From Bdellovibrio sp. (lineage in GTDB: Bacteria; Bdellovibrionota; Bdellovibrionia; Bdellovibrionales; Bdellovibrionaceae), in contig JAYSQO010000001.1 of the NCBI GenBank assembly GCA_043721535.1, forward strand, positions 19,626-83,625: a stretch of 64,000 bases of DNA. The letters run 5' to 3'. Under the pieces are notes generated by a model. The model saw only the letters and a list, made by a program, of their open reading frames with translations. It searched no databases and was not told the DNA's origin. Position numbers and translations under genes: made by a program. Positions within the stretch are counted from its first letter, which is position 1. Each line of letters begins with the position of its first letter. This document shows, piece after piece, positions 1 to 64,000 of the stretch.

Positions 1-385
1 CGAAGACGACATCAACAGCTACACCTGATATTCTTTTCTGCTCTTGTAGCGGGATACCTAACCGTTCAAAGGTTTTAATTAATTCAGGATCAATTTCATC
101 CATTGATTTTTTAGTATCGATTTTTTTCTTCGGTGCTGAATAATAAGTTAAATCTTGGAAGTTAATGGGTGGGTATTTCAGCTGTGCCCATTTATTTTCA
201 ACTAAAGATGGTTCTGTCAGTGTTAACCAATGTCTGTAGGCTTTTAGTCGATATTCAAGAACCCATTCAGGTTCATTTTTTTTAGCTGAAATAATTTTTA
301 ATATATCTTCATTAAGACCTTTGGGAATAGTCTCTGATTCTATATCTGTGGTAAATCCATACTTGTATTCGTAAGAATCAGACAT
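1..385 (-). CDS. sufB: Fe-S cluster assembly protein SufB, N-terminal part (runs off the left edge; absent from the ORF track)
   Basis: Hand translation from ATG at 385 gives MSDSYEYKYGFTTDIESETIPKGLNEDILKIISAKKNEPEWVLEYRLKAYRHW...IDPELIKTFERLGIPLQEQKRISGVAVDVVF, the typical SufB N-terminus. It is open to base 1 and overlaps the rrf2 stop by 8 nt. Confidence 0.95.
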   Translation of the reverse strand, partial: MSDSYEYKYGFTTDIESETIPKGLNEDILKIISAKKNEPEWVLEYRLKAYRHWLTLTEPSLVENKWAQLKYPPINFQDLTYYSAPKKKIDTKKSMDEIDPELIKTFERLGIPLQEQKRISGVAVDVVF

Positions 386-794
386 TGAGAACCTCAGCGA
401 TAGAAATAGACTTATAAAAATTTTGGACTTTTTGATTCAAATTCTGGACTGGTGAAATTATTGTGCATTTCGATAACAAATCGCATTCTTTATCAACACT
501 TAAACATTTCGCTAAATCAGCTGAGCCTTCGATCATCACAATTAAATCATGCATTGTAATCTGAGAAAGATTTTTTTCTAAACGGTAGCCACCTTGTGTG
601 CCATATTCGGCTTTTAATATTCCGCGTGAACTTAAAATTTGTAAAACGCGGGCCACAACTTCATACGGCGCATGAGTCATTTCCGCGATTTGTTTGGCAC
701 TAACAATCACGTCTTGAAGTGATTCCGAACGCTGATCATCAAAGTACTTCAGTGCCATCAATGCATATTCAAGTTTTTTGTTCATTGTGTTCAT
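378..794 (-). CDS. Rrf2-family transcriptional regulator (IscR/SUF-regulator-like)
   Basis: Winged-HTH with GxxGGYRL and three Cys (C-x6-C-x5-C) in the C-terminal half; directly upstream of sufB. Confidence 0.9.
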   Translation of the reverse strand: MNTMNKKLEYALMALKYFDDQRSESLQDVIVSAKQIAEMTHAPYEVVARVLQILSSRGILKAEYGTQGGYRLEKNLSQITMHDLIVMIEGSADLAKCLSVDKECDLLSKCTIISPVQNLNQKVQNFYKSISIAEVLNV

Positions 795-799
795 AGCTG

Positions 800-824
800 A
801 TATCCGACTAAATAAGTCGCCTTT
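800..824. promoter_or_regulatory. Putative Rrf2/IscR-type operator
   Basis: ATATCCGACTAAATAAGTCGCCTTT has a GACT-N5-AGTC core like the IscR type-1 site and lies 5 nt upstream of the rrf2 start. A second related dyad, ATACGATAGATTTAGTCGTAT, lies at 867-887. Confidence 0.6.
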
Positions 825-987
825 TGATCGTTTTTATACGCTTTTTTAAATGAAAGTCTAATGAAAATACGATAGATTTAGTCGTATATGGCTTTTTTAC
901 AAGCATTTTAGGTACTTAGAGATAAACAGATCAACACTTGACATGTTTTAGTGTGACTCTTTTTCGGTCTTTGAATAGATTCTGCCT

Positions 988-1758
988 ATGCGAATACTCA
1001 TTATTACGCTGGGAACAGCGGTCGTTTGTTTGATCATTTTCTTGATCCTTAAAATCTGGGGCGGGTCACAAACGTTTATCAACTATCCCCACCCGTTCTA
1101 TAATCAGACCAAAGCAACTGAAACTATTTTATTTGAAAAACCTAAATTCAGCCAAATTTCTGAAATTTTAAAAAATTCAAAAAATAATATCTATCTGGAT
1201 ATTGCAACAACTAAAGACGGCATCATTGTTATTCATGAAGTAAATAAATATCAAACGTCATCATTTAGAAATCAATATTTTAAGGATATTAAGGATATTG
1301 TTTTAAATTTGGCTGATTTTAAAAATGATCTTAAAAATCGAAAAATTATTTTTAATCTCACTGAAAATGCAATTGCAGGAGACAAAACCCTGATCGAAGA
1401 ATTTCAAAAAATTGGTCTTGATGATAAATCTGAAATTTTGATTTCTGCACCCTATGAAGTCATGTCAAAATCTCTTAAGGAATTAGCTCCGACTTATATC
1501 TTTGCGGCTTCACTGCCAGAAATTTTACGATTAAAGGCGATGGAATCTTTTTATTTGATCGAAACAGCTAGCCTACGTGCTGATGTGATCATTCATACGT
1601 TATACTATTATAAAAAATTATTTTTCACAGAAACTTTTATTCACGAAATCAAACGTCGAAATAAAAAAATGATTATAGGGCCTATTCCTCAGTCTGAATT
1701 TGAAGAGGCTTTAAAGCTAAAGCCCCTGGGGATTGTGGTTGAGTCTGCAGTTGAGTAG
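988..1758 (+). CDS. Membrane-anchored GDPD-like (glycerophosphodiester phosphodiesterase fold) protein, probably degenerate
   Basis: N-terminal TM helix; YLDIATTKDGIIVIH resembles the GDPD ExDVxxTKDGxxVxxHD motif. Confidence 0.55.
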   Translation: MRILIITLGTAVVCLIIFLILKIWGGSQTFINYPHPFYNQTKATETILFEKPKFSQISEILKNSKNNIYLDIATTKDGIIVIHEVNKYQTSSFRNQYFKDIKDIVLNLADFKNDLKNRKIIFNLTENAIAGDKTLIEEFQKIGLDDKSEILISAPYEVMSKSLKELAPTYIFAASLPEILRLKAMESFYLIETASLRADVIIHTLYYYKKLFFTETFIHEIKRRNKKMIIGPIPQSEFEEALKLKPLGIVVESAVE

Positions 1759-1847
1759 AAAATCCAGGTCTGTATTTTGGACGAAACTCTAGATTTTTTA
1801 ATAATCAGTTTGACATATATGTCTAAAATGGACGACAATTTAGACAT

Positions 1848-3008
1848 ATGATTAGTAGATTGGTTAAGTTATCAAAATCACAAAGCTTTTTTCTGTTTGG
1901 ACCACGCGGAAGTGGTAAGTCGACTCTATTGAAAAATCAATTTAGCAAGTCTGAGGTTCTATGGATAGATTTACTAAGCCAAAGAACTGAATTTGAATTA
2001 TCACAAGATCCAGATCATTTATTAGATATTTGGAAAATTAAAAAACCAAAGTGGATTATTATTGATGAGGTTCAAAAAATACCTCGATTATTAGACGTCG
2101 TACACAGAGGCATCGAAGAACATAAAATTCATTTTGCTCTAACTGGATCAAGTGCTAGAAAATTAAAGCGTGGCGGAGCCAACTTGCTTGCTGGCCGCGC
2201 AATTGAAAAACAAGTTTTTCCGTTCTGTTCTTTTGAACTGGCAGAGCAGTTTGATTTACACAAGTCTTTAGAAATTGGGCTTTTACCTAAGCTGTGGGAT
2301 GAAACAAATTTATCAAAAAATGATCAAACTGATTTTTTATTTTCATATGTAAATACTTATCTAAAAGAAGAAATAGCTGCTGAACAACTTGTTCGAAGTC
2401 TTGATCCTTTCAGACGATTTTTGATCGCAGCTGCTCAGTCAAATTCAAAAATTGTTAATTATTCAAAAATTGAAAGAGATGCCGGAGTTTCGCAACATCA
2501 AGCCTCAAGACACTTCGAAATTCTTGTTGACACTTTAATTGGCTTTTACTTAGAACCATTTGCTCATTCCCCGCGAAAACGTAAAACTCAGCACAGTAAA
2601 TTTTATTTTTTTGATACGGGAGTAGTTAGAGCTTTACAAAACAGAGCCGGTGAAGTTTTAACTGAATCAAGTTATGAATATGGTGATTTATTTGAAACAT
2701 TCATAGTGAATGAATTTATAAAACTACGGTCTGCACTGAATTTAAGATGGAATTTTTCATATCTTAGAACACATGGTGATCAGGAGATTGATTTGGTTGT
2801 TGAAAAACCAAAGGGTTTGCCAATTCTTATTGAAATTAAATCAACAACTCAAATTCAAAAAGGTGAAATTAAATCTTTCATTCGGTTAGCAAAAGATATT
2901 AAACACAGTCAGACATATTGGCTTTCAAATTCAAAAGATGAAATTGAAGTTGAAGGTGTCCGATGTTTACATTGGCAAAAAGGATTGGAAGAGATATTTA
3001 GTTTATAA
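1848..3008 (+). CDS. AAA_14 ATPase with C-terminal DUF4143 (PD-(D/E)xK-like) domain, copy 1
   Basis: Walker A GPRGSGKS, Walker B IIIDEVQ, LTGSS, KFYFFDTG, C-terminal EIDLVV...IEIKS. Confidence 0.9.
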   Translation: MISRLVKLSKSQSFFLFGPRGSGKSTLLKNQFSKSEVLWIDLLSQRTEFELSQDPDHLLDIWKIKKPKWIIIDEVQKIPRLLDVVHRGIEEHKIHFALTGSSARKLKRGGANLLAGRAIEKQVFPFCSFELAEQFDLHKSLEIGLLPKLWDETNLSKNDQTDFLFSYVNTYLKEEIAAEQLVRSLDPFRRFLIAAAQSNSKIVNYSKIERDAGVSQHQASRHFEILVDTLIGFYLEPFAHSPRKRKTQHSKFYFFDTGVVRALQNRAGEVLTESSYEYGDLFETFIVNEFIKLRSALNLRWNFSYLRTHGDQEIDLVVEKPKGLPILIEIKSTTQIQKGEIKSFIRLAKDIKHSQTYWLSNSKDEIEVEGVRCLHWQKGLEEIFSL

Positions 3009-3154
3009 ACCCACAGACTCTATACATTGACCAACTTTGCTAAAGTCATTGACCAGTTTTTAAAAATACAGCTAAGTCCTCGAAATATTTATATAAAATT
3101 GAATAAATCATTCCAATTTGTCAATTACGGACTGTCAGTCCGTAATTGACAAAT

Positions 3155-3539
3155 ATGTGGATTCTTAGGGATATTTCAAATTTTATTGCAAAAAACAATG
3201 ATTCGATTCAAATCATTCGTGGTCCTCGACAATGTGGGAAATCAAGCCTAATTCTGCATCTAGATCCTGAGTTTAAAGAGATCTCATTAGATGATCCTTC
3301 TTTAAGATCTCTTGCGCAAAGCGATCCTGAATTATTCCTGAAGTAATTTAGTTCAGAAAAACTTTATTTTTGTCGAAGCCAAAGTGAGCTCACAAAAAAT
3401 ACAAGATTTAAATTCTTTTCCTGAAGTTAAAAAAGTATTCAAAAATAATTTGCCTCAGACAATTATGTGTCATCAAGAAGGTGAGCACATTTTATCTGGC
3501 AATGTACCTATAGCAAAATTAAAAGATTTTTTATTGTAG
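3155..3539 (+). pseudogene. Internally deleted AAA_14/DUF4143 gene, copy 2
   Basis: 3155-3346 encodes the N-terminus with Walker A GPRQCGKS and stops. A different frame (about 3342-3539) encodes LVQKNFIFVEAKVSSQKIQD...PIAKLKDFLL*, the family's C-terminal ExK segment. The middle of the gene is missing. Confidence 0.8.
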
Positions 3540-3552
3540 GACTAATTTCATG

Positions 3553-4701
3553 CTAAAACGAACACTGATCACCAAATTTTGATCTCACAAAATCGCGGGC
3601 TTCGCTGATATTGGCTAAATAATTTTGATCATATAAAACTGCATACTGAGCAAAAGTCATTTTTTTGATTTTAGCTTTTTTAATAGCTGCTCTGGCTGCT
3701 GGCAAAAGTTTTAGATCTGATCTAATTTGCGATAAATTTGCCCAGAGGTTTAAATCATCTGCTGTCACATCTTGGCCGGCTTTCTGACGATTCTCTAAAT
3801 AACCATCAAGCAATCTGAGTGTTCCTGTTTTTCCGCGGTTGTAGGCAAAGTACACAAGTTGTTCGATGATTTCGTCATTAATAATTTCTTGAAGCTGTGG
3901 TCTTAGTTGAATCAACTGTTCTTTAAAAAAGATTTGATCACGCAAAGTATGCAAGTAATGCATCAAAAAACCTCTGTAAGGATTTTGAGGCAGTGCTATC
4001 ATCGAACATCTTTTTTCTAAACTGAAACTATCTAGATCCAGTTTTCCCATTGTGCTAGCTATGCGCTGACAGGCCGGATTTGAACTTTCTAAAAGAATTT
4101 TTCTGGTGCGATCAATCAGATTTCTTTCTGTGACCCGATGGATTCCATTTTTAGTAAACTGAGCCACACCAGAATCAAATCCTGTTTTATTAATGGCGTT
4201 AATGTGAAAACCACTTTCGATCATAATTTGTAAAAATGAATTTTTTGGGTCTAAATTAAAGCAATTTTTAACATCATGATAAGCATTGTACACAAGATTC
4301 GTGTAGTTTTCTGTTAAGCAAGCTCTAGGTGCACCTATTTCAGGTTTTGCGTCCTCATTTTTACAGTAGGCAAAAGTGCCTCTGAAATTTTTCTGCGCAA
4401 ACTGAATGCACTGAATGGGAATGGACTTATCCCAATCGTCAATATGATCTTTTAATAAATCAAATGGCAGTTCTTGAATCTTATCTTCAATGTACATTTT
4501 ACTTTTCTGGTGACAGATTTCGTAGTTTGGTCGTTTTTCATGAAGTTTTTGCGCCAAATTAGAAAGTCTTTTTTGTGACCCTGTCACCGCTGCAGGTACG
4601 CGTGATTGTTCATTTGACTTATGTGCGCAGTGAATCAATGTCAGCATAGCACATAGTGAAAAAATAATAGCTTTCATATTGATTGATTTTCTAATCTTCA
4701 C
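3553..4701 (-). CDS. Putative lipoprotein with a lytic transglycosylase (SLT-like) domain; likely start at 4677
   Basis: IMIESGF (catalytic Glu-Ser motif), SGVAQFT (GxxQ motif) and FAYNRG (AYNxG motif); signal peptide ending LIHCA. Confidence 0.7.
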   Translation of the reverse strand: MKIRKSINMKAIIFSLCAMLTLIHCAHKSNEQSRVPAAVTGSQKRLSNLAQKLHEKRPNYEICHQKSKMYIEDKIQELPFDLLKDHIDDWDKSIPIQCIQFAQKNFRGTFAYCKNEDAKPEIGAPRACLTENYTNLVYNAYHDVKNCFNLDPKNSFLQIMIESGFHINAINKTGFDSGVAQFTKNGIHRVTERNLIDRTRKILLESSNPACQRIASTMGKLDLDSFSLEKRCSMIALPQNPYRGFLMHYLHTLRDQIFFKEQLIQLRPQLQEIINDEIIEQLVYFAYNRGKTGTLRLLDGYLENRQKAGQDVTADDLNLWANLSQIRSDLKLLPAARAAIKKAKIKKMTFAQYAVLYDQNYLANISEARDFVRSKFGDQCSF

Positions 4702-4713
4702 TAAACTGCCTTT

Positions 4714-5502
4714 ATGAAAAAAATAAATACCGCTTCAATCATTATAGCACTATTTTCTGGAACTCAAACCCTTGCCGCTGCACCTCTGGCCCAGACCAAC
4801 GTCGGGCTAAAAGCAGCAGGCTTAGATGCAGTTCTACAAGCCAGCCTTATTGTTCAAATTGTTATGCTGATTTTAATCAGTTTATCAATTTTATGTTGGG
4901 CTATAGCCTGGTCAAAACATCAAGACTTCAATGCTGTTAAGAAAGCTAATGAAATTTTTGATCATGTTTTTTGGAAGTCTTCATCGCTTGATGAATTGAA
5001 TGAAAAGATTGATTCATTTAAAGATTCTTCACACGCCAGGGTTTTTAAATCGGCTTACATTGAAATGAAAAAGTTAGCTGAATCACCAATGTTGAATAAA
5101 AATATTAATAATGATTCTGAACCGCCGTTACTATCTGGTGTTGATAATTTAGAACGTGCCATGAGAAAAGCAATTGAGAATGAACTATCAGGCCTTGAAA
5201 CACGCCTGACTGTGTTGGCATCGACTGGATCAACAGGGCCTTTCATTGGATTATTCGGAACAGTTTGGGGAATTATGAATTCATTTCATAAAATTGGCCA
5301 AACAGGGTCTGCTAGTCTTGCCGCAGTGGCGCCAGGTATTTCTGAAGCCCTCATAGCAACGGCGATTGGTTTAGCGGCCGCTATTCCTGCAGTTATTATT
5401 TATAATCACTTTGTTGCAGAAATTAAAAAAGAAGAAACGCATCTTAATAATTTTGCCTCTGATTTTTTAAACATTGTAAAAAGAAATTTCTTCAGAGGTT
5501 AA
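4714..5502 (+). CDS. tolQ: TolQ (MotA/TolQ/ExbB family)
   Basis: LASTGSTGPFIGLFGTVWGIMNSF...VAPGISEALIATAIGLAAAIPA; first gene of tolQRAB. Confidence 0.93.
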   Translation: MKKINTASIIIALFSGTQTLAAAPLAQTNVGLKAAGLDAVLQASLIVQIVMLILISLSILCWAIAWSKHQDFNAVKKANEIFDHVFWKSSSLDELNEKIDSFKDSSHARVFKSAYIEMKKLAESPMLNKNINNDSEPPLLSGVDNLERAMRKAIENELSGLETRLTVLASTGSTGPFIGLFGTVWGIMNSFHKIGQTGSASLAAVAPGISEALIATAIGLAAAIPAVIIYNHFVAEIKKEETHLNNFASDFLNIVKRNFFRG

Positions 5503-5505
5503 TTT

Positions 5506-5922
5506 ATGGGAATGCAAACCTCTGGTTCACGCAGTTCTAAAGTGGCTATTAGTGAAATCAATGTAACACCATTTGTTGATGTGATGTTGGTTTTACTTGT
5601 GATTTTCATGGTCACAGCCCCTATGATGCAACAAGGCCTTGATGTTGATTTACCAAAAACATCTTCTGCAGGTATTGCATTAAATGAAGATCCTTTCGTT
5701 GTATCAATCGATGCCTCTGGTAAAATTAAAATTTCAGATACAGTGATATTGATGACTGATTTAAAAACTAAATTAACTGCTATTTTTGAAACCAAAAAAA
5801 ATAAACAAATTTATATTCAAGCCGACAAAAAAGTTGACTACGGTGTCGTTGCAGAAGTTATGGGCGAAGCCCGTGCCGCAGGTATTTACAATCTTAGCCT
5901 TATAACTATACCTAAGGATTAA
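5506..5922 (+). CDS. tolR: TolR (ExbD/TolR family)
   Basis: EINVTPFVDVMLVLLVIFMVTAP; ADKKVDYGVV. Confidence 0.95.
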   Translation: MGMQTSGSRSSKVAISEINVTPFVDVMLVLLVIFMVTAPMMQQGLDVDLPKTSSAGIALNEDPFVVSIDASGKIKISDTVILMTDLKTKLTAIFETKKNKQIYIQADKKVDYGVVAEVMGEARAAGIYNLSLITIPKD

Positions 5923-5923
5923 A

Positions 5924-6655
5924 TTGAACTTTAAAAAAGGTGTTTACTTTTCATTTATTGCTCATGTCGCAGTCATTTTATTTATGATAGTGAAAGTCAC
6001 TTTGTTTCCCGCGCAGGAAATTAATTTTGCAGAAGCTATACGTGTCGATATGGTCGGTTTGCCCGAAAAATACGATTCAAATACCTTGCCTGAAAAACTT
6101 GAAGACCCTAAAAAGCCAGAGGAAAAAAAATTACCTGAAAAAATAACTGAAAAATCTAAAGTTGATGAAAAGAAAGAAAAAGTTCCTGACACAATTAAAA
6201 TAGATAAGACCAAAAACAAACAGAAAGAAGCTTTAGATAAATTAAAAAAAATGTCAGCTATCGAAAAAATAAAACAAGATGTACAAAATGAAGAAAAACG
6301 TAAACAGGAAAATGAAAAATTAATCAAAGGCCAAGTCATTTCTAAAGGCACAGCCCTAACGGGGTTAGCTAAGATTCAATCTAATGAATACTTATCTAGA
6401 TTAGATCAAAGAATTAAAACAAATTGGCAATTACCCCAGTGGCTCATCGGAAAACCTTTAAAAACTAAAATACTTTTAAAAATCAAGCCTAATGGTGAAA
6501 TAGCTGATCGACAAATTTATCAAAGTTCTGGAAACCCCACTTACGACGAGTACAGTTTATTAGCTGTCGACAAATCAGCGCCTTTTCCGCCAGTTCCAGA
6601 AAAATTCACTGAAGTTTTTAAAGAAGATGGTGTTATTATAGGGTTCCCTGAATAG
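5924..6655 (+). CDS. tolA: TolA/TonB-type energy transducer
   Basis: N-terminal TM helix with SxxxH, a K/E-rich linker and a TonB_C-like domain (SSGNPTYDEYSLLAV...PFPP), located between tolR and tolB. Confidence 0.85.
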   Translation: MNFKKGVYFSFIAHVAVILFMIVKVTLFPAQEINFAEAIRVDMVGLPEKYDSNTLPEKLEDPKKPEEKKLPEKITEKSKVDEKKEKVPDTIKIDKTKNKQKEALDKLKKMSAIEKIKQDVQNEEKRKQENEKLIKGQVISKGTALTGLAKIQSNEYLSRLDQRIKTNWQLPQWLIGKPLKTKILLKIKPNGEIADRQIYQSSGNPTYDEYSLLAVDKSAPFPPVPEKFTEVFKEDGVIIGFPE

Positions 6656-6663
6656 GAGTTATC

Positions 6664-8028
6664 ATGAAATCAGTTTTAATTTTTATATTAAGTTCTTTAT
6701 TATTTGTTAGCGCACAAGCCCAACAGGCTTACATCAAAATTGGCGAAGCTCAGTCTAAGAAAAGTAATTTAGCTTTTCCTCCGATGAATAATTTAAGTGG
6801 TGTAAAAACAAGTCAACATGTGACATTGGCCACTGAAATTTTTAACACAGCTAAAAAAGATTTAGAATTGTCGACTTATTTTAATGTGATGTCTCAAGCT
6901 GCTTTTTTAGAAAATACAACAACTCTGTCGATTAAACCAAAATCTAATGACAGTAATGGTTTTGGTTTTGAAACATGGAAGGCTATCGGCGCTGATTTTT
7001 TAATTCGGTCATCAATTTCTGTCGTTAATACCGATATGACCGTTGAAATGTTTTTATACCAAGTTGATCAGTCAAAAACTGTCATCGGTAAAAAATATCA
7101 AGCTAAAACTGATTCAACTGTTAAAATCGGACACATTTTAGCCAACGATATTTTAGAAGCCCTAACTGGCAAGCGCGGTGCTTTTTTATCTAAAATTATT
7201 GCGACCACTGATCGCACTGGGCACAAAGAAGTTTTAACTATGAACTGGGATGGGTTAGAGCAAAAAGTCATTACCCGCGATCGTAGCGTAGCTATTTCGC
7301 CCAATTGGTCACCTGATGGAAATAGTATTATTTATTCAATTTACACCAGACGAATTAGATCAGCACAAATGAATTTAACTTTGTTCCAGCATAATTTAAA
7401 TACAGGCAAGCGATCAATTATTTCTAACCGTAACGGGTTAAATTCAGGTGGTACATATTCTCCGGATGGACGATCTATTTATTTAACTATTTCACAAAAT
7501 GGCGCTCCAGATATTTATAAATTAAATTTACAAGGCGAAGTCATAAACCGTTTAACGAAAGGCCCTGCAGGTGCCATGAACGTCGAAGCAGCCCTTTCAA
7601 AGGATGGTTCAAAGGTTGCCTTCTCATCAGATCGTGGCGGTAACCCAACTATTTATTCGATGAATGCTGATGGCAGTGGCGTTAAAAGATTAACTTTCCA
7701 AGGTAAATATAATTCGTCTCCGACATGGTCACCCGACGGGCAAAAAATTGTTTTTGCCAGCCAGATTGATAAATATTTTGATATCTTTAGCATGAACAGT
7801 GATGGTTCAGATTTAAAACGCCTGACAACGGCTAATAAACCCAACGGTCAACGCGCTAGCAACGAAGATCCCAGCTTTTCTGCTGATGGACGATTTATCG
7901 TTTTTACCAGCAATCGTAGTGGTAAATTTCAGGTTTATGTAATGAGTTCAGATGGCAAAGAAGAACGCCGTGTCACGCAAGATTCTTATAACTATTATAA
8001 ACCTAAATGGTCGAATAATCTGGAGTAA
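6664..8028 (+). CDS. tolB: TolB beta-propeller protein
   Basis: Signal peptide, TolB_N domain and PD40 repeats (SPNWSPDG, PTWSPDG, PSFSADG). Confidence 0.95.
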   Translation: MKSVLIFILSSLLFVSAQAQQAYIKIGEAQSKKSNLAFPPMNNLSGVKTSQHVTLATEIFNTAKKDLELSTYFNVMSQAAFLENTTTLSIKPKSNDSNGFGFETWKAIGADFLIRSSISVVNTDMTVEMFLYQVDQSKTVIGKKYQAKTDSTVKIGHILANDILEALTGKRGAFLSKIIATTDRTGHKEVLTMNWDGLEQKVITRDRSVAISPNWSPDGNSIIYSIYTRRIRSAQMNLTLFQHNLNTGKRSIISNRNGLNSGGTYSPDGRSIYLTISQNGAPDIYKLNLQGEVINRLTKGPAGAMNVEAALSKDGSKVAFSSDRGGNPTIYSMNADGSGVKRLTFQGKYNSSPTWSPDGQKIVFASQIDKYFDIFSMNSDGSDLKRLTTANKPNGQRASNEDPSFSADGRFIVFTSNRSGKFQVYVMSSDGKEERRVTQDSYNYYKPKWSNNLE

Positions 8029-8098
8029 AAATAAGCATTTAACAGCTTATAGCAGACAGTCTTGACGTGACTGATAGGCTTTTATATTTCTATAAGCT

Positions 8099-8752
8099 AT
8101 GAAAAAAAATAACCAAACTGCTAAAGCGTCTAAACCTGTTCAACTTATACTTTGGATTTACTTACTGGCTTTTGTTTTAATGACATGGTCATTTCAGTCT
8201 CGTGCAAATCTAAATCAAAACCCAGTTGTTGAAATGAAAACTTCAATGGGTCAAATAAAAATTCAACTATTTAAAACTGAAGCCCCTATTTCGACAGAAA
8301 ACTTTTTAAAATATGTCGACAAAAAATTCTACGACGGCGTGATTTTTCACCGAGTGATTAAAGGATTTATGATTCAGGGCGGTGGTTTTTTACCTGACAT
8401 GACAGAAAAACCAACTTTATTTTCTAATATCAAAAATGAAGCTAAAAATGGTTTATCAAATAAACGTGGGACATTAGCAATGGCTCGCACAAATGAAGTT
8501 GATTCAGCTTCAGCACAGTTCTATATCAACGTTGTTGATAATGTGATGCTTGATTACAAATCTCAGGATCAATTCGGTTACGCAGTTTTCGGTGAAGTGA
8601 TTGAAGGCATGGACGTTGTTGATAAAATCAGAGCAGTATCAACGACAACTAAAAATGGTTTTTCAGATGTTCCTGAAAAAACTGTAAAAATTGAATCTAT
8701 ACGTTTAGCAAAAAATTCAGACAAAACAAAATCTAAAAAAGGGCTTAAATAA
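8099..8752 (+). CDS. ppiA: Periplasmic cyclophilin-type peptidyl-prolyl isomerase (PpiA-like)
   Basis: [42 protein letters not shown]; N-terminal export signal. Confidence 0.85.
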
Positions 8753-9255
8753 TGATCGCACAATTCGAGACTAACAAAGGTACTTTTAAAGTTAAACTTT
8801 TCAATGATAAGGCTCCTAAAACTGTTGAAAATTTTGTTTCCTTAGCAGAAGGCACAAAAGAATTTACTGATCCAAAAACAAACAAACCTGCAAAAAAACC
8901 TTTCTATAACGGTTTAGCTTTCCACCGTATTATCAAAGATTTTATGATTCAAGGTGGTTGCCCACTAGGTACAGGCACTGGTGGCCCAGGTTACCGTTTT
9001 GAAGACGAATTTCATCCAGAATTAAAACATAGTAAGCCAGGTCTTTTATCAATGGCCAATGCAGGCCCTAACACAAACGGCAGTCAGTTTTTTATCACAA
9101 CTGTTCCCACACCATGGTTAGACAACAGACACACAATCTTTGGTGAAATTTCTGAAGGCTACGATATTGTTGATGCTATCGGAAAAGCAAAAACTGGTCC
9201 GATGGATCGCCCTGTTGATCCCATCGTTATTGAAAAAGTGACTATTCTAAAATAA
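8752..9255 (+). CDS. Cytoplasmic cyclophilin-type peptidyl-prolyl isomerase
   Basis: [46 protein letters not shown]. Confidence 0.95.
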
Positions 9256-9272
9256 GGGTGCCTGGCACCTTT
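9254..9272 (+). terminator. Possible short terminator hairpin after the cyclophilins
   Basis: AAG-GGTGCC-T-GGCACC-TTT between convergent genes; the loop is tight and the U-tract short. Confidence 0.35.
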
Positions 9273-9292
9273 AGACTTAGAGCATTACAAAG

Positions 9293-10597
9293 TTATTTAT
9301 ACTTTTTTAATATTCTTGGATCGACTTTAACTTCACTAAATAAAGTCCCAATCGTTTTTTGTGTTTCAAATTTAGAACTAGCTAATCTGTAAATTGACGA
9401 TTGAGCAATTTGAAAGTTTGATGAGTAACTACTTAAGTAGCCAAGAACTGATTCGAGTTCATATTTTTGGCCTTGCTCGATTCCACGCATAACGCTTTCA
9501 ATTATATTTTGATCTTTAACTAAGTTTTCAGAAGTCAGATTAAAAGTATCATTTAAACTTTTTAAGCTTAAATATGATGACTCTAAATCAAATTTCAAAT
9601 TATCAATAGTTGCGATGTTTTCACTTTCTGCTGCAGCTAAACTATTCGCACTAGCATTATTTCTGTAAACAACACCACCGTCTATTGAATATGATATTGA
9701 TAATCCAACATACTGGCTGCTAGATTCAGATCTATAATCATCCGACTTTGAAGAATTAAAGCTTGTTCCCACTTGTAGGTCAATACGAGGTCTAAATAAA
9801 CGACCTTTATCAGCTTCACGTTCATATTGAGCAGCTTCTAAGTTATATTTTGTGATGTTCACATCAGGACTATTGTTCATAGCCTCAGTTACAGCGGCAT
9901 CAGCGGTTTCAGGGATTTGAATCGAATTCGCCATTTTGTAGGTTGAATCAATTGATCCAAAATCAGCTTGTTCATTATATGAATAAAATTTTAAAGCCAC
10001 TGTATTTTGATTTATATTGTTTTTATACTGTTGAATATTAACTTTTTGGCTATCGATACGTTGTTGTAGCCTTTGCAATTGGTCTGTCGTTACAGCAATT
10101 TTTTTAGTTTTCTCTAATAGAAAAATATAGTTTGAATAAAACTTATAAAAAGTTATTGCATCTGACAAACTTAAATATGAATTAAAAATATTACTTGCTG
10201 TATCTGCATTTGTGTTTCTTATAAAAGAATTGCTTGAGTTATAAGTTGCATCCAAGGCTTTGAATCTGGCTTCTGCTGCTTTGACGCCAGCGACATCACT
10301 ACCGCCATTGTAGATATTTAAATTACTACCAACACCATATGAATGACTATTTGAACTGTTTGTCGAAAAGTCACTTTTGCTGCGCGACTGACCAAACGAA
10401 GATGAAATAGAAAGGCTTGGAGAATACACAGATATTTTCTGGGCTTTTAGTTGATCACTGGCAGATTGCATTCGTAAATTGATAGCTTCCGCATACCGAT
10501 TGTTTTCTAAACCGTACTTGATAAAATATTGAAGTGATTCGGCCATCGCCATTTGCGATATAAACATAAGTCCTAAAATAAGCTTAATCTTTTTCAT
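9293..10597 (-). CDS. TolC-family outer membrane protein
   Basis: Signal peptide and two OEP-like repeats (YSPSLSISSSFG...GVGSNLNIYNGG; FRPRIDLQVG...VGLSISYSIDGG). Confidence 0.8.
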   Translation of the reverse strand: MKKIKLILGLMFISQMAMAESLQYFIKYGLENNRYAEAINLRMQSASDQLKAQKISVYSPSLSISSSFGQSRSKSDFSTNSSNSHSYGVGSNLNIYNGGSDVAGVKAAEARFKALDATYNSSNSFIRNTNADTASNIFNSYLSLSDAITFYKFYSNYIFLLEKTKKIAVTTDQLQRLQQRIDSQKVNIQQYKNNINQNTVALKFYSYNEQADFGSIDSTYKMANSIQIPETADAAVTEAMNNSPDVNITKYNLEAAQYEREADKGRLFRPRIDLQVGTSFNSSKSDDYRSESSSQYVGLSISYSIDGGVVYRNNASANSLAAAESENIATIDNLKFDLESSYLSLKSLNDTFNLTSENLVKDQNIIESVMRGIEQGQKYELESVLGYLSSYSSNFQIAQSSIYRLASSKFETQKTIGTLFSEVKVDPRILKKYK

Positions 10598-10764
10598 GCA
10601 ATCACCTTACAAAAAATATTTAAATACTTCTACCGAACTGATTTAAGCTATTTTTGGACCATTTCAAATAGTTTATATGATTTATGGCGTATCAAAATTG
10701 TACAAGCCGTTTACAGTTAGGCGTAAATAGGAACAAAGCAATCTGTCACCCCTAATTGTCACAT

Positions 10765-10821
10765 TCTCATTATGAGACACTTTAGTTTCACTATATAAGA
10801 TCTGACTAGCTCAGGAATTGC
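10765..10821 (+). promoter_or_regulatory. Dyad TCTCA-N3-TGAGA plus a variant sigma54-like -24/-12 element
   Basis: TCTCATTATGAGA at 10765-10777 and TAGCTCAGGAATTGC at 10807-10821 (AG replaces GG); same spacing as the promoter at 34689-34746. Confidence 0.4.
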
Positions 10822-10851
10822 TCTTTAATAGTCTAAAGAGAGGTTCTCACC

Positions 10852-13623
10852 TTGAGACAATTTAAGAAGGCTTTATTTATTATTATTCAAATCATCATGG
10901 CAACAACATTTGTTGCGTCGATGTTTTCTAAGGTACATGCTCAGGCAGAACCAACAAATTTTGGCTCTGAAGCAATTCCATTTGTAGTGGATACTTCAAA
11001 AGATGAAAGTCATTTATTGCTTAGAAAAATCAGACAAGAACTTAACCAAGATATGAAATTATCCCAAGAACAAGCCACCAAAGACGGCGTTCTTAAATCA
11101 ACAGCAAAAACTTTTGTTCCAACAAGTGCGGCGTTTGCTGCGGCTGGCGGATTGATTTACTTCACACAATTAATGACTTTAACACACTCAGATCCAACTT
11201 TAATGATCAAGCATTTTGAGTCATTAAAAGATCCTATCGGTCATGTTTCCTTTGGAATGTTCATGATATCACAGGGTCTTTACATTGATTTTAAAACTAA
11301 ACATTTAGACCCGATGACTAAATCATTAATGATGAGAAAATTAATGTACAAAGGTATGGCGATAGGATCATTGGCTTCAACCATCACTGCTGATGTTTTA
11401 ACAACACTTAAATCATGTACCACAGGATGGATCGAAAACAAAAATGATGAGGCTTCTCACGCGGCCTGTGATCAAGCCCTTGAACAATGGACATTAAGAA
11501 ATAAAACAACACAGTATGTTCCCCAAGTCATGTCATTATTATTTACACAATTAATTACTGACAGTATTGAATTAGCACTTCATAAAGGTAAATCAACAAA
11601 ATCATATAAGAAATCAATATCTGCTACAGACAACAAAATATCAGAAGTTTTTCAACTTACAGGCGCTGCTGTAACTATGATCGTTACACCTGGTGGTCCT
11701 GTTGTCAAAGCTGTTAAATGGCTAGGTAATCTTGGTAAGTTCGGAATGTTTTTAACGGTCGATCATTTTGTTACACCGTCAGTTACAAGATTCGGAAATA
11801 ACTTGTTGCAACCTGTTCTTTTTGAAAACAATAGATTGTCTATTAATAGTTTAATCAAACAATCTAGCGAAAAGAAAAAACTCGCTACAGATTTTCATAA
11901 ACAAATTTTATCTGTGACTGCAAACATGCTGAAATGGCGTGGCCACTTAAACGGCAAAAACGAATTAGATTTAATGGGCTGGAATGAGGCAACAAATAAA
12001 TTATTACATCAAATTAATTATGCAAAAACTTTCTATTCAAAATTTATTGAAAATGTATTTGAAACTAAATACAGACAGTCTTTAATTAACCAAGGTGTTT
12101 TTAGTCAATACCCAGATCGCGCTTGGGCATTGCAAAACAAATATCCCTTAAGAACATTGCCGCTTATGGGTGTTACTCCTCTTAAATTACCCAATAATAT
12201 GAACGCAAATGATGCCTATTTAACAATTGCTTATGATATTGAATCTTCGCAAAGTGAAAATATTTTTAAACAAGTTAAAACATTTAAAAATAATTTGGTT
12301 GAATCAAAAATGCTACAGTTTTCTAAAGATAAACTAAATCAATTATTAAATGCACTGTTAGTTCAAGATTACACAAAGCAAGGCCGTGGACTGTATGAAA
12401 TTAACCGTTTATTAATGCTTTATGAAAAACCAATTTACTACGGAAAAGATTCTTACAAAGGGAATCCCTATTTAAATTCCTATGAAGAAGAATTTTTAAC
12501 TCAGTTTAGAAAATCATTAGGTGACCCAAGACCTCAATTTGTCGAAGGTGCTTCATACGCTGTGGCTTTTGATACGCATACTCAGAACTATGATGTAGCT
12601 AAGACAGCTGACTTTGATCTTTCAAGTTTATTTAAATATGGCTTTGTAAAGCCAAGTGATCTCATGATTTACCAAATGATTTGTGGTGCTAACTATTTTA
12701 AAATTAATGAAGGTATCTTATCTGCGTTTACAGTTGAAACTCCTCGTATTATAAATTCAAAAACTCCGATTGAACTTTGTGAAAAAAGTATAACCAACTC
12801 AATAAATACAAAAAGTTTATACAGTCATGAAATCACGGTAGACGGCCAAAAATATGAAAACGTCACTCGACTTTTGATGTCTAAGTTAGATCCATCTATA
12901 TTAGGTGATACAACTGATAAAAATTTACTAATGAAAAACTTCAATACATGGTGGGCACAGCAAATTATGCCAGACTTAACCAGATCTTTAAAAAGTTTAG
13001 ATCAAAGATATGCCGTTATTGTTGATAGAACATACCAACAGATAATTAATAATAAAGGTAACGTGGACAACGCTTTAGACTGGATTGCAAAAACAGATTA
13101 TTTAGGCGCAGATATCGAAGACAACTTAAAAATTGAATTAGAATTCTACTTAAAAACACTGGAAATGATTTTAACTGAAAACTACAAACACAAGGGCAAC
13201 TACTTTGATCAAGTGGCTTTATCTGCAGTATCAAAAAATTGCACTTTATTAAAAAACTCTAAAGTGATCTTATTAAAACAAAAATACACTGGCTTATTTA
13301 ATTTATTCCATCAAAAAACAGTTTCTTTTGATTCAGCCAATACCATTTATCAGTCAACAGAAGAGGAACTACAAAACTTTTTTGCACCTTTTGAATCTGA
13401 ATTTTCAAACGTGAATGAGCAATCAAAAGAAGATATTAAGTCTGCACTAGAAATTTATAAGGGGCTTAATTCAGTTCTAGGCGAAGCCCATCGTTATGTG
13501 ATGATGAAAGTACAGCTTGAGCAGAAGCTTTCAGCAGACGTTGCAGTGCTGAATCGACAGCTTAAAGAACAACAAAAGAAAGCGATTCAAACAAAAAGAG
13601 GATCCGCTGTTAACAGTTTATGA
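10852..13623 (+). CDS. Large secreted or membrane-associated hypothetical protein (923 aa)
   Basis: Long ORF with a TTG start after a GAGAGG SD, an N-terminal signal (…KVHAQA) and hydrophobic segments in the first third. No family recognised. Confidence 0.8.
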   Translation: MRQFKKALFIIIQIIMATTFVASMFSKVHAQAEPTNFGSEAIPFVVDTSKDESHLLLRKIRQELNQDMKLSQEQATKDGVLKSTAKTFVPTSAAFAAAGGLIYFTQLMTLTHSDPTLMIKHFESLKDPIGHVSFGMFMISQGLYIDFKTKHLDPMTKSLMMRKLMYKGMAIGSLASTITADVLTTLKSCTTGWIENKNDEASHAACDQALEQWTLRNKTTQYVPQVMSLLFTQLITDSIELALHKGKSTKSYKKSISATDNKISEVFQLTGAAVTMIVTPGGPVVKAVKWLGNLGKFGMFLTVDHFVTPSVTRFGNNLLQPVLFENNRLSINSLIKQSSEKKKLATDFHKQILSVTANMLKWRGHLNGKNELDLMGWNEATNKLLHQINYAKTFYSKFIENVFETKYRQSLINQGVFSQYPDRAWALQNKYPLRTLPLMGVTPLKLPNNMNANDAYLTIAYDIESSQSENIFKQVKTFKNNLVESKMLQFSKDKLNQLLNALLVQDYTKQGRGLYEINRLLMLYEKPIYYGKDSYKGNPYLNSYEEEFLTQFRKSLGDPRPQFVEGASYAVAFDTHTQNYDVAKTADFDLSSLFKYGFVKPSDLMIYQMICGANYFKINEGILSAFTVETPRIINSKTPIELCEKSITNSINTKSLYSHEITVDGQKYENVTRLLMSKLDPSILGDTTDKNLLMKNFNTWWAQQIMPDLTRSLKSLDQRYAVIVDRTYQQIINNKGNVDNALDWIAKTDYLGADIEDNLKIELEFYLKTLEMILTENYKHKGNYFDQVALSAVSKNCTLLKNSKVILLKQKYTGLFNLFHQKTVSFDSANTIYQSTEEELQNFFAPFESEFSNVNEQSKEDIKSALEIYKGLNSVLGEAHRYVMMKVQLEQKLSADVAVLNRQLKEQQKKAIQTKRGSAVNSL

Positions 13624-13715
13624 TCCTTGTTAATAAGTTAGACACTGAACACGCATACAATTGTTTTAAAACGGTCCAGAATTTGAATATTAACTAAAGA
13701 AGTAGAGGTAAATAT

Positions 13716-14291
13716 ATGAAAAGTCTTATTATCACATTAGCAGTCGTTTTAGCATCACAAGCCTACGCTGGCCCGAAAACAGCTCCTAAAGTAGCTACTT
13801 TGGCTGAATCAAAAGCTTATATTGAATCTACAACTAGTCTAAAAAAATATAAAGAAGCTGCGGAGTCAGGCCGTTTAGGCGAAATAGCTAAAAAAGAAAT
13901 GGCTAAATATTTTGAAGCGGCTACTGAGTCTTTATCTGGAATCAGCGCCACTCATTTAGAGGTTTTAACATCTATACGCCCTGAAAGTTTAGCTAAAGTT
14001 GTCCACCTTATTAATTTAACTAAAAATGGAAAACCTGAAGAAAAAATTAAAGCTGAAAAAGATCTTCAATTGTTATCTTTATCTGGCAAATACACTAACA
14101 TGAGCAAAATCGAAGCTGAAACAATGGAAAAAATCACAGAAATGGCTGATTACAACGAGGCTGCAAAAGCTTTTAAAACTGAAATGGTCAAAGCTTTGGA
14201 ATTAAATATTGCAAGAAACATTACTGAAGCTATTTCGACTGCTTCTAAAGGTAAAATCACTTTAGACCAAATCAAAAGCTGCATGATCTAA
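13716..14291 (+). CDS. Secreted alpha-helical hypothetical protein
   Basis: SD GAGG, signal peptide MKSLIITLAVVLASQAYA, A/K/E-rich helical composition. Confidence 0.85.
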   Translation: MKSLIITLAVVLASQAYAGPKTAPKVATLAESKAYIESTTSLKKYKEAAESGRLGEIAKKEMAKYFEAATESLSGISATHLEVLTSIRPESLAKVVHLINLTKNGKPEEKIKAEKDLQLLSLSGKYTNMSKIEAETMEKITEMADYNEAAKAFKTEMVKALELNIARNITEAISTASKGKITLDQIKSCMI

Positions 14292-14322
14292 CTTTTTAGT
14301 TTCGATAATTAGCTCTCAAAAC

Positions 14323-14360
14323 AAAGCAAACTGCTTCTAAAAAGAACAGTTTGCTTTTTT
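14323..14360 (+). terminator. Rho-independent terminator
   Basis: AAAGCAAACTG…CAGTTTGCTTT stem followed by a T-run, 30 nt after the stop. Confidence 0.8.
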
Positions 14361-14384
14361 GTTATGTTGCCATACACTATTTAG

Positions 14385-14954
14385 GTGAATTCAATCGACC
14401 TATCCCTATTTAAATTAATCTACTTTGATTCGGCCAATCCGACATTTGATCAAATTATGCCAATTATAACAGATTTACATAAAATCAACGGTTTCATTAT
14501 CCCTGTTATTGTTTTATTTATTGCATTTTTTATTTATAAATTTAAAAGAGCAGGCGTTACTTATTTTATTTTTTTACTTTTGTCTTTATCGCTGAATGAT
14601 TTTATCGGCGCACAGGTTAAACATGCCGTCCAAAGAGAACGCCCCTATCAAAATACAGAATTAAGCGTGATTCAAAAAAGTCCAGCCCATGATGGAAAAA
14701 GTTTTTATTCTAATCATGCATCTAATATGTTTTGTTTAGCTGCCTATACAGGTTCGTTCTTTCCTCAAGCTAAGCTATTACTTATTCCATTCGCTGTGAT
14801 TATAGCTTATTCCCGTGTTTACAACGGTGTTCATTACCCGTCTGATGTATTAGCTGGTGCACTGGCTGGCATTTTGATCGGCTTAGCCATTGCCTATTTA
14901 GCCAAAAACAAAGTCGCCCAATACGTAAAAAGAAAATCTGGTGACCCCTCGTGA
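14385..14954 (+). CDS. PAP2-family phosphatase
   Basis: KxxxxRxRP (KHAVQRERP), SFYSNHA and SRVYNGVHYPSDV motifs. Confidence 0.92.
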   Translation: MNSIDLSLFKLIYFDSANPTFDQIMPIITDLHKINGFIIPVIVLFIAFFIYKFKRAGVTYFIFLLLSLSLNDFIGAQVKHAVQRERPYQNTELSVIQKSPAHDGKSFYSNHASNMFCLAAYTGSFFPQAKLLLIPFAVIIAYSRVYNGVHYPSDVLAGALAGILIGLAIAYLAKNKVAQYVKRKSGDPS

Positions 14955-15931
14955 AGGTTTTAGTCACTGGCGCCAACGGATTTTTAGGTTCATGGTTGTG
15001 CCAGCGTTTACAGGCCGAAGGCCATGATGTCACAGCTCTAGTTAGAAAAAGCAGTGATTTATCTGAAATTGAAACCTTAAAACTAAAATTAACTTATGGT
15101 GATGTGACTGATAAATCGTCTTTAAAATCTGCTTTTAAAAATAAAGATTATATTTTTCATTTAGCCGGCGTAGTCGCTTACAAAAAAGAAGATCGCGCCT
15201 TAATGGATAAAGTAAATGTCGATGGCACACAAAATGTCGTTGATGTTTTATCTGGCCAGCAACAGGCAAAACTTTTGCATTTATCATCAGTTGTGGCTGT
15301 GGGCGCGACATTCAAGCCGACTGTGCAAAATGAAGATTCTGAATATCTCATCGGAAAATATAATTTAGGTTACTTTGAAACGAAAAGAAAAGCAGAAGCT
15401 ATTGTCATTGCAGCAGCTAAAAAAAAAATAATTCATGCGATTTGTATTAACCCCAGCACAATATATGGACCAGGTGATGCCAAAAAAGGAAGTCGCCAAA
15501 CCCAAGTTAAAGTCGCCCAAGGAAAATTTCCGTTTTACACAGGTGGTGGTGTTAATGTTGTTGCTGTTGAAGATGTTGTTGATGGGATTATCAAAGCCCT
15601 CACCAAAGGTCGTAACGGTGAACGTTATATTTTGGCAGCTGATAACATTACAATTAAAGATCTTTTTAAATCAATTGCTTGTTTAGCAGGTCAAAAAAAT
15701 CCATCGATCTATCTGCCATTTCCAGTACTTAAGTTGATAGGGCTCATAGGAGATTTGACAAAAAAAGGTGTCTCCGTTGAAAATGCTTACACAGCCAGTA
15801 TGTATCACTGGTTCGATTCGTCTAAAGCTCAGACTGAATTAGGTTTTGAACCAAAACCTTCAGTTGTCGCTATAGAAAAAAGTGTACGCTGGATGAAAGA
15901 GCACGGTTACTTGGATGAGCATCTGAAATGA
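14951..15931 (+). CDS. NAD-dependent epimerase/dehydratase (extended SDR)
   Basis: TGANGFLG Rossmann motif, YFETK (YxxxK); GTGA overlap with the PAP2 gene. Confidence 0.9.
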   Translation: MKVLVTGANGFLGSWLCQRLQAEGHDVTALVRKSSDLSEIETLKLKLTYGDVTDKSSLKSAFKNKDYIFHLAGVVAYKKEDRALMDKVNVDGTQNVVDVLSGQQQAKLLHLSSVVAVGATFKPTVQNEDSEYLIGKYNLGYFETKRKAEAIVIAAAKKKIIHAICINPSTIYGPGDAKKGSRQTQVKVAQGKFPFYTGGGVNVVAVEDVVDGIIKALTKGRNGERYILAADNITIKDLFKSIACLAGQKNPSIYLPFPVLKLIGLIGDLTKKGVSVENAYTASMYHWFDSSKAQTELGFEPKPSVVAIEKSVRWMKEHGYLDEHLK

Positions 15932-16833
15932 AAAAAATTGTTATTTATGTTTTGTCAGCATTAGCACTGGCTGTGCTGTTTGTTTATATTCAAATCCCGT
16001 CTGAAACAAAAATAAAAAGTTGTTTTAAGACATCGCTCTATGATGTTGAGCTTTGCTCAAATTCAAAAAATTATGTAAAGCTAAATAATATTTCTTCGAC
16101 ATTACAAAGAACAATATTAATCACTGAAGATGCAGGTTTCTATACCCACAGCGGCTTTGACCAGGAAGGCATTCAACACTGTTTTCAAAAAATGAAAGAA
16201 AAGCTCAGAATCGTCTGTGGTGGGTCAACAATCACACAACAGTTGGCAAAAAATTTATTTTTAAGCCGCGATAAAACTTTTTACAGAAAAGGTCTTGAAG
16301 CCCTAATCACAATGAAACTTGAAAGCACATTAACAAAAAAAGAAATCTTAGAAAAATATTTAAATGTTGTTCAGTTTGGAAAAAATATTTTTGGTATTAA
16401 ACAAGCTGCCTTTTTCTACTTCAAAAAAACCCCGGCTCAGCTAGATGCTGTAGAATCTGCTTTTTTAGCGATGATTCTACCTAATCCCGAAAAATATTCT
16501 CAGTCTTACTATCGAAAAGATTTAACCAGATTTGCCAGAAATCGCATTTTAAGAATTATCAATGATATGTACCGTTACAAGGCGATAGGTTCTGACGGTT
16601 ATATTGCTGCCTTAAACAAAGTGGATTATTTTTTAAGTTCCGGTCAAAAATCAGTGAATGCTGATCCTTTACAAATTTCAGATGAAGATTTGTCTGAAAT
16701 GAAAAATGAAGAATTATCTTTGGAAACTATAGATACAGTCTCAAAAGATTCAAATACCCCTTCTGATCCTGACTTATCAGTTTCAGAAGAGGAACAAGAG
16801 CTTGAAAAAACTTTTGACGAAATGACAGAATAG
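15928..16833 (+). CDS. mtgA: Monofunctional peptidoglycan glycosyltransferase (GT51, MtgA-like) with an acidic tail
   Basis: EDAGFYTHSGFD, GGSTITQQLAKNLF, RKGLE, ILEKYLN motifs; no transpeptidase domain. Confidence 0.88.
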   Translation: MKKIVIYVLSALALAVLFVYIQIPSETKIKSCFKTSLYDVELCSNSKNYVKLNNISSTLQRTILITEDAGFYTHSGFDQEGIQHCFQKMKEKLRIVCGGSTITQQLAKNLFLSRDKTFYRKGLEALITMKLESTLTKKEILEKYLNVVQFGKNIFGIKQAAFFYFKKTPAQLDAVESAFLAMILPNPEKYSQSYYRKDLTRFARNRILRIINDMYRYKAIGSDGYIAALNKVDYFLSSGQKSVNADPLQISDEDLSEMKNEELSLETIDTVSKDSNTPSDPDLSVSEEEQELEKTFDEMTE

Positions 16834-16836
16834 CTA

Positions 16837-18660
16837 TTAGTCTTTATTCGTTTTTTGTGGTTTAGGTCGTTTATGTGGATCTAATTCACGGCAACGAATA
16901 CGAATATTCTTAGGTGTGACTTCGATCAGCTCAGAATCTTTAATCCATTCCATAGCCTGTTCTAACGACATCGCCTTAACCGGAACTAAACGAATCGCTT
17001 CATCAGCACCAGACGCACGAACGTTTGTTAATTTTTTCTCTTCGCAGATATTAACAACCATATCGTTATCTTTAGCATTTTCACCGACGATCATGCCTTC
17101 GTAAACTTCTTGAACGGGCTGTACAAACATACGACCACGTTCTTGTTTAAACCAAATTGCATAAGCTGTTGTGAAGCCTTTACGATCGGCAACCATAGCA
17201 CCATTAAGGCGAGAATTAATTTCTCCGCGGTAGTCATCCCAACCATCAAAGTTCGTGTTTAATAAACCCGTACCACGCGTATCAGTTAAAAATTCAGATC
17301 TATAACCGATTAGACCACGTGAAGGAATTCTAAATTCTAACCGTGTACGACCAGATCCTTTTTGAACCATGTTTGTCATAATCCCTTTACGTGCACCTAA
17401 CTTTTCAGTCACGGCACCAACATACGGATCTTCGATATCAATAACTGCATGTTCCATCGGTTCTAATTTTTTGCCATTTTCTTCTTTAAAAATAACTTGT
17501 GGTTTAGAAACTAATAATTCGAAACCTTCACGGCGCATTTGCTCGATCAAAACACCTAATTGTAATTCACCACGACCGATCACTTTAAAAGCATCAGTTG
17601 CCGATGTTTTTTCTACGCGAATAGCCACGTTATATAATAATTCTTTTTCTAAACGTTCTAGAATTTTTCTAGACGTCACTTGTTTACCTTCCATGCCTGC
17701 AAACGGTCCATTGTTAACAGAGAAAATCATTCCAACTGTTGGTTCATCTACAGTGATACGTGGTAACGGACGTGGATCAACAGCTGAAGTGATCGTGTCA
17801 CCGATTGTGAAATCTTCAAGACCGGCAACGATAGCGATATCTCCTGCACCAATTTCTTGAACAGGAATTTGTGAATTGATGTGGTAAGAAAATAATGCAG
17901 AAACTTTAACTTTTTTCTGACCTTTTTCTTGAACGCAAACAACTTCATCGCCAACTTTGATTGTACCAGAACGTACACGACCAATCGCTAAACGACCAAC
18001 GTATTCATTATAACCAATGTTAGAAACCATGATTTGCAATGGATGTTCGATATCTACTGTTGGTGGTGGAACTAAATTTACGATCGCATCGTAAAGGCAT
18101 TCTAATGATGTTGTTTTTACGTTTGGATCAAGTGTGGCCATGCCTTCACGCGCGATAGAATAAATAGTGTGAAAATCACATTGTTCTTCATTGGCATCTA
18201 GATCGATAAATAGATCGAAAATTTCATTATGCACTTCTTGAATACGTGCATCGGGACGGTCGATCTTGTTGACACAGACAATAATTTTTAAATTTTGTTC
18301 TAAAGCTTTTTTCAAAACGAAACGAGTTTGTGGAAGTGGGCCTTCAGAAGCATCACAAAGAATAATTGCTCCATCAACCATGTTTAATACGCGTTCAACT
18401 TCTCCGCCGAAATCACTATGTCCCGGAGTATCGACGATATTAATTTTAATATCCTTGTAAGTGAATGATGCATTTTTTGCTGCGATTGTGATTCCGCGTT
18501 CTTTTTCAAGATCCATTGAATCCATTAGCCGTTCTTCAACTTGTTGGTTGTCACGGAACATACCTGCTTGACGAATTAAATGATCGACCAGTGTTGTTTT
18601 ACCGTGATCGACGTGGGCAATAATTGCGATATTTCTAATTTTCTTCGGATCTTGAACCAT
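16837..18660 (-). CDS. typA: Translational GTPase TypA/BipA
   Basis: [54 protein letters not shown]. Confidence 0.98.
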
Positions 18661-18694
18661 TTTGTTTCCTTCTTTGTTTTATAAAAATTACGAA

Positions 18695-19744
18695 CTAACC
18701 GTGCCCACCCATAAGAAAATTTTCATGAGATGTATCAGCTTGCTCAATGTCAGAGATTGATCGAAAGAAGCTTAGCGCACAAGACAAGACTTCGTCATTA
18801 TTCTTCAGCTGAAAAATGTCTTTTCTAAATTGGGCCGCACCGGGATAACCCGTCGAGAACCAAGAAGCAAACTTTTTAAGCTGGATATTGAGGATATGGT
18901 CACTGCAGTTTTTTTGAAAAGCTAAGTGCAGCTCAGTAAAAATACTATGATAATTTCTCTTTAAATCCATTCTAATGGGTTCATTTTTCCATAAGCTTAA
19001 AGCATCAGCAAAAATCAGAGGGTTTTTCAAAGCTCCCCGACCAATCAATACCCCATCACAGCCTGATTCTTTTAATCTTAAGACTGCTTTTTGTGCAGTC
19101 AGAATATCACCATTACCAAGGATGGGTATTTTGGATTTTGCCTTAATATCTGTAATAAATTCCCAATCGGCAAGACCTGAGTACCCTTGGGCCCGCGTCC
19201 GGCCATGAATAGCGACCCAAGTGATCCCTTCATCATAGGCTAACTGGCAAACATCCAATGCATTTCTTTGGGTTTGATCCCAACCCGTACGAATTTTTAT
19301 TGTGACAGGAATTTTCACTGATTTTACACAAGACGATAAAACTTTTTTCATCAGACCAAGATCTTTGAGCATTGCTGATCCTGCGCCTTTTTTCACGACT
19401 TTAGGAACTGGGCATCCAAAATTTAAATCCACAAAATCAGCGCCGTGGGCTTCGGCCACTTGGGCTGCACGACCTAAAAGTTCTGGATCTTCACCAAAAA
19501 GCTGAATGCCAATAGGGCGTTGGCTTTCGTCGTAACTCATTAAAGCTAAAGTTCTTTCAGATTTGTATTCGATTCCTGCAGCAGAAATTAATTCAGTCAC
19601 TACGACACTGGCATCTAATTTTCGCATAAATGTACGAAAAGCATGATCAGTGATTCCTGCCATAGGTGCCAATACAAATGGATTTTTTTTCAAAGCATCA
19701 AGTGGATGTATTTTTTGATGTATGTTTTTTGCTTGCGAAGACAT
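18695..19744 (-). CDS. dusB: tRNA-dihydrouridine synthase (DusB-like)
   Basis: LAPMAGITD, DLNFGCPVPKV, AIHGRT, GNGDI, IGRGAL. Confidence 0.92.
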   Translation of the reverse strand: MSSQAKNIHQKIHPLDALKKNPFVLAPMAGITDHAFRTFMRKLDASVVVTELISAAGIEYKSERTLALMSYDESQRPIGIQLFGEDPELLGRAAQVAEAHGADFVDLNFGCPVPKVVKKGAGSAMLKDLGLMKKVLSSCVKSVKIPVTIKIRTGWDQTQRNALDVCQLAYDEGITWVAIHGRTRAQGYSGLADWEFITDIKAKSKIPILGNGDILTAQKAVLRLKESGCDGVLIGRGALKNPLIFADALSLWKNEPIRMDLKRNYHSIFTELHLAFQKNCSDHILNIQLKKFASWFSTGYPGAAQFRKDIFQLKNNDEVLSCALSFFRSISDIEQADTSHENFLMGGHG

Positions 19745-19781
19745 TCAGGCTTTATGCCAAAGCCTGAATCAGGGGTCAAGT

Positions 19782-20381
19782 TTATAACCAAGTTAAACGA
19801 TTTTCAGTCTGTCGCAAAGCCTTCGGTGGATTGTGATCCGGATAGCCAATAACAACTGCACACAGTAATTCAAGCTGACCATTTTGGTATTCAGGTAATT
19901 TTTTAACTCCTAAAAATTGATCGACTTCAGCTTTAATTTCTAAGGGCGCACCCATCGTGCAACAGCCCAGTCCTTCGATTTGACAAGCTAAGTTGATATT
20001 CTGCACAGCCATATACACGCTGCCAATGCTAGTGTGATATCTTTCTTCAGCGGAATTTTCTGAATAAGCAAAAACAACGACTGGTGCATCACCTAAAGTG
20101 TAAAAAAATCTTTCAGTCAATTGATACAAAGAGGGTTTTAATTTTTTCTGAAGAATTTCCTTTATGCCAAGCCATGATTTCTGTGAATATTTTAGGTACT
20201 CATTTTTTTTATCGCCTTGGATGATAAAAAACCGCCAATTTTGTCGATTTTTACCTGAAGGCGCATGAAAAGCAGCGTCGTTAAAAATACGTTCTAGAAC
20301 ATCACGTGGAACAGCTTGATTTTTAAATTGACGAATAGATTTGCGACTTTGGACGAGTTCATAAAATTCTGTTTTCGTCAT
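19782..20381 (-). CDS. Nitroreductase family protein
   Basis: RKSIRQF, HAPSGKNRQNWRF, GLGCCTMG, VVIGYP. Confidence 0.92.
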   Translation of the reverse strand: MTKTEFYELVQSRKSIRQFKNQAVPRDVLERIFNDAAFHAPSGKNRQNWRFFIIQGDKKNEYLKYSQKSWLGIKEILQKKLKPSLYQLTERFFYTLGDAPVVVFAYSENSAEERYHTSIGSVYMAVQNINLACQIEGLGCCTMGAPLEIKAEVDQFLGVKKLPEYQNGQLELLCAVVIGYPDHNPPKALRQTENRLTWL

Positions 20382-20430
20382 TTGACCCCCACAGCGTATT
20401 GCCCCAATATATAACCTATATGGTAGCTAT

Positions 20431-20919
20431 ATGTTAACTTTGAACACTACAGCTGACAAGAAATCTTCAACTGTTTTTACAGTGGTTATTGTTTTGATTT
20501 GTTTATTATTCGCTATTTTGTCTTCATTGACAGGCGTACGCCAAATGCTGAGCTCCCGTAAAAGCGAAAGAACAGTTTTAGCTAAAGTCTTCGCTAAATA
20601 TGACCAAAAAGTTTTTGTGATTATCAAAATTAAAACCGAATCTGGTCTTGATGTTGAAGTCTACGAAAAAGACCCTGAAGGCAATCAGCAAAAATTAAAA
20701 CAAAAATTTTCCCTAAATGATGATAGCGATGCTTATTTGATGGTAAGAAATGATTCAATCAATTTGGGATTATTTGATGTTAATAAAGACGGTCAGCAAG
20801 ATATTATTTGCCCGTCTGTAGACCGCTTAGGTAATTCAAGATTAAATATTTTCGAATATTCTAAAGAGCTTCATCAATTTATTCCACTGATTGATCAAAG
20901 CCCTGATTCAATCAATTAG
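20431..20919 (+). CDS. Membrane-anchored hypothetical protein with a DxNxDG Ca-binding-like motif
   Basis: N-terminal TM helix; FDVNKDGQQDII motif. Confidence 0.75.
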   Translation: MLTLNTTADKKSSTVFTVVIVLICLLFAILSSLTGVRQMLSSRKSERTVLAKVFAKYDQKVFVIIKIKTESGLDVEVYEKDPEGNQQKLKQKFSLNDDSDAYLMVRNDSINLGLFDVNKDGQQDIICPSVDRLGNSRLNIFEYSKELHQFIPLIDQSPDSIN

Positions 20920-20920
20920 A

Positions 20921-22630
20921 TTATTTTTCTAAAACAACATCTATAAAAGTAGAGTAAGTCGGTCTAACCCGCGCAATGACAATTCGCGGTTTTAAACCTG
21001 GCAAATGAATTCTCAATTTAATCGGAAATCCGTTTTCTTTCCATTTTTCATAATCACCCGTATTTTGTGGATTCGGTTTTCTAGGCTCTACTATCCCAGT
21101 GATATGAAATCGTAAAGGATTCAGTGTTTGATCATAGAAAACATATGGTTCTATTTGTTTTTTCTCAGTGTTGTAAGCTGAAGTTGTTGTTGCCGAATAC
21201 AGCTCAGTGCCACGGCCTAAATAGATATCGTAAGGTACATTGGCTACATCGCGCGTAATATGACCTGATCGTAAAAGACTAATTGGTTCTTTTTCATAGT
21301 TAACATCCAAGGCTTGTAAAAAACCAGTGTTGTCTTTTTGAAGTTTTTTATCCAACATATAATCTAGCGGTAATCTTAAATTGATATCTAAAGTAAAACC
21401 TTGAAGTGGTTTTATATTATTCAGTGAATTTTGAATTGTTTTTGAGTTACCTAAGTCCAATTCGGCTGCTAACTTTTGATATTTAGCTTGATCGCACTGA
21501 TTAGGATTATTTTCACAGTTTAATAAATGTTTCACAACAAACTTATAAGTTGGGTGATCGCAAAGATTTGGAACCAAACAAAATTTTGGAATTTCAACCA
21601 CATCATAGAAATCATTTATATTAGGACTGGCGTGGACTGCTCTAACTAATAAGAATGGCACATCTGTGTTCTGCATATATTTTGTTTGTTGAAAATCTTT
21701 GAACTCAAGAACTTCATCGGGCTGATAGTTTGTGTTCAGCGCTTCGCCATAAATAAAATCTAAACGAGCACTTGGTATAATCACGGCTGTATCTGATTCG
21801 TAGTGTTCACCACCGAAACCAATCGTTTTTAGAAAGTTAGTCGATGCTTGCATCCAGAATTTTTTAAAGCTTGAATCAATTTTAGCAGCCGCATGAGCGC
21901 TAATTTTATCAGGAACAATACCCGCAACATTTAAAAATCGGGCCTTGATATACTGATCAGAATCTTCTTTTTTATCTATGCTGATGGCACGTCTACGAAA
22001 TTTAAAAATTGTATTGCTAGAAAATGACATTTCTTTTAATTCTGTAAAACCGAATGGTAACTGTTTACCGACCCAATTGATCACACTGTTATCAGACTGT
22101 GATCCCGCTGCAAGTTTAGAGCCCCAAAATGGTGATCCCAAACTTACAATGCCATCTATTTGACGAGCATATTGTGCTAACTGTGTGTCTGAAAAAGAAA
22201 GATCATCAGTCGCTGTATGGGTCAACAAACTATCCAAGTACCAGATAATTGAAACTAATCCACCTTGAGAATGTGTGATTAATGAAATTTTATCTTCAGG
22301 AATTAAACCTCCGTTTTTAACAAAAAAATTGTCGATTTTAGTAGATAAACTTTTTGCAAAATCATAAGTTGATAACTTTTTATCACCAGTTAAGTAATCA
22401 AATTTGATAACTTGAAGATCATACTGAGGTTGCACATCTTTCATGTGTTTAAGTAAAGCATCGGACATATAGCCAAATGTTTTTGAACTTCCCCCGATGC
22501 CGTGAACAGTAATAATTAAATGAATTGGCATTCGCTGGTTAGTTAGTTGGCTCGGCTCACGCTGTGAAACTTTAGAATTATGACTGCAAGATAACCCTAA
22601 GAAAATGAATATTAATATGCATAATCTCAT
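20921..22630 (-). CDS. Lipoprotein alpha/beta hydrolase (lipase/esterase-like)
   Basis: Lipobox-like GLSC, TVHGIGG, nucleophile elbow THSQGG, SLGSPFWGS, ESDTAV. Confidence 0.82.
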   Translation of the reverse strand: MRLCILIFIFLGLSCSHNSKVSQREPSQLTNQRMPIHLIITVHGIGGSSKTFGYMSDALLKHMKDVQPQYDLQVIKFDYLTGDKKLSTYDFAKSLSTKIDNFFVKNGGLIPEDKISLITHSQGGLVSIIWYLDSLLTHTATDDLSFSDTQLAQYARQIDGIVSLGSPFWGSKLAAGSQSDNSVINWVGKQLPFGFTELKEMSFSSNTIFKFRRRAISIDKKEDSDQYIKARFLNVAGIVPDKISAHAAAKIDSSFKKFWMQASTNFLKTIGFGGEHYESDTAVIIPSARLDFIYGEALNTNYQPDEVLEFKDFQQTKYMQNTDVPFLLVRAVHASPNINDFYDVVEIPKFCLVPNLCDHPTYKFVVKHLLNCENNPNQCDQAKYQKLAAELDLGNSKTIQNSLNNIKPLQGFTLDINLRLPLDYMLDKKLQKDNTGFLQALDVNYEKEPISLLRSGHITRDVANVPYDIYLGRGTELYSATTTSAYNTEKKQIEPYVFYDQTLNPLRFHITGIVEPRKPNPQNTGDYEKWKENGFPIKLRIHLPGLKPRIVIARVRPTYSTFIDVVLEK

Positions 22631-23724
22631 TTATTTAACTCCTGCTTTTTATTCAGGTCTCGCCAAGACTTTCCTTGACGAGCTTTCGGGTTTAATTGAA
22701 AAACTTTAACAGCTGCATTGTGCGCAACTAAACTATCAGAAAAACGGTGGGTCCCGTCATTTTGACTGACGAAATAAAGATATCTTGTTTTAGCTGGATT
22801 TAGCGCAGCTTTAAGTGCTTCACGACCTGGATTTGCAATCGGCGTTGGTGGTAGGCCATTCATTGTATACGTATTGTGTCTGGTTGGATTTTTTAAATCA
22901 GCGCGCGTGATATTATTTGGCATAGCATTATTTTTTAAGGCTACGCCGTACAAAACAGTTGGATCAGTTTGTAAACGCATACGCAAATCAAGTCGATTAT
23001 GAAATACAGATGAAACCAGATTTCTTTCATGGGCAGCACCCGTTTCTTTTTCAACAATACTGGCGAAAGTCACAATTTGATTTTGATTCCACATTCGCTG
23101 TGGATAATTTTGTTGAAAAAGTTTTAAATCAATTTCTAAATCAGACCATGTGGCCTGAAAACGATTAACCATTTGTGTGATAATCGTTTTAGCCGATTCA
23201 AATTTTGTAAATTTATAAGTTTCTGGAAATATATAGCCTTCTAGACTTTCGAGGTCTTTACCTATCAAGGTTTTAATAAATTCTTTGTCTCTTAATAAGG
23301 CTAATATATCTTCGCGTGCACCAAAACCATTTCTAGAAATAATTTCTGCGACATCGAAAATATTAACACCTTCAGGAAACGTTAGACTTTTCGTAACGCT
23401 TTTCCCTGAAGTAATAACAGCTAAAATTTCTTGCGGAGTCATTTTCGCTTGCAAAGCGTATTCTCCCATTTTTAGTTTTGGATTTTGACCTGTGTATTTT
23501 GCATATAGCTGAAAAAACTGAGCATTTTTAACAAGTTTTTGGACTTCTAAATTTTTAGAAACTGCGGCCATTGATTGGCCTGGCATCACATCAAATAAAA
23601 CTTCAGTTGCGTCATCACTGTAACCTTGACCTAAAAACTGATAACTAAAAAACAAAACACTGGCCACGACTGTGACACTGAAGAAGATCATTACGGTTAA
23701 ACTCATTTTCAATTTTTTATTCAA
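22627..23724 (-). CDS. mltG: Endolytic transglycosylase MltG
   Basis: LEGYIFPETY, ASIVEKET, LQTDPTVLYG, HNTYTMNGLPPTPIANPG, YLYFVS. Confidence 0.96.
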   Translation of the reverse strand: MNKKLKMSLTVMIFFSVTVVASVLFFSYQFLGQGYSDDATEVLFDVMPGQSMAAVSKNLEVQKLVKNAQFFQLYAKYTGQNPKLKMGEYALQAKMTPQEILAVITSGKSVTKSLTFPEGVNIFDVAEIISRNGFGAREDILALLRDKEFIKTLIGKDLESLEGYIFPETYKFTKFESAKTIITQMVNRFQATWSDLEIDLKLFQQNYPQRMWNQNQIVTFASIVEKETGAAHERNLVSSVFHNRLDLRMRLQTDPTVLYGVALKNNAMPNNITRADLKNPTRHNTYTMNGLPPTPIANPGREALKAALNPAKTRYLYFVSQNDGTHRFSDSLVAHNAAVKVFQLNPKARQGKSWRDLNKKQELNK

Positions 23725-25225
23725 GTGTAACCCCAGGTAATAACTTCGTCTTATCTAATGTGGTGTAGTCTTCAAGACTAGCAACAGGAACTGTACAGTA
23801 CTGAACAGCAAAATGAGCTGACGGACGATCGTTTCCAGATTTACCCATTCCGCCGAATGGTAAACGCGAACTAGCTCCGTTTGTCGTGCGATTTAAATTC
23901 AGTAAACCAACACGAGCTTTTAATAAAGCTTGCTGATAAAGATCCTTATTTTTTGTGAATAGCGCCATCACTAATCCGTAACCCGTTGAGTTCACCATTT
24001 TTAATGTTTGTTCAAAATCACTGGATCTGTATATAGCCACATTCGGCCCAAAAATTTCAGTTTTTTGATACATCGATTTTTCATCGTATTGCTTCACTAA
24101 ATGAATGCTTGGCGTTACATAGTGGCCTTTGTGTTCTAATTCTAAAGCTTTACCCCGCATCATGCTTTCACAATTTTCACGATTAGCCATTTCTTGAAAA
24201 CGCACGTATTTATCAACAGCCTGCGCGTTGATTAACGGCCCCATAAATGGATTTTTTGACCAATGCCCAATAGTTAATTTTTTAGCGGCTTGATAAAACT
24301 TTTCTGTAAACTGATCAGCAATTTTATCATGCAAAATAACCCGCGATGTTCCTGAACATCTTTGTCCTGTCGACATGTATGCGCCAACAAGTGTTTCATA
24401 AACTGCTTTTTCTAAATCAGCATCTTCCCAAATGACTGTGGCATTTTTGCCACCCATTTCTAATGCTAAAATTTTCCAGTATTGATTTAGTGTTTCTTGT
24501 TTTATTTTTAAACCGACCTCATATGATCCAGTGAATAACACGCCATCAACAAGTTCATGTGCCACAAGTTTGCGACCAGTTTCACCTTCACCATGAACTA
24601 AATTGAAAACTCCTGCAGGCAATTGAGCTTTTTCAATCATCTGTGCGTACAGTTGTGCTACAAACGGAGTTTGCTCAGACGGTTTATAAACTATCGTGTT
24701 CCCTGTAACCAGTGCTGGAATAATATGCCCGTTCGGTAAATGAGCCGGGAAATTAAAAGGTCCAATCACTGACATTACACCACGAGATTTATAGCGGATA
24801 AATCCGTTCACTGAAGGTAATGCATTATCAATTTTTTCTTCTTGAACCATTTTTAATGATTCATTAATTGTCACATCAATTTTTGCTGATAGGGCTTTAG
24901 CTTCAGTCGTCGCATCCCATAAAGATTTTCCTGTATCGCGTGCGATAGCTTCAGCCATTTCTTTTTCATGAATGATAAATTGTTCTTTTAAATTTAGAAT
25001 ATGTTTAATTCTGTCAGCTTGCGAAAGTGCTGCCCATGTTAGATAAGCTTTGCGTGCTGCATCGACGGCTGCATCGACGTGATCTAATTTGTAATGAACT
25101 GTCATCAGTTGATCAGATAAATCAGCTGGGCTAACATCTGCGAACTGACCATCAGGTTTAGCTGCTAAAATAAAATGCCCGTTAACAAAATCACCTTGAA
25201 ATTGTATTTTTTTAAAATCTGCCAT
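23717..25225 (-). CDS. astD: Succinylglutamate-semialdehyde dehydrogenase
   Basis: VIGPFNFPAHLPNGHIIPAL, KPSE, LALEMGGKN, TGQRCS; adjacent to astA. Confidence 0.88.
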   Translation of the reverse strand: MADFKKIQFQGDFVNGHFILAAKPDGQFADVSPADLSDQLMTVHYKLDHVDAAVDAARKAYLTWAALSQADRIKHILNLKEQFIIHEKEMAEAIARDTGKSLWDATTEAKALSAKIDVTINESLKMVQEEKIDNALPSVNGFIRYKSRGVMSVIGPFNFPAHLPNGHIIPALVTGNTIVYKPSEQTPFVAQLYAQMIEKAQLPAGVFNLVHGEGETGRKLVAHELVDGVLFTGSYEVGLKIKQETLNQYWKILALEMGGKNATVIWEDADLEKAVYETLVGAYMSTGQRCSGTSRVILHDKIADQFTEKFYQAAKKLTIGHWSKNPFMGPLINAQAVDKYVRFQEMANRENCESMMRGKALELEHKGHYVTPSIHLVKQYDEKSMYQKTEIFGPNVAIYRSSDFEQTLKMVNSTGYGLVMALFTKNKDLYQQALLKARVGLLNLNRTTNGASSRLPFGGMGKSGNDRPSAHFAVQYCTVPVASLEDYTTLDKTKLLPGVTLE

Positions 25226-26254
25226 CTAGTTTTTCTTTCCATATTCAAAAGGAGCCACAAAGACTTCTTGCTGAATATCTAATTTTAATAGTTCTCTTGT
25301 TTTTTGGGGAACAATCAACTGGCCATCAATAATTTCGTAAGCCGACTGAATACATTTAAAATGCAGTTCGCCTAAACCAATCAACCCTTGTTTTTTAAAC
25401 ATGGTTTCTTTAGTGTCGGCGATTTTTATTTTTTGGCCACGTTTAATTGGCAAAATATTTTCAGTTTTACATCCATAATGTGGACCGCCATCAAAAGGGT
25501 CAACTTCATCTAAATAACTAAATCCGATACTTTCTAATAAATGCTGAGCAGGCTTTGTCGCAGTACCTACACGACCTAGAACTAATCTAGCTTTAGAATC
25601 TAATAAACTTAAATAGATATCTTCTTCAGGGAAAAGTGATTCAATAAATTCTTTATTCACTTGCGACAGTGCATCGGCTTCTTGATAGGGAAGACCCGTA
25701 AACCGGCGTCCTAAGGCCTCCCAAAATTCACTGCGGCCTTCTTCAGTCAGTGGCGGAGATAATTCACAAAGCACTCGCGTTTCAAAACGATCACGATGTA
25801 AACCCATATAGATAAATCGACCAAGTGAGATCTGTTTACCTAGTCTTTCAGGTCTACGACGGTATTCTTTATCAATCAATAGGCCGCCGATTTCAGTTGG
25901 CCCGTCATTGTCTAATTGAAAACGTAAAACTTGGTGAATAAAACCAATTCCTAAATCTTGTGAAAAATGATCCCTTTTTAATATTTTAAAATAACAATGA
26001 GGAACATCGTCGTTTCCGTGTTTTGCAATAATCAAAGAACTTCCAACAATGCATTTTTCTTCAGTGTCTTCCAAAACAAAAATATATTCTGATTTATCTT
26101 TTGGTAATTCACCAGCAAATGAGGCTTCGCTTTGTGCGATTTTTTCGGCAATAACTTTTTTATCACCAGGCAAGTTTAATAAATTAAACTGCTTCGCCAG
26201 ATCGGTTAATTGAAGTAGGTCTTTTTTTTCAACTGATCGGACAATAAAACTCAT
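25226..26254 (-). CDS. astA: Arginine/ornithine N-succinyltransferase (start refined to 26254, MSFIVR)
   Basis: GPTEIGGLL, GRSEFWEALGRRF, FDGGP motifs; ATGA overlap with the M20 stop. Confidence 0.9.
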   Translation of the reverse strand: MSFIVRSVEKKDLLQLTDLAKQFNLLNLPGDKKVIAEKIAQSEASFAGELPKDKSEYIFVLEDTEEKCIVGSSLIIAKHGNDDVPHCYFKILKRDHFSQDLGIGFIHQVLRFQLDNDGPTEIGGLLIDKEYRRRPERLGKQISLGRFIYMGLHRDRFETRVLCELSPPLTEEGRSEFWEALGRRFTGLPYQEADALSQVNKEFIESLFPEEDIYLSLLDSKARLVLGRVGTATKPAQHLLESIGFSYLDEVDPFDGGPHYGCKTENILPIKRGQKIKIADTKETMFKKQGLIGLGELHFKCIQSAYEIIDGQLIVPQKTRELLKLDIQQEVFVAPFEYGKKN

Positions 26255-27627
26255 ACACAAAACCTTTCAATCATACTTTTATAAAACGATGTCATTTTTT
26301 CTAGATCTAACATGTCCACATGTTCATTAGCCGTATGCACGTTGCCTTCACGCAGCCCCGCGCCTAAGCAAATGCATTCAATGCCTACGCGCGAAAAAAG
26401 ACTAGCTTCATTGGTTGATGCCAAACTGACACACTGGCTTTTTATTCCTAATTTTTCAAATTCACTAAGAGCAGCTTTTATCAAAACTGAATTCTCAACT
26501 GTTCTAAAAGGTCTTTTGTAATCTTGCAGTCTAAATTCTGCACCCATATCTTGGCAGGCTTTAGAAATATCGTGCATCCATTCTTCGTAATGCTCTTGGG
26601 TGACATTCGGCAGAATACGGCAGGTGCCGCCGATCATAATATGATCTTCGTAGGTTCTGACGATTCCGATCGTAATTGTTGAATGATCCGGTTGAAATTC
26701 AGCATCTTTAGTTTGGCTCATTTTAAATTGAACCGATTTCATCATTTCAAAAAGTTGATTCAATTTTCGAATCACAGGTTCTTTAAACGATGTTGTCACA
26801 TCAAGTTCAACCATCGCTTGATGAGGAATCATATTAAATCGTGTCCCTGCATCAACATCAACGATGACGATGTTGTCAGGCATTTTTGAAATATATTCTA
26901 AAAGTTTAACAGCAGCACTTTCGCCTAAATGTGGTGTCGATGAATGCGCTGACTTACCTGAAAAAATCTTTGTTTGTGTAGATGTAGATTCAGATAGTGA
27001 TCTTTGTTTTTTATATTCAATTTCTTCAGCCGATAAAGGAATCCTGATTTCAACAGTGGCAAAGCCTTTAGCCGAATTAATAATCTGCATATTTGATGGT
27101 TCGCCAATTAGCGCATATTTAGCATTCATCTTGTTTTTACGAATTAATTTAAGCGCGCCTTGCATTCCGGTTTCTTCACCAAAGGTTCCAACCAAAACCG
27201 GCTTTAACACATTCATTTTTTGATCTTTTAGATCTATCAGGGCTTTTAGCTTACATAAAAAATCTAATTTAACTTCAGCCGCACCTATGCCATAAATTTT
27301 TTGATTTTCGATCACTGCATCAAAAGGATTAAAATTATTTTTTTTCCATAGTGCAAAATTTCCTGGATCAACAGTATCTAAATGGGCTTGTAATAAAAAT
27401 TCTTGCTGGCCAGGCTGATAACTTTCTAGTCGAATTAAAATGTTTGACTGTAAAACGCCATTTTGAATTTCATTTTGTGTTTCCACATTTAGCCCATAGG
27501 ATAATGCGAGCTCAGCTAAATAACTAGTGAGCTCGACGGTGGTGCTTTGAGGAGTGCTATCGATAGAAATGACTTTTCGACAGGCACTTATAAAGTCAAA
27601 ATTGAAATCAAAATCTTTCGCGTTCAA
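26251..27627 (-). CDS. M20-family metallo-amidohydrolase (ArgE/DapE-like)
   Basis: AHLDTV, GEETG, IGEPS, SAHSS, HTANEH zinc/catalytic motifs. Confidence 0.9.
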   Translation of the reverse strand: MNAKDFDFNFDFISACRKVISIDSTPQSTTVELTSYLAELALSYGLNVETQNEIQNGVLQSNILIRLESYQPGQQEFLLQAHLDTVDPGNFALWKKNNFNPFDAVIENQKIYGIGAAEVKLDFLCKLKALIDLKDQKMNVLKPVLVGTFGEETGMQGALKLIRKNKMNAKYALIGEPSNMQIINSAKGFATVEIRIPLSAEEIEYKKQRSLSESTSTQTKIFSGKSAHSSTPHLGESAAVKLLEYISKMPDNIVIVDVDAGTRFNMIPHQAMVELDVTTSFKEPVIRKLNQLFEMMKSVQFKMSQTKDAEFQPDHSTITIGIVRTYEDHIMIGGTCRILPNVTQEHYEEWMHDISKACQDMGAEFRLQDYKRPFRTVENSVLIKAALSEFEKLGIKSQCVSLASTNEASLFSRVGIECICLGAGLREGNVHTANEHVDMLDLEKMTSFYKSMIERFCV

Positions 27628-27630
27628 AAA

Positions 27631-29064
27631 TTAAAGCCCTTCTAAAACTGTTTTTTCAATAATTCTAAGTGCCACATCAATATCACTATTTTCAATAATC
27701 GCTGGAACTAAAAACCGAATTCTAACTGGATCTTTACCACAGCTAAATGCAATCAGACCGTTATTAAATAGTTTTTTAATAACTATTTCGATTTGTTCTT
27801 TTTTTCCGTCAAGTGGCGTGAACGCAATCATTAAGCCCATGCCGCCAGCATCTTGCAAAAGACCCTTGCATGACGAGATATTTAATTTATTTAAGCCATC
27901 AACAAAGTGTTCATGAATTTGTTGAATGCGACCTGTTGGGCCGGTGTAACCTTCTTCAAGCATTTCTAAAATTTCAAGTCCCGCAGACATTGAACTTGTT
28001 CCACCTGAAAATGTCCCAGCGATCAAGCCTGGTTTTGGGTTGTATTCTTCTGTGTAAAGCGTAGCCCCCAATTGCACTGTTTTCGCAATAGTCACGATAT
28101 CGACGTATTCACCTATGTCCATTGTTTCATAGGCAAAAAATTCGCCGGTTCTAGCAAATGTTTGAACTTCATCAGCCCAGACTGCAATTTTATTTTGTCT
28201 GCAAAATTCAAGCATCGGCACATAAAATTCACGGGGCACAGGTACAAAACCGCCCTCACCTAACATCGGTTCAAAAACAAATGTTGAAATATTTTTTTCA
28301 TGCTTTGCATAGTGTTCTTTAAATATTCGCAAAGCTTTTTCAGTGCTTTGAGGATCTTTTTTGTCATGATTGGGAATTCTTAGAACTTCGTTATAGTCAG
28401 GTAAGCCCTGTTTATATGCGGCATTGTCAGTCACTTCGGCCATTAATGTTGATCGACCGGCAAAAGCATTTTTCATAGCCACGATCATTTTTGCAGGAGA
28501 ATTTTTTTGACGAGAAATTTTTAAAGCATTTTCATTAGCCATTGTTCCACATGTTGAAAACCAAACATGACGTAAACGACTTTTTCGGCTAGCGATTTGA
28601 ATTAATTTTTCTGATAATTTAAGATATTCATTATTCGGTTGTAAATTACCTTGCATGATAATGTCGGCGATAGCTCCGCGAACTGTGGCCTTCATCACCC
28701 GTTGGTTAGCATGACCCATGATGTGAATTCCGATACCGTTGATCAAATCCATTTTCACACTGCCGTCTTCAAGTTCAACGTAAACGCCGCTACCTGCGCC
28801 AGTGCCTATATAATTATGATAAAGTGGTCGACCGCGTAAAGTTGCAATACGGTCCATTTTGTTTTTGAAGTGTTGCGCTAATTGGGGATCTGATTTTTTA
28901 ATCAGTTGTAATGATTTATTATGTATTGTGACTTCATCAACCAAATCGTTGATTAAACCTTCAATAACAGGATCTTGATTAATTTTTTTACCGACTAAAA
29001 GTTCATCGCTGTTTCCCACAGTCGTTTTAACTTTTAAAATTGCATCTTTTAGAACTGATAACAT
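27631..29064 (-). CDS. Class III PLP aminotransferase (ArgD/AstC-like); start uncertain (29064 or 29019)
   Basis: FEPMLGEGG, DEVQT, DIVTIAK (PLP Lys); first gene of the ast-like operon. Confidence 0.88.
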   Translation of the reverse strand: MLSVLKDAILKVKTTVGNSDELLVGKKINQDPVIEGLINDLVDEVTIHNKSLQLIKKSDPQLAQHFKNKMDRIATLRGRPLYHNYIGTGAGSGVYVELEDGSVKMDLINGIGIHIMGHANQRVMKATVRGAIADIIMQGNLQPNNEYLKLSEKLIQIASRKSRLRHVWFSTCGTMANENALKISRQKNSPAKMIVAMKNAFAGRSTLMAEVTDNAAYKQGLPDYNEVLRIPNHDKKDPQSTEKALRIFKEHYAKHEKNISTFVFEPMLGEGGFVPVPREFYVPMLEFCRQNKIAVWADEVQTFARTGEFFAYETMDIGEYVDIVTIAKTVQLGATLYTEEYNPKPGLIAGTFSGGTSSMSAGLEILEMLEEGYTGPTGRIQQIHEHFVDGLNKLNISSCKGLLQDAGGMGLMIAFTPLDGKKEQIEIVIKKLFNNGLIAFSCGKDPVRIRFLVPAIIENSDIDVALRIIEKTVLEGL

Positions 29065-29168
29065 TTTCAACCTCATTGAAATTTTTTAGTTTTTTGGTGT
29101 TTAAGATAGAATACCTTGTTGCGACGAGCTATGACAAGGAAAGCACTTGTTCGTTAGACTTTGGCTCT

Positions 29169-29927
29169 ATGCAGCCTGTACCCAATTACGAAATTGAATT
29201 TCAAAAAGCACTAACACTGCAGCAAGAAAAAAAATATGATGAGGCTATTGCCGTTTATCAGCAAATTCTCGACCAAGGGCTAGCTAAAGAACAAGCTGCT
29301 GATGTTTGTCATAATCTCAGCCTTAGTTATTTTCTTAAAAAAGACTATTTAAAAAGTTTTATTTACAATCAAAAATCGATTCATTTTAACCCCTACCAAG
29401 CTGAAGCTAAAAAATTAACTGAAGCCCTTAAAAAAGATTTTCAAGTTAAAACAATTCCCCATGAAATCTCAGTGACTGAACAAGTTCATAATTTGGGATT
29501 AAGTTATTTTCCTGTAGAATCCCTATGGGTAGCGGCTTTGATCTTTCTTATTTTAGCAGGACGAAAAACGATCTTTTTTTATTTTGGTAAAAAAAGATCT
29601 TACCTTGAAAACACGCCATCACCTGTTTTAGATTTCAAAGTTTTCATTTTTTTATTTTTATTTGTCAGTTTAGGATTACTTGCGGGGTTAAAAGCTTGGG
29701 ATGAATTAACACCAAAAGCTTTTATCGCCGTAGAATCAGTAAACCTGATGACTGCCGCTGGCCCCAATCAGGCCGTGTTGACAGATTTACCAGGGGGAAC
29801 TTTGGTCGAAATCCTTCGTACAGCTAAAATTAACAGCATAGACTACTATCAAATTAAATACTCAGGAGGGGTTTCTGGTTGGGTTGATAAAAACCAACTT
29901 GAACTTCTCTATTTGCCCAAAGACTAA
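29169..29927 (+). CDS. TPR + TM + SH3b protein (BatE-like); start refined to ATG 29169
   Basis: N-terminal TPR helices, two TM segments and a C-terminal SH3-like GWV motif. The longer start at 29040 overlaps the divergent gene. Confidence 0.72.
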   Translation: MQPVPNYEIEFQKALTLQQEKKYDEAIAVYQQILDQGLAKEQAADVCHNLSLSYFLKKDYLKSFIYNQKSIHFNPYQAEAKKLTEALKKDFQVKTIPHEISVTEQVHNLGLSYFPVESLWVAALIFLILAGRKTIFFYFGKKRSYLENTPSPVLDFKVFIFLFLFVSLGLLAGLKAWDELTPKAFIAVESVNLMTAAGPNQAVLTDLPGGTLVEILRTAKINSIDYYQIKYSGGVSGWVDKNQLELLYLPKD

Positions 29928-29985
29928 CCATTTGCGCCATTAAAAGTGTCTAATTTTTTTGACATAAAACTGAAGCTAGGTTGAT

Positions 29986-30735
29986 ATGAGCATGAGGTTT
30001 TACACTATGAAAACATTTGTTCTTTTTTTCATATTTTCGCAATTTTTTTTTGCTTGCGCTACTGTTGATCGCAACCTCAATACAGCAGAAGGTCTTTATG
30101 ATTATGCCAGAGATTTCGATGAAAATGAACGCTACGAGATCGCATTAACAAAATACGCTGAAGTTAAAAACAAATTCCCCTACAGTAAATTAGCAACTGA
30201 ATCTGAATTAGCTATCGCCGATGTTTATTACAAGCGTGAATCCTATGCAGAAGCTGAGGTCTCTTACCAAAACTTTAGAGACCTTCACCCAAAACATCCC
30301 CGTTCAGATTATGTTCTTTATAAAGTCGCTATGAGTTTTTACATGCAACTGCCTGAAACAAACGATCGCGATTTAACAGCTGGTAAAGATGCGATTTATC
30401 ATTTTGAACAATTGGTTAAGCTCTACCCGAAATCTCAGTATGCTGTTGAATGTAAGTCAAAGCGCGATGAGATTTATAATAAGCTGGCTGAAAAAGAAAT
30501 TTACATTGCTGACTTTTATTACAACCAAGAAATGTATATGGCTGCTCTTCGCCGGTATGAAACTTCAATTGCGAAATACCCTGGTTTAGGTTTTGATCCC
30601 CGTTCGCACTATGGTGCTTTTTTAAGTGCGAAAAAACTAAAAGACGATCAAAAACAAAAATATCACGCGCAATTATTAATGAAAAAATATCCGAAATCTG
30701 ATGAAGCCCAAAAAGTTAAAAGCGAGGGCTTATGA
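29986..30735 (+). CDS. bamD: Outer membrane assembly lipoprotein BamD
   Basis: Lipobox FFAC, FPYSKLA, FRDLHPKHPRSDYVLY, DRDLTAGKDA, LYPKSQYA, LAEKEIYIADFY. Confidence 0.92.
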   Translation: MSMRFYTMKTFVLFFIFSQFFFACATVDRNLNTAEGLYDYARDFDENERYEIALTKYAEVKNKFPYSKLATESELAIADVYYKRESYAEAEVSYQNFRDLHPKHPRSDYVLYKVAMSFYMQLPETNDRDLTAGKDAIYHFEQLVKLYPKSQYAVECKSKRDEIYNKLAEKEIYIADFYYNQEMYMAALRRYETSIAKYPGLGFDPRSHYGAFLSAKKLKDDQKQKYHAQLLMKKYPKSDEAQKVKSEGL

Positions 30736-31463
30736 GTCAGCGTTCTTACTTAGGCCAATTGCTTGACGAAGCTCGCGAAGCCTTCATCGATGGTCATTAT
30801 CAAGAGGCAGAACCGTTATTAAATCAGCCGACATTATTGAATTCAAATAATCCTGAAGTTTACCAAATGCTAGCGACTATTTACTACAATCGCGGCCAAT
30901 TTAACAAAGCCATTAAAACTTTTAAGAAAGCTTTAGAAATTGACCCACAATACAGTGATGCGGCTGTTGGGTTATCAATCATTTTAAATGATCTAGGTAA
31001 ATACGACGAAGCGAAAAAAGTTTTTCAGCAGGCCCAAACAATTGTGGACGAGAAAAAACAAAATCAATTCGGTTTACAGCTTGAAGAACGAATTGCGACG
31101 AAACACATTGAAATTGCAGACATGTATTTACAAATGAAGCGCCAAGATCAGGCCTTAGAGCAGTACATGAAAGCTTTCCAGCTTTCGGCTAAAAAAGGTG
31201 AAATTTCTTTGCTCATCGCCCAGTGCTATGTGCAGCAAGGCCAAACAAATAAAGCCATCAAAGAGTTAAAAACAGTGATTCAAATGGATTCGAAGCTGAT
31301 TTCACCGCGTCTAAAACTAGGCCTAATTCTGTATAACTCACATCTTGTTGCCGAAGCCGTGGAACAGTGGGAATATGTCTTACGATTAGATTCTAAAAAC
31401 GTTGAAGCCCACCGATATTTGAAGATGGCGCAAACAACTGGGATCACAAACATAGATTTATAA
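30732..31463 (+). CDS. TPR repeat protein
   Basis: Multiple TPR consensus repeats (AIKTFKKALEIDPQYSDA); ATGA overlap with bamD. Confidence 0.88.
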   Translation: MSQRSYLGQLLDEAREAFIDGHYQEAEPLLNQPTLLNSNNPEVYQMLATIYYNRGQFNKAIKTFKKALEIDPQYSDAAVGLSIILNDLGKYDEAKKVFQQAQTIVDEKKQNQFGLQLEERIATKHIEIADMYLQMKRQDQALEQYMKAFQLSAKKGEISLLIAQCYVQQGQTNKAIKELKTVIQMDSKLISPRLKLGLILYNSHLVAEAVEQWEYVLRLDSKNVEAHRYLKMAQTTGITNIDL

Positions 31464-31474
31464 GTATTTGATAT

Positions 31475-32005
31475 ATGGGGATTTTAATGAAACAGATTCG
31501 CGATGAAATGACTATTTTTCTAAAAAAAGAAGAAATCGATAAATTAATCCAAAAAGTAGCTACTCAAATTGAAAATGATTACGAAGGTCGTGAAATTATC
31601 TTCATTTGTCCGCTTCGTGGATCTATCCATTTCGCCGCAGATTTAATGCGCAAGATTTCATTACATCAACAAATTGATTTTGTTTACGTTCAATCGACTG
31701 AAAAAGGCGGAGCTATCCGCATGACAAAAGATATTTCTGTGAATATCACCGGTAAAGATGTGATCATCGTTGAAGAAGTCATCGATACAGCACGCACTTT
31801 AAGTTTCCTCAAAGACCGCTTATTAGCCTCTAAACCAGCTTCATTAAAAATTGTCACATTACTTGATAAACCAGCTCGTCGTGAATTACCGATTCGCGCA
31901 GACTACATCGGTAAAACAATTGATGACCGCTATGTGGTTGGATACGGCATGGACACTGAAGAAAAAGGCCGTAACTATTCTGAAATTTACGTCCTTAAAA
32001 ATTAA
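31475..32005 (+). CDS. hpt: Hypoxanthine phosphoribosyltransferase
   Basis: LRGSIHFAADL, VIIVEEVIDTARTL (PRPP loop), LLDKPARR, YVVGYGMD. Confidence 0.9.
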   Translation: MGILMKQIRDEMTIFLKKEEIDKLIQKVATQIENDYEGREIIFICPLRGSIHFAADLMRKISLHQQIDFVYVQSTEKGGAIRMTKDISVNITGKDVIIVEEVIDTARTLSFLKDRLLASKPASLKIVTLLDKPARRELPIRADYIGKTIDDRYVVGYGMDTEEKGRNYSEIYVLKN

Positions 32006-32120
32006 CATCACAGTGTTAATTTAAGCCTAAAATGAGTTCTTTTTTCTATTATTAATACTGTAGTGTTAATAATTCATGGAATATCTTGAAAAGACCGATA
32101 ATTAACACTACAATGTTAAT
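32001..32120 (+). promoter_or_regulatory. hipBA-1 promoter with three 20-bp palindromic operators
   Basis: ATTAACATCACAGTGTTAAT (32001), ATTAATACTGTAGTGTTAAT (32051) and ATTAACACTACAATGTTAAT (32101). Sigma70 TTGAAA(32086-91)-17-TACAAT(32109-14) falls inside operator 3. Confidence 0.85.
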
Positions 32121-32131
32121 GAGGGTTTTTT

Positions 32132-32359
32132 ATGGATGGTCAGTATTTAAATTTAGTTGATCAGCAGCAAATAGGAAAAACGATCAAAGATCGTCGAAAA
32201 GTCATGAAAATGACTCAGCAAGAATTAGCAAAATACTGCGATCTTTCTCATACTGGAATCGGAAAAATTGAAATGGGTAAAGCTGATGTAAAAATAACTA
32301 CATTGCTTAAACTATGCAAAATTCTAGGTTTGGAACTAACCATTCAATTTAAGGATTAG
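32132..32359 (+). CDS. HipB-like XRE antitoxin, module 1
   Basis: Cro/C1 HTH (MTQQELAKYCDLSHTGIGKIEMG) directly upstream of a HipA gene. Confidence 0.88.
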   Translation: MDGQYLNLVDQQQIGKTIKDRRKVMKMTQQELAKYCDLSHTGIGKIEMGKADVKITTLLKLCKILGLELTIQFKD

Positions 32360-32364
32360 TTTGA

Positions 32365-33612
32365 ATGAACAAGCTTTATGTCTATTACGAAGATCACGTG
32401 GTTGGTTCAATTCAAAGAAATGAAAATTTAGAGTTCTCATTTCAGTATGATCATCTGTGGATCAAAAACCCAAACAATTTTCCTATTAGTCTTTCGATTC
32501 CTGTAAATACAAACATTTATGGACATCGTTTAACTTTATCTTATTTCGAAAATTTACTACCAGAAGGTTTTATTCGTGATTTGATTGAAAAAGATCAAAA
32601 TATCAAAGGTGAATATGATTTTTTAATTCGTTTTGGCCGAGACATTGCCGGAGCTCTTCAAATTTTACCTGAAGACAAAATAAAACTTAATCTTGAAAAA
32701 AAATCATTAAAACAAATTGATTTAGATAGAGTTTATCAAGCCATAGAAGAAAAGAAATCAATGGCTGAATTTATGAATGAGACTCAAACCGGCTATTTAT
32801 CTTTAGCAGGTGCACAAGATAAATTTCCTTTTATTTTAAGAAACAATCGATTTTATATCCCCGAAGACGGGTCTCCGACAACTCATATCGCTAAAGTTCC
32901 CATTTCAAGAAGTGGGATAAAAGATTCTGTTTATAACGAAATTTTTTGCATGAATCTAGCTAAGACAATTGGATTAAATGTTCCTGAATGTCTTGTTCAC
33001 CAAGGAAAGTTTCCTATCTATGTCATTGAAAGATATGATCGATTCGAAAAGAAAAGATTGCATCAGCAGGATTTTTGTCAGGCGTTAGGATTCACCAGTG
33101 AATTTAAATATGAAGATCATTCGGGGCCGAACTTGAAAATGATTTATGATCTTATCGTTAATCACACATCAGCTGTGAAAAAAAACCAGGCGCTTAAGAA
33201 TTTTTTGAAGTGGGTGGCTTTTAATCTAATAATTGGCAATAACGATTGTCATGCTAAAAATATATCTTTTTTAATGATAAATAATAAACTAGAACTTGCT
33301 CCGTTTTATGATTTACTTTCTACAACTGTTTACCCAAAGCTTAAAAAAACCTTTTGTTACAAAATTGGCGATACGCATGATTTCTCTAGAATGGGCAGAA
33401 AACAATTCTTACAATTCGAAAATCAACTAGGATTAAAACAAAATTCATTTTTAGATGTCTTACAAGAAACATATGAACTGACAAATAAAAATCAATCTAT
33501 GGTTGCCAGTGCTATTCACGAAAAATATGGCCCTATCACTATAACTAAGAAGATAAATGATCTTATTAAAGATCGCTCTAAAAACTTAAAACTTAAAAAG
33601 ATTATATACTAA
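32365..33612 (+). CDS. hipA: HipA-family serine/threonine kinase toxin, module 1
   Basis: Couple_hipA N-terminus (SYFENLLPEG), SLAGAQDK, ERYDR, HQQDFCQALG, DCHAKNISF, PFYDL. Confidence 0.93.
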   Translation: MNKLYVYYEDHVVGSIQRNENLEFSFQYDHLWIKNPNNFPISLSIPVNTNIYGHRLTLSYFENLLPEGFIRDLIEKDQNIKGEYDFLIRFGRDIAGALQILPEDKIKLNLEKKSLKQIDLDRVYQAIEEKKSMAEFMNETQTGYLSLAGAQDKFPFILRNNRFYIPEDGSPTTHIAKVPISRSGIKDSVYNEIFCMNLAKTIGLNVPECLVHQGKFPIYVIERYDRFEKKRLHQQDFCQALGFTSEFKYEDHSGPNLKMIYDLIVNHTSAVKKNQALKNFLKWVAFNLIIGNNDCHAKNISFLMINNKLELAPFYDLLSTTVYPKLKKTFCYKIGDTHDFSRMGRKQFLQFENQLGLKQNSFLDVLQETYELTNKNQSMVASAIHEKYGPITITKKINDLIKDRSKNLKLKKIIY

Positions 33613-33784
33613 ACAAAGACCGCATTCACAATAAATAAAGTTAAAACACAAACGACATATAATATAACGTATTGTTTAGGAATCATGCTTGATCCTCCCG
33701 ATGCTGAAAGTGATAAATCACTTCTTAAGTTGTTCTTCCCTGTAACAGAATAATATGACTAACGGCTTAGCGTCAAATGCTGGT

Positions 33785-34306
33785 CTAGGTTGATGCCTCT
33801 AAAAGTTTTTTGAGTAAACGAGTCAATTGCGGATTTGATGACGTTTTTTGTTTTTCATTAACTATGTCAATAATTACTTTCTGATTAAATTTCACCTTTT
33901 GATTTAAGTGCCAATCTAGAAATAAATTGCAATCTTCTATGTCTGATTCAGACATCCTTGAAAGCTTCAAATTATAATATAATTCAATATCTGGGCGGTA
34001 AAGCTGACCTTTTTTTCCTTTTTTCATTAACACGATTGAGGATTTCCAATTAGGAATTTGTCGGACAAAAAAATCAGCTGCGGGGTTTATAGCTTCGATC
34101 GGTAATTTTAACTGATCAGCTATATCCATCAAATGAAGTCTTTTTTCATTGGTCATTTCACCTATGGGACAAATATCAATATCGCTTGTTACACGGTATT
34201 CTGAATTAATCATGGCAAGTAGTGATCCACCGATGACTAACCAATCACCTTCTAGTTCATCAACGACCCGACCAATAAAATTTTGATATTGTTCACTTGT
34301 TATCAC
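33785..34306 (-). CDS. Nucleotidyltransferase-fold protein (DUF6036-like)
   Basis: LVIGGS…TSDIDI (GG + DxD) and LKLSRMSESDIEDC. Confidence 0.7.
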   Translation of the reverse strand: MITSEQYQNFIGRVVDELEGDWLVIGGSLLAMINSEYRVTSDIDICPIGEMTNEKRLHLMDIADQLKLPIEAINPAADFFVRQIPNWKSSIVLMKKGKKGQLYRPDIELYYNLKLSRMSESDIEDCNLFLDWHLNQKVKFNQKVIIDIVNEKQKTSSNPQLTRLLKKLLEAST

Positions 34307-34644
34307 TATGCAACTTTCGATAATTGAGAAAGAACTATGCGACGTAGTTTAATAATTTTACCCGATGATTTTTGAATATCAGAATTAAGTCTTTCAATGC
34401 ATTCTTGATCTAAATAAACTAAATAGCTTGGATAGTGATCGCGGTAAGCCATATAGACAGATAAACAGGCCTCGCGAATGCGTGAATCCATATCGTTAAA
34501 ATAGATATCAACGACTTGAATTAAGAATTCTTGCGCCGTAAAACAATGACTAAACTTATATTTTTCATTGAAATCGACTATGGGGAAAATTTGCTTAAAA
34601 TCCATATCTATAAGACTAACTGTTTCTGTGTCGAATATAAACAC
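34306..34644 (-). CDS. Small hypothetical protein coupled to the nucleotidyltransferase (start may be ATG 34605)
   Basis: Its stop overlaps the downstream start by 1 nt; helical composition. Confidence 0.7.
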   Translation of the reverse strand: MFIFDTETVSLIDMDFKQIFPIVDFNEKYKFSHCFTAQEFLIQVVDIYFNDMDSRIREACLSVYMAYRDHYPSYLVYLDQECIERLNSDIQKSSGKIIKLRRIVLSQLSKVA

Positions 34645-34688
34645 CCAGACCAGACCTAAGCCTACGATAAAACAAATTTAAATTCACA

Positions 34689-34746
34689 GTCTCATAATGA
34701 AACGTCAAACTAGTAGATGAGTAACAAATTTTGGCTTCTGTATTGC
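34689..34746 (+). promoter_or_regulatory. Sigma54-type promoter with an upstream dyad
   Basis: TGGCTTCTGTATTGC has GG (34733-34) and GC (34745-46) at canonical -24/-12 spacing; dyad GTCTCATAATGAAAC at 34689-34703. Confidence 0.6.
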
Positions 34747-34776
34747 TGAATAAACCTTATAAAGGGAGAAATTCAA

Positions 34777-36357
34777 ATGAAATCATTTTCACCTATAAAA
34801 TCTTTTACACCTGTCATGTTTTTCTTGGTCATGTGTCTCACAATGATAAGTTGGGGAGCTGATAGCGATACAAAAAATTCAGACACCAAAGATAAAATTG
34901 ATGGTTGTTCTCAGTTATACAAAAATGACTCTAAAGAATATAAAGACTGCGTAGAGTGCATCATTAATCCTGGCGCAGGCACATGTGGTGCAGCTTCGGA
35001 TATCAAATCAGAATGTAGATCTGCATTTGATAAATATTTTGATAGTTATGATGATGTGAATAATGCGTGTAGTGCTTTAACCAACGTTAATACAAAAAAG
35101 AAAAGTAAAACTTTTGATCCTAAGAATGAATGTTCAAAAAAAATTAGAGAATGTCATGCTCAGGTTGAAAGAGCTTCATCGGCTAACGCAGAAAACCCAG
35201 CTGAACAATCTGGCGCAATGACTGATATATTAAGTGAAGTATTAAGCAAAATTGGTGATAAAACAGAAGGAGATAGCAGTTCATCATCTGGTAGTTGTAT
35301 GTTGGACTATGATAACAAAAAACTTGAAGATGCAGAAAAAGAATACAAAACTGCTAAAAAAGATCTGCAAAAAGAAATTAATGATTTAAATAAAGATATC
35401 ATCACCGAGAAAAAAGACATGGATAAAACTCATGCTGATATTGATAAAAAAGTAAATGAATTTAATAAAGATCATGAAAAAGAAATGCGGACTCTTGATA
35501 AAGAGATGCGCGAACGTTTAAAGGCGAATTCTGATTCACTAGTTGAATCTGGTAAAAAAGTTCGTGAATTAAGTAAAAAAATGTTAGCTACTCAAAAAGC
35601 TTTAAAACAAATCAGTTTTGAGTTTGAAAAAAGCAAACAAGATACGACTGAGCAAAAGATTGCTTTGAAGTGTAATCAAGCTATTGGTATTGCCAAAAAA
35701 TGTATGATGGATAGCTACAAAAAATCTGCGTCTAGCACTGATGAACAATGTAAGAATTTTCCAAAAATTATGGGCCGTGGAACAAAGGCCACTGCAGAAT
35801 TTAAAGCGTATTTACAAAATATTTCTGATGCTTGTTATGAAGAATTAAACACAGCAAAAGATCGCGCTAGTTTTAAAAATCAACAGGCTACAGAAAATGC
35901 TAATGAAGAAATGACTGAGCTGCAGGCGCAATTAAAAGACGAACAGAGTGTTCAGCAAAACGCGCAAAACGATTTACAAAAGATCGCTCAAGAATCTGAG
36001 CGTGAAAAAAATGAATTAGCTAATGCACTAGCCAAAGAACTAGAAACTTTAGCTCTGGAAAAAATTAAAGCGACTGAATCAGCTACTCAAACTGTCAATG
36101 AGCTAAACGCTAGAATTGTAAAATTAAAACAAGATTTGCAAGAACTTGAAATTCAGAAGAAAACAGGCTTGAAATCCGCCACAAAAGTAGCTGAGAGCGC
36201 TCTTGGAAAATCGAGAGGTCTCTACAAGCGGGCGCTTAGCGCCTGCGAATGTGCGGGTAAGGCATCACCTAATGCTACTAAAAAAATGTGTTCTACTTTA
36301 GAGGAAGATTTTAACCCCGAACAAATAGCTGAGAAAAAAGCAAAAACTGGACAATAG
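34777..36357 (+). CDS. Secreted coiled-coil hypothetical protein with Cys-rich ends
   Basis: SD AGGGAG, signal peptide, a Cys-rich N-terminal ~180 aa and long K/E/Q/L heptad-rich stretches. Confidence 0.85.
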   Translation: MKSFSPIKSFTPVMFFLVMCLTMISWGADSDTKNSDTKDKIDGCSQLYKNDSKEYKDCVECIINPGAGTCGAASDIKSECRSAFDKYFDSYDDVNNACSALTNVNTKKKSKTFDPKNECSKKIRECHAQVERASSANAENPAEQSGAMTDILSEVLSKIGDKTEGDSSSSSGSCMLDYDNKKLEDAEKEYKTAKKDLQKEINDLNKDIITEKKDMDKTHADIDKKVNEFNKDHEKEMRTLDKEMRERLKANSDSLVESGKKVRELSKKMLATQKALKQISFEFEKSKQDTTEQKIALKCNQAIGIAKKCMMDSYKKSASSTDEQCKNFPKIMGRGTKATAEFKAYLQNISDACYEELNTAKDRASFKNQQATENANEEMTELQAQLKDEQSVQQNAQNDLQKIAQESEREKNELANALAKELETLALEKIKATESATQTVNELNARIVKLKQDLQELEIQKKTGLKSATKVAESALGKSRGLYKRALSACECAGKASPNATKKMCSTLEEDFNPEQIAEKKAKTGQ

Positions 36358-36382
36358 CTTTTATCACACTCATCTGATTTTC

Positions 36383-36416
36383 AAAAAAAAGCCATTCACC
36401 CCGAATGGCTTTTTTT
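36383..36416. terminator. Rho-independent terminator (symmetric A/T tails)
   Basis: AAAAAAAAGCCATTC-ACCCC-GAATGGCTTTTTTT. Confidence 0.9.
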
Positions 36417-36453
36417 ATTACCCAGATGAGCCCTTTTTTGCTAAGATTATTGC

Positions 36454-39111
36454 ATGTTAAAAAAACTATTGATCGCCTTTTTTGCGTTATTTATTTTGGG
36501 AACTTCTGGTGCATATATTGCGTACTTGTCCGTTAAAAAATCTTTGCCAGAAATTATTAAAATCGAAGATTACCAACCCCTGATGGTTTCTCAAGTTTTT
36601 GATCGTAACGGAAAAAAAATTGGTGAATTCTACCGCGAACGTCGCGTGGTGATTCCGTATAAAGAAATGCCTGAACATGTGATCAAATCTTTTTTAGCTG
36701 CCGAAGATGATCAGTTTTTTCAACATAGCGGGATTAACTTGCAGGCTCTGTTTAGGGCTTTCATTGCGAATATGCGCGCTGGAAGAAACGTACAGGGTGG
36801 ATCAACGATTACTCAGCAGGTGGCTAAAACTTTATTTTTAACGAGCGAACGCACGATGACCCGTAAAATTAAAGATATTTTGCTGGCTTTGCAAATCGAG
36901 AAAAATTTAACTAAAGAAGATATTTTATATCTTTATCTGAATCAGATTTATTTTGGCCAAAGTGCTTACGGTATTGAAATGGCTGCGCAAACTTATTTTC
37001 GTAAGCCTGCAAAAAAATTAACAATCCCCGAAGCCGCTATGCTTGCGGGTTTACCAAAAGCACCGTCTGATTATTCTCCTGTAAGAAACCCCATTCGTGC
37101 CAAAGAGCGCCAAACCTATGTAATCAATCGTCTCGCTGATATTAATTATATTACTTCAAAACAAGCTGATGAATTTATTAAAGAACCCATTAAAGTGTAT
37201 CTAAAAGAAGAATACGAATCTAAGGCGCCGTTTTATTTAGAAACAATTCGTCAGTTATTAGTTGATCAGTTGGGTGAAGATTTAATTTTGAATCAAGGTG
37301 CAAAAATTGTGACAGGCCTTGATATTGATAAACAAGTTGCTGCCAATGAATCGATGGTTTTAGGGTTGAAAGAACTTGATAAACGTCAAGGCTATCGCGG
37401 TCCGATTAAAATTTTAGAATCAGATAGTGATTACGAAGAATTTTTAGATAAATCTAAAAAAACAATTATCAGCGAATCAAACCCCGAAAGAACGATTCTT
37501 CCTGACGGAACATTTGAAGAAGTTGATATCGTTAACAAAGGTAAATTGATTTCCAAAAAAATAACTGGTGCAGCTAAAGCCATGCCAGATTATTTAGTTT
37601 TGGGTAAATCCTATGAAGCCATTGTAAATTCAGTTAATGATCAACTAGGTTATGTTGAAGTTTTACTTCCGGATAGTCGTGGGTTAATTGATTTTGAAGC
37701 AATGATGTGGGCCCGCAAAGTTAATATGGATGTTAAACCTGATCTTGATCAGATTAAAAAACCATCGCAAGCGTTAAAAAAAGGTGATGTAGTTTTAGTG
37801 AAAATTACATCGGATAAATATGTTGAAAAAGTTGATGTAGTTGTTAAAAACAAAAAAGTAAAAGTTAAAAAGGTGTTTCCATTAGATATTACAAAATATA
37901 TCACTGTCGAACTTGATCAAGAACCCATCGTTGAAGGTTCATTACTTTCTGTTGATCAACAAAGCCAAGATGTTCTAGCCATGGTTGGTGGTTATAGCTT
38001 TACACGAAATGAATATAATCGTGCACTACAAGCTGCCCGACAAACTGGATCTTCATTTAAAGCTTTGATTTACGCAGCCGCTTTAGAAAAAGGTTATAAT
38101 CCTTCAACTAAAATTATTGATGCACCATTAGTTTACAAACAGGCCGAAGTCGAAGGCGCCGAAGGCCAAGGCGATGAAAAAATTTGGAAACCAGCAAATC
38201 ACGGTCGTGAATTTAGTGGTGAAATTACTATGCGTAATGCTTTGGTTAGATCATTAAATATCCCTTCGGTCAAAATTGTTGAAGATATCGGTGTTAATTT
38301 TTCGATAGAATTTGCTCAGAGATTGGGAATTTTTTCAAAATTAAATCCTGATTATACTTTAGTTTTAGGATCAAGTTCTGTAACTTTATATGAAATGACA
38401 AAAGTTTTTTCTCAGTTCGGTCGCTTAGGAAAAAGAGTTCGTCCTATGATTGTCAAAAAAGTGATTGATCGTAATGGCAAGGTTCTTTTAGAAAATTTAT
38501 CTCTTGATACTAAGTTTTTAAAAGAAACTGAACCTATTGATGAAAAATTTTCTGAAATGAAAAAGCACTATGATATTTTAGATCAAAATTCAGAAAATAA
38601 TGATTCACCATTTTTCTTTAATAACCCCGAACAATTAATTAGACCTGAAGTAGCTTACGTCATTACGGATATGTTACGTGGCACAGTGAATGATCCATTT
38701 GGTACAGGACAACGGGCCGCTGAATTAGCCAGAGAGGTTGCAGGTAAAACAGGAACAACAAACGGCTATGTTGATGCTTGGTTTATTGGCTACACAGCTC
38801 AAATTGCGACGGGTGTCTGGGTTGGTTTTGATAAAGAACAATCTATTGGTAAAGGCGAAGTTGGTGGCCGAGCCGCATTACCAATTTGGCTAAACTATAT
38901 GAAGTTTTCGCACGAAAATTTGCCAAAAGTCTCTTTTTCAGTTCCTGACGGAGTTAAAACAGTGAAAATAGATGCTGATAGTGGTAAGTTGGCAAACTCA
39001 GCGAGCCCTCGAGTGATTGAACAATCATTCATCGATGGCACTGAGCCCTCTGCAGCGGCAAGCCGCAGCGAGGAAACAACTGACTACTTGAAGCGAGACA
39101 TTGGTGAATGA
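36454..39111 (+). CDS. mrcA: Penicillin-binding protein 1A (class A PBP)
   Basis: GT51 motifs (EDDQFFQH, GGSTITQQVAK) and transpeptidase SxxK (SSFK), SxN (SLN), KTGT. Confidence 0.95.
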   Translation: MLKKLLIAFFALFILGTSGAYIAYLSVKKSLPEIIKIEDYQPLMVSQVFDRNGKKIGEFYRERRVVIPYKEMPEHVIKSFLAAEDDQFFQHSGINLQALFRAFIANMRAGRNVQGGSTITQQVAKTLFLTSERTMTRKIKDILLALQIEKNLTKEDILYLYLNQIYFGQSAYGIEMAAQTYFRKPAKKLTIPEAAMLAGLPKAPSDYSPVRNPIRAKERQTYVINRLADINYITSKQADEFIKEPIKVYLKEEYESKAPFYLETIRQLLVDQLGEDLILNQGAKIVTGLDIDKQVAANESMVLGLKELDKRQGYRGPIKILESDSDYEEFLDKSKKTIISESNPERTILPDGTFEEVDIVNKGKLISKKITGAAKAMPDYLVLGKSYEAIVNSVNDQLGYVEVLLPDSRGLIDFEAMMWARKVNMDVKPDLDQIKKPSQALKKGDVVLVKITSDKYVEKVDVVVKNKKVKVKKVFPLDITKYITVELDQEPIVEGSLLSVDQQSQDVLAMVGGYSFTRNEYNRALQAARQTGSSFKALIYAAALEKGYNPSTKIIDAPLVYKQAEVEGAEGQGDEKIWKPANHGREFSGEITMRNALVRSLNIPSVKIVEDIGVNFSIEFAQRLGIFSKLNPDYTLVLGSSSVTLYEMTKVFSQFGRLGKRVRPMIVKKVIDRNGKVLLENLSLDTKFLKETEPIDEKFSEMKKHYDILDQNSENNDSPFFFNNPEQLIRPEVAYVITDMLRGTVNDPFGTGQRAAELAREVAGKTGTTNGYVDAWFIGYTAQIATGVWVGFDKEQSIGKGEVGGRAALPIWLNYMKFSHENLPKVSFSVPDGVKTVKIDADSGKLANSASPRVIEQSFIDGTEPSAAASRSEETTDYLKRDIGE

Positions 39112-41954
39112 AGACTATCCACATCTGGGGTATTAAACAAAATAATTTAAAAAATATTGAAGTTGAAATCCCTCTTGGAGAGCTCACAGTTATTTGCGGT
39201 CCTTCTGGTTCAGGAAAAAGTTCTTTAGCCTTTGAAACTTTATTTGCTGAAGGACAACGGCGCTTTATCGAAAGTATGTCGAATTACGCTAGACAATTTT
39301 TAAATAAAGCACCAAAGCCTGACATCGAAGGCATTAATAATATCCCGCCAGCTATTTCTATCGAACAAAAAAATACTGTTAAATCAAGTCGGTCGACTGT
39401 GGGAACAACCACAGAATTGATTGATTACTTAAGACTGCTGTTTGAAAAAATTGGAACATCATACTGCCCCGATCATTTAATTCCAGCAACAAAGCTATCG
39501 ACTACACAGGCTTCAGATTTAGTTGTCGATAAATTTCTAGATCAACGCGGATACATCTTAGTCGAAATTTCTAAAGAAAATAGATTGCTTGAAGGTAAAA
39601 AATTACATTCTTTACTGCTACAAGATGGCTATTTAAGAATTACGACTTTGAAAGAAAAAAAAGCCAAAAAAAAATCAGATGCTCCGTCGTATGAAATTCA
39701 AGACATCATTGATATTAGCCAGCCTGCAAACATTAAAAAAGGTCTGCCAGCTGATACATTTTATTTAGTGATTGATCGCTTACAGTTTTCTAAAGAAGAA
39801 AAAGATCGCTTAACAGATTCAATCACACAGGCTTACAACGTCAGTCTTAAATATCTTTTTGGACTAACTAGCCGCAAAGCCTTAGTGATTACAACTGATG
39901 GTCAGCAACTAAAATTATCTGAAGAGCCCTCATGTTCAATCTGCGGTTATAACCCGCCGTCTGTGACATCTAAATTATTTTCGTTTAATTCACCAATGGG
40001 CGCCTGCCCGACTTGCAAAGGTTTTGGAAATATTTTAGAACTTGATGAAGCTAAAGTTATTCCTAATCCGTTGCTGTCGATTGCCGAAGGCGCATTAAAC
40101 CCGTTTACAATGCCTTCAGCTGAATCTGATAAAAAATCACTTTTTGCTTTTTGTAAAAAAAATAAAATTGATCTTAAAAAACCATGGAAAGATCTTAGCC
40201 AAGCCCATAAGGATTTAGTCTGGAAAGGTAATAAAGATTTTTACGGGGTCGTTGGACTATTTGAATACTTAGATCAAATTAAGTATAAAATGCATGTGCG
40301 CGTTTTTATTTCTAGATACCGTTCAGGACGAAAATGCCCTGACTGCGAAGGCAGCCGGCTTAGAAAAGAAGCTCATTATGTTCTGGTGCTTGATAAATCA
40401 ATAAAAGATCTTAGTCGATTAACAATTGAAGATTTAGCAACTTTTTTTGAAAAAATTAATCTGTCTAAAAATCAAATCGAAATCGCCGGTGAAGTTTTAA
40501 AACAATTGCGCGCACGCTTAAATTTCTTAATGCGTGTCGGGGTTAACTACTTAACTATTGATCGTGAAACAAAAACACTTTCTGGCGGAGAATACCAGCG
40601 ACTGATGTTAGCCAATCAATTAGGTATGGGTTTATCACAAGCTTTATACGTTTTAGATGAACCCACTGTAGGGCTTCATCCACGTGATAATGATCGTTTG
40701 ATTTCTATTCTGAAAGATCTCAAAGATTTAGGTAATACTTTAGTGATCGTTGAACATGATCATGACGTGATTAAAAATGCCCAGAATATTATAGAAATGG
40801 GTCCCGGGTCTGGATATCTCGGTGGAGAAGTCGTTTTTTCAGGTAAAACTGAAGATTTTTTAAAATCGACTAAATCAAATACGGCTAGTTATTTAAAATT
40901 AAAAAAAGAAAATTTTATCGAGCGCGATTTACGTCCTGTACAAATTAGTAATTATAAATACAAATTAGAACTGACTGAGTGTTCAGGCCACAATCTGAAA
41001 AACGTTGATCTTTCAATACCGCTTCATCGTTTAGTTGCCATCACCGGCGTCAGTGGATCTGGAAAATCGACTTTAATTAGTAAAACATTATACCCAGCTT
41101 TAGCCCGTGAACTGGAATTAGAATTTATTCCTGCGCAGCCTTATAAAAAAATATACGGTACTGACGCAATTAAGAATGTACTTTTGATTGACCAATCGGC
41201 TATCGGTAAATCTGCACGCAGTTCGCCAATTACATATTTAAAAGCTTTTGATGGAATCAGATCATTAATGGCGGCTACACCCGAAGCTGTTCAGCGTGGT
41301 TACACTGCGGGGACTTTCAGTTTAAATGTTGACGGTGGCCGGTGCCCAGCCTGTCGTGGTACAGGCTATGAAGAAATTGACATGCAATTTATGGATAATG
41401 TGATTATCCCGTGTGATGTTTGTGACAGTAAAAAATACCGCAGTGAAATCTTAGAAATTTATTATAACAAAAAAAATATTCATCAGATTTTATCAATGAC
41501 TGTGGCCGAAGCCATGAATTTCTTTGTGGCGAATCCTCCGATCAGAAAGCCTTTATCTGTTTTAAAGGAAGTGGGACTTGATTATTTAACTTTGGGTCAG
41601 CCCGCCAATTCATTAAGCGGTGGAGAATCCCAACGGCTAAAAATTGCCAAAGAATTTTCTCAAGTTTCACAGAAATCGACCTTATACATTTTAGATGAGC
41701 CCACAACGGGCCTGCATTTTAAAGAAGTTGAGTTATTAATGAAGGTTCTACACAAGCTGATTGAAGCTGGCGGATCAGTGATCGTTGTAGAACACAACCT
41801 TGATGTTATCCGCAGCGCTGATTATATTATTGATATGGGGCCTGATGCAGGTAAAAATGGTGGTCAGATCGTGGCTGAAGGTACTCCAAAAGACATTATG
41901 GCCAGCAAAAAAAGTTTAACTGGACAATACCTTAACCGCTATCTCAAAAAATAA
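39108..41954 (+). CDS. uvrA: Excinuclease ABC subunit UvrA (possibly a paralogue)
   Basis: Two ABC ATPase domains (GPSGSGKSS, LSGGE; GVSGSGKST, LSGGE) and zinc fingers (first is CPDH). Confidence 0.93.
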   Translation: MKTIHIWGIKQNNLKNIEVEIPLGELTVICGPSGSGKSSLAFETLFAEGQRRFIESMSNYARQFLNKAPKPDIEGINNIPPAISIEQKNTVKSSRSTVGTTTELIDYLRLLFEKIGTSYCPDHLIPATKLSTTQASDLVVDKFLDQRGYILVEISKENRLLEGKKLHSLLLQDGYLRITTLKEKKAKKKSDAPSYEIQDIIDISQPANIKKGLPADTFYLVIDRLQFSKEEKDRLTDSITQAYNVSLKYLFGLTSRKALVITTDGQQLKLSEEPSCSICGYNPPSVTSKLFSFNSPMGACPTCKGFGNILELDEAKVIPNPLLSIAEGALNPFTMPSAESDKKSLFAFCKKNKIDLKKPWKDLSQAHKDLVWKGNKDFYGVVGLFEYLDQIKYKMHVRVFISRYRSGRKCPDCEGSRLRKEAHYVLVLDKSIKDLSRLTIEDLATFFEKINLSKNQIEIAGEVLKQLRARLNFLMRVGVNYLTIDRETKTLSGGEYQRLMLANQLGMGLSQALYVLDEPTVGLHPRDNDRLISILKDLKDLGNTLVIVEHDHDVIKNAQNIIEMGPGSGYLGGEVVFSGKTEDFLKSTKSNTASYLKLKKENFIERDLRPVQISNYKYKLELTECSGHNLKNVDLSIPLHRLVAITGVSGSGKSTLISKTLYPALARELELEFIPAQPYKKIYGTDAIKNVLLIDQSAIGKSARSSPITYLKAFDGIRSLMAATPEAVQRGYTAGTFSLNVDGGRCPACRGTGYEEIDMQFMDNVIIPCDVCDSKKYRSEILEIYYNKKNIHQILSMTVAEAMNFFVANPPIRKPLSVLKEVGLDYLTLGQPANSLSGGESQRLKIAKEFSQVSQKSTLYILDEPTTGLHFKEVELLMKVLHKLIEAGGSVIVVEHNLDVIRSADYIIDMGPDAGKNGGQIVAEGTPKDIMASKKSLTGQYLNRYLKK

Positions 41955-41968
41955 TTAGCAGGGCAATC

Positions 41969-43684
41969 ATGAATAATGACTTAAAATTTGTGTGGACGAA
42001 GTTAACTCAGTATAAAAAATATCTTATTATCATCGGATTTTCAGGCTTAATCTATTCAGCATCTAAGGCTTTAATAGCCCACTTTGTTAAACAATTAATG
42101 GACACTGCCACCGTACCTGAAAACATGAAAACGTTAGCTTTTGTCGGCATCGGTATCGCGTTTATGATTTCAATATCTAGATATTTTCATATTTTTTTAA
42201 TGAATATGGTCAGCGAAAAAGTAACCCAAGATGTCAGACAAGATCTACAAGATAAGTTTCTAAAATTAAATCTTAAATTTCATAATAATTATGCTTCAGG
42301 ATCTGGTGGCTTATTAAGTCGTACGTTTAATGATGTTCGTATTTTACAAGACGGTTTGAGATTGTTCGCTGATGTCTTCACAGCGCCATTGATGTTTATA
42401 GCTGTTTTATTCAATTTATTTTATTTCGACACTAAGCTAGCTTTTGCAATTTTATTAATTACACCTTTAATTTTATTTGTTTTAAAACAACTGTCTAAAT
42501 CAATTAAAAAATATTCTGTGAATGGTATTGAACAGCTTGAAAGATTAACTTCAACAATCAAAGAATCCTTAGACGGTGTTCGCACGATTCAGGCTTTTAA
42601 TTTAGAACGATTTTTTAAAAATAAATTAAAAAACCAAGGTGATGAATTTATTAGTATTCGCAAAAAAGTTCATAAACGTGTAGAAATGATTGGCCCCGTC
42701 AATGAATTCGTGGCTACTGTTATTTTGGTCGCCATTTTTTATTATTTTTCTTTAAGCATTTCTAAAGGTGAATCTACTTACGGAATCTTAATGGCTTATT
42801 TAACAACGATTATGCAAGCTAATGAGCCTATCAAGAAGTTTCAAGAAGCCATCGTGCGCATTCAAGAAAGTCGTGTCTGTGCCGACCGTATTCAAAGAAT
42901 GCTAACTGAAGACAGCGAAATACAAGACAGCCCTGATGCAGTGGCCTTTCCTAAAACATGGGATTCAATCACTTATAAAGACGTTTCTTTTTCATATAAT
43001 AATGAAACCTTTATTAAAAACTTCAATCTGACCATCAAAAAAGGTCAGACGATTGCTTTAGTAGGTGAAAGTGGCAGTGGTAAAACAACGATCGCTAATT
43101 TACTGGCCCGTTTTTATGATCTTTCTACTGGGCAAATTAATGTAGGTTCTGTGCCTCTTCAACAAATCAGGCTGCATGATCTTAGAAAAAATATTGGACT
43201 TGTTTCGCAGGATGTTTTTTTATTTTCTGATACATTATCAGCGAATATTTCAGCAGGACTTACAAAAACAACAAATGATCAGATTATCTCTACATCAAAA
43301 GCTGCTCACGCTTACACTTTCATTCAAAAGATGGAGCATCAGTTTGACACAGCTGTTGGTGAACGTGGCAACAACTTATCTGGCGGAGAAAAGCAAAGAA
43401 TCGCTATTGCCAGAGCTCTCTATAAAGATGCGCCGATTCTGATTCTAGATGAAGCCACCAGTGCCTTGGATTCTGTCAGTGAACAACTTGTACAGTCTGG
43501 GCTTGATGAGTTAATGAAGGGCCGCACAACAGTTGTCATTGCCCACCGACTATCGACGATACAAAAAGCTGATACAATCCTAGTTATGAAAAATGGATCA
43601 GTTGTTGAACAGGGTCGGCACGCTGAATTGATCCAAAAAAACAGCGAATATGCCAAACTCTACCACACACAAAACTTAAGTTAG
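41969..43684 (+). CDS. MsbA-like ABC transporter (TMD+NBD fusion)
   Basis: Six-TM ABC membrane domain, GESGSGKT, LSGGEKQRIAIAR, ILDEATSALD. Confidence 0.92.
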   Translation: MNNDLKFVWTKLTQYKKYLIIIGFSGLIYSASKALIAHFVKQLMDTATVPENMKTLAFVGIGIAFMISISRYFHIFLMNMVSEKVTQDVRQDLQDKFLKLNLKFHNNYASGSGGLLSRTFNDVRILQDGLRLFADVFTAPLMFIAVLFNLFYFDTKLAFAILLITPLILFVLKQLSKSIKKYSVNGIEQLERLTSTIKESLDGVRTIQAFNLERFFKNKLKNQGDEFISIRKKVHKRVEMIGPVNEFVATVILVAIFYYFSLSISKGESTYGILMAYLTTIMQANEPIKKFQEAIVRIQESRVCADRIQRMLTEDSEIQDSPDAVAFPKTWDSITYKDVSFSYNNETFIKNFNLTIKKGQTIALVGESGSGKTTIANLLARFYDLSTGQINVGSVPLQQIRLHDLRKNIGLVSQDVFLFSDTLSANISAGLTKTTNDQIISTSKAAHAYTFIQKMEHQFDTAVGERGNNLSGGEKQRIAIARALYKDAPILILDEATSALDSVSEQLVQSGLDELMKGRTTVVIAHRLSTIQKADTILVMKNGSVVEQGRHAELIQKNSEYAKLYHTQNLS

Positions 43685-43787
43685 ATCTAACCTGATCAAA
43701 TGGTTTCTCATTCGAGGATTTCTATCAGACCTAGACCAAAGTCTTAGGACCAGTGTCAAATTTATGCTCAAAAAATATTAAAGCCCT

Positions 43788-43814
43788 TAAGTCTGTCTAC
43801 AAAGTTGACGATAA
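43788..43814 (+). promoter_or_regulatory. Sigma28 (FliA)-type promoter
   Basis: TAAG-N15-GACGATAA versus the consensus TAAA-N15-GCCGATAA, 34 nt upstream of the ATG. Confidence 0.6.
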
Positions 43815-43848
43815 AGTTTTGTACATAAAAGACTAAAAGAGGTGTCAC

Positions 43849-45405
43849 ATGATTAATTGGAATGATTTCGAACACATTCATGTTATTAAAAAACTTAAAC
43901 ACGTTCTACAAGCTTGGTGGAATGTTGACATTATTTTTACTGATGAACGCGGTCAACTTAAAGGCCTTGATGAAAAAGTTCTTTTCGCTAATCCGGCAGT
44001 TAACTATTTATTAAATAAAGAAGTGACTCAGTCGAACTTAGGCGATTTAGTTTCAAAAACAATTCATGACCTACGCCAATCAAATAACCCATATACATTT
44101 AAAAAATGGGATGCGGCAGGTTTTGATGTGTGTATCTTCCCGATTATTATTGAAAATGATTTTGTGGGTACAGTTATCGCAATGGGTTTTTTCAAAGAAG
44201 AAAACACAGCCCACCGTATAGCTGAAATCAGAGAACGCTTAGCGGCTTATGGCTGCAGTGCTGAACTGATTGAAAAATCATTAGGTAAGTTCAAATACCT
44301 TGATGAAGCGAACAGACAGCATTTTACTGAACTGGTTGAATTAGTCGCGCAAGAAGTTGTGACTTTACATGTTGAAATTGCAAGTCGTGAAACTAAAATT
44401 AGTGAACTTAATAAAGAACTAGGCAATCGTTTTAAATATGACAACATGATTGGTAAATCTAAACCAATGCAGTCATTGTATGCCCTACTTGATAAAATTA
44501 AATTCGCTGATTCGACAGTGATGGTCCAAGGGGAAAATGGTACAGGTAAAGAATTGATTGCAAAATCAATCCATTACAATTCACATCGTAAAGATAAAAA
44601 CTTTGTGATTCAGAACTGTTCTGCATTTAATGATAACTTACTTGAATCAGAATTGTTCGGTCACGTTAAAGGGTCTTTCACAGGCGCTTTAAAGGACAAA
44701 AAAGGTTTATTTGAAATTGCTGACAAAGGAACTTTTTTCCTGGATGAGATCGGTGATACATCACCGCAAATGCAGGTTAAATTACTTCGTGTATTGCAAG
44801 AAGGAACTTTTACACCGGTTGGTTCTACTGAAATGCGCAAAGTTGATGTACGAATCGTTGCCGCTACAAATAGAAATTTACGTGAAATGGTCGAGCACGG
44901 TACATTCCGTGAAGATTTGTATTATCGTTTAAACGTTATTAATATTCGTGTTCCGCCTTTACGTGAAAGAAAAGAAGACATTCCTGTACTGGTTGATTTC
45001 TTTTTGAATAAAATTGCTGAACAATCTGCTAAACCTAAAAAACAATTAATGGGTCGTGCGATTGAAAAATTATATGATTATGCTTGGCCAGGTAATGTTC
45101 GTGAATTACAAAATGAAATCGAACGTCTTTGTGTTTTAGCTGGTGATGAAAATAAAGTTGGTCATGAAATTTTGTCTCCTAAAATTTTAGAATTAGGCGA
45201 AAAAGCGAAAACACAAGGTTCAAGATTACATGGTAAATTAAAAGATGCTCTTGAAGACCTTGAACGCGAAATGATCAAAGAGGGCCTGCGCCGCACGGGT
45301 TGGAATAAGTCTAAATTGGCTAAAGAATTAGGAATCAGTCGTGCTGGTTTAATCATGAAGGTTGAAAAATACGGACTTGATAAACGTAAGCTTGCAAGAG
45401 CTTAG
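43849..45405 (+). CDS. Sigma54-dependent enhancer-binding protein with an N-terminal PocR-like sensor domain
   Basis: GENGTGKE, ESELFGHVKGSFTGA (GSFTGA variant of GAFTGA), FLDEIG, FREDLYYRLNV, WPGNVREL and a Fis HTH; no receiver domain. Confidence 0.92.
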   Translation: MINWNDFEHIHVIKKLKHVLQAWWNVDIIFTDERGQLKGLDEKVLFANPAVNYLLNKEVTQSNLGDLVSKTIHDLRQSNNPYTFKKWDAAGFDVCIFPIIIENDFVGTVIAMGFFKEENTAHRIAEIRERLAAYGCSAELIEKSLGKFKYLDEANRQHFTELVELVAQEVVTLHVEIASRETKISELNKELGNRFKYDNMIGKSKPMQSLYALLDKIKFADSTVMVQGENGTGKELIAKSIHYNSHRKDKNFVIQNCSAFNDNLLESELFGHVKGSFTGALKDKKGLFEIADKGTFFLDEIGDTSPQMQVKLLRVLQEGTFTPVGSTEMRKVDVRIVAATNRNLREMVEHGTFREDLYYRLNVINIRVPPLRERKEDIPVLVDFFLNKIAEQSAKPKKQLMGRAIEKLYDYAWPGNVRELQNEIERLCVLAGDENKVGHEILSPKILELGEKAKTQGSRLHGKLKDALEDLEREMIKEGLRRTGWNKSKLAKELGISRAGLIMKVEKYGLDKRKLARA

Positions 45406-45458
45406 TGGCCAGCTAACTATTCGACAGTCTTGAAAAAATTTTCAAAATAACAGATTTT

Positions 45459-45493
45459 AAAAAACCTCAAATAAACCTATTTGAGGTTTTTTT
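45459..45493. terminator. Rho-independent terminator
   Basis: AAAAAACCTCAAATA-AACC-TATTTGAGGTTTTTTT. Confidence 0.88.
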
Positions 45494-45613
45494 CGTTAAG
45501 TCTGTTGACATATCCTTTTTATAATTCGTTATTATCTAGTGATTTCAACATCTTATAGCATCATTTTTAATGGTCATTTCGGCCCTGCATTTGGGTCTAA
45601 AAACGACATTCTT

Positions 45614-45628
45614 CGGCACAAGTATTGT
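45614..45628 (+). promoter_or_regulatory. Possible sigma54 promoter
   Basis: CGGCACAAGTATTGT has GGCAC-N5-TTG with -12 GT instead of GC, upstream of the ORF at 45696. Confidence 0.4.
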
Positions 45629-45695
45629 ATTAATTCCTAGTAGGGATCAAGCAGGCTGCACAGTTTAACTGTCAGTCAGAAGTCATGGGGAACGT

Positions 45696-46502
45696 ATGAA
45701 AAGTGTTACGGAAAATGTTGTTTGGGAAAAAACTGAAGCTTTAATTCAGGAAAAATACGGCAAACAAATTAAATTCAGATCTCTGAATTTATTCAATGCT
45801 CAGACATCACCTTATTCAAAGGGTGATGATTTGATTATTCCGCTGAACACAAAGTCAGTTCATTTAGGTGAAGTCATTATTGATCGTGGATCATTATTAT
45901 CGCCAGATCAAAAAAATGAAGTCACTGATCTAGTTCATTTCTTAGTAGAGCCTCATGTGTACAATACTCATCTTAAATTTAAACAGATGAATACTTCTAT
46001 TGTGCCTGAATCAGATTCCTATGAAAACTTATCGATTCCTTTTTTAAAAATTATTACTAATGAAGAAGAATCTGAAAAGCCGAAATTGGTTTCTCATATT
46101 ATTCATTTAAGATCAGTATCTATGTTGCAAAGAAAAAATGTGGCTTTAAAAATTCATGATATCGCAGAGAATAATCTATTTGTAGATTTGACTGAGATTT
46201 CATCACAGCTAACTACAGCTAGTGATTTTAAACCGTTCTCTGACACAACAATTTTTGTAAATGATATTAAATCTTTAAATCGTCGTGAATTGCAGTTGTT
46301 GGCTGATGGCGTAAAATCAAACTCATCTAAAGTCCTTTTTATTGTGGGTTCGCAGCTGCAAGAAAGTGAATTAGCAGAGCTAGAACTTGATGAAAGTTTG
46401 AAAAACGATCTATTAGCAATTCTATTTGATATCGACCGCGTACCTCTGAAGCAGCAGACGAATACTGATGTTCTAGAATTGTTGTTTTTCAATCTTGAAT
46501 AA
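45696..46502 (+). CDS. Hypothetical protein resembling a degenerate sigma54-activator AAA domain
   Basis: The order IIHL…KNVALKIH / TTIFVNDIKSL / LFIVGS mirrors the bEBP Walker A, Walker B and sensor I strands, without GKT or DE. Confidence 0.6.
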   Translation: MKSVTENVVWEKTEALIQEKYGKQIKFRSLNLFNAQTSPYSKGDDLIIPLNTKSVHLGEVIIDRGSLLSPDQKNEVTDLVHFLVEPHVYNTHLKFKQMNTSIVPESDSYENLSIPFLKIITNEEESEKPKLVSHIIHLRSVSMLQRKNVALKIHDIAENNLFVDLTEISSQLTTASDFKPFSDTTIFVNDIKSLNRRELQLLADGVKSNSSKVLFIVGSQLQESELAELELDESLKNDLLAILFDIDRVPLKQQTNTDVLELLFFNLE

Positions 46503-46529
46503 CAATTAATTACATGACACCATAATGTC

Positions 46530-47564
46530 ATGTCGGTTGCTTTAGATAATAAAACTCATGCTTTTTTAGATCAGTACTTTAAAAATGATCAAATTAAGAT
46601 TCATCAACTTGCTGGTGATGCTTCGGCCAGAAAGTATTACCGCATTATTCATAATCAAGACACTTATGTTCTCATGTCGTGGCTGCCTTTTGATGCAGAA
46701 AAATATCCGTTTATTGATGTTCTACGACATTTTGAGCTAGCTAATGTGCATGTACCTAAGATTAAAAAAATTGGCGCTGAACAAGGATTAATTCTTCTTG
46801 AAGATCTTGGTGATTTAACTTTAGAAAGAAAATTCTGGGAATCATCACAACAAGAACTGTCATGGCATTTCTATAAAAAATCATTAGACGAAATTATAAA
46901 AATCCATACTCAGGCCACACAACTTAAGCAAAAGACAATTGCTAAAGATATCATGTTTGATACGGCAAAGTTTATGTGGGAAATGAATTATGCAAAAGAG
47001 CATCTGATCCAAGGTGTATTAAAATTTGATTTAAAATCAAAAACACTAAAAGAATTGTCAACCCAGTTGGATAAAGCCCTATTAGATATTTGTGAAAAAC
47101 TTCATTCAGAACCCAAAGTTATTTGCCATCGTGATTATCATTCAAGAAACTTAATGATCAAATTAGATAATATTTATGTCATTGATTTTCAAGATGCCAG
47201 GCTTGGACCGATTCAATATGATTTAGTTAGTTTAATTAAAGATTCTTATGTTGATATTAATGATCAGTATGCCGAAAAAATGATTAATTACTATTTAGAT
47301 AATACTGATTTTCTAAGATTACATAATAAAACTAAAGATCAGTTTTATTATATTTATGAAATTCAATCAATTCAAAGATGCTTTAAAGCTTGTGGTAGTT
47401 TTTCTAGTTTTATGAACACACGCGAAGATCGCAGATACCTAAAATATTTAGCACCAACGCTTAAAAAAGTCATGCGTTCGCTGACGCACTTCCCTGAATA
47501 CAAGCCATTACTTAATGTGCTTATTGATTCTGCTGCATTTGAAAAAAACTATGAGCAGCTCTAA
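46530..47564 (+). CDS. amgK: MurNAc/GlcNAc anomeric kinase AmgK (APH fold)
   Basis: LAGDASARKYYR, LLEDLGD, CHRDYHSRNLM, IDFQDARLGP..YDLVSL; upstream of a nucleotidyltransferase. Confidence 0.85.
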   Translation: MSVALDNKTHAFLDQYFKNDQIKIHQLAGDASARKYYRIIHNQDTYVLMSWLPFDAEKYPFIDVLRHFELANVHVPKIKKIGAEQGLILLEDLGDLTLERKFWESSQQELSWHFYKKSLDEIIKIHTQATQLKQKTIAKDIMFDTAKFMWEMNYAKEHLIQGVLKFDLKSKTLKELSTQLDKALLDICEKLHSEPKVICHRDYHSRNLMIKLDNIYVIDFQDARLGPIQYDLVSLIKDSYVDINDQYAEKMINYYLDNTDFLRLHNKTKDQFYYIYEIQSIQRCFKACGSFSSFMNTREDRRYLKYLAPTLKKVMRSLTHFPEYKPLLNVLIDSAAFEKNYEQL

Positions 47565-48354
47565 TCAAGCCCAAGCTTTTATTTTTGCAGCAGGCTTAGG
47601 AACACGACTAAGACCCATGACTGAAAAACATCCAAAACCCACTATTCCGTTATTTAGCGTGCCGATGGGTTATTATATTCTTCCTTATTTTGATCAAGTT
47701 CAAATCACAAAATATATTGCGAACACATTTCACCTGCCCGATCAAATTCATCAGCTGTATATAAATACAAATAAAGAATTTTTATTTTCTGATGAAAAAG
47801 ATTTTATTAAAGGTAGCGCTGGTGGTTTAAAACAAGCTGAAAAAATGATTTTACAAAATATCCCAATTATTGTTGCTAATTCAGATGAAATATTTTTTAC
47901 TGAAGAATTTAACTTCTTGGATAAAGCCTTAAAGCAGCATATAGAAAAAAAATCGCTAGCGACATTAATAGTTATTGAACACCCTGAAGCAGGTCGAAAA
48001 TTCGGCGGTATTTGGTGCAAAGAAAAAAAAGTAAGTCATATTGGTAAAGATCCTGCGCAAAAAGATCTAAAGCCGTGGCATTATATTGGTTTACAAATTT
48101 TATCATCTGAAGTTTTAAAATTGATTGAGCCTCATAAAGAATTAAATATTTTTTATGATGTACTAATTCACCATCTGGATCAAAAAGATATTTCAATTTA
48201 TCCGATTACTGCAGATTGGTACGAAACAGGAAATTATACTGATTATCAATTAGCTAAAACTGAAATTTCTAAAAAATCAGACCAAGTCATATACAAAAAT
48301 CATTTTGATTTATTAAAAAAATATCCAAAATCAGACCTGAGTGATCTGGCCTAG
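47551..48354 (+). CDS. murU: MurNAc-1-phosphate uridylyltransferase MurU (start refined to MSSSNQA at 47551)
   Basis: AAGLGTRLRPMT..HPKP, GSAGGL, WYETG; coupled to amgK. Confidence 0.8.
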   Translation: MSSSNQAQAFIFAAGLGTRLRPMTEKHPKPTIPLFSVPMGYYILPYFDQVQITKYIANTFHLPDQIHQLYINTNKEFLFSDEKDFIKGSAGGLKQAEKMILQNIPIIVANSDEIFFTEEFNFLDKALKQHIEKKSLATLIVIEHPEAGRKFGGIWCKEKKVSHIGKDPAQKDLKPWHYIGLQILSSEVLKLIEPHKELNIFYDVLIHHLDQKDISIYPITADWYETGNYTDYQLAKTEISKKSDQVIYKNHFDLLKKYPKSDLSDLA

Positions 48355-49428
48355 TATAACCTGTTTTTTTGCGGATGTGGCAGCAATCACATTAGCAGGG
48401 ATTTTCCAGATACAGCACGCTGCTAACAGGGCAAATGCGGCCCCTTCGATGCTTTGGTTTGACCAATCATAGTCATCTACTGTAGAAATTTTAATGCTTT
48501 CTAGTTCGGCTTCGATTCTGCGGATTAAATATTTATTTTTTGCTCCGCCACCGCAGAAAATAATTTCTTTAGGTTGTGGATTACAAAACTGTAAATAAGC
48601 TTTTGTAATTGATTGAACTGTCAGTTCAGTTAATGTGGCAAGTCGGTCTTCCAGTGTTAGCACTTCAAGTTGTGATTTATATTGATTGTAAAATACTATC
48701 CCAAACTGTTCACGGCCACAGCTTTTTGGCGGAACTTGTTTAAAATATTTATGCTGTAACATTTCTGCTAATAATGAAACATTAACTTTTCCACGTGAAG
48801 CTAATTCACCTTCTTTATCATAACTTAATTTACTGTTTGATGAATTGCGCATTTCTTCATCCATCAACATATTGGCAGGGCCTGTATCAAAAGCTAATTT
48901 CAATTTCTTATTAGTAATTAAACTTAAATTACTGATGCCGCCTAAATTATGTAAGCTGACCGTTTTTTTATTCTGGCCAAAAATTATTTGATGAAAAAAT
49001 GGAGCTAGTGGCGCACCTTCGCCGCCAGCGGCAATATCAGCAGATCTGAAATTTGAAACAACGGTCTTTTTTGATTTTACAGCTAAATAACTAGGTTCAC
49101 CAATTTGCAGCGTAGCTGTTTTTCCTTGGTGAAACACTGTTTGACCGTGAAGACCGATCAAATCTATTTTCTTCAGTTGTGTTGGCAATTCAGAAAAGCA
49201 ATCTGCGTAAAATCGGCCCAGTTCGTGATTCAGCAATGCCAATTCAGAAACAATCATTTCGTTTTGCGCGGCCCGTAATAATTTTTTTCGTAAAATAATA
49301 GGAAAAGAAAATGAATGCTGGCCCATATATTTACAATGTAAGTTTTTTTTATGAATTTTAACTTTAACAAAATCAACACCGTCTAGACTGGTGCCGCTCA
49401 TGATACCTAAAACTTTTAATTCTGCCAT
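48331..49428 (-). CDS. anmK: Anhydro-N-acetylmuramic acid kinase
   Basis: GIMSGTSLDGVD, HGQTVFH, DIAAGGEGAPL, NLGGISN, FDTGPAN, KSCGRE; convergent 24-nt overlap with murU. Confidence 0.96.
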   Translation of the reverse strand: MAELKVLGIMSGTSLDGVDFVKVKIHKKNLHCKYMGQHSFSFPIILRKKLLRAAQNEMIVSELALLNHELGRFYADCFSELPTQLKKIDLIGLHGQTVFHQGKTATLQIGEPSYLAVKSKKTVVSNFRSADIAAGGEGAPLAPFFHQIIFGQNKKTVSLHNLGGISNLSLITNKKLKLAFDTGPANMLMDEEMRNSSNSKLSYDKEGELASRGKVNVSLLAEMLQHKYFKQVPPKSCGREQFGIVFYNQYKSQLEVLTLEDRLATLTELTVQSITKAYLQFCNPQPKEIIFCGGGAKNKYLIRRIEAELESIKISTVDDYDWSNQSIEGAAFALLAACCIWKIPANVIAATSAKKQVILGQITQV

Positions 49429-49475
49429 AAAATAATTATGGCAGAATTAAAAAACGATTCAATTTAATTTTTAGA

Positions 49476-50927
49476 TTACGGACTTATGAGGGTGTCTTGG
49501 TCGCCAATTCTTTTATATCTGCGATTCATCATTAAGAAAATATCATCATTAGCCACACCAATTAATTCCCCATTGAATTCTTTAGCTAGGCCTTCTGACG
49601 ACGGCTTTCTGTTTTTTTCATCATCATCAAGACCTTTTAGTTTATCATTATACAGCTTCCCTGAATCAATGCCTGCGTTGATATCAACTATTTTTGTACC
49701 ACCACCACTGTCACCAGATCCGCCGCCGGCGTAGTTCATACTCTTAAGTTGGCCTTTTGCATCCAAACCGGCTTTAGCTAAAACTCCATCTTTTGCATTC
49801 ATAGAATCTAATAATGCAGTTGCTTGTGCAGCAGTTAGACCTTTAGCCATCAATGATTTTACATCTTTAAAATCAGATAAACTAAAAACTTTGCCGTCTA
49901 AAGTTTTAATTGAGCCATCTGGTAAAACTTCGGCAAATTTATTCAGTTCAGGGCTAATCAGCGACGAAACTCCACCAGTATTTAGTTTTCCGTTCAGACC
50001 TGCTATGTCGCTTCCGACACCTGGGCAATCAACCACATTAATTGAAGTGCAACCTTCAGGTCGTGTGTATTTTGTTGTTGTTGCTGTTGGGGGCGGCCCA
50101 CAACTTTTTTGTGTTGATGACAGCTGATTATACGCCGTACAAGCTTGGTAAGCTGATGCTTCATGTTCATCAGATTGTTTGTTCGACTGCCCATTCAGCA
50201 ATGTGTACGCTGCACCTAACGCTTGAAACGCAGAGGCTGCAGGGCAACAACCTTGAGGACACGACCCTTTACACATCGCTGCCTTGGCATAATTAAATGC
50301 TGCTAAACCTGACAAAGCTTTCGAAGCCGCATCATACAACGACATACCATCTTCATTTTTTTTCTGAATTTCATCTAGGCCGCCAGTTGCAGTGCTATCA
50401 TCCATGTTCGAATATAAATCTTGATCAGATTTAGTCGCCACGCTGCCTTTAGTTAGATTTGTTGCATTAGTGTAAATACTATTTTTATAATTATAATCTG
50501 CTTGCAAGTTTGCATTAGTTTGCTGACAAGAAAAATAAGCAGTATTTGCAAAACCCATCGTACCAGTAGCGCTTCCACAATCTTTTAATGTCGGTGCAGT
50601 TGGGGCTATAAGTCCAGCACTGTTACCTTCATTAATTGAAGCGGCTTGTGCTGCACCCTGAACGGCTGTACTTCTGCTCGCTGAAATTTGATTATTTCTA
50701 GCAACACAGGCAGGATCTTGAATTTGTTTTGTTTCATATTTTTGGTTTAATGGATTATACACACTTTGTGAAATCATTTTACAGGTTTCATACTGTAAAC
50801 TTGATTCATTGAGAACATTTTGTTGAGCCCCATCTAAATAACTTGTCTGCGCAAATACAAATTGAGACAGGAAAAAACCGACAGCGCTTATTAATAATTG
50901 GCCCTTAAAATGAATATTCTTTTTCAT
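49476..50927 (-). CDS. Secreted Cys/Ser/Gly-rich hypothetical protein (483 aa)
   Basis: SD GGGGGAAG, signal peptide (…FVFAQ), Cys clusters, Gly-rich linker. Confidence 0.85.
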   Translation of the reverse strand: MKKNIHFKGQLLISAVGFFLSQFVFAQTSYLDGAQQNVLNESSLQYETCKMISQSVYNPLNQKYETKQIQDPACVARNNQISASRSTAVQGAAQAASINEGNSAGLIAPTAPTLKDCGSATGTMGFANTAYFSCQQTNANLQADYNYKNSIYTNATNLTKGSVATKSDQDLYSNMDDSTATGGLDEIQKKNEDGMSLYDAASKALSGLAAFNYAKAAMCKGSCPQGCCPAASAFQALGAAYTLLNGQSNKQSDEHEASAYQACTAYNQLSSTQKSCGPPPTATTTKYTRPEGCTSINVVDCPGVGSDIAGLNGKLNTGGVSSLISPELNKFAEVLPDGSIKTLDGKVFSLSDFKDVKSLMAKGLTAAQATALLDSMNAKDGVLAKAGLDAKGQLKSMNYAGGGSGDSGGGTKIVDINAGIDSGKLYNDKLKGLDDDEKNRKPSSEGLAKEFNGELIGVANDDIFLMMNRRYKRIGDQDTLISP

Positions 50928-50944
50928 ACTTCCCCCAAAAAAAT

Positions 50945-53257
50945 CTATGGCGCAGAAATCAAACTGCCGCGTGCTTCTGTGTATCTTTCTTTAATTTTAT
51001 CAAAATTTGATTTACCTGATGCAGTAGAAATTTCTGCACGCACTTGATCCGATGCAATTTTTCTTTTGATCGCTTGCAGCTGAACATCTTTTTGTTCTTT
51101 GGATAAAGATTTTCCACCTTTATCATTACCTTTTAATCCAAATAAATTTCCAAAACCTTTTGCTAAAGATGAAAAACCCATAGAAAATTTTGATTTTTCT
51201 TCTTCACCAGCAACACCTGCTGGTTTTGATGCCCCCGCAACACCGCTACCACCAGCTGAGCCGCCAGAACCTGTAGCTTCAGCAGTGCCGAATGGTGATG
51301 TAGGACTTAATCCATTGTCTGTTTTTGCTGCAATATCACTTGGTATATCACCAAACTGAATATCTGAATCAGATATTTTTGGTGCAGCTACGGAAGAAAA
51401 ACCAGAAACATTACCGACACCTTTTTGTAATCCTGCAAAACCAGAAACATTTGATCCGCCAAGGCTACCCAAACAACCCGCACCACTTGGATCAGCAGCA
51501 CAACGACAAGTTATGCTTGATGAATTCCCCGGCTGAGCACAAAACTGCGCCGTTGTTGCCAGTGATCCACTGCCTGAACCATCACCCGACGATAGTTGCT
51601 TTTCACATTTTTTTGAATCCATCGCTGCCGATAATAGTGCTGCTGCTTGTGCACCCATTGTTAGGATGTCTGCGCCGTTTTTTTTACATTGAGCTATTGG
51701 TACCGCAATTTTTTCTGGCTCAGGTTGAATTATCCCAGCTAAATTAGTTCTTTCAGCTTGAACAGTTGTAACATACTGTTTGATCTCTGGATAATTACTT
51801 GCTTCAACTTGACTGTTATAATGGTCTAAACACAGTTCTAAAAAATTACTCGCATTATTTATTTCAGTTAAGTTCTTTTTTGCATCTGCACAACTGAAAT
51901 CGCATCTAAATTTATAGCCTGAGCAAATAGCCTGAGCAGCTAACATTCCTCCGTTAGCAATACTGCTTACATTACCCATTACACCACAAGACTCAGAAGC
52001 TGCAGTTGCTTTTGATAAAACAGCAGTACCCGCACTAATCATTTTTTGAACATCTAATGCTTTCGGACTTCTCACTGTATTACAAAAATTATCTGCAGAT
52101 ATTGCATTCGAATTACAATCGCTTTTGTATCTCGAATATTTATTTGCAACTTCTGACAAGCTTTTAACTTCACTTGAACAAAATGGTCCACTGTTTGCCA
52201 TTTTATCTACTGATGCTTTAATTTTTTGGCCAATTTGTGAAACTTCGCTATCTGAATTCTGAGTTTGAGTTGCAGCTGTAGCATCTTTCGATTCTAAATT
52301 TTCGGGATTAGCTACCTCTTCAGCTTTAGGTTTAACTCCAGCTGGTGCCCGATCAACTTCAGGTTTTGTTTTCTCTAAGCTTTGATTCGCTAGGTTTTTA
52401 CTTTCTGCAGGCGTAGGCACAGACTTAGAATTTTGGTAATTAGGAGCAATTTGCTGTTCGCTTGAATCAACTGGTGCAGCACTTTGATTTGCAGCACTTG
52501 AAATAGCAGTAGGCTGTGGAACATTCAATTTTAAATGTGATGAGTAAGGATCAGAATTATTTACACTTCCGTGATTACTACTTGGAGCTGCTGATGAAGA
52601 ATCTGCTACTTGCTGGTTAGTTTTGTCAATTGCTTCGTTAACGGATTTGCCAATATTAGCACTACCCCATTTAAAATCACCAACGCCTTTAATTAATTCA
52701 TTACCACTTGCTTTTCCAGAGTTAAGAATTTCTTTCCCTGCGGGCGTGGCCGCCAAAACAGGAGCCATTTGTTTTGCAACGTTTAACAAATCTCCACTGC
52801 CACCGCCACCACTGCCACCACCATTGTCAGATTTACCTGGTGATGAAGATGATCCAGAACTTTTTGCAACTTGTGCTTGGGTAGCTTGCGGTTGTGCAGC
52901 TTTTGATTCGGCAACTGTTATAGTCTGACATTTTGAACCAACAGCTTTATTGAATTCTGCTTTTGCTGTTGCAGCTGGTATTACATCACTGCCGTAAGTA
53001 TAAAATCCAACGCCATCGACAGTCAGAAGTTTTTGAACCATTCTGCGACCGATTAATTCATTCATAATTTTATTGCGATCAGTGTCAGAAAGTTTTTGAT
53101 AACAAGCTTTAAATTCGCGGCTGCAACCAGTTTGACATTGATCATTGAAAAATTTAGTTTTGAGTTCTTGATCTGAACTAGCTGACGCTTCAGCAATGAA
53201 TATGAAAAAATTAGATAGAAAATATAGGATAACGAACAGAAAATGATTTGAAGTCAC
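50945..53257 (-). CDS. Secreted Cys/Ser/Ala-rich hypothetical protein (770 aa)
   Basis: GTG start after a GGGGGA SD, signal peptide, low-complexity linkers and a Cys-rich core; co-oriented 17 nt from the 483-aa gene. Confidence 0.85.
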   Translation of the reverse strand: MTSNHFLFVILYFLSNFFIFIAEASASSDQELKTKFFNDQCQTGCSREFKACYQKLSDTDRNKIMNELIGRRMVQKLLTVDGVGFYTYGSDVIPAATAKAEFNKAVGSKCQTITVAESKAAQPQATQAQVAKSSGSSSSPGKSDNGGGSGGGGSGDLLNVAKQMAPVLAATPAGKEILNSGKASGNELIKGVGDFKWGSANIGKSVNEAIDKTNQQVADSSSAAPSSNHGSVNNSDPYSSHLKLNVPQPTAISSAANQSAAPVDSSEQQIAPNYQNSKSVPTPAESKNLANQSLEKTKPEVDRAPAGVKPKAEEVANPENLESKDATAATQTQNSDSEVSQIGQKIKASVDKMANSGPFCSSEVKSLSEVANKYSRYKSDCNSNAISADNFCNTVRSPKALDVQKMISAGTAVLSKATAASESCGVMGNVSSIANGGMLAAQAICSGYKFRCDFSCADAKKNLTEINNASNFLELCLDHYNSQVEASNYPEIKQYVTTVQAERTNLAGIIQPEPEKIAVPIAQCKKNGADILTMGAQAAALLSAAMDSKKCEKQLSSGDGSGSGSLATTAQFCAQPGNSSSITCRCAADPSGAGCLGSLGGSNVSGFAGLQKGVGNVSGFSSVAAPKISDSDIQFGDIPSDIAAKTDNGLSPTSPFGTAEATGSGGSAGGSGVAGASKPAGVAGEEEKSKFSMGFSSLAKGFGNLFGLKGNDKGGKSLSKEQKDVQLQAIKRKIASDQVRAEISTASGKSNFDKIKERYTEARGSLISAP

Positions 53258-53278
53258 AAGTCCCCCTATGCCTATAGC

Positions 53279-53304
53279 TTATCGGTCTTTAGTCTAGAAA
53301 CTTA
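53279..53304 (-). promoter_or_regulatory. Possible sigma28 (FliA) promoter for the 770/483-aa operon
   Basis: Minus strand TAAG-N14-ACCGATAA, 21 nt upstream of the GTG. Confidence 0.45.
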
Positions 53305-53354
53305 AATAACGGGGGTTTACGTATCAGAATGAGTCATCAAATTAATACATCGAA

Positions 53355-54638
53355 TTAATTTTTTAATAATTTTATATTTTTCGATAAAGTATCAAATATC
53401 GAATCACTTATGATTTGAGGAAAATTTTGAGGTATCTTTTTACTTACCTGCCGAATAACTATATCAACAAGATCAATCAATTCTTGCATGACTTTCTCTA
53501 TTTCTTGATCGGAAAAGTGACAAATCTTTGCAGTTTGCTGCCAATGTCTTCTATGAATTTCTGAAATTTTATAGCGACGCTTATCGCCTATACACATAGA
53601 CATTTTTAAATCTTGATATTGGATCTTTTGATTTTTAACTAAAGGTGCCGCTGAAATAATATCATAAAACGGAGTCAACTGATAGCCCTCTGGTGAATGA
53701 AACAAACTAAAATTTTTACCATGCCCGTCTATTGCCGCTATGGCCCAATATAAAATTTGAGCTTTCATAAAATTTTTACGATCTTGGTCACGACTTTTTG
53801 ATGTGTCTAAAATTGTCATTATAGTTTTAAGACTTGGCCCACCATCGATTTCATACTTATGGTCAGATGAAATCGACAATGCTTGGCAAAAATCTTCTTG
53901 AGGTAGCCGAATTAAAAAATCATCTCTCCACAAACGGTCAAATCTTTCGATAACTAAAATTTTATACGAATCTATTTCAAGTATTTCTGTTTTCGCGACT
54001 GGCAATCCAAAGGCTTGCACTATTTGTGCACAAAGCCATTCATTTTCGACGGAATTCATCAAAGACACTGATGCTTTTTCTGAATTCATAGCAGGCTTAA
54101 AAATATGTGTAGTTGGTGTAGAATTTGTCGGTCTTAGCCATTGATTTTTATATCTCAAGAAAGCGGTTTTTTCCTGCATACCAGCTAATGATAATCGAAA
54201 GTCTTTTGTTGATACTAAACCTAATGGATAAAATTCTAAATTTTTGATTGTCTTTAAAATTTCAGCATCAGATACCAATTCACCTTCCGGCTGTTGTAAA
54301 GTCGGCCAAGCTTTATCTTCAGAAACAAACTGCATGGCGCCAACACAATCTTTACCAATACGAGCTAAAAGATCAAAAACTTCAGAACTATTTGCATGAG
54401 TCAGCTGTGCAATTTTTTTTCTAACGCTGACATTATCTGGTAATAAATTATCAAAATAATTAAAAACGACTGAACCCGTGTATGGCTCTTCTTTCAGATT
54501 AAAAGGTAAAGAAAATGAAAAAACTTTCGGGTTTAGCAACCAGCTTTCTGAATAAGTGAAAACTAATTGATTTTTTTTATTCTGAATCAATTCACCAATA
54601 TGAATGTGGTTCATAAAAACATTTAATTTTTGCTGCAT
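53355..54638 (-). CDS. hipA: HipA-family kinase toxin, module 2
   Basis: NYFDNLLPD, SLAGMQEK, THIFKP, ERFDR, PQEDFCQAL, DGHGKNFS, PFYDI. Confidence 0.94.
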   Translation of the reverse strand: MQQKLNVFMNHIHIGELIQNKKNQLVFTYSESWLLNPKVFSFSLPFNLKEEPYTGSVVFNYFDNLLPDNVSVRKKIAQLTHANSSEVFDLLARIGKDCVGAMQFVSEDKAWPTLQQPEGELVSDAEILKTIKNLEFYPLGLVSTKDFRLSLAGMQEKTAFLRYKNQWLRPTNSTPTTHIFKPAMNSEKASVSLMNSVENEWLCAQIVQAFGLPVAKTEILEIDSYKILVIERFDRLWRDDFLIRLPQEDFCQALSISSDHKYEIDGGPSLKTIMTILDTSKSRDQDRKNFMKAQILYWAIAAIDGHGKNFSLFHSPEGYQLTPFYDIISAAPLVKNQKIQYQDLKMSMCIGDKRRYKISEIHRRHWQQTAKICHFSDQEIEKVMQELIDLVDIVIRQVSKKIPQNFPQIISDSIFDTLSKNIKLLKN

Positions 54639-54922
54639 TAGAACAACCCTTTGTACGGATCATCGCTATGCACACGTTGTGAAATTTTGATTTCATAATC
54701 AAAGACTGCTAAAATGGCGAATAGTGTTTTCAACGTGGGTACTTTGTCTTTTTTTTCTAGATCAGAAATCGTCCCTTGGCGTCCACCGATTTTTTTTGCC
54801 AATTCTGTTTGCGTCCATCCTTTTTGTTTTCTTAACCGCTCTACTGTAGGACCCACTTCTTGAATACTTCGTAAAAATAAGGGTATTGCCTGAGTTTTTT
54901 TCTTCACAATTTTTTTCTTCAT
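54638..54922 (-). CDS. HipB-like XRE antitoxin, module 2
   Basis: HTH WTQTELAKKIGGRQGTISDLE; 1-nt overlap with hipA. Confidence 0.9.
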   Translation of the reverse strand: MKKKIVKKKTQAIPLFLRSIQEVGPTVERLRKQKGWTQTELAKKIGGRQGTISDLEKKDKVPTLKTLFAILAVFDYEIKISQRVHSDDPYKGLF

Positions 54923-54996
54923 ATACGCTCCAACGTATATAGTTTATCTTATACGCTATAGCGTGTAAATATGTATTTATACGCTATAGCGTCTTT
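54921..54996 (-). promoter_or_regulatory. hipBA-2 promoter with three palindromic operators
   Basis: ATATACGCTCCAACGTATAT (54921), TTATACGCTATAGCGTGTAA (54949) and TTATACGCTATAGCGTCTTT (54977). Minus-strand TTTACA(54969-64)-17-TAAACT(54946-41). Confidence 0.85.
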
Positions 54997-55123
54997 AGTC
55001 GGTCTTTTTAAGAAAGTCATTGTAAGAAGTAAGCTATCGACACATGAGCTATAGTAGATTTATCAATGCCGATGACATTGGTTTGAATGACTTTTTAGTT
55101 TCTATAGCTAGCCAATAGTGCCA

Positions 55124-57616
55124 CTAAAATTTTAAGAAATTTTCGTCAACGGGGTTTCTGATTTCTGAGCTTCCGGTGCCGGGGCCGCCTAAATCTTTAT
55201 GTTTAGTTTTTTGACGAACTAAATCAGAAGAAATAAGTTTCACTGAATACCCTGTGCGACCACCAGTCACACAATTACCTGGAACATCTGGCTGGCTTTT
55301 GTCATCTTCTTGCAATGTCGAATATATTTTTTCGTTACCCGTGCCATTGCCTTTGCGTTCGTCATTACAACTTCCGAAGTGCATAGTGTATGGCTTTGTA
55401 TCATATGAAGGTTCAGGAAATTCTTTATATTTACGGGGATCGTTGTATGTCCAGCCAGTTAGAGTCGCAGCTGGATTGCGGGGGATGAATGTGAAGAACA
55501 TATCTTTTACTGAATCTAAATTTTTAATTCGTATTTTAGATATATCATCGCTACTGGCAGCAAATAATTCCGCAACAACTTGTAGCTGACGACTGACATT
55601 GAATTCACGTGTGATCTGTGCAATTTTATCATTAACTGTAGAACCAAAATCATAGGGGAAAGCTAGCTTGCTAGCGTCTTCACCCGCTTTGTTGGCCATC
55701 TCACGAAATCCACTTTTGAATTGCCCAGAACCATCTTCAACTAAAATATCTTTACCATAGGCTTGATAAAAATTTGGTTCAATCGAATAGTATGAAACAT
55801 CAAACTGATTTGGTGCAACAACTGAGACTTCAATATCTCGTGTATAAGTATTTTTTGCGGTGCTACCATTAGCATCAATATCAATCGCCAATGGATCGTA
55901 ATCACTATCATTAGGAGTCTTTGTCAAATGGCTCCACTCTGACATGCTCGGCCAGCTATTTGGTTTCAATTTTATACTTTGATTTTGATCTTCTATTTTT
56001 GTGTCCGCTGATATTTTTGTATTCTGTCCTGGACTGCCATTAGGAATAACTTTGGCATTCAGCATTCCCTGATAAATTCCTAAATATTTATGATTGCGTA
56101 AACCTAGCTTGTCATCGATATACAATGAAAAGTTTGGAGTCACTTTAATTGAATCTTTCAATTTATTAACTAACTCTGAAGAAAAACCCGCTTCTTGTGT
56201 TGTACGCGCTGGTAGGTTGTAATCTGTGCGACCTTGTTCCCAATCACCTGCGCTACTTTTATCACTCCCTTGCGACCATGTTTTATAATACCAAGGGCCC
56301 AGAGTACCGCCGAATGGCTTAGCAAATGAAATTGCATTTAATTTAATTTTTGATAAAGGCAAGAATGGAATTCTTGGTTCACTTGTTGCTTTCACGCCGT
56401 AATAAACATTGTACCAAGGGTTTTTTTCAAAACCTAAAGTATTAATTTCTGCTGAGTTTTTTGCAAACAGATCTTTCATTTGTCCTGATATCTCTTTATA
56501 CTGCATATCGAATTTTTTCCAAACCGCTGCCTGTGTATTAAATGCACCTGTAGCATCATCACCAAAATTTTTAATATCAATCTGTGGATTACAATTATTT
56601 CCACTACCTGAACCGCATTGGCATTGTAGTAAAAAAAAGTTTAAATATTGAAAAGTAATTTCCGAAATTAATTCTTTTTCTTTATTCTTAGCACCATTAT
56701 ACGTCGTTATAGATGTGGGTGTTAAAGATGACTTATTTGCTTCTGTTAGATTATTTTTTAATGTATTTTCAACGCCAGTTAGTACTTTTTTTCCATCTAA
56801 ATCTAAAATTTCATTTTCAGGTTGAGTTAAGTTGTTATTCAAAACTTTAATTATTCTTTTTCGATTATCAGTATCAAAATAATAATTAGAATAAAATAGT
56901 CCCATTGACGCCAAGCTTACTGGTCCCAAAGTCTCACATCTACCCTGAAGATTAGCATTCGTTTTCGAAATGGCTGCATTTACGGCTTTGCCAATATTTG
57001 CATTTCCCCAAGAAAAGCCACCGACGCCGGATAAACTTTTAATACTGGTAGATGCATTGTTCATATGATTGCAATTGATTTTACAAAACGTTTCACCATC
57101 ACCTGCGTTAGCAAACCAATCTTGAAATCCATTATGACCCATACATAAAAACGGTGTGTCCGTAAAATTCATTTGATCAGCGCCACCACCGACGCATTTC
57201 AAAGAACCCGAATTACTATTAAACTCTAAGTGGCTCTTATATTTTTCCCATGCAATCGGAAGAGCGGGTGCTATTGTGGGGTTAATGTTTGTCCCTCCAA
57301 CTAGCCTTGGTTCCCGCTCCACCCCAAACGTCCCCAACACCCTGTATCGCCAAGTAAATAATTTCCAGGCTTGGCGGATTTGAAAATTTACATGGGCCAT
57401 CACATTTAAAATTTCAGCTTGCTTCATCGCGCCATAATAGGCGGCAAGATCTGTTGATTGTTGTAAATTAATTTTGTGATGAACAAGAAGTCCGACATTG
57501 ATCAACATTGCGAAAAAAACAAAAACCACTTGAAAAATAAGGGCCACGAAAACAGCGACCTGCCCTTTTTGATTTCTGCGAGATAAAATAAATTGTGGTT
57601 TTTTTTCTGATTTCAT
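55124..57616 (-). CDS. TadG-like pilus assembly protein / large pseudopilin
   Basis: RRNQKGQ followed by a hydrophobic helix and KINLQQSTDLAAYYGA (Tad domain signature); large C-terminal region. Confidence 0.8.
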   Translation of the reverse strand: MKSEKKPQFILSRRNQKGQVAVFVALIFQVVFVFFAMLINVGLLVHHKINLQQSTDLAAYYGAMKQAEILNVMAHVNFQIRQAWKLFTWRYRVLGTFGVEREPRLVGGTNINPTIAPALPIAWEKYKSHLEFNSNSGSLKCVGGGADQMNFTDTPFLCMGHNGFQDWFANAGDGETFCKINCNHMNNASTSIKSLSGVGGFSWGNANIGKAVNAAISKTNANLQGRCETLGPVSLASMGLFYSNYYFDTDNRKRIIKVLNNNLTQPENEILDLDGKKVLTGVENTLKNNLTEANKSSLTPTSITTYNGAKNKEKELISEITFQYLNFFLLQCQCGSGSGNNCNPQIDIKNFGDDATGAFNTQAAVWKKFDMQYKEISGQMKDLFAKNSAEINTLGFEKNPWYNVYYGVKATSEPRIPFLPLSKIKLNAISFAKPFGGTLGPWYYKTWSQGSDKSSAGDWEQGRTDYNLPARTTQEAGFSSELVNKLKDSIKVTPNFSLYIDDKLGLRNHKYLGIYQGMLNAKVIPNGSPGQNTKISADTKIEDQNQSIKLKPNSWPSMSEWSHLTKTPNDSDYDPLAIDIDANGSTAKNTYTRDIEVSVVAPNQFDVSYYSIEPNFYQAYGKDILVEDGSGQFKSGFREMANKAGEDASKLAFPYDFGSTVNDKIAQITREFNVSRQLQVVAELFAASSDDISKIRIKNLDSVKDMFFTFIPRNPAATLTGWTYNDPRKYKEFPEPSYDTKPYTMHFGSCNDERKGNGTGNEKIYSTLQEDDKSQPDVPGNCVTGGRTGYSVKLISSDLVRQKTKHKDLGGPGTGSSEIRNPVDENFLKF

Positions 57617-57714
57617 TCCAACATTTATGTTATCACGTGCACATGTGAAATCACCAGACCAACGACGCGTTTTGACCCAATTAGGACTACTAAATGGGTC
57701 GCTTTTTGACCCGT

Positions 57715-59049
57715 TTAAATTTTATATCTGGCTATAAACCCTTCGACTGCATAATAAGGCCAGTTTTTGACCTGAAGGTACGAGTTTTCTGCTAGTTTGA
57801 CTTTATCATCATGAAAATATTCATTTGAAAACTTAGTAGCTAAATCGATATTCTTTTCTTGAGCGAAAACTTGTAACGATTTCAATCGATTGCCTTTTGC
57901 AGCTTTAACTTCGATAGGTAGAATTTTTTTATCATGGCTCCAGATAAAATCAATTTCGGCTTTATCTTTATCTTTGTCTTTTAGCCAAAAATAATTTTCA
58001 GGCTGATTATTTTGATTATATGCGTAAGCCAAGTGCTGTGAAATAAATTGTTCTGCTAAAAAGCCTTTTGTTTCAAAAGATGAATCGAAAAGATCATTGA
58101 AATCATCCCAACTGATTTTATGAATTGAATTCAACAGACCAATATCAAGAAAATAAAATTTTAGCACAGAATGATCGATTGTCGAAGCCACTGGCAGCTG
58201 TGTCGCATTGACATGATAACAGGGCACCAGAATGTGTGCCAATCTTAGCATTTCAATATATTTTTTAATTTCAGCCGATTTCATTTCACGTTCAATATGC
58301 TGATAAATTATTTTTTTTCCTAAATGAAATGGAATTTTTTGAAAAATTTGTGTTAATTTTTCTAAGTGAGTTCTTTTTTCGTATTTCGGAAAATCAAGAG
58401 TATAAGACATTAAAATGTCATTTTGAATTTTTCTGACTTCGGTAAACGATTTTGTGTCGACATAAGTTTGAACAGCTTTTGGCATCCCACCGATATAAAA
58501 ATAATTTTTGACTTCTTGTTTTAAAAGCTCATGAGAATATTCTGGTATTTCATTGTTGATAATAGATTCAGCCAATTGTGTTTTATTAATACCATTTAAA
58601 TATTCTGTGAATGTCATTGGTGAAAGATAAAGATATTCCACCCGGCCTACAGGAAAAGATATACTTTGTTCACTAAGGCTTAGTTCTAAGAGTGACCCTG
58701 CGCAAATAACTGGTATTTCTTTTTTTTCTTCATAAAAATATCTAAGTTTTGATAAAGCTTCAGCTTGATTTTGAATTTCATCAATAAAAATAATCGTTTT
58801 TTCATCAATTTTTTGACTCGATATGATTTCTATTTCATTGATCCAGCTTTTGATATCAAAGTTTTCTGAATCGATTGAGCGAAACTTTGTTTTTTCTAAA
58901 TTGATTTCAATTAATTTATAATTTTCATTTTTTGCGAATTGTCTAACTAGATACGACTTGCCGACTTGGCGGGCTCCACGAAGCACTAATGGCTTTCTGT
59001 CATAATGTTTTAGCCATATTTTAAGACTACTTTCAGCTATTCGTTTCAT
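57715..59049 (-). CDS. AAA_14/DUF4143 ATPase, copy 3 (long type)
   Basis: GARQVGKS, IFIDEIQ, CAGSLL, FPVGRV, KFYFLDIGL, EIDFIW…IEVKA. Confidence 0.92.
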   Translation of the reverse strand: MKRIAESSLKIWLKHYDRKPLVLRGARQVGKSYLVRQFAKNENYKLIEINLEKTKFRSIDSENFDIKSWINEIEIISSQKIDEKTIIFIDEIQNQAEALSKLRYFYEEKKEIPVICAGSLLELSLSEQSISFPVGRVEYLYLSPMTFTEYLNGINKTQLAESIINNEIPEYSHELLKQEVKNYFYIGGMPKAVQTYVDTKSFTEVRKIQNDILMSYTLDFPKYEKRTHLEKLTQIFQKIPFHLGKKIIYQHIEREMKSAEIKKYIEMLRLAHILVPCYHVNATQLPVASTIDHSVLKFYFLDIGLLNSIHKISWDDFNDLFDSSFETKGFLAEQFISQHLAYAYNQNNQPENYFWLKDKDKDKAEIDFIWSHDKKILPIEVKAAKGNRLKSLQVFAQEKNIDLATKFSNEYFHDDKVKLAENSYLQVKNWPYYAVEGFIARYKI

Positions 59050-59081
59050 ATCAAATATATAGCATTTAGATTTGCTTATGT

Positions 59082-59141
59082 CAATAACACCCCTGTTTTA
59101 GTCTATTTTAAGTACAATAACACCCCTGTTTTAGTCTATTT
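59082..59141. repeat. Exact 27-bp direct repeat, two copies, 33-bp period
   Basis: CAATAACACCCCTGTTTTAGTCTATTT at 59082-59108 and 59115-59141. Confidence 0.95.
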
Positions 59142-59234
59142 AACTCTCGTTAGACCTTAGTCCGATTTATCACCAACGAGTCCCCTAAACGTTATTCATC
59201 GTTTAAAATAAAGATTATTCCGAAGGATAAATTT

Positions 59235-59999
59235 ATGTTTAAAAAATATTTACTATTTATGACCGTTTTAGTTTTAACACACACCGCTTCAGCCGAAGTT
59301 TTATTTGAAGGTTATTTTAAGGTTTCACAGTTTAAAAAGCACATTGGCTTTTATATTTTAAAACAAGAAATCGACGCAAAAAATAAACAATTCAAAACAA
59401 CAAGCTTCATGAAGCTGGGTAAAAATGGGTTTGATCTAACTGAATCGCTTCAAGCTATTTCAACAACTGATTTTTTACCCATCAGCTATACGTATTTAGC
59501 GACTGATGGCAAAAAAAGCACATCGATTGATGCCACATTTAAAAATTTAAAAATGACCGGATTTCTGACTGAAAATGGAGAAAAGAAAAAACTAACAGGC
59601 AGTATTCCTAAAGGGTCTTTTTTATCGAGTTCACTTTACTACATGATGCTAAACAGTAAAGATGGTTTAAAAACTGGAGCCACTTTTGAATTTACTGCTG
59701 TCGCTGAAGAACGTGCCGACGCCCTGAAAGGCACAGCCACAGTTGATAAAAAAATGGTTTCAGAAGGAGCGTTGCAATTACTACGTATTAAAAATAATTT
59801 CGCTGGATCTGAATACGAAAATTTAATTACTCCGCGCGGTGAAAATTATTCAGCCAATACACCAGCCACGGGTATTGATACAATCTTAGTTAAAAATTCT
59901 GAAGAAGCTGTTCAAGGCATTAAAGTATCCGCAAGCACTTTAGAGAAAATATTTGGTCAAGTTCCACAGGGTAAAACAAATATCTTACAGCAGAAATAA
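59235..59999 (+). CDS. Secreted hypothetical protein (predicted beta-rich)
   Basis: SD AAGGA, signal peptide MFKKYLLFMTVLVLTHTASA. Confidence 0.85.
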   Translation: MFKKYLLFMTVLVLTHTASAEVLFEGYFKVSQFKKHIGFYILKQEIDAKNKQFKTTSFMKLGKNGFDLTESLQAISTTDFLPISYTYLATDGKKSTSIDATFKNLKMTGFLTENGEKKKLTGSIPKGSFLSSSLYYMMLNSKDGLKTGATFEFTAVAEERADALKGTATVDKKMVSEGALQLLRIKNNFAGSEYENLITPRGENYSANTPATGIDTILVKNSEEAVQGIKVSASTLEKIFGQVPQGKTNILQQK

Positions 60000-60015
60000 C
60001 TGAAGGGTTACATAT

Positions 60016-61131
60016 ATGAAATTAAATGAACTTATCGGCCAACACATGTTAATAGGCGTTTCAGGATTAACTCTGACATCTGACGAGAAAAAATTTATTA
60101 CTGAAAATAATATTTCTGGTGTGGTGCTGTTTTCCAGAAACTTATCCACACCTGAACAAATTCGGGATCTATGTGCAGAAATTCAATCTTTACGTCATAA
60201 GATGGCCTCACGTGCGCCCTTGTTTATCGGCATCGACATGGAAGGCGGACGTGTTCATCGCTTGAAATCTCCGTTCACACAGTGGCCACCACTGAAAACA
60301 ATTGGTGATCTTGATGCACCAACAGTGGCATTTCATTTCGCTCATCAAATGGGTATGGAATTAATGTCCGTAGGAATTAATCTTGATTTTGCACCTTGTA
60401 TTGATGTGTACACTAATCCAAAAAATACTGTCATCGGTGATCGTGCTGTTAGTAGCGATCCCCATCAAGTCGAAAAAATGGCATCAGCTTTAGTGCGTGG
60501 TTATATTAAATCAGGCATTTTATCTTGCGCTAAACATTTCCCCGGGCACGGACACACCATTATTGATTCCCATGAAGAATTACCAATTGAAGAAGCCGAT
60601 ATGAAAAGACTTAACGAAGTCGAACTTGTCCCGTTTAGAAAAGCACTTCGTAGCCGTGTTGATATGGTGATGACAGCCCACATTTTATTTAAATCCGTTG
60701 ATAAAGATTGGCCTGTGACATTATCAGAAATTTTTCTAAAAAAACTATTACGTGATGATTTAAAATACAGAGGCTTAGTCATCACTGATGATTTAGATAT
60801 GAAAGCCATGGCTAAACACTATGATAAAGGTTTTATTCCTGTGCGTTCCCTACAAGCCGGTGCTGATTTATTATTATATTGCAATGAACCTAAATCGCCA
60901 CCTATGGCCATTGAAACAATCATCACTGCTGTAGCCCAAGGTCAACATACTGAAGCCGAACTTAATCACACTTTAGGTCGCATTTTAGACGTTAAAAAAA
61001 TAAAAATGATTTCACCAGACCCGCGCCCAATCAGCGATTCTATGGAAATCATCGGCCACAAAGACCACCAATATATTGCTGACTGTTTACGGAAAGGCAT
61101 TATGCCTGAAGGCTTAGTTGATCAAGCATAG
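60016..61131 (+). CDS. nagZ: Beta-N-acetylhexosaminidase NagZ (GH3)
   Basis: IGIDMEGGRVHRL, KHFPGHG, DSH (catalytic His), VITDDLDM. Confidence 0.95.
   Translation: MKLNELIGQHMLIGVSGLTLTSDEKKFITENNISGVVLFSRNLSTPEQIRDLCAEIQSLRHKMASRAPLFIGIDMEGGRVHRLKSPFTQWPPLKTIGDLDAPTVAFHFAHQMGMELMSVGINLDFAPCIDVYTNPKNTVIGDRAVSSDPHQVEKMASALVRGYIKSGILSCAKHFPGHGHTIIDSHEELPIEEADMKRLNEVELVPFRKALRSRVDMVMTAHILFKSVDKDWPVTLSEIFLKKLLRDDLKYRGLVITDDLDMKAMAKHYDKGFIPVRSLQAGADLLLYCNEPKSPPMAIETIITAVAQGQHTEAELNHTLGRILDVKKIKMISPDPRPISDSMEIIGHKDHQYIADCLRKGIMPEGLVDQA
61093..61128 (+). repeat. nagZ 3' end, left copy of an imperfect 36-bp direct repeat
   Basis: aaaggcattatgcctgaaggcttagttgatcaagca (KGIMPEGLVDQA), 28/36 identical to 62311-62346. 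Confidence 0.85.
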
Positions 61132-61157
61132 GTTAATTTTTTACAAAAAGGAGTTTT

Positions 61158-61850
61158 ATGTTTAAGTTTATTCTGGTGCTAGTTTTCGGATTTTTAAGTT
61201 TTTCATGTGCTACATCTGTCAAGCAAAGACGAATAGCATTTTCTGATGCTATTTCAAGTCGCGCGCCAAGTGGTGGACAAATCATTCAACCTGAAAATTT
61301 ATTAGAATCCCTGCTAGGTCGAAAGCCAATTCAGAATTTAGCTAGTCTTTATCAAGATAAAAATATAACTGATGAAAAAATTAAATTGTTTAAATTTTAT
61401 GCCATGCATCCTATGCTTGGAACAAGTTATGTACCAGTGAAAATAATTAGTGACGAAGGTAACGGCTATTTTGTTCTTGAAAGTTTAATCGATCTTAAAT
61501 TAAAAGCTCACATGGAAATACGTGGTGCGCTAGAATTCGGCACCTTAGAATTTCAAAAAAAATTCAAAGAGCACTATAATAATATTGTTTTTTTAGTTCC
61601 TAATGGGTCTTTCAACAGACCTGACTTTGTAGTTGGTCAAAAAGTCTGCCCAAAAAAAGTTTTCAGGTGTGGTATCATTCTTCGAATTTATTCATCGGGC
61701 GAACTGCATGTTAGTTTAGAAAAGATAAAAATTGACCCTAATGCGACTGAAGACGAAATAATTGCTGCGAAAAATGCACAATTAGTTGATGACTTTATGA
61801 CAATGAATGTAGAAAAAGCTTACGTCGCGCCGATCGAGATGTTTAAGTAA
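61158..61850 (+). CDS. Hypothetical lipoprotein
   Basis: SD AGGAG, lipobox-like FSCA, followed by a RAPS motif. Confidence 0.8.
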   Translation: MFKFILVLVFGFLSFSCATSVKQRRIAFSDAISSRAPSGGQIIQPENLLESLLGRKPIQNLASLYQDKNITDEKIKLFKFYAMHPMLGTSYVPVKIISDEGNGYFVLESLIDLKLKAHMEIRGALEFGTLEFQKKFKEHYNNIVFLVPNGSFNRPDFVVGQKVCPKKVFRCGIILRIYSSGELHVSLEKIKIDPNATEDEIIAAKNAQLVDDFMTMNVEKAYVAPIEMFK

Positions 61851-61868
61851 TGAAATGTTCAACAGGCT

Positions 61869-61918
61869 TTTTTTCTGATCGAATTAGAACATGGAATTTC
61901 AAATTCGATCAGAAAAAA
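61869..61918. terminator. 17-bp perfect inverted repeat, probable bidirectional terminator
   Basis: TTTTTTCTGATCGAATT-N16-AATTCGATCAGAAAAAA between convergent genes. Confidence 0.75.
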
Positions 61919-61931
61919 GTTGTATATCTTT

Positions 61932-62213
61932 TTAGTTAAAACTCTTAGTGCATTTTATATCATCGCAAAAAACCCAACTAACACGAGATGCTAAACATAA
62001 GTTCTGAGCCAAAGCTCTTGAATCACTTTCTGTTCTTCCGTAACCGGTAAAACTACCATCAAATGGTGTTCTGGCTACACAAGTGTATGAAGTTTTTCCT
62101 GTTATTTCTTTAATGACTTCTGCTGCTTGTCTTACTTTTTCTAGCTCCTCTAAAAAGCCAGCATTAGCATTGACTGCAGTTAAAATAATTAGAGCTAGTA
62201 TCATTTTTTTCAT
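61932..62213 (-). CDS. Small secreted protein with four Cys
   Basis: SD AAGGAG, signal peptide (…VNANA), YTC…LC…FC…KC. Confidence 0.8.
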   Translation of the reverse strand: MKKMILALIILTAVNANAGFLEELEKVRQAAEVIKEITGKTSYTCVARTPFDGSFTGYGRTESDSRALAQNLCLASRVSWVFCDDIKCTKSFN

Positions 62214-62310
62214 GAAATTCTCCTTAGTTAATTGTTATTTTCATAACGTTTGTTTAAAGGTAATTTATATCGATAACAAAAGAATAAGAACGTACATATC
62301 TGTACAAAAT

Positions 62311-62346
62311 AAAGGTGTTATACCCGAAGGCCTGGTTGATCAGGCT
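62311..62346 (+). repeat. Displaced second copy of the nagZ 3' end
   Basis: aaaggtgttatacccgaaggcctggttgatcaggct (KGVIPEGLVDQA). Confidence 0.85.
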
Positions 62347-62511
62347 TTGGTATTTTCGAAGATATCAGGCTTATATCATAAATCGCGTAAATTCATAATA
62401 CATGTACTATGAAATGTTCTAGTTACCCATAAGTATATGAAATCTCTGTGCTTTATAGCATTTAAGTAAATTTGATGTACATGTGATCATTTTTACGGTA
62501 AATTAGACCAC

Positions 62512-63648
62512 ATGCACATCAAAAGAACTTTGCAAGCAACTTTAGTTAGAATGAAGAAGAGCGTGCTGCTTCTAGGACCACGTCAAACCGGGAAATCAAC
62601 TTTAATTAAGAAACTCAGTCCTGAGATTATAATTAACTTAGCAGATGAGGCGTTATTTTTAAGAATTTCATCTGACCCTGATTATTTCTTTTCCGTAATA
62701 AAAAATAAAAAAACAGTTTTTGTCGACGAAATTCAAAGAATTCCATCATTATTAAATTCTATACAAAAATTAATTGATGATGAAAAAATAAAATTTTTTC
62801 TGTCTGGTTCAAGTGCCCGTAAACTAAAAAGAGGCCAAGCTAATTTATTGCCAGGTCGAATTCTAAAATATGAACTATCGGGTCTGTCACTTAAAGAACT
62901 AGAATATCCAGAAAATTTGACCAAAGGACTGAGTTATGGATTCCTACCAGAACCATATCTAGAAGAAGACCGTAAGCTTTGCGAGAAATTACTGTCGACT
63001 TATGCACAGGTCTACCTAAAAGAAGAAATTCAATCAGAAGCTCTTACAAGAAATCTTCCGGGATTTATTCGTTTTTTAAATACCATGGCACAAAATTCTG
63101 GACGAATTCTTGATTTTTCAAAGATATCAACAAAATCTAAAGTGTCTAGAACGAGCATCATAAGATTTATTGAAATCCTTGAAGACACTTTAATCGGAAA
63201 CCGCGTCGAATCTTTTTTAGAAGCTGAAGACGCAGATATTATAAAGCATTCTAAATTTTATTTTTTTGACCCTGGAGTTTTAAATGGCTTACTGAATAAT
63301 TTCAATATTTCAGAAGATCGAATAGGTAATCTATTTGAACATTTAGTTTATGCTCAATTAGTAAATTCGGCGAAAGCTGCAGATTTAAATTTAGAGATTT
63401 TTTACTTCAGAACACGTAACGATGTTGAAGTCGACTTTATACTTAAACTTAATGGCAACTACTACGCTGTCGAAGTCAAATCAGGTGAGGTGACTAAAAA
63501 TGATATAAAAAGTTTAAAAAAATTTGAAGCCTATTTTCCGACTGTTAAACAAAGTTATGTCGTATCATTAAAGGAAAAACAAAAAAGGTCTTTAGATAAT
63601 ATCACTGTATGTAATTTAAGTGATTTATTAAAAGACCTGGGTTTGTAA
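62512..63648 (+). CDS. AAA_14/DUF4143 ATPase, copy 4
   Basis: GPRQTGKS, VFVDEIQ, LSGSSARKL, KFYFFDPG, EVDFIL…VEVKS. Confidence 0.92.
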   Translation: MHIKRTLQATLVRMKKSVLLLGPRQTGKSTLIKKLSPEIIINLADEALFLRISSDPDYFFSVIKNKKTVFVDEIQRIPSLLNSIQKLIDDEKIKFFLSGSSARKLKRGQANLLPGRILKYELSGLSLKELEYPENLTKGLSYGFLPEPYLEEDRKLCEKLLSTYAQVYLKEEIQSEALTRNLPGFIRFLNTMAQNSGRILDFSKISTKSKVSRTSIIRFIEILEDTLIGNRVESFLEAEDADIIKHSKFYFFDPGVLNGLLNNFNISEDRIGNLFEHLVYAQLVNSAKAADLNLEIFYFRTRNDVEVDFILKLNGNYYAVEVKSGEVTKNDIKSLKKFEAYFPTVKQSYVVSLKEKQKRSLDNITVCNLSDLLKDLGL

Positions 63649-63652
63649 CTTA

Positions 63653-64000
63653 CTACCCCGCACAAACCTTTTGGTAATAGCTCAGTAAAGCTTTTTCGAT
63701 CATCTCTCGGTCTTCTTCATCTACGATGAATATGGCTAACGGTGAATCCGCTGGCATATCCCTCTGAATGAAAAAAATACCCATCGTGTTCGGTGATACG
63801 AATATTTTCTGAGATGTCATATAAACTAGCTTTTGAATATCTGCAGGAAAATTTGAATCATAAACATCAATTTGGTAATTTCCTAAATGATCTTTTTGAT
63901 AACTTTTAGCAACCACCACATGTTGGCTGGTTTTAAAAGCACGCATATTAACAAGTGTCAGTTTTTTCTGATCAAGGTTCCCAGCAATTTGTCTAAATAG
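63653..64000 (-). CDS. C-terminal part of a protein running off the right edge (possible papain-like fold)
   Basis: The frame is open from 64000 (LFRQIAGNLDQKKLTLVNMRAF…), so the track's ATG at 63946 is probably internal; QHVVVA…VYDSN motif. Confidence 0.7.
   Translation of the reverse strand, partial: LFRQIAGNLDQKKLTLVNMRAFKTSQHVVVAKSYQKDHLGNYQIDVYDSNFPADIQKLVYMTSQKIFVSPNTMGIFFIQRDMPADSPLAIFIVDEEDREMIEKALLSYYQKVCAG

Follow-up and report, generated by a model that had tools for sequence, protein, structure and literature searches.

A TadG-like minor-pilin-type protein and a neighbouring secreted protein of 770 residues, both encoded in the 64,000-nucleotide stretch analysed here (the window), carry closely similar 24-residue segments although the two protein families are otherwise unrelated. 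The best reading of this match appears to be that it is the local case of a peptide module that evolves in concert throughout the genus. Comparison of the two genes across the genus makes it very probable that the module is real, derives from transfer at the DNA level and co-varies between the partner proteins. The features of the locus are collected in Table 1.

Table 1. Features of the tadG-like locus and its neighbours, in window coordinates.
Feature	Position	Strand	Remarks
483-aa secreted protein, third conserved cassette member	49476..50927	minus	C-terminal tail resembles the 770-aa tail
770-aa secreted protein	50945..53257	minus	GTG start; Sec-type signal peptide ending AEASA (read directly)
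Disordered low-complexity linker of the 770-aa protein, residues 122-325	52283..52894	minus	AlphaFold2 pLDDT<50; hosts the copied block
Copy in the 770-aa protein, residues 191-214	52616..52687	minus	Translates to GVGDFKWGSANIGKSVNEAIDKTN; in the disordered-predicted linker
hipB-hipA toxin-antitoxin pair	53355..54922	minus	Inserted between the TadG-like and 770 genes here; relatives lack it at this gap
TadG-like minor-pilin-type gene, 830 aa, orphan	55124..57616	minus	N-terminal Tad domain, two long helices, Cys-rich loop region, large C-terminal body
Segment of the TadG-like protein, residues 197-220	56957..57028	minus	Translates to GVGGFSWGNANIGKAVNAAISKTN
Tad/pseudopilin hydrophobic domain of the TadG-like protein, residues 18-64	57425..57565	minus	PF13400, E=5.5e-7, 30.3 bits vs cut-off 22.3

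Results

Two neighbouring genes encode a matching peptide segment

In pairwise comparison, GVGDFKWGSANIGKSVNEAIDKTN and GVGGFSWGNANIGKAVNAAISKTN are identical at 18 of 24 amino acids and at 53 of 72 nucleotides, and differing codons specify eight of the 18 identical residues. The coordinates, the 18/24 match and the synonymous differences agree with those given in an earlier note on this DNA, and both ORFs lie on the minus strand. BLASTP of the whole 770-aa protein against the whole 830-aa protein returned one significant HSP (26 aa, 69% identity, 40.8 bits, E=2e-7), with no further match below E=4. When the 30-aa motif was searched by tblastn against the whole 2.57-Mb assembly, only these two copies were found, with a cross-hit at E=2e-8. 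The next match, at genome C1:89333-89392, was considered as a third copy and rejected as chance, as it has an E value of 0.29 and lies in a 31-codon frame. Profile-profile comparison (hhalign) of the 770 and TadG-like families detected no homology (probability 0.2%), leaving the flanks unrelated, as the earlier note had described them, and disposing of the idea that the N-terminus of the 770 protein is related to TadG at the family level.

The segment has a simple composition, with much Gly, Ala, Asn and Ser, which would lend itself to a chance or compositional resemblance. That explanation is nonetheless effectively refuted by the E values, both pairwise and genome-wide, by the lack of any other copy in the genome and by the repetition of the match, with different sequences, in other genomes; remote ancestry common to the whole proteins falls with it, given the hhalign result. 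In a proteome-wide all-against-all comparison a single 40-bit match would be borderline only; the match is secure because it recurs in other genomes. Thus the motif search that the earlier note had proposed, run genome-wide and in relatives, reveals a unique pair here and recurring blocks in other Pseudobdellovibrio.

In the 770-aa protein, in which no Pfam domain was found, a small folded N-terminal domain that contains Cys is joined by a long disordered linker to a C-terminal domain that is helical and rich in Cys; the C-terminal tail is conserved. The sequence of the linker is hypervariable and differs in mosaic fashion from strain to strain. The copy is placed inside the portion that AlphaFold2 predicts to be disordered, in keeping with its earlier description as an island in a low-complexity region. 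The block has a pLDDT of ~25-33 in the 770 model, where a low-confidence helix at residues 203-219 divides the copy into loop and helix just as in TadG.

The TadG-like protein and its segment

By its N-terminal TadE/G-like hydrophobic segment (PF13400), the TadG-like protein resembles the TadG-type minor pilins, which in a published model form the backbone of the complex at the Tad pilus tip (PMC12075869). A Pfam scan of the 830-aa protein found nothing besides this domain, which is present in 118 of 120 TadG-like homologues among the matches listed; the named database homologues, from Pseudobdellovibrio and Bdellovibrionota, are annotated as "Tad domain-containing protein". The N-terminus, read directly from the sequence, is KG/QVAVF, with no Glu at +5. 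No flp, tadE, tadF or tad machinery genes were found as neighbours of the tadG-like gene; its neighbours are instead DUF3108, GH3 (NagZ-type), AnmK and hipBA genes and, upstream, a DUF4143 ATPase gene. An orphan setting of this kind has also been reported for the lone tadG of B. bacteriovorus (bioRxiv 10.64898/2026.07.08.737194).

Because the TadG-like homologue in B. bacteriovorus is that genome's only one, the protein most likely corresponds to the B. bacteriovorus "lone tadG", which is required for efficient prey invasion and whose depletion impairs invasion (bioRxiv 10.64898/2026.07.08.737194). An identity with Bd0109, the partner of the disordered Bd0108, was also considered and rejected: in an HD100-type genome the published Bd0108 C-terminal peptide is located at 96.9 kb and the sole TadG-like homologue at 132-134 kb.

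The AlphaFold2 model of the TadG-like protein (120 homologues; pLDDT 87, pTM 0.89) consists of a helix formed by residues 16-94, a Cys-rich irregular region, a second helix formed by residues 208-263 and a large body. No PDB fold relatives of the model were found at E<=0.001. The segment is positioned between the invariant Cys178/Cys182 and Cys227, and comprises loop 197-207 followed by the first 13 residues of the 56-residue helix 208-263. Between TadG clades the segment varies most in loop 197-207; Asn220 is shared by 96% of the 120 homologues. The earlier note had suggested "strand exchange" as the role of the segment; the model, in which it forms a loop and helix start with no β-strand, argues against this.

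A gene cassette conserved across the order

The tadG-like, 770-like and 483-like genes form a cassette that is conserved across the order, which supports the functional link between the 770 gene and the TadG-like gene that the earlier note implies. The gene order in relatives is DUF3108, tadG-like, 770, 483, anmK, with the tadG-like and 770 genes 0.1-4 kb apart and in the same orientation. The cassette gaps in relatives take varied accessory genes, and the site is an insertion hot spot. A genome of the B. bacteriovorus type also has the three-gene cassette, as does another family; the 770-like proteins are shorter there, and a search of these shorter proteins for the block found none.

The block recurs in the genus and co-varies with TadG

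A block of 25-40 aa is located at the same linker position in 770-family proteins from other Pseudobdellovibrio genomes and from metagenome contigs. These blocks lie ~165-235 residues from the N-terminus of the 770-family protein and cover the same TadG stretch (about residues 190-225). Among species representatives (27 full-length 770 proteins), the block is clear in 3, weak in 1 and absent in 23. The best match of the G000, G025 and G072 blocks is their own TadG, and the G013 block is weaker; these four lineages are scattered on the TadG tree, with at least four changes needed. The block carriers of a second clade are P0138, P0140, P0143, P0144, P0148 and P0154, and the metagenome-derived P0156 carries the block as well. 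In the second clade and P0156 the block is ~35-40 aa long, reads KIxEIPxVGTSSIYGNxxGxxxNxAIDKANxxIRKHN and fits that clade's version of TadG.

For each of the 12 block-bearing proteins whose partner is known, the rank of the cognate TadG segment falls within 1-22 of 155. Since the segment is alignable and resident in all of the 120+ TadG-like homologues and the two families are otherwise unrelated, TadG is the source and the 770 copy secondary.

Transfer at the DNA level

The G025 pair contains an 81-nt tract in which 69 nucleotides are identical, including a perfect run of 39 nt, and similarity is random beyond both edges. This tract points to recent gene conversion. The pairs other than G025 are old, with identical runs of <=11 nt; within second-clade genomes the TadG and 770 copies show 57-59% nucleotide identity and runs of that same length, yet 50-56% amino acid identity. 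Both features by which we judged concerted evolution by short-tract gene conversion, the cognate ranks and a sharp-edged tract as in G025, are therefore found in the data. The alternative of DGR-type mutagenesis was rejected: the differences between copies involve all bases and are not adenine-specific, and no reverse transcriptase was found in the ten flanking ORFs scanned.

The 770 copies of the G000 clade share 57-67 of 72 nucleotides among themselves versus <=53 of 72 with any TadG. Because these copies cluster together and not with TadG, the comparison indicates one basal transfer in the G000 group; afterwards the copies would have been inherited, alleles would have become mosaic and decay would have set in. 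Ongoing homogenisation within genomes was rejected for this clade by the same grouping, as the 770 copies stand apart from their own TadG.

Gene conversion occurs between both loci, and the G025 tract could have been transferred either way. These two points would allow the 770 copy to be a reservoir that gives loop variants back to tadG-like, as pilS does for pilE. We regard such a donor cassette as very improbable, however, given that there is one copy per genome, that it lies within an expressed, conserved ORF, that the G000-clade 770 copies form a cluster of their own and that the TadG segment can be aligned family-wide.

Loss and decay of the block

Within the G000 species group the motif is intact in P0009, P0010 and P0011. 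It has decayed in P0012, by a 5-aa insertion and substitutions, and in P0013, by a deletion together with F>I and W>L changes. In P0008 the motif site is occupied by unrelated sequence (25/72 nt) that is similar to the motif-less allele of G028, the closest species-level 770 orthologue (54% identity), in which the flanks are conserved and the segment is absent. A compensated frameshift of the motif was considered for P0008 and rejected, as the DNA is unrelated and the protein is like that motif-less allele. Presence and absence also separate near-identical alleles, with the block in P0140, P0138 and P0154 and without it in P0139, P0150 and P0152, respectively.

As the block has been lost, replaced or decayed in many lineages, it is dispensable to the 770 family. 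The cassette of the B. bacteriovorus type also functions without it. The earlier note had held that loss or free mutation of the segment in orthologues would count against its proposal. This is borne out in part, by G028, which lacks the segment, and by P0012, P0013 and P0008, in which it is altered; other lineages, by contrast, conserve it.

The polymorphism among near-identical alleles, together with the location of the cassette at an insertion hot spot for accessory genes, would also suit a decoy, whereby a tip-exposed, variable TadG loop is targeted by an outside agent, such as a prey factor or the receptor-binding protein of a phage, and the abundant secreted 770 protein displays that loop in soluble form. 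Such a decoy would have to follow the TadG version and could come and go as the pressure shifts. Indeed, the 770 copy tracks loop 197-207, where TadG clades differ most. But the helix-start residues, N-x-A-I-x-x-x-N, are kept as strongly as the loop, and a structural or binding role fits this better than an epitope does, making the decoy improbable.

Probable selection on the block

The dN/dS ratio between the TadG and 770 copies of this genome is ~0.14 (24 codons). Among the G000-group 770 copies it is 0.15-0.40, again over 24 codons only, and among the second-clade 770 blocks it is 0.14-0.36 at dS values of 0.9-1.9; 24-36 codons underlie these estimates, and dS is close to saturated. The low values here and in the second clade support the contention of the earlier note that the peptide rather than the DNA is being conserved. 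The second-clade block has a mean pairwise identity of 0.51-0.56 versus 0.06-0.24 in the flanking linker, which apart from the block is unalignable. Moreover, the 770 blocks have residues of their own: "AID" is present in 770 blocks of 5 of 6 clades, Asp occupying that TadG column in 17%, and an upstream Glu common to the 770 blocks is missing from their TadG partners. Because the block is better conserved than its surroundings, has a low dN/dS and bears 770-specific residues, constraint would seem to act on the 770 copy itself, and selection on the block in at least some lineages is likely.

The main rival to a selected module is a neutral conversion patch. In this scenario microhomology-primed template switching or gene conversion writes a TadG stretch into a tolerant, disordered linker, where the stretch then drifts and need have no function. 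Several of the data above are consistent with such a patch, including the hypervariable, mosaic linker, the Gly/Ala/Asn/Ser-rich composition that the TadG segment shares with it, the DNA-level tract in G025, and the patchy distribution and decay of the block with its presence or absence among close alleles. In addition, the "pre-copy" allele of P0008 has GTTGG (V-G) at the 5' junction, where we infer microhomology. However, the same donor segment and acceptor position are used in at least 4-6 scattered lineages, the 770-specific residues are common across clades, and the second-clade block stays conserved amid a variable linker, has a low dN/dS at a dS close to saturation and bears no trace of recent conversion. 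Weighing both sides, we consider a purely neutral patch possible but unlikely.

Discussion

Our analyses suggest the following model for the concertedly evolving module. A stretch of ~75-110 nt of the tadG-like gene would have been copied into its neighbour by non-reciprocal gene conversion or templated patch replacement. The transfer would have occurred, or been renewed, several times in the genus, such that each clade's copy resembles its own TadG, with episodic short-tract conversion re-matching the TadG and 770 copies. Purifying selection would then retain the copy in several lineages, where it forms a conserved island in a fast-evolving linker. The block could act as a self-mimic that displays in trans the loop and helix start of TadG, and the 770 protein would thereby occupy a surface that is contacted by the TadG segment, whether on TadG, on the 483-aa protein or on other minor pilins.

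Taken as a whole, this account of a concertedly evolving, partly selected self-mimic peptide module is on balance probable. That the block serves as a modulatory motif for docking or competition within the TadG/770/483 cassette is plausible but falls somewhat short of probable. More tentative still, and in our view rather doubtful, is the specific form in which a co-evolving self-mimic is resynchronised by conversion and the 770 protein plugs into, or competes for, the TadG loop-helix site at the pilus tip.

The Tad pilus tips of predators have only lately been recognised as modular, prey-facing devices. A co-varying, partly selected peptide of 25-40 residues, for which natural presence/absence variants exist, offers a testable handle on how secreted neighbours connect to the TadG-like protein. 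If the model is true, gain and loss of the block would be a switch that tunes the cargo or assembly of the predatory Tad pilus. The locus would also be a clean natural case in which gene conversion of short tracts builds, and later renews, a linear motif in a disordered region. A literature search found no described equivalent of the shared module. The processes on which it would build, gene conversion between genes that are linked and mimicry of a linear motif, are themselves known.

In the antigenic variation of Neisseria, short-tract gene conversion from silent pilS copies varies pilE. The likeness to the present locus is that short tracts are transferred, non-reciprocally, between a gene for a pilin and a partial homologue close to it. 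However, the Neisseria system has a cassette array, while here there is one copy, located in an expressed gene for an unrelated protein, and the direction of transfer would be outward from the pilin gene. Several silent donor copies, as in the pilE/pilS type, were not found in this genome; its two copies both lie in full-length ORFs, and the 770 copies are TadG-derived.

A disordered secreted protein beside a protein with a pilin-like N-terminus is also known from the hit locus of Bdellovibrio, a related predator, where the disordered, secreted Bd0108 binds the neighbouring Bd0109 (pilin-like N-terminus) and modulates pilus extrusion (PMC3818213, PMC4267844). The present pair differs in that the TadG-like protein is not Bd0109 and the 770 protein has no sequence relation to Bd0108.

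The interchangeable Tad/Kil tip complexes, which are built on large minor pilins of the TadG/KilN type (PMC12075869), are alike in the pilin-type N-terminus, the variable body, the predator host and the companion genes. However, the companions in those complexes are TadE/TadF-type pilins (PMC12075869), whereas those studied here are Sec-secreted and, read directly from their sequences, have no pilin-type N-terminus. Furthermore, that study reports no peptide common to the tip pilin and a companion.

Closest to the present case are the PilK-type pilins and PilC/PilY1 adhesins, in which a terminal β-strand is supplied in cis or in trans, the TadG-type CpaL supplying it in cis (PMC13533445). In the PilC/PilY1 system, as may be the case here, the structural element that a tip minor pilin can supply itself is also found as a short stretch of a large protein that is not a pilin; there, its supply in cis or in trans anchors the adhesin at the tip. 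The PilC/PilY1 element consists of the extreme C-terminal ~10 residues and is a β-strand by which the minor-pilin sheet is completed, whereas the block described here is internal (residues 191-214 of 770), lies in a disordered linker and is predicted to form a loop and helix start in both proteins, which is not trans β-strand addition of the PilC/PilY1 type. Unlike in that system, both proteins here carry the segment at once. If our model is correct, the module would represent a second way in which a segment is supplied in cis or in trans at the tips of type IV filaments, one based on a helix and loop.

Fold and conserved motifs of the TadG-like protein

The TadG-like protein was modeled with confidence (pLDDT 87), and the model has no PDB relatives at E<=0.001. 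Two motifs are near-invariant among 120 homologues: GNCVTGGRTGYSVK and NPxxExFLKF, the latter at the extreme C-terminus.

Coordinates of features in the tadG-like / 770 / 483 cassette and related loci
Feature	Location	Position	Strand
Peptidoglycan-recycling genes	window	46530-49428; 60016-61131	
770-aa and 483-aa proteins with similar C-terminal tails	window	49476-53257	-
Gaps flanking tadG-like	window	53258-55123; 57617-59234	
TadG-like protein	window	55124-57616	-
Fic and AAA_14/DUF4143 genes in flanking gaps	L082	2911-7776	
tadG-neighbor ORFs with similar tails, B. bacteriovorus type	L090 (G116)	offsets 5218 and 6720	
Second linker island, clade 2 protein P0143	L088	residues ~296-340	

Genomic neighborhood and variation

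Peptidoglycan-recycling genes surround the cassette, encoding AnmK, a GH3 hydrolase of the NagZ type, a kinase of the APH family and an NTP-transferase, the last two of which may be AmgK/MurU-like; this neighborhood is kept in relatives. Both gaps beside the tadG-like gene are hot spots for accessory-gene insertion, holding hipBA and a DUF4143 ATPase gene in the window genome, genes of the Fic and AAA_14/DUF4143 types in locus L082, and ~1.5 kb of additional DNA in genomes G071 and G075 (L066/L067).

The 770 gene itself is a strain-to-strain recombination mosaic (orthologues P0008-P0013, loci L080-L085). The C-terminal half of P0008 is 91% identical, but its linker is different. In P0009 and P0010 the N-terminus and the motif are those of the window genome, but the middle region differs. 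In the metagenome-derived clade 2, the 770-family linker contains a second conserved island (...DPELxARHAxSxAEDxAL..., ~0.5 mean identity), which is predicted to be helical and is unrelated to TadG.

C-terminal tails of the secreted proteins

The 770-aa (...SNFDKIKERY...SLISAP) and 483-aa (...FLMMNRRYKRIGDQDTLISP) proteins have similar C-terminal tails, and tails of the same kinds (...SNWEKIKERYRDNK... and ...IFLMMTRRYKVKE...) occur in B. bacteriovorus-type tadG neighbors. By analogy with PilC/PilY1, in which the C-terminal β-strand of the adhesin docks at the pilus tip, the shared tail is a candidate tip-docking peptide.

Follow-up and report, generated by a model that had tools for sequence, protein, structure and literature searches.

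A relic nagZ tail as the probable footprint of genes inserted behind nagZ in Bdellovibrio-like predators

Introduction

Why should a bacterial genome hold the end of one gene twice, with other genes lying between the two copies? The question is raised by a stretch of 64,000 nucleotides (here, "the window") from a Bdellovibrio genome, in which the last 12 codons of nagZ recur a short way downstream. A preliminary description proposed that foreign DNA carrying its own nagZ end had recombined in behind the gene. This was held to have left a two-gene "islet" between two tails, both of them once coding, at a site that might be a hotspot for the capture of gene cassettes. Here, the locus is compared with its counterparts in relatives, referred to by working labels such as L063 or G320, and with known kinds of insertion.

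Two Ends for One Gene

The target gene, nagZ (60016..61131, plus strand), is conserved and encodes a GH3 beta-N-acetylhexosaminidase. Its product matches Pfam Glyco_hydro_3 (PF00933) at 2e-77 and the NCBIfam equivalog NF003740 with 255.9 bits, against a cut-off of 207. The pair that it forms with a DUF3108 gene is kept genus-wide.

The functional last 12 codons of nagZ, AAAGGCATTATGCCTGAAGGCTTAGTTGATCAAGCA, occupy positions 61093-61128 and are followed by the stop codon TAG (61093..61131 with the stop, plus strand); this is "tail 1," the left copy of a direct repeat. The right copy, "tail 2," is AAAGGTGTTATACCCGAAGGCCTGGTTGATCAGGCT at 62311-62346 of the same strand. Here, the former stop has become TTG (62311..62349 in all), and what is left is a non-coding relic of a nagZ 3' end. 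The two tails are identical at 28 of 36 nucleotides and, compared in translation (KGIMPEGLVDQA against KGVIPEGLVDQA), at 10 of 12 amino acids. Seven codons have changed, six of them at the third position. In all of this, coordinates included, the recurrence is as first described.

Is the resemblance an accident? No other site on either strand of the window matches the tail at 25 or more of the 36 positions. Across 300 shuffles of the 2.9 kb downstream, the best match reached 17-23 of 36, against the 28 observed. When the tails of the 58 other long open reading frames in the window were sought within 3 kb downstream of each, the best recurrence was 4-6 of 12 amino acids, against 10 of 12 for nagZ. 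Together, these two controls exclude chance similarity; thus, the comparison with shuffled sequence that the preliminary description had proposed comes out in favor of the repeat.

An assembler could, of course, have joined two strain variants in series, and so have made a chimera from a metagenome. The window's genome (G000) is a draft of 147 contigs, and mixtures of strains can make artificial serial joins at shared k-mers. Against this, four or more sources, assembled independently of one another and drawn from NCBI, ENA and Logan, show the tail 2 junction at a mutual sequence divergence of 8-16%. The assemblies that hold the junction or a longer second tail (G018/L026, L065/L066, L063/L064 and G320/L061/L090) come from different samples and different assemblers. 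For practical purposes, these assemblies refute both chance and chimera, to which we would give hardly any weight at all.

The longest identical run between the window's two tails is only 9 nucleotides, which makes present-day recombination between them unlikely. The idea that nagZ tails attract insertions by acting as intrinsic terminators was dropped, as 21 folded tails gave no consistent hairpin; by a terminator-like score, the window's tail 2 alone among nagZ tails scored.

The Genes Between and Behind the Tails

Two genes lie between the window's tails, and they converge on a hairpin with a 17-bp stem, just as the preliminary description had it. The first, lipo230 (61158..61850, plus strand), starts 26 nucleotides past the nagZ stop with its own ribosome binding site and encodes a predicted lipoprotein of 230 amino acids. 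The second, cys93 (61932..62213, minus strand), encodes a secreted Cys-containing protein of 93 amino acids. The hairpin between them (61869..61918; stem 61869-61885 with 61902-61918) folds at -24.8 kcal/mol (z = -5.2), and none of 200 shuffles folds as well. Because its runs of U and A lie within the stem, it does not qualify as a canonical intrinsic terminator.

Neither protein matches a family in Pfam, NCBIfam or PADLOC. This, in turn, means that no recombinase is encoded between the window's tails, another point on which the first description holds. The lipo230 protein is rare: a database of 5.8 billion proteins holds only six clusters of it, and those with upstream context come from close relatives, where the gene immediately follows nagZ. 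A sample of 301 genomes from the order gave a convincing match only in the window's own genome. The gene has a dN/dS of 0.07-0.13 and is therefore functional. An AlphaFold2 model of its product, built from a six-sequence alignment, has a mean pLDDT of 49, too poor for a fold search.

The cys93 gene, a paralogous fragment of which lies on another contig of the genome (C114), occupies the position of a swappable cassette. In relatives, exactly this position, bounded by the end of lipo230 and a conserved 5' element, is taken by a gene for a 172-amino-acid or other secreted protein. That element, of ~100 nucleotides (62199..62310, minus strand), carries the start codon, ribosome binding site and promoter region of the minus-strand cassette gene, and ends on the right where tail 2 begins. 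It is 78-94% identical across all haplotypes. Two to three copies stand within the islands of L063, L065 and G320, and a single copy in G000.

The inserted DNA does not end at tail 2. The island between nagZ and the conserved TonB_C gene spans ~3.6 kb. Its order is lipo230, the swappable secreted-protein gene, tail 2, an AAA_14/DUF4143 gene, and a gene for a secreted protein of 307 amino acids. After tail 2 comes a spacer (62350..62511, plus strand) with a conserved, palindrome-containing stretch at ~62378-62416 and then a conserved module of ~50 nucleotides (62465-62511). This module precedes the AAA_14 gene in all haplotypes; it begins 5 nucleotides past the TAG of tail 2 in L065 and ~35 nucleotides past lipo230 in L067.

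The AAA_14/DUF4143 gene (62512..63648, plus strand) encodes 378 amino acids that combine an ATPase with a PD-(D/E)XK-type domain (Pfam AAA_14 at 1e-23, DUF4143 at 2e-28). It matches the PADLOC model PDC-S01 at 3e-58; a 444-amino-acid protein encoded upstream matches the same model at 2.5e-136. By its full-length match to these models and by its domains, the 378-amino-acid protein belongs to PDC-S01, a candidate single-gene defence system. In L065 and L067, an allele encoding 389 amino acids takes its place. The last island gene before TonB_C, for the 307-amino-acid protein, has its 3' part at 63653..64000 (minus strand) and runs beyond the window to 64576. It is present in the window, L063, G320 and G018, and missing in outgroup genomes. 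The AAA_14/DUF4143 gene is likewise missing at the nagZ site in at least 12 genus genomes. Calling the insertion a two-gene islet therefore understated its extent, since both genes behind tail 2 are also missing in most relatives within the genus.

No recombinase was found in the islands of five haplotypes, gene neighborhoods included. Profile searches with 10 further island proteins gave no match in Pfam, NCBIfam or PADLOC. A scan for tRNA and tmRNA genes near the island, and one for Rfam families and structured elements across 59000-64000, gave nothing above noise.

The nagZ Site in Relatives

Close relatives carry a second nagZ tail at the same junction as the window. In L063 and L064, it is 12 codons long. 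In L065, L066 and G018, it runs to at least 22 codons with the TAG stop kept; in G320, it has the long form, decayed. Homology of the repeat in relatives reaches ~27-33 codons before the nagZ stop. The pair of tails in L065 and G018 covers at least 66 nucleotides, of which 59 of 66 are identical, with one identical run of 38. These forms of at least 22 codons, one with its stop, bear out the proposal that the repeat downstream genuinely derives from the 3' end of nagZ.

Elsewhere in the genus, at least 12 genomes carry only one nagZ tail, with no repeat of it in the 2-10 kb that follow, and the tails bracket DNA that is missing there from the same site, as had been suggested. The TonB_C gene follows nagZ directly in 9 to 11 of the 14 genus genomes examined, across a spacer of ~100-160 bp. 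An empty-site haplotype was not found inside the clade that carries lipo230. Nor was nagZ found directly adjacent to AAA_14 anywhere in the searches; the nearest relatives of the 389-amino-acid AAA_14 protein (69-72% identity) stand behind other housekeeping genes, not nagZ. Between the sequence after tail 2 and the outgroup nagZ-TonB_C spacer, only a short T-run motif is similar, and not significantly so.

Between its tails, the window has 1.2 kb of cargo and G320 as much as 6.6 kb; across haplotypes, the number of genes varies from two to seven. Such a range does not fit a discrete two-gene unit. It does fit the suggestion that the DNA downstream of nagZ is a hotspot of variable cargo, for close relatives hold five different gene contents. 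The comparison of cargo and gene order across relatives by which the earlier proposal was to be judged thus gives variable cargo, with the second tail present in close relatives.

Identity along the locus changes abruptly. The window and L063 are 100% identical to the left of ~59700, 59-93% identical across nagZ, lipo230 and tail 2, and 99-100% identical again in the 3' half of AAA_14. Within the window, 59709-60530 is 95-99% L065-like. Judged by these identities, the nagZ locus is a fine mosaic of recombination tracts.

The relic tails tell a similar story. Tail 2 of L065 differs from tail 1 of G320 at 4 of 66 nucleotides, all of them synonymous, with the stop kept. Tail 2 of L063 is closest to tail 1 of L067 in a table of all tails, and both carry the Leu-Thr codons CTT ACT. 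The claim that both copies were once coding is supported in part by these matches to functional tails of other lineages. The third-position bias in the window, from which the claim was first drawn, is not decisive. Three differences of the window's tail 2 (GGT, GTT and ATA) occur in no other tail copy, and may be lineage-specific changes that followed the loss of coding.

The left junction of tail 2 is common to all haplotypes. The joint, then, was formed once, before the haplotype lineages diverged. Combined with the mosaic tracts, this argues for one old duplicative insertion followed by repeated homologous exchange, and not for the one simple capture first proposed.

Could a single import nevertheless have made the locus? 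Here, a diverged relative would have donated nagZ sequence with its own tail, together with lipo230 and cys93. The left crossover would lie inside nagZ, and homology-facilitated illegitimate recombination would have made the right joint, upstream of the resident stop. On this view, tail 1 would be foreign, and tail 2 the displaced resident. Such an import would make sense of tail differences that are mostly synonymous in the window, L063 and L065, and of tail 2 in L065, which keeps its stop and abuts the AAA_14 module like the end of a once-contiguous gene. Recombination breakpoints do, moreover, fall inside DUF3108 and nagZ. However, the left junction is shared by haplotypes whose nagZ genes differ by a dS of 0.3-1.0, and the alleles of tail 2 do not cluster together, so that later conversions are needed even under a single import. 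The three private differences in the window, which may post-date coding, speak against it as well. We consider this history unlikely, with perhaps the chance of an outsider.

Other Duplicated Targets in the Same Genome

The window's genome holds two fresher insertions with long target duplications, again free of recombinases. At glmS, a 50-nucleotide repeat of the gene's tail brackets a gene for 183 amino acids; the site is empty in many relatives, and G018 has a different gene between the same duplicated tail. On contig C46, a repeat of 212 nucleotides brackets a lone DUF4143 gene, and the site is empty in G322. The C46 repeat decays in the pattern expected from duplication of resident sequence, a further point against a single import at nagZ.

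These cases also bear on a site-specific integrative element. Here, circular cassettes would be integrated at an att site in the 3' end of nagZ by a tyrosine or serine recombinase whose gene lies elsewhere or has been lost, and a nagZ-like attP on the element would restore the gene. A restored gene end with a partial copy at the far end is, of course, the architecture of 3'-end integrators. A 2.1-kb DUF4143 contig with identical 133-nucleotide ends could be circular, and the tails of L065 and G018 share their 38-nucleotide run, which gene conversion explains equally well. But no integrase lies in or beside the island in five haplotypes, and no tRNA or tmRNA gene is near. The window's copies share at most 9 identical nucleotides in a row, and the cargo between tails varies in size from 1.2 to 6.6 kb. 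The repeat pairs at nagZ, glmS and C46, moreover, are unlike in sequence and in length (~100, 50 and 212 nucleotides). An integrative element is therefore quite improbable in our judgment, more so than the single import.

Are long duplications then a signature of DUF4143 genes? PDC-S01-type genes number 21 in the window's genome and 0-36 across the genus. Direct repeats surround 1 of the 21 in G000, 1 of 29 loci in relatives (that one on a possibly circular contig), and none of 7 further DUF4143 loci. Thus, long duplications are not a regular signature of the family.

Known Systems Compared

The closest known category for the nagZ insertion is "insertion with long target duplication," reportedly described by Nobusato and co-workers in 2000. 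It has been documented, chiefly among competent species, for restriction-modification genes that lack a mobility gene and are flanked by repeats of more than 30 bp (Furuta, Abe and Kobayashi, 2010, PMC2853133). The likenesses are many. Direct repeats exceed 30 bp (36 nucleotides in the window, at least 66 in L065 and G018), and the insert is below 20 kb. The repeat is a single-copy target in genomes with an empty site, here at least 12 of the genus. Transposases and integrases are absent, repeat length depends on the site, and repeats may overlap the 3' ends of the genes beside them.

The differences concern cargo and age. Published cases carry restriction-modification genes, whereas the nagZ cargo is a lipoprotein and a secreted protein. 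Between the nagZ tails there is no nuclease or restriction-modification gene; the DUF4143 gene, of PD-(D/E)XK type, stands immediately beyond them, and the C46 case does have nuclease-type cargo between its repeats. The nagZ event is, further, old and reworked by recombination, which is why the repeats in the window are only 78% identical.

Other systems resemble the locus in part. Islands and prophages that integrate at the 3' ends of tRNA, tmRNA or protein genes also keep their target intact with a supplied 3' end and leave a partial copy at the far border. The nagZ island, in contrast, has no integrase and no conserved att core in common with the other sites; its cargo varies in size, and its cassettes are exchanged internally. 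The minimal mobile elements (MMEs) of Neisseria and defence-island hotspots hold varying cargo between the same two core genes. As there, exchange would proceed by homologous recombination in the flanks, and a candidate defence gene is among the cargo. Those systems, however, need no duplicated anchor, whereas the nagZ relic lies inside the island and splits it into two exchangeable compartments. In integrons, too, coding cassettes that lack promoters change behind a fixed expression signal, a part played here by the conserved ~100-nucleotide element. But the nagZ island has no IntI integrase and no recognizable attC or attI, and its cassettes would be read from their own copies of the element, not from one common promoter.

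A Probable History for the Locus

We start from a duplication homologous to nagZ, a site that is empty in relatives, islands that lack a recombinase, variable cargo and mosaic tracts, all of which are observed. The reading that we prefer, with a probability of about 60%, is that tail 2 is the right copy of a long target duplication made by an insertion at nagZ, and that homologous recombination between lineages later reshuffled the locus.

Under this history, a small clade of Bdellovibrio-like species would descend from an ancestor in which foreign DNA (lipo230 and a minus-strand secreted-protein gene with its promoter) entered at the 3' end of nagZ, with no dedicated recombinase encoded there. 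The stretch duplicated would originally have measured ~100 nucleotides and taken in the final 27-33 codons of nagZ together with the stop, perhaps extending a few bases further. The DNA may have come in through staggered or illegitimate joining, or a circle bearing a fragment of nagZ may have integrated by a single crossover; RecA-type exchange would have followed. The left copy would have kept nagZ whole. The right copy would have become non-coding, just upstream of the AAA_14/DUF4143 candidate defence gene.

Ordinary homologous recombination between lineages would have done the rest. Lineages would have exchanged the secreted-protein gene, from the lipo230 stop up to the conserved 5' element, and also the AAA_14 allele downstream of tail 2. 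Functional nagZ alleles would have overwritten the relic tail in some lineages, or served to re-create it. A 52-nucleotide deletion would have shortened it in the window's lineage, and in another it would be decaying. The relic may now act as a homology arm.

A bolder extension would make the duplicated tails working equipment. Here, a pathway of this Bdellovibrio lineage would seed cargo, without a recombinase, behind nagZ, glmS and other housekeeping genes at their 3' ends; the many PDC-S01-type ATPase-nuclease genes might drive the seeding, and the tails would travel as portable homology arms. We consider this doubtful. Were it true, cargo with nagZ sequence on either side could enter any strain with a nagZ, whatever lies downstream, and would leave behind relic tails resembling functional ones from other lineages.

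What the Relic Tail Means

Judged from comparative sequence analysis, foreign genes have entered just behind nagZ in a few related Bdellovibrio-like predators, and the second tail is their genuine footprint. It marks a recombination hotspot that has no recombinase of its own. Insertion with long target duplication, so far known mainly from restriction-modification systems, would thereby gain new kinds of cargo and a further phylum. With examples at three ages in one genome (fresh, intermediate and old), it also offers material for studying the mechanism of such insertion. For those who annotate metagenome-assembled genomes, orphan gene tails of this sort are useful markers of insertion borders.

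Even with few classical mobile elements at its nagZ site, this predator would still turn over accessory genes behind conserved housekeeping genes, among them genes for surface and secreted proteins and a candidate gene for defence against phage.

The nagZ tail and its second copy

The repeat at the 3' end of nagZ is, on well-supported grounds, a real footprint of an insertion with no recombinase of its own, inside a recombination hotspot. The nagZ gene (60016-61131, plus strand) encodes a GH3 beta-N-acetylhexosaminidase (Pfam PF00933 at 2e-77; 255.9 bits against NCBIfam NF003740, where the cut-off is 207). Its last 12 codons, here called tail 1, lie at 61093-61128 on the plus strand and are followed by TAG. 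The second copy, tail 2, lies on the same strand at 62311-62346 and is followed by TTG. The two agree at 28 of 36 nucleotides and translate as KGIMPEGLVDQA and KGVIPEGLVDQA; seven codons are changed, six of them at the third position. Across the entire window, on both strands, tail 2 is the sole match to tail 1 of at least 25/36, and the best matches in shuffled versions of the 2.9 kb of downstream DNA reach 17-23/36. Among the 59 long ORFs of the window, nagZ alone has its last 12 residues recurring at more than 6/12 within its own 3-kb downstream region.

Between the tails, lipo230 (61158-61850, plus), encoding a 230-aa lipoprotein, and cys93 (61932-62213, minus), encoding a 93-aa Cys-containing secreted protein, converge on a hairpin with a 17-bp stem (61869-61885/61902-61918; z = -5.2). 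The preliminary description of repeat, genes and hairpin is thus borne out in all its details, coordinates included, and the similarity of the tails stands against shuffled controls.

Neither gene matches a family in Pfam, NCBIfam or PADLOC. The lipo230 gene is extremely rare: in 5.8 billion proteins its homologues fall into six clusters, and of 301 genomes sampled across the order its own is the only one with a convincing match. Wherever the context reaches upstream, the homologue lies immediately 3' of nagZ, and the last 40 residues of that nagZ are 95-97% identical to those of the window. The lipoprotein itself is 73-87% identical, and so diverges much faster than nagZ; it is nevertheless under purifying selection (dN/dS 0.07-0.13). 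It has a signal peptide and a lipobox-like Cys, and its AlphaFold model (pLDDT 49) is too poor for use. Starting 26 nt 3' of the nagZ stop with its own RBS, lipo230 is probably co-transcribed with nagZ. The product of cys93 and those of the genes that replace it elsewhere are small secreted proteins. Our best guess is that this cargo would comprise envelope or secreted accessory proteins of the predatory lifestyle. On a 3-kb contig of the same draft genome (C114:96-239) there is also a stretch homologous to the C-terminal half of cys93, at 60% identity and containing one stop codon, which lies tail to tail with an AAA_14/DUF4143 gene at 352-1566.

Empty and occupied sites in relatives

The window's own draft genome (G000) has 2.57 Mb, and the database entries of its near relatives read "MAG: Bdellovibrio sp." The DUF3108-nagZ pair is conserved across the genus. 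At least 12 genus genomes have a single nagZ tail, the second copy being absent from 2-10 kb downstream, and in 9 to 11 of 14 genomes examined the next gene after nagZ, at a distance of about 100-160 nt, encodes a TonB_C-domain protein. Its G000 counterpart is at window position 64800, past the window end.

Close relatives within the lipo230 group have a second tail at the same place. It reads KGIMPEGLTDQG in the contigs L063 and L064, and (N)HQYIADCLRKGIMPEGLVDQA with TAG after it (22 codons and a stop) in contigs L065 and L066 and genome G018. Genome G320 (GCA_043747495.1) has a decayed long tail 2, 6.6 kb behind nagZ. In contig L067, the AAA_14 module directly follows lipo230, and tail 2 is absent together with the cassette, the swappable minus-strand gene. 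The carriers of a second tail were assembled from different samples (NCBI, ENA and Logan), and their nagZ is 8-16% diverged from that of the window. Therefore, chance similarity and assembly chimera are both excluded; the relatives show tail 2 to be a genuine 3' end of nagZ.

An island with exchangeable cargo

The haplotypes have a common frame. After nagZ and tail 1 come lipo230, at least one minus-strand secreted-protein gene, an element of about 100 nt, and tail 2. These are followed by a conserved module of about 50 nt, the AAA_14/DUF4143 gene, variable genes, a minus-strand gene for a 307-aa secreted protein and the TonB_C gene. The AAA_14/DUF4143 allele has 378 aa in the window, L063 and G320, and 389 aa in L065/G018 and L067; haplotypes of the 378 type have a spacer of about 115 nt after tail 2. 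The protein matches the PADLOC candidate defence family PDC-S01 (3e-58), and DUF4143 has been placed in the PD-(D/E)XK nuclease superfamily (PMC3424549). The whole is an island of about 3.6 kb (61132 to about 64700), which the rest of the genus lacks at this position. The two-gene islet first described is thus its left compartment.

The cargo between the tails differs among close relatives, which agrees with the earlier proposal that the nagZ region is a capture hotspot. The window and L063 hold lipo230 and cys93, L065/G018 a 5'-truncated lipo230 and an unrelated 172-aa gene, and G320 seven genes. The cassette gene is swapped with exact borders, the lipo230 stop on one side and the conserved 5' element on the other; this element supplies the gene's start codon, RBS and promoter region and is present in 2-3 copies within larger islands. 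Among the island proteins of five haplotypes, only AAA_14/DUF4143 has a family match and, as previously claimed, there is no recombinase.

In the window the 5' element (promoter, RBS, first codons) spans 62199-62310, and it is common to unrelated small secreted-protein genes. Further copies lie at L063:4809-4855, 7568-7594 and 8123-8172; at L065:3148-3181, 5162-5194 and 5547-5568; and, on a contig grouped with G320, at L090:5260-5308, 10475-10531 and 12905-12963. Behind it only the coding part varies, as in an expression site with exchangeable cassettes. At 62378-62416, 5' of the AAA_14 gene, lies the highly conserved ATAAATCGCGTAAATTCATAATACATGTACTATGAAATG, containing the near-palindrome ATAATACATGTACTAT, and a TACATGT-containing module follows at 62465-62511. 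Both look like putative operators for a regulator; their order is permuted in haplotypes with the 389-aa allele.

History of the locus

The long tail 2 can be traced to about 27-33 codons before the stop, and in the window and G320 the sequence just past tail 2 resembles the stop-plus-T-run past tail 1. This puts the original duplication at about 100 nt, from whose 5' part 52 nt have been deleted in the window and L063. The left junction, where the conserved element meets tail 2, does not differ between haplotypes, which argues for a single founding event before the lineages diverged. Between these lineages nagZ dS is 0.3-1.0.

The tail 2 copies do not cluster with one another. That of L065 is nearest to the functional tail of G320 (4/66 nt differ, all synonymous, and the stop is kept), and that of L063 to the functional tail of L067 (3/36 coding nt differ, with CTT ACT, Leu-Thr, in common). 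The G320 copy shows plain decay: it is interrupted by a stop and has many replacements. The window's copy is 9-11/39 from all others. The idea that both tails evolved as coding ends thus gains partial support from L065 and L063, whose second tails lie near foreign functional ones. In the window itself the third-position bias carries little weight: three of the eight differences of its tail 2 occur in no other tail and may have arisen after loss of coding.

The locus is finely mosaic. To the left of about 59700 the window and L063 match completely (100%). Their identity then falls to 59-93% as far as the end of the stretch with nagZ, lipo230 and tail 2, and it is back at 99-100% in the 3' half of AAA_14. 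At 59709-60530 the window is 95-99% L065-like, and at the lipo230 3' end it is G320-like. When window 59409-63620 is compared with L063, L065 and G320, the low-identity tract covers about 3 kb, between the 3' end of DUF3108 and the 5' end of AAA_14. Its likely cause is recombination in several short tracts, each contributed by a different donor.

Our reading of this history is a single old insertion that duplicated its target, with frequent homologous exchange ever since; some exchanges would have overwritten tail 2, or made it anew, from functional nagZ alleles. An unlikely alternative is one homology-facilitated import, in which tail 2 would be the resident tail that was displaced; it would in any case require later conversions to account for the relationships among the tails.

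Fresher duplications in the same genome

Scanned as a whole for recurring gene tails and direct repeats, G000 gave two fresher examples. In the first, 50-nt copies of the glmS tail (the last ~40 nt of the gene and ~10 nt past its stop), 98% identical, lie at C30:30395-30444 and 31160-31209 around one gene for a 183-aa secreted protein. The opposite strand of the second copy encodes the C-terminus of a convergent SLT-like gene. Many genus genomes show the empty site, where no gene separates glmS from the SLT-like gene and the two overlap by about 46 nt. In G018 the same tail is duplicated (47 nt, 100% identical) around a 475-aa ATPase gene; other cargo at this site is hipBA in genome G315 and a 995-aa gene in genome G252.

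In the second example (C46:4302-6004), a 212-nt direct repeat, 95% identical, surrounds a lone AAA_14/DUF4143 gene (4553-5710, minus). The repeat is composed of the 3' ends of two convergent genes, and G322:C45, in a relative, is the empty site. The non-functional half of each copy decays normally, a new stop codon included.

At C115:13746-16726 a 95-nt direct repeat, 86% identical, surrounds a 386-aa secreted-protein gene about 330 nt upstream of another AAA_14/DUF4143 start, a mirror image of the nagZ arrangement.

AAA_14/DUF4143 genes number 21 in G000 and 0-36 per genome in 52 genus genomes; they match PDC-S01 (1e-48 to 1e-136) and usually lie just 3' of a housekeeping gene. Three are in the window, at 57715-59049 (minus), 62512-63648 (plus) and about 1827-3008 (plus). 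The first, upstream of DUF3108, is missing in most relatives, and L063/L064 have a Fic gene instead. A 2132-nt contig of genome G316 (L138, G316:C327) has one DUF4143 gene, a 159-aa ORF and identical 133-nt ends; it represents either a circle or a copy whose flanking repeats interrupted the assembly.

Mechanism

The nagZ insertion is closest to the documented category of "insertion with long target duplication." In that category, inserts of less than 20 kb lie between direct repeats of more than 30 bp that are single-copy in empty-site genomes; there is no mobility gene, and repeat length depends on the site. Furuta et al. (2010, PMC2853133) describe it for restriction-modification genes, chiefly of naturally competent bacteria. 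The insertion type is already known, and there is no sign of a new mechanism.

The repeat pairs at nagZ, glmS and C46 have neither length nor sequence in common. A site-specific recombinase is disfavoured by this, and a duplicative joining that is independent of sequence is favoured. An integrase acting in trans would find some encouragement in the 38-nt identical run between the tails of L065/G018 and in the identical ends of the 2.1-kb DUF4143 contig. It is nonetheless improbable, since no recombinase is encoded in five haplotypes, a tRNA scan found no tRNA target, and the repeats, differing at three sites, share no core. For a joining without a recombinase, the founding event may have been a staggered illegitimate joining, or a single-crossover integration of a circle that carried a nagZ fragment. 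The resulting bracket would give the cargo target homology on both sides, and RecA-type recombination could then move or replace it.

The pattern in this genome is wider than nagZ: tail duplications occur at several housekeeping genes, together with multi-copy DUF4143 genes, one of them fresh and with a 212-nt duplication.
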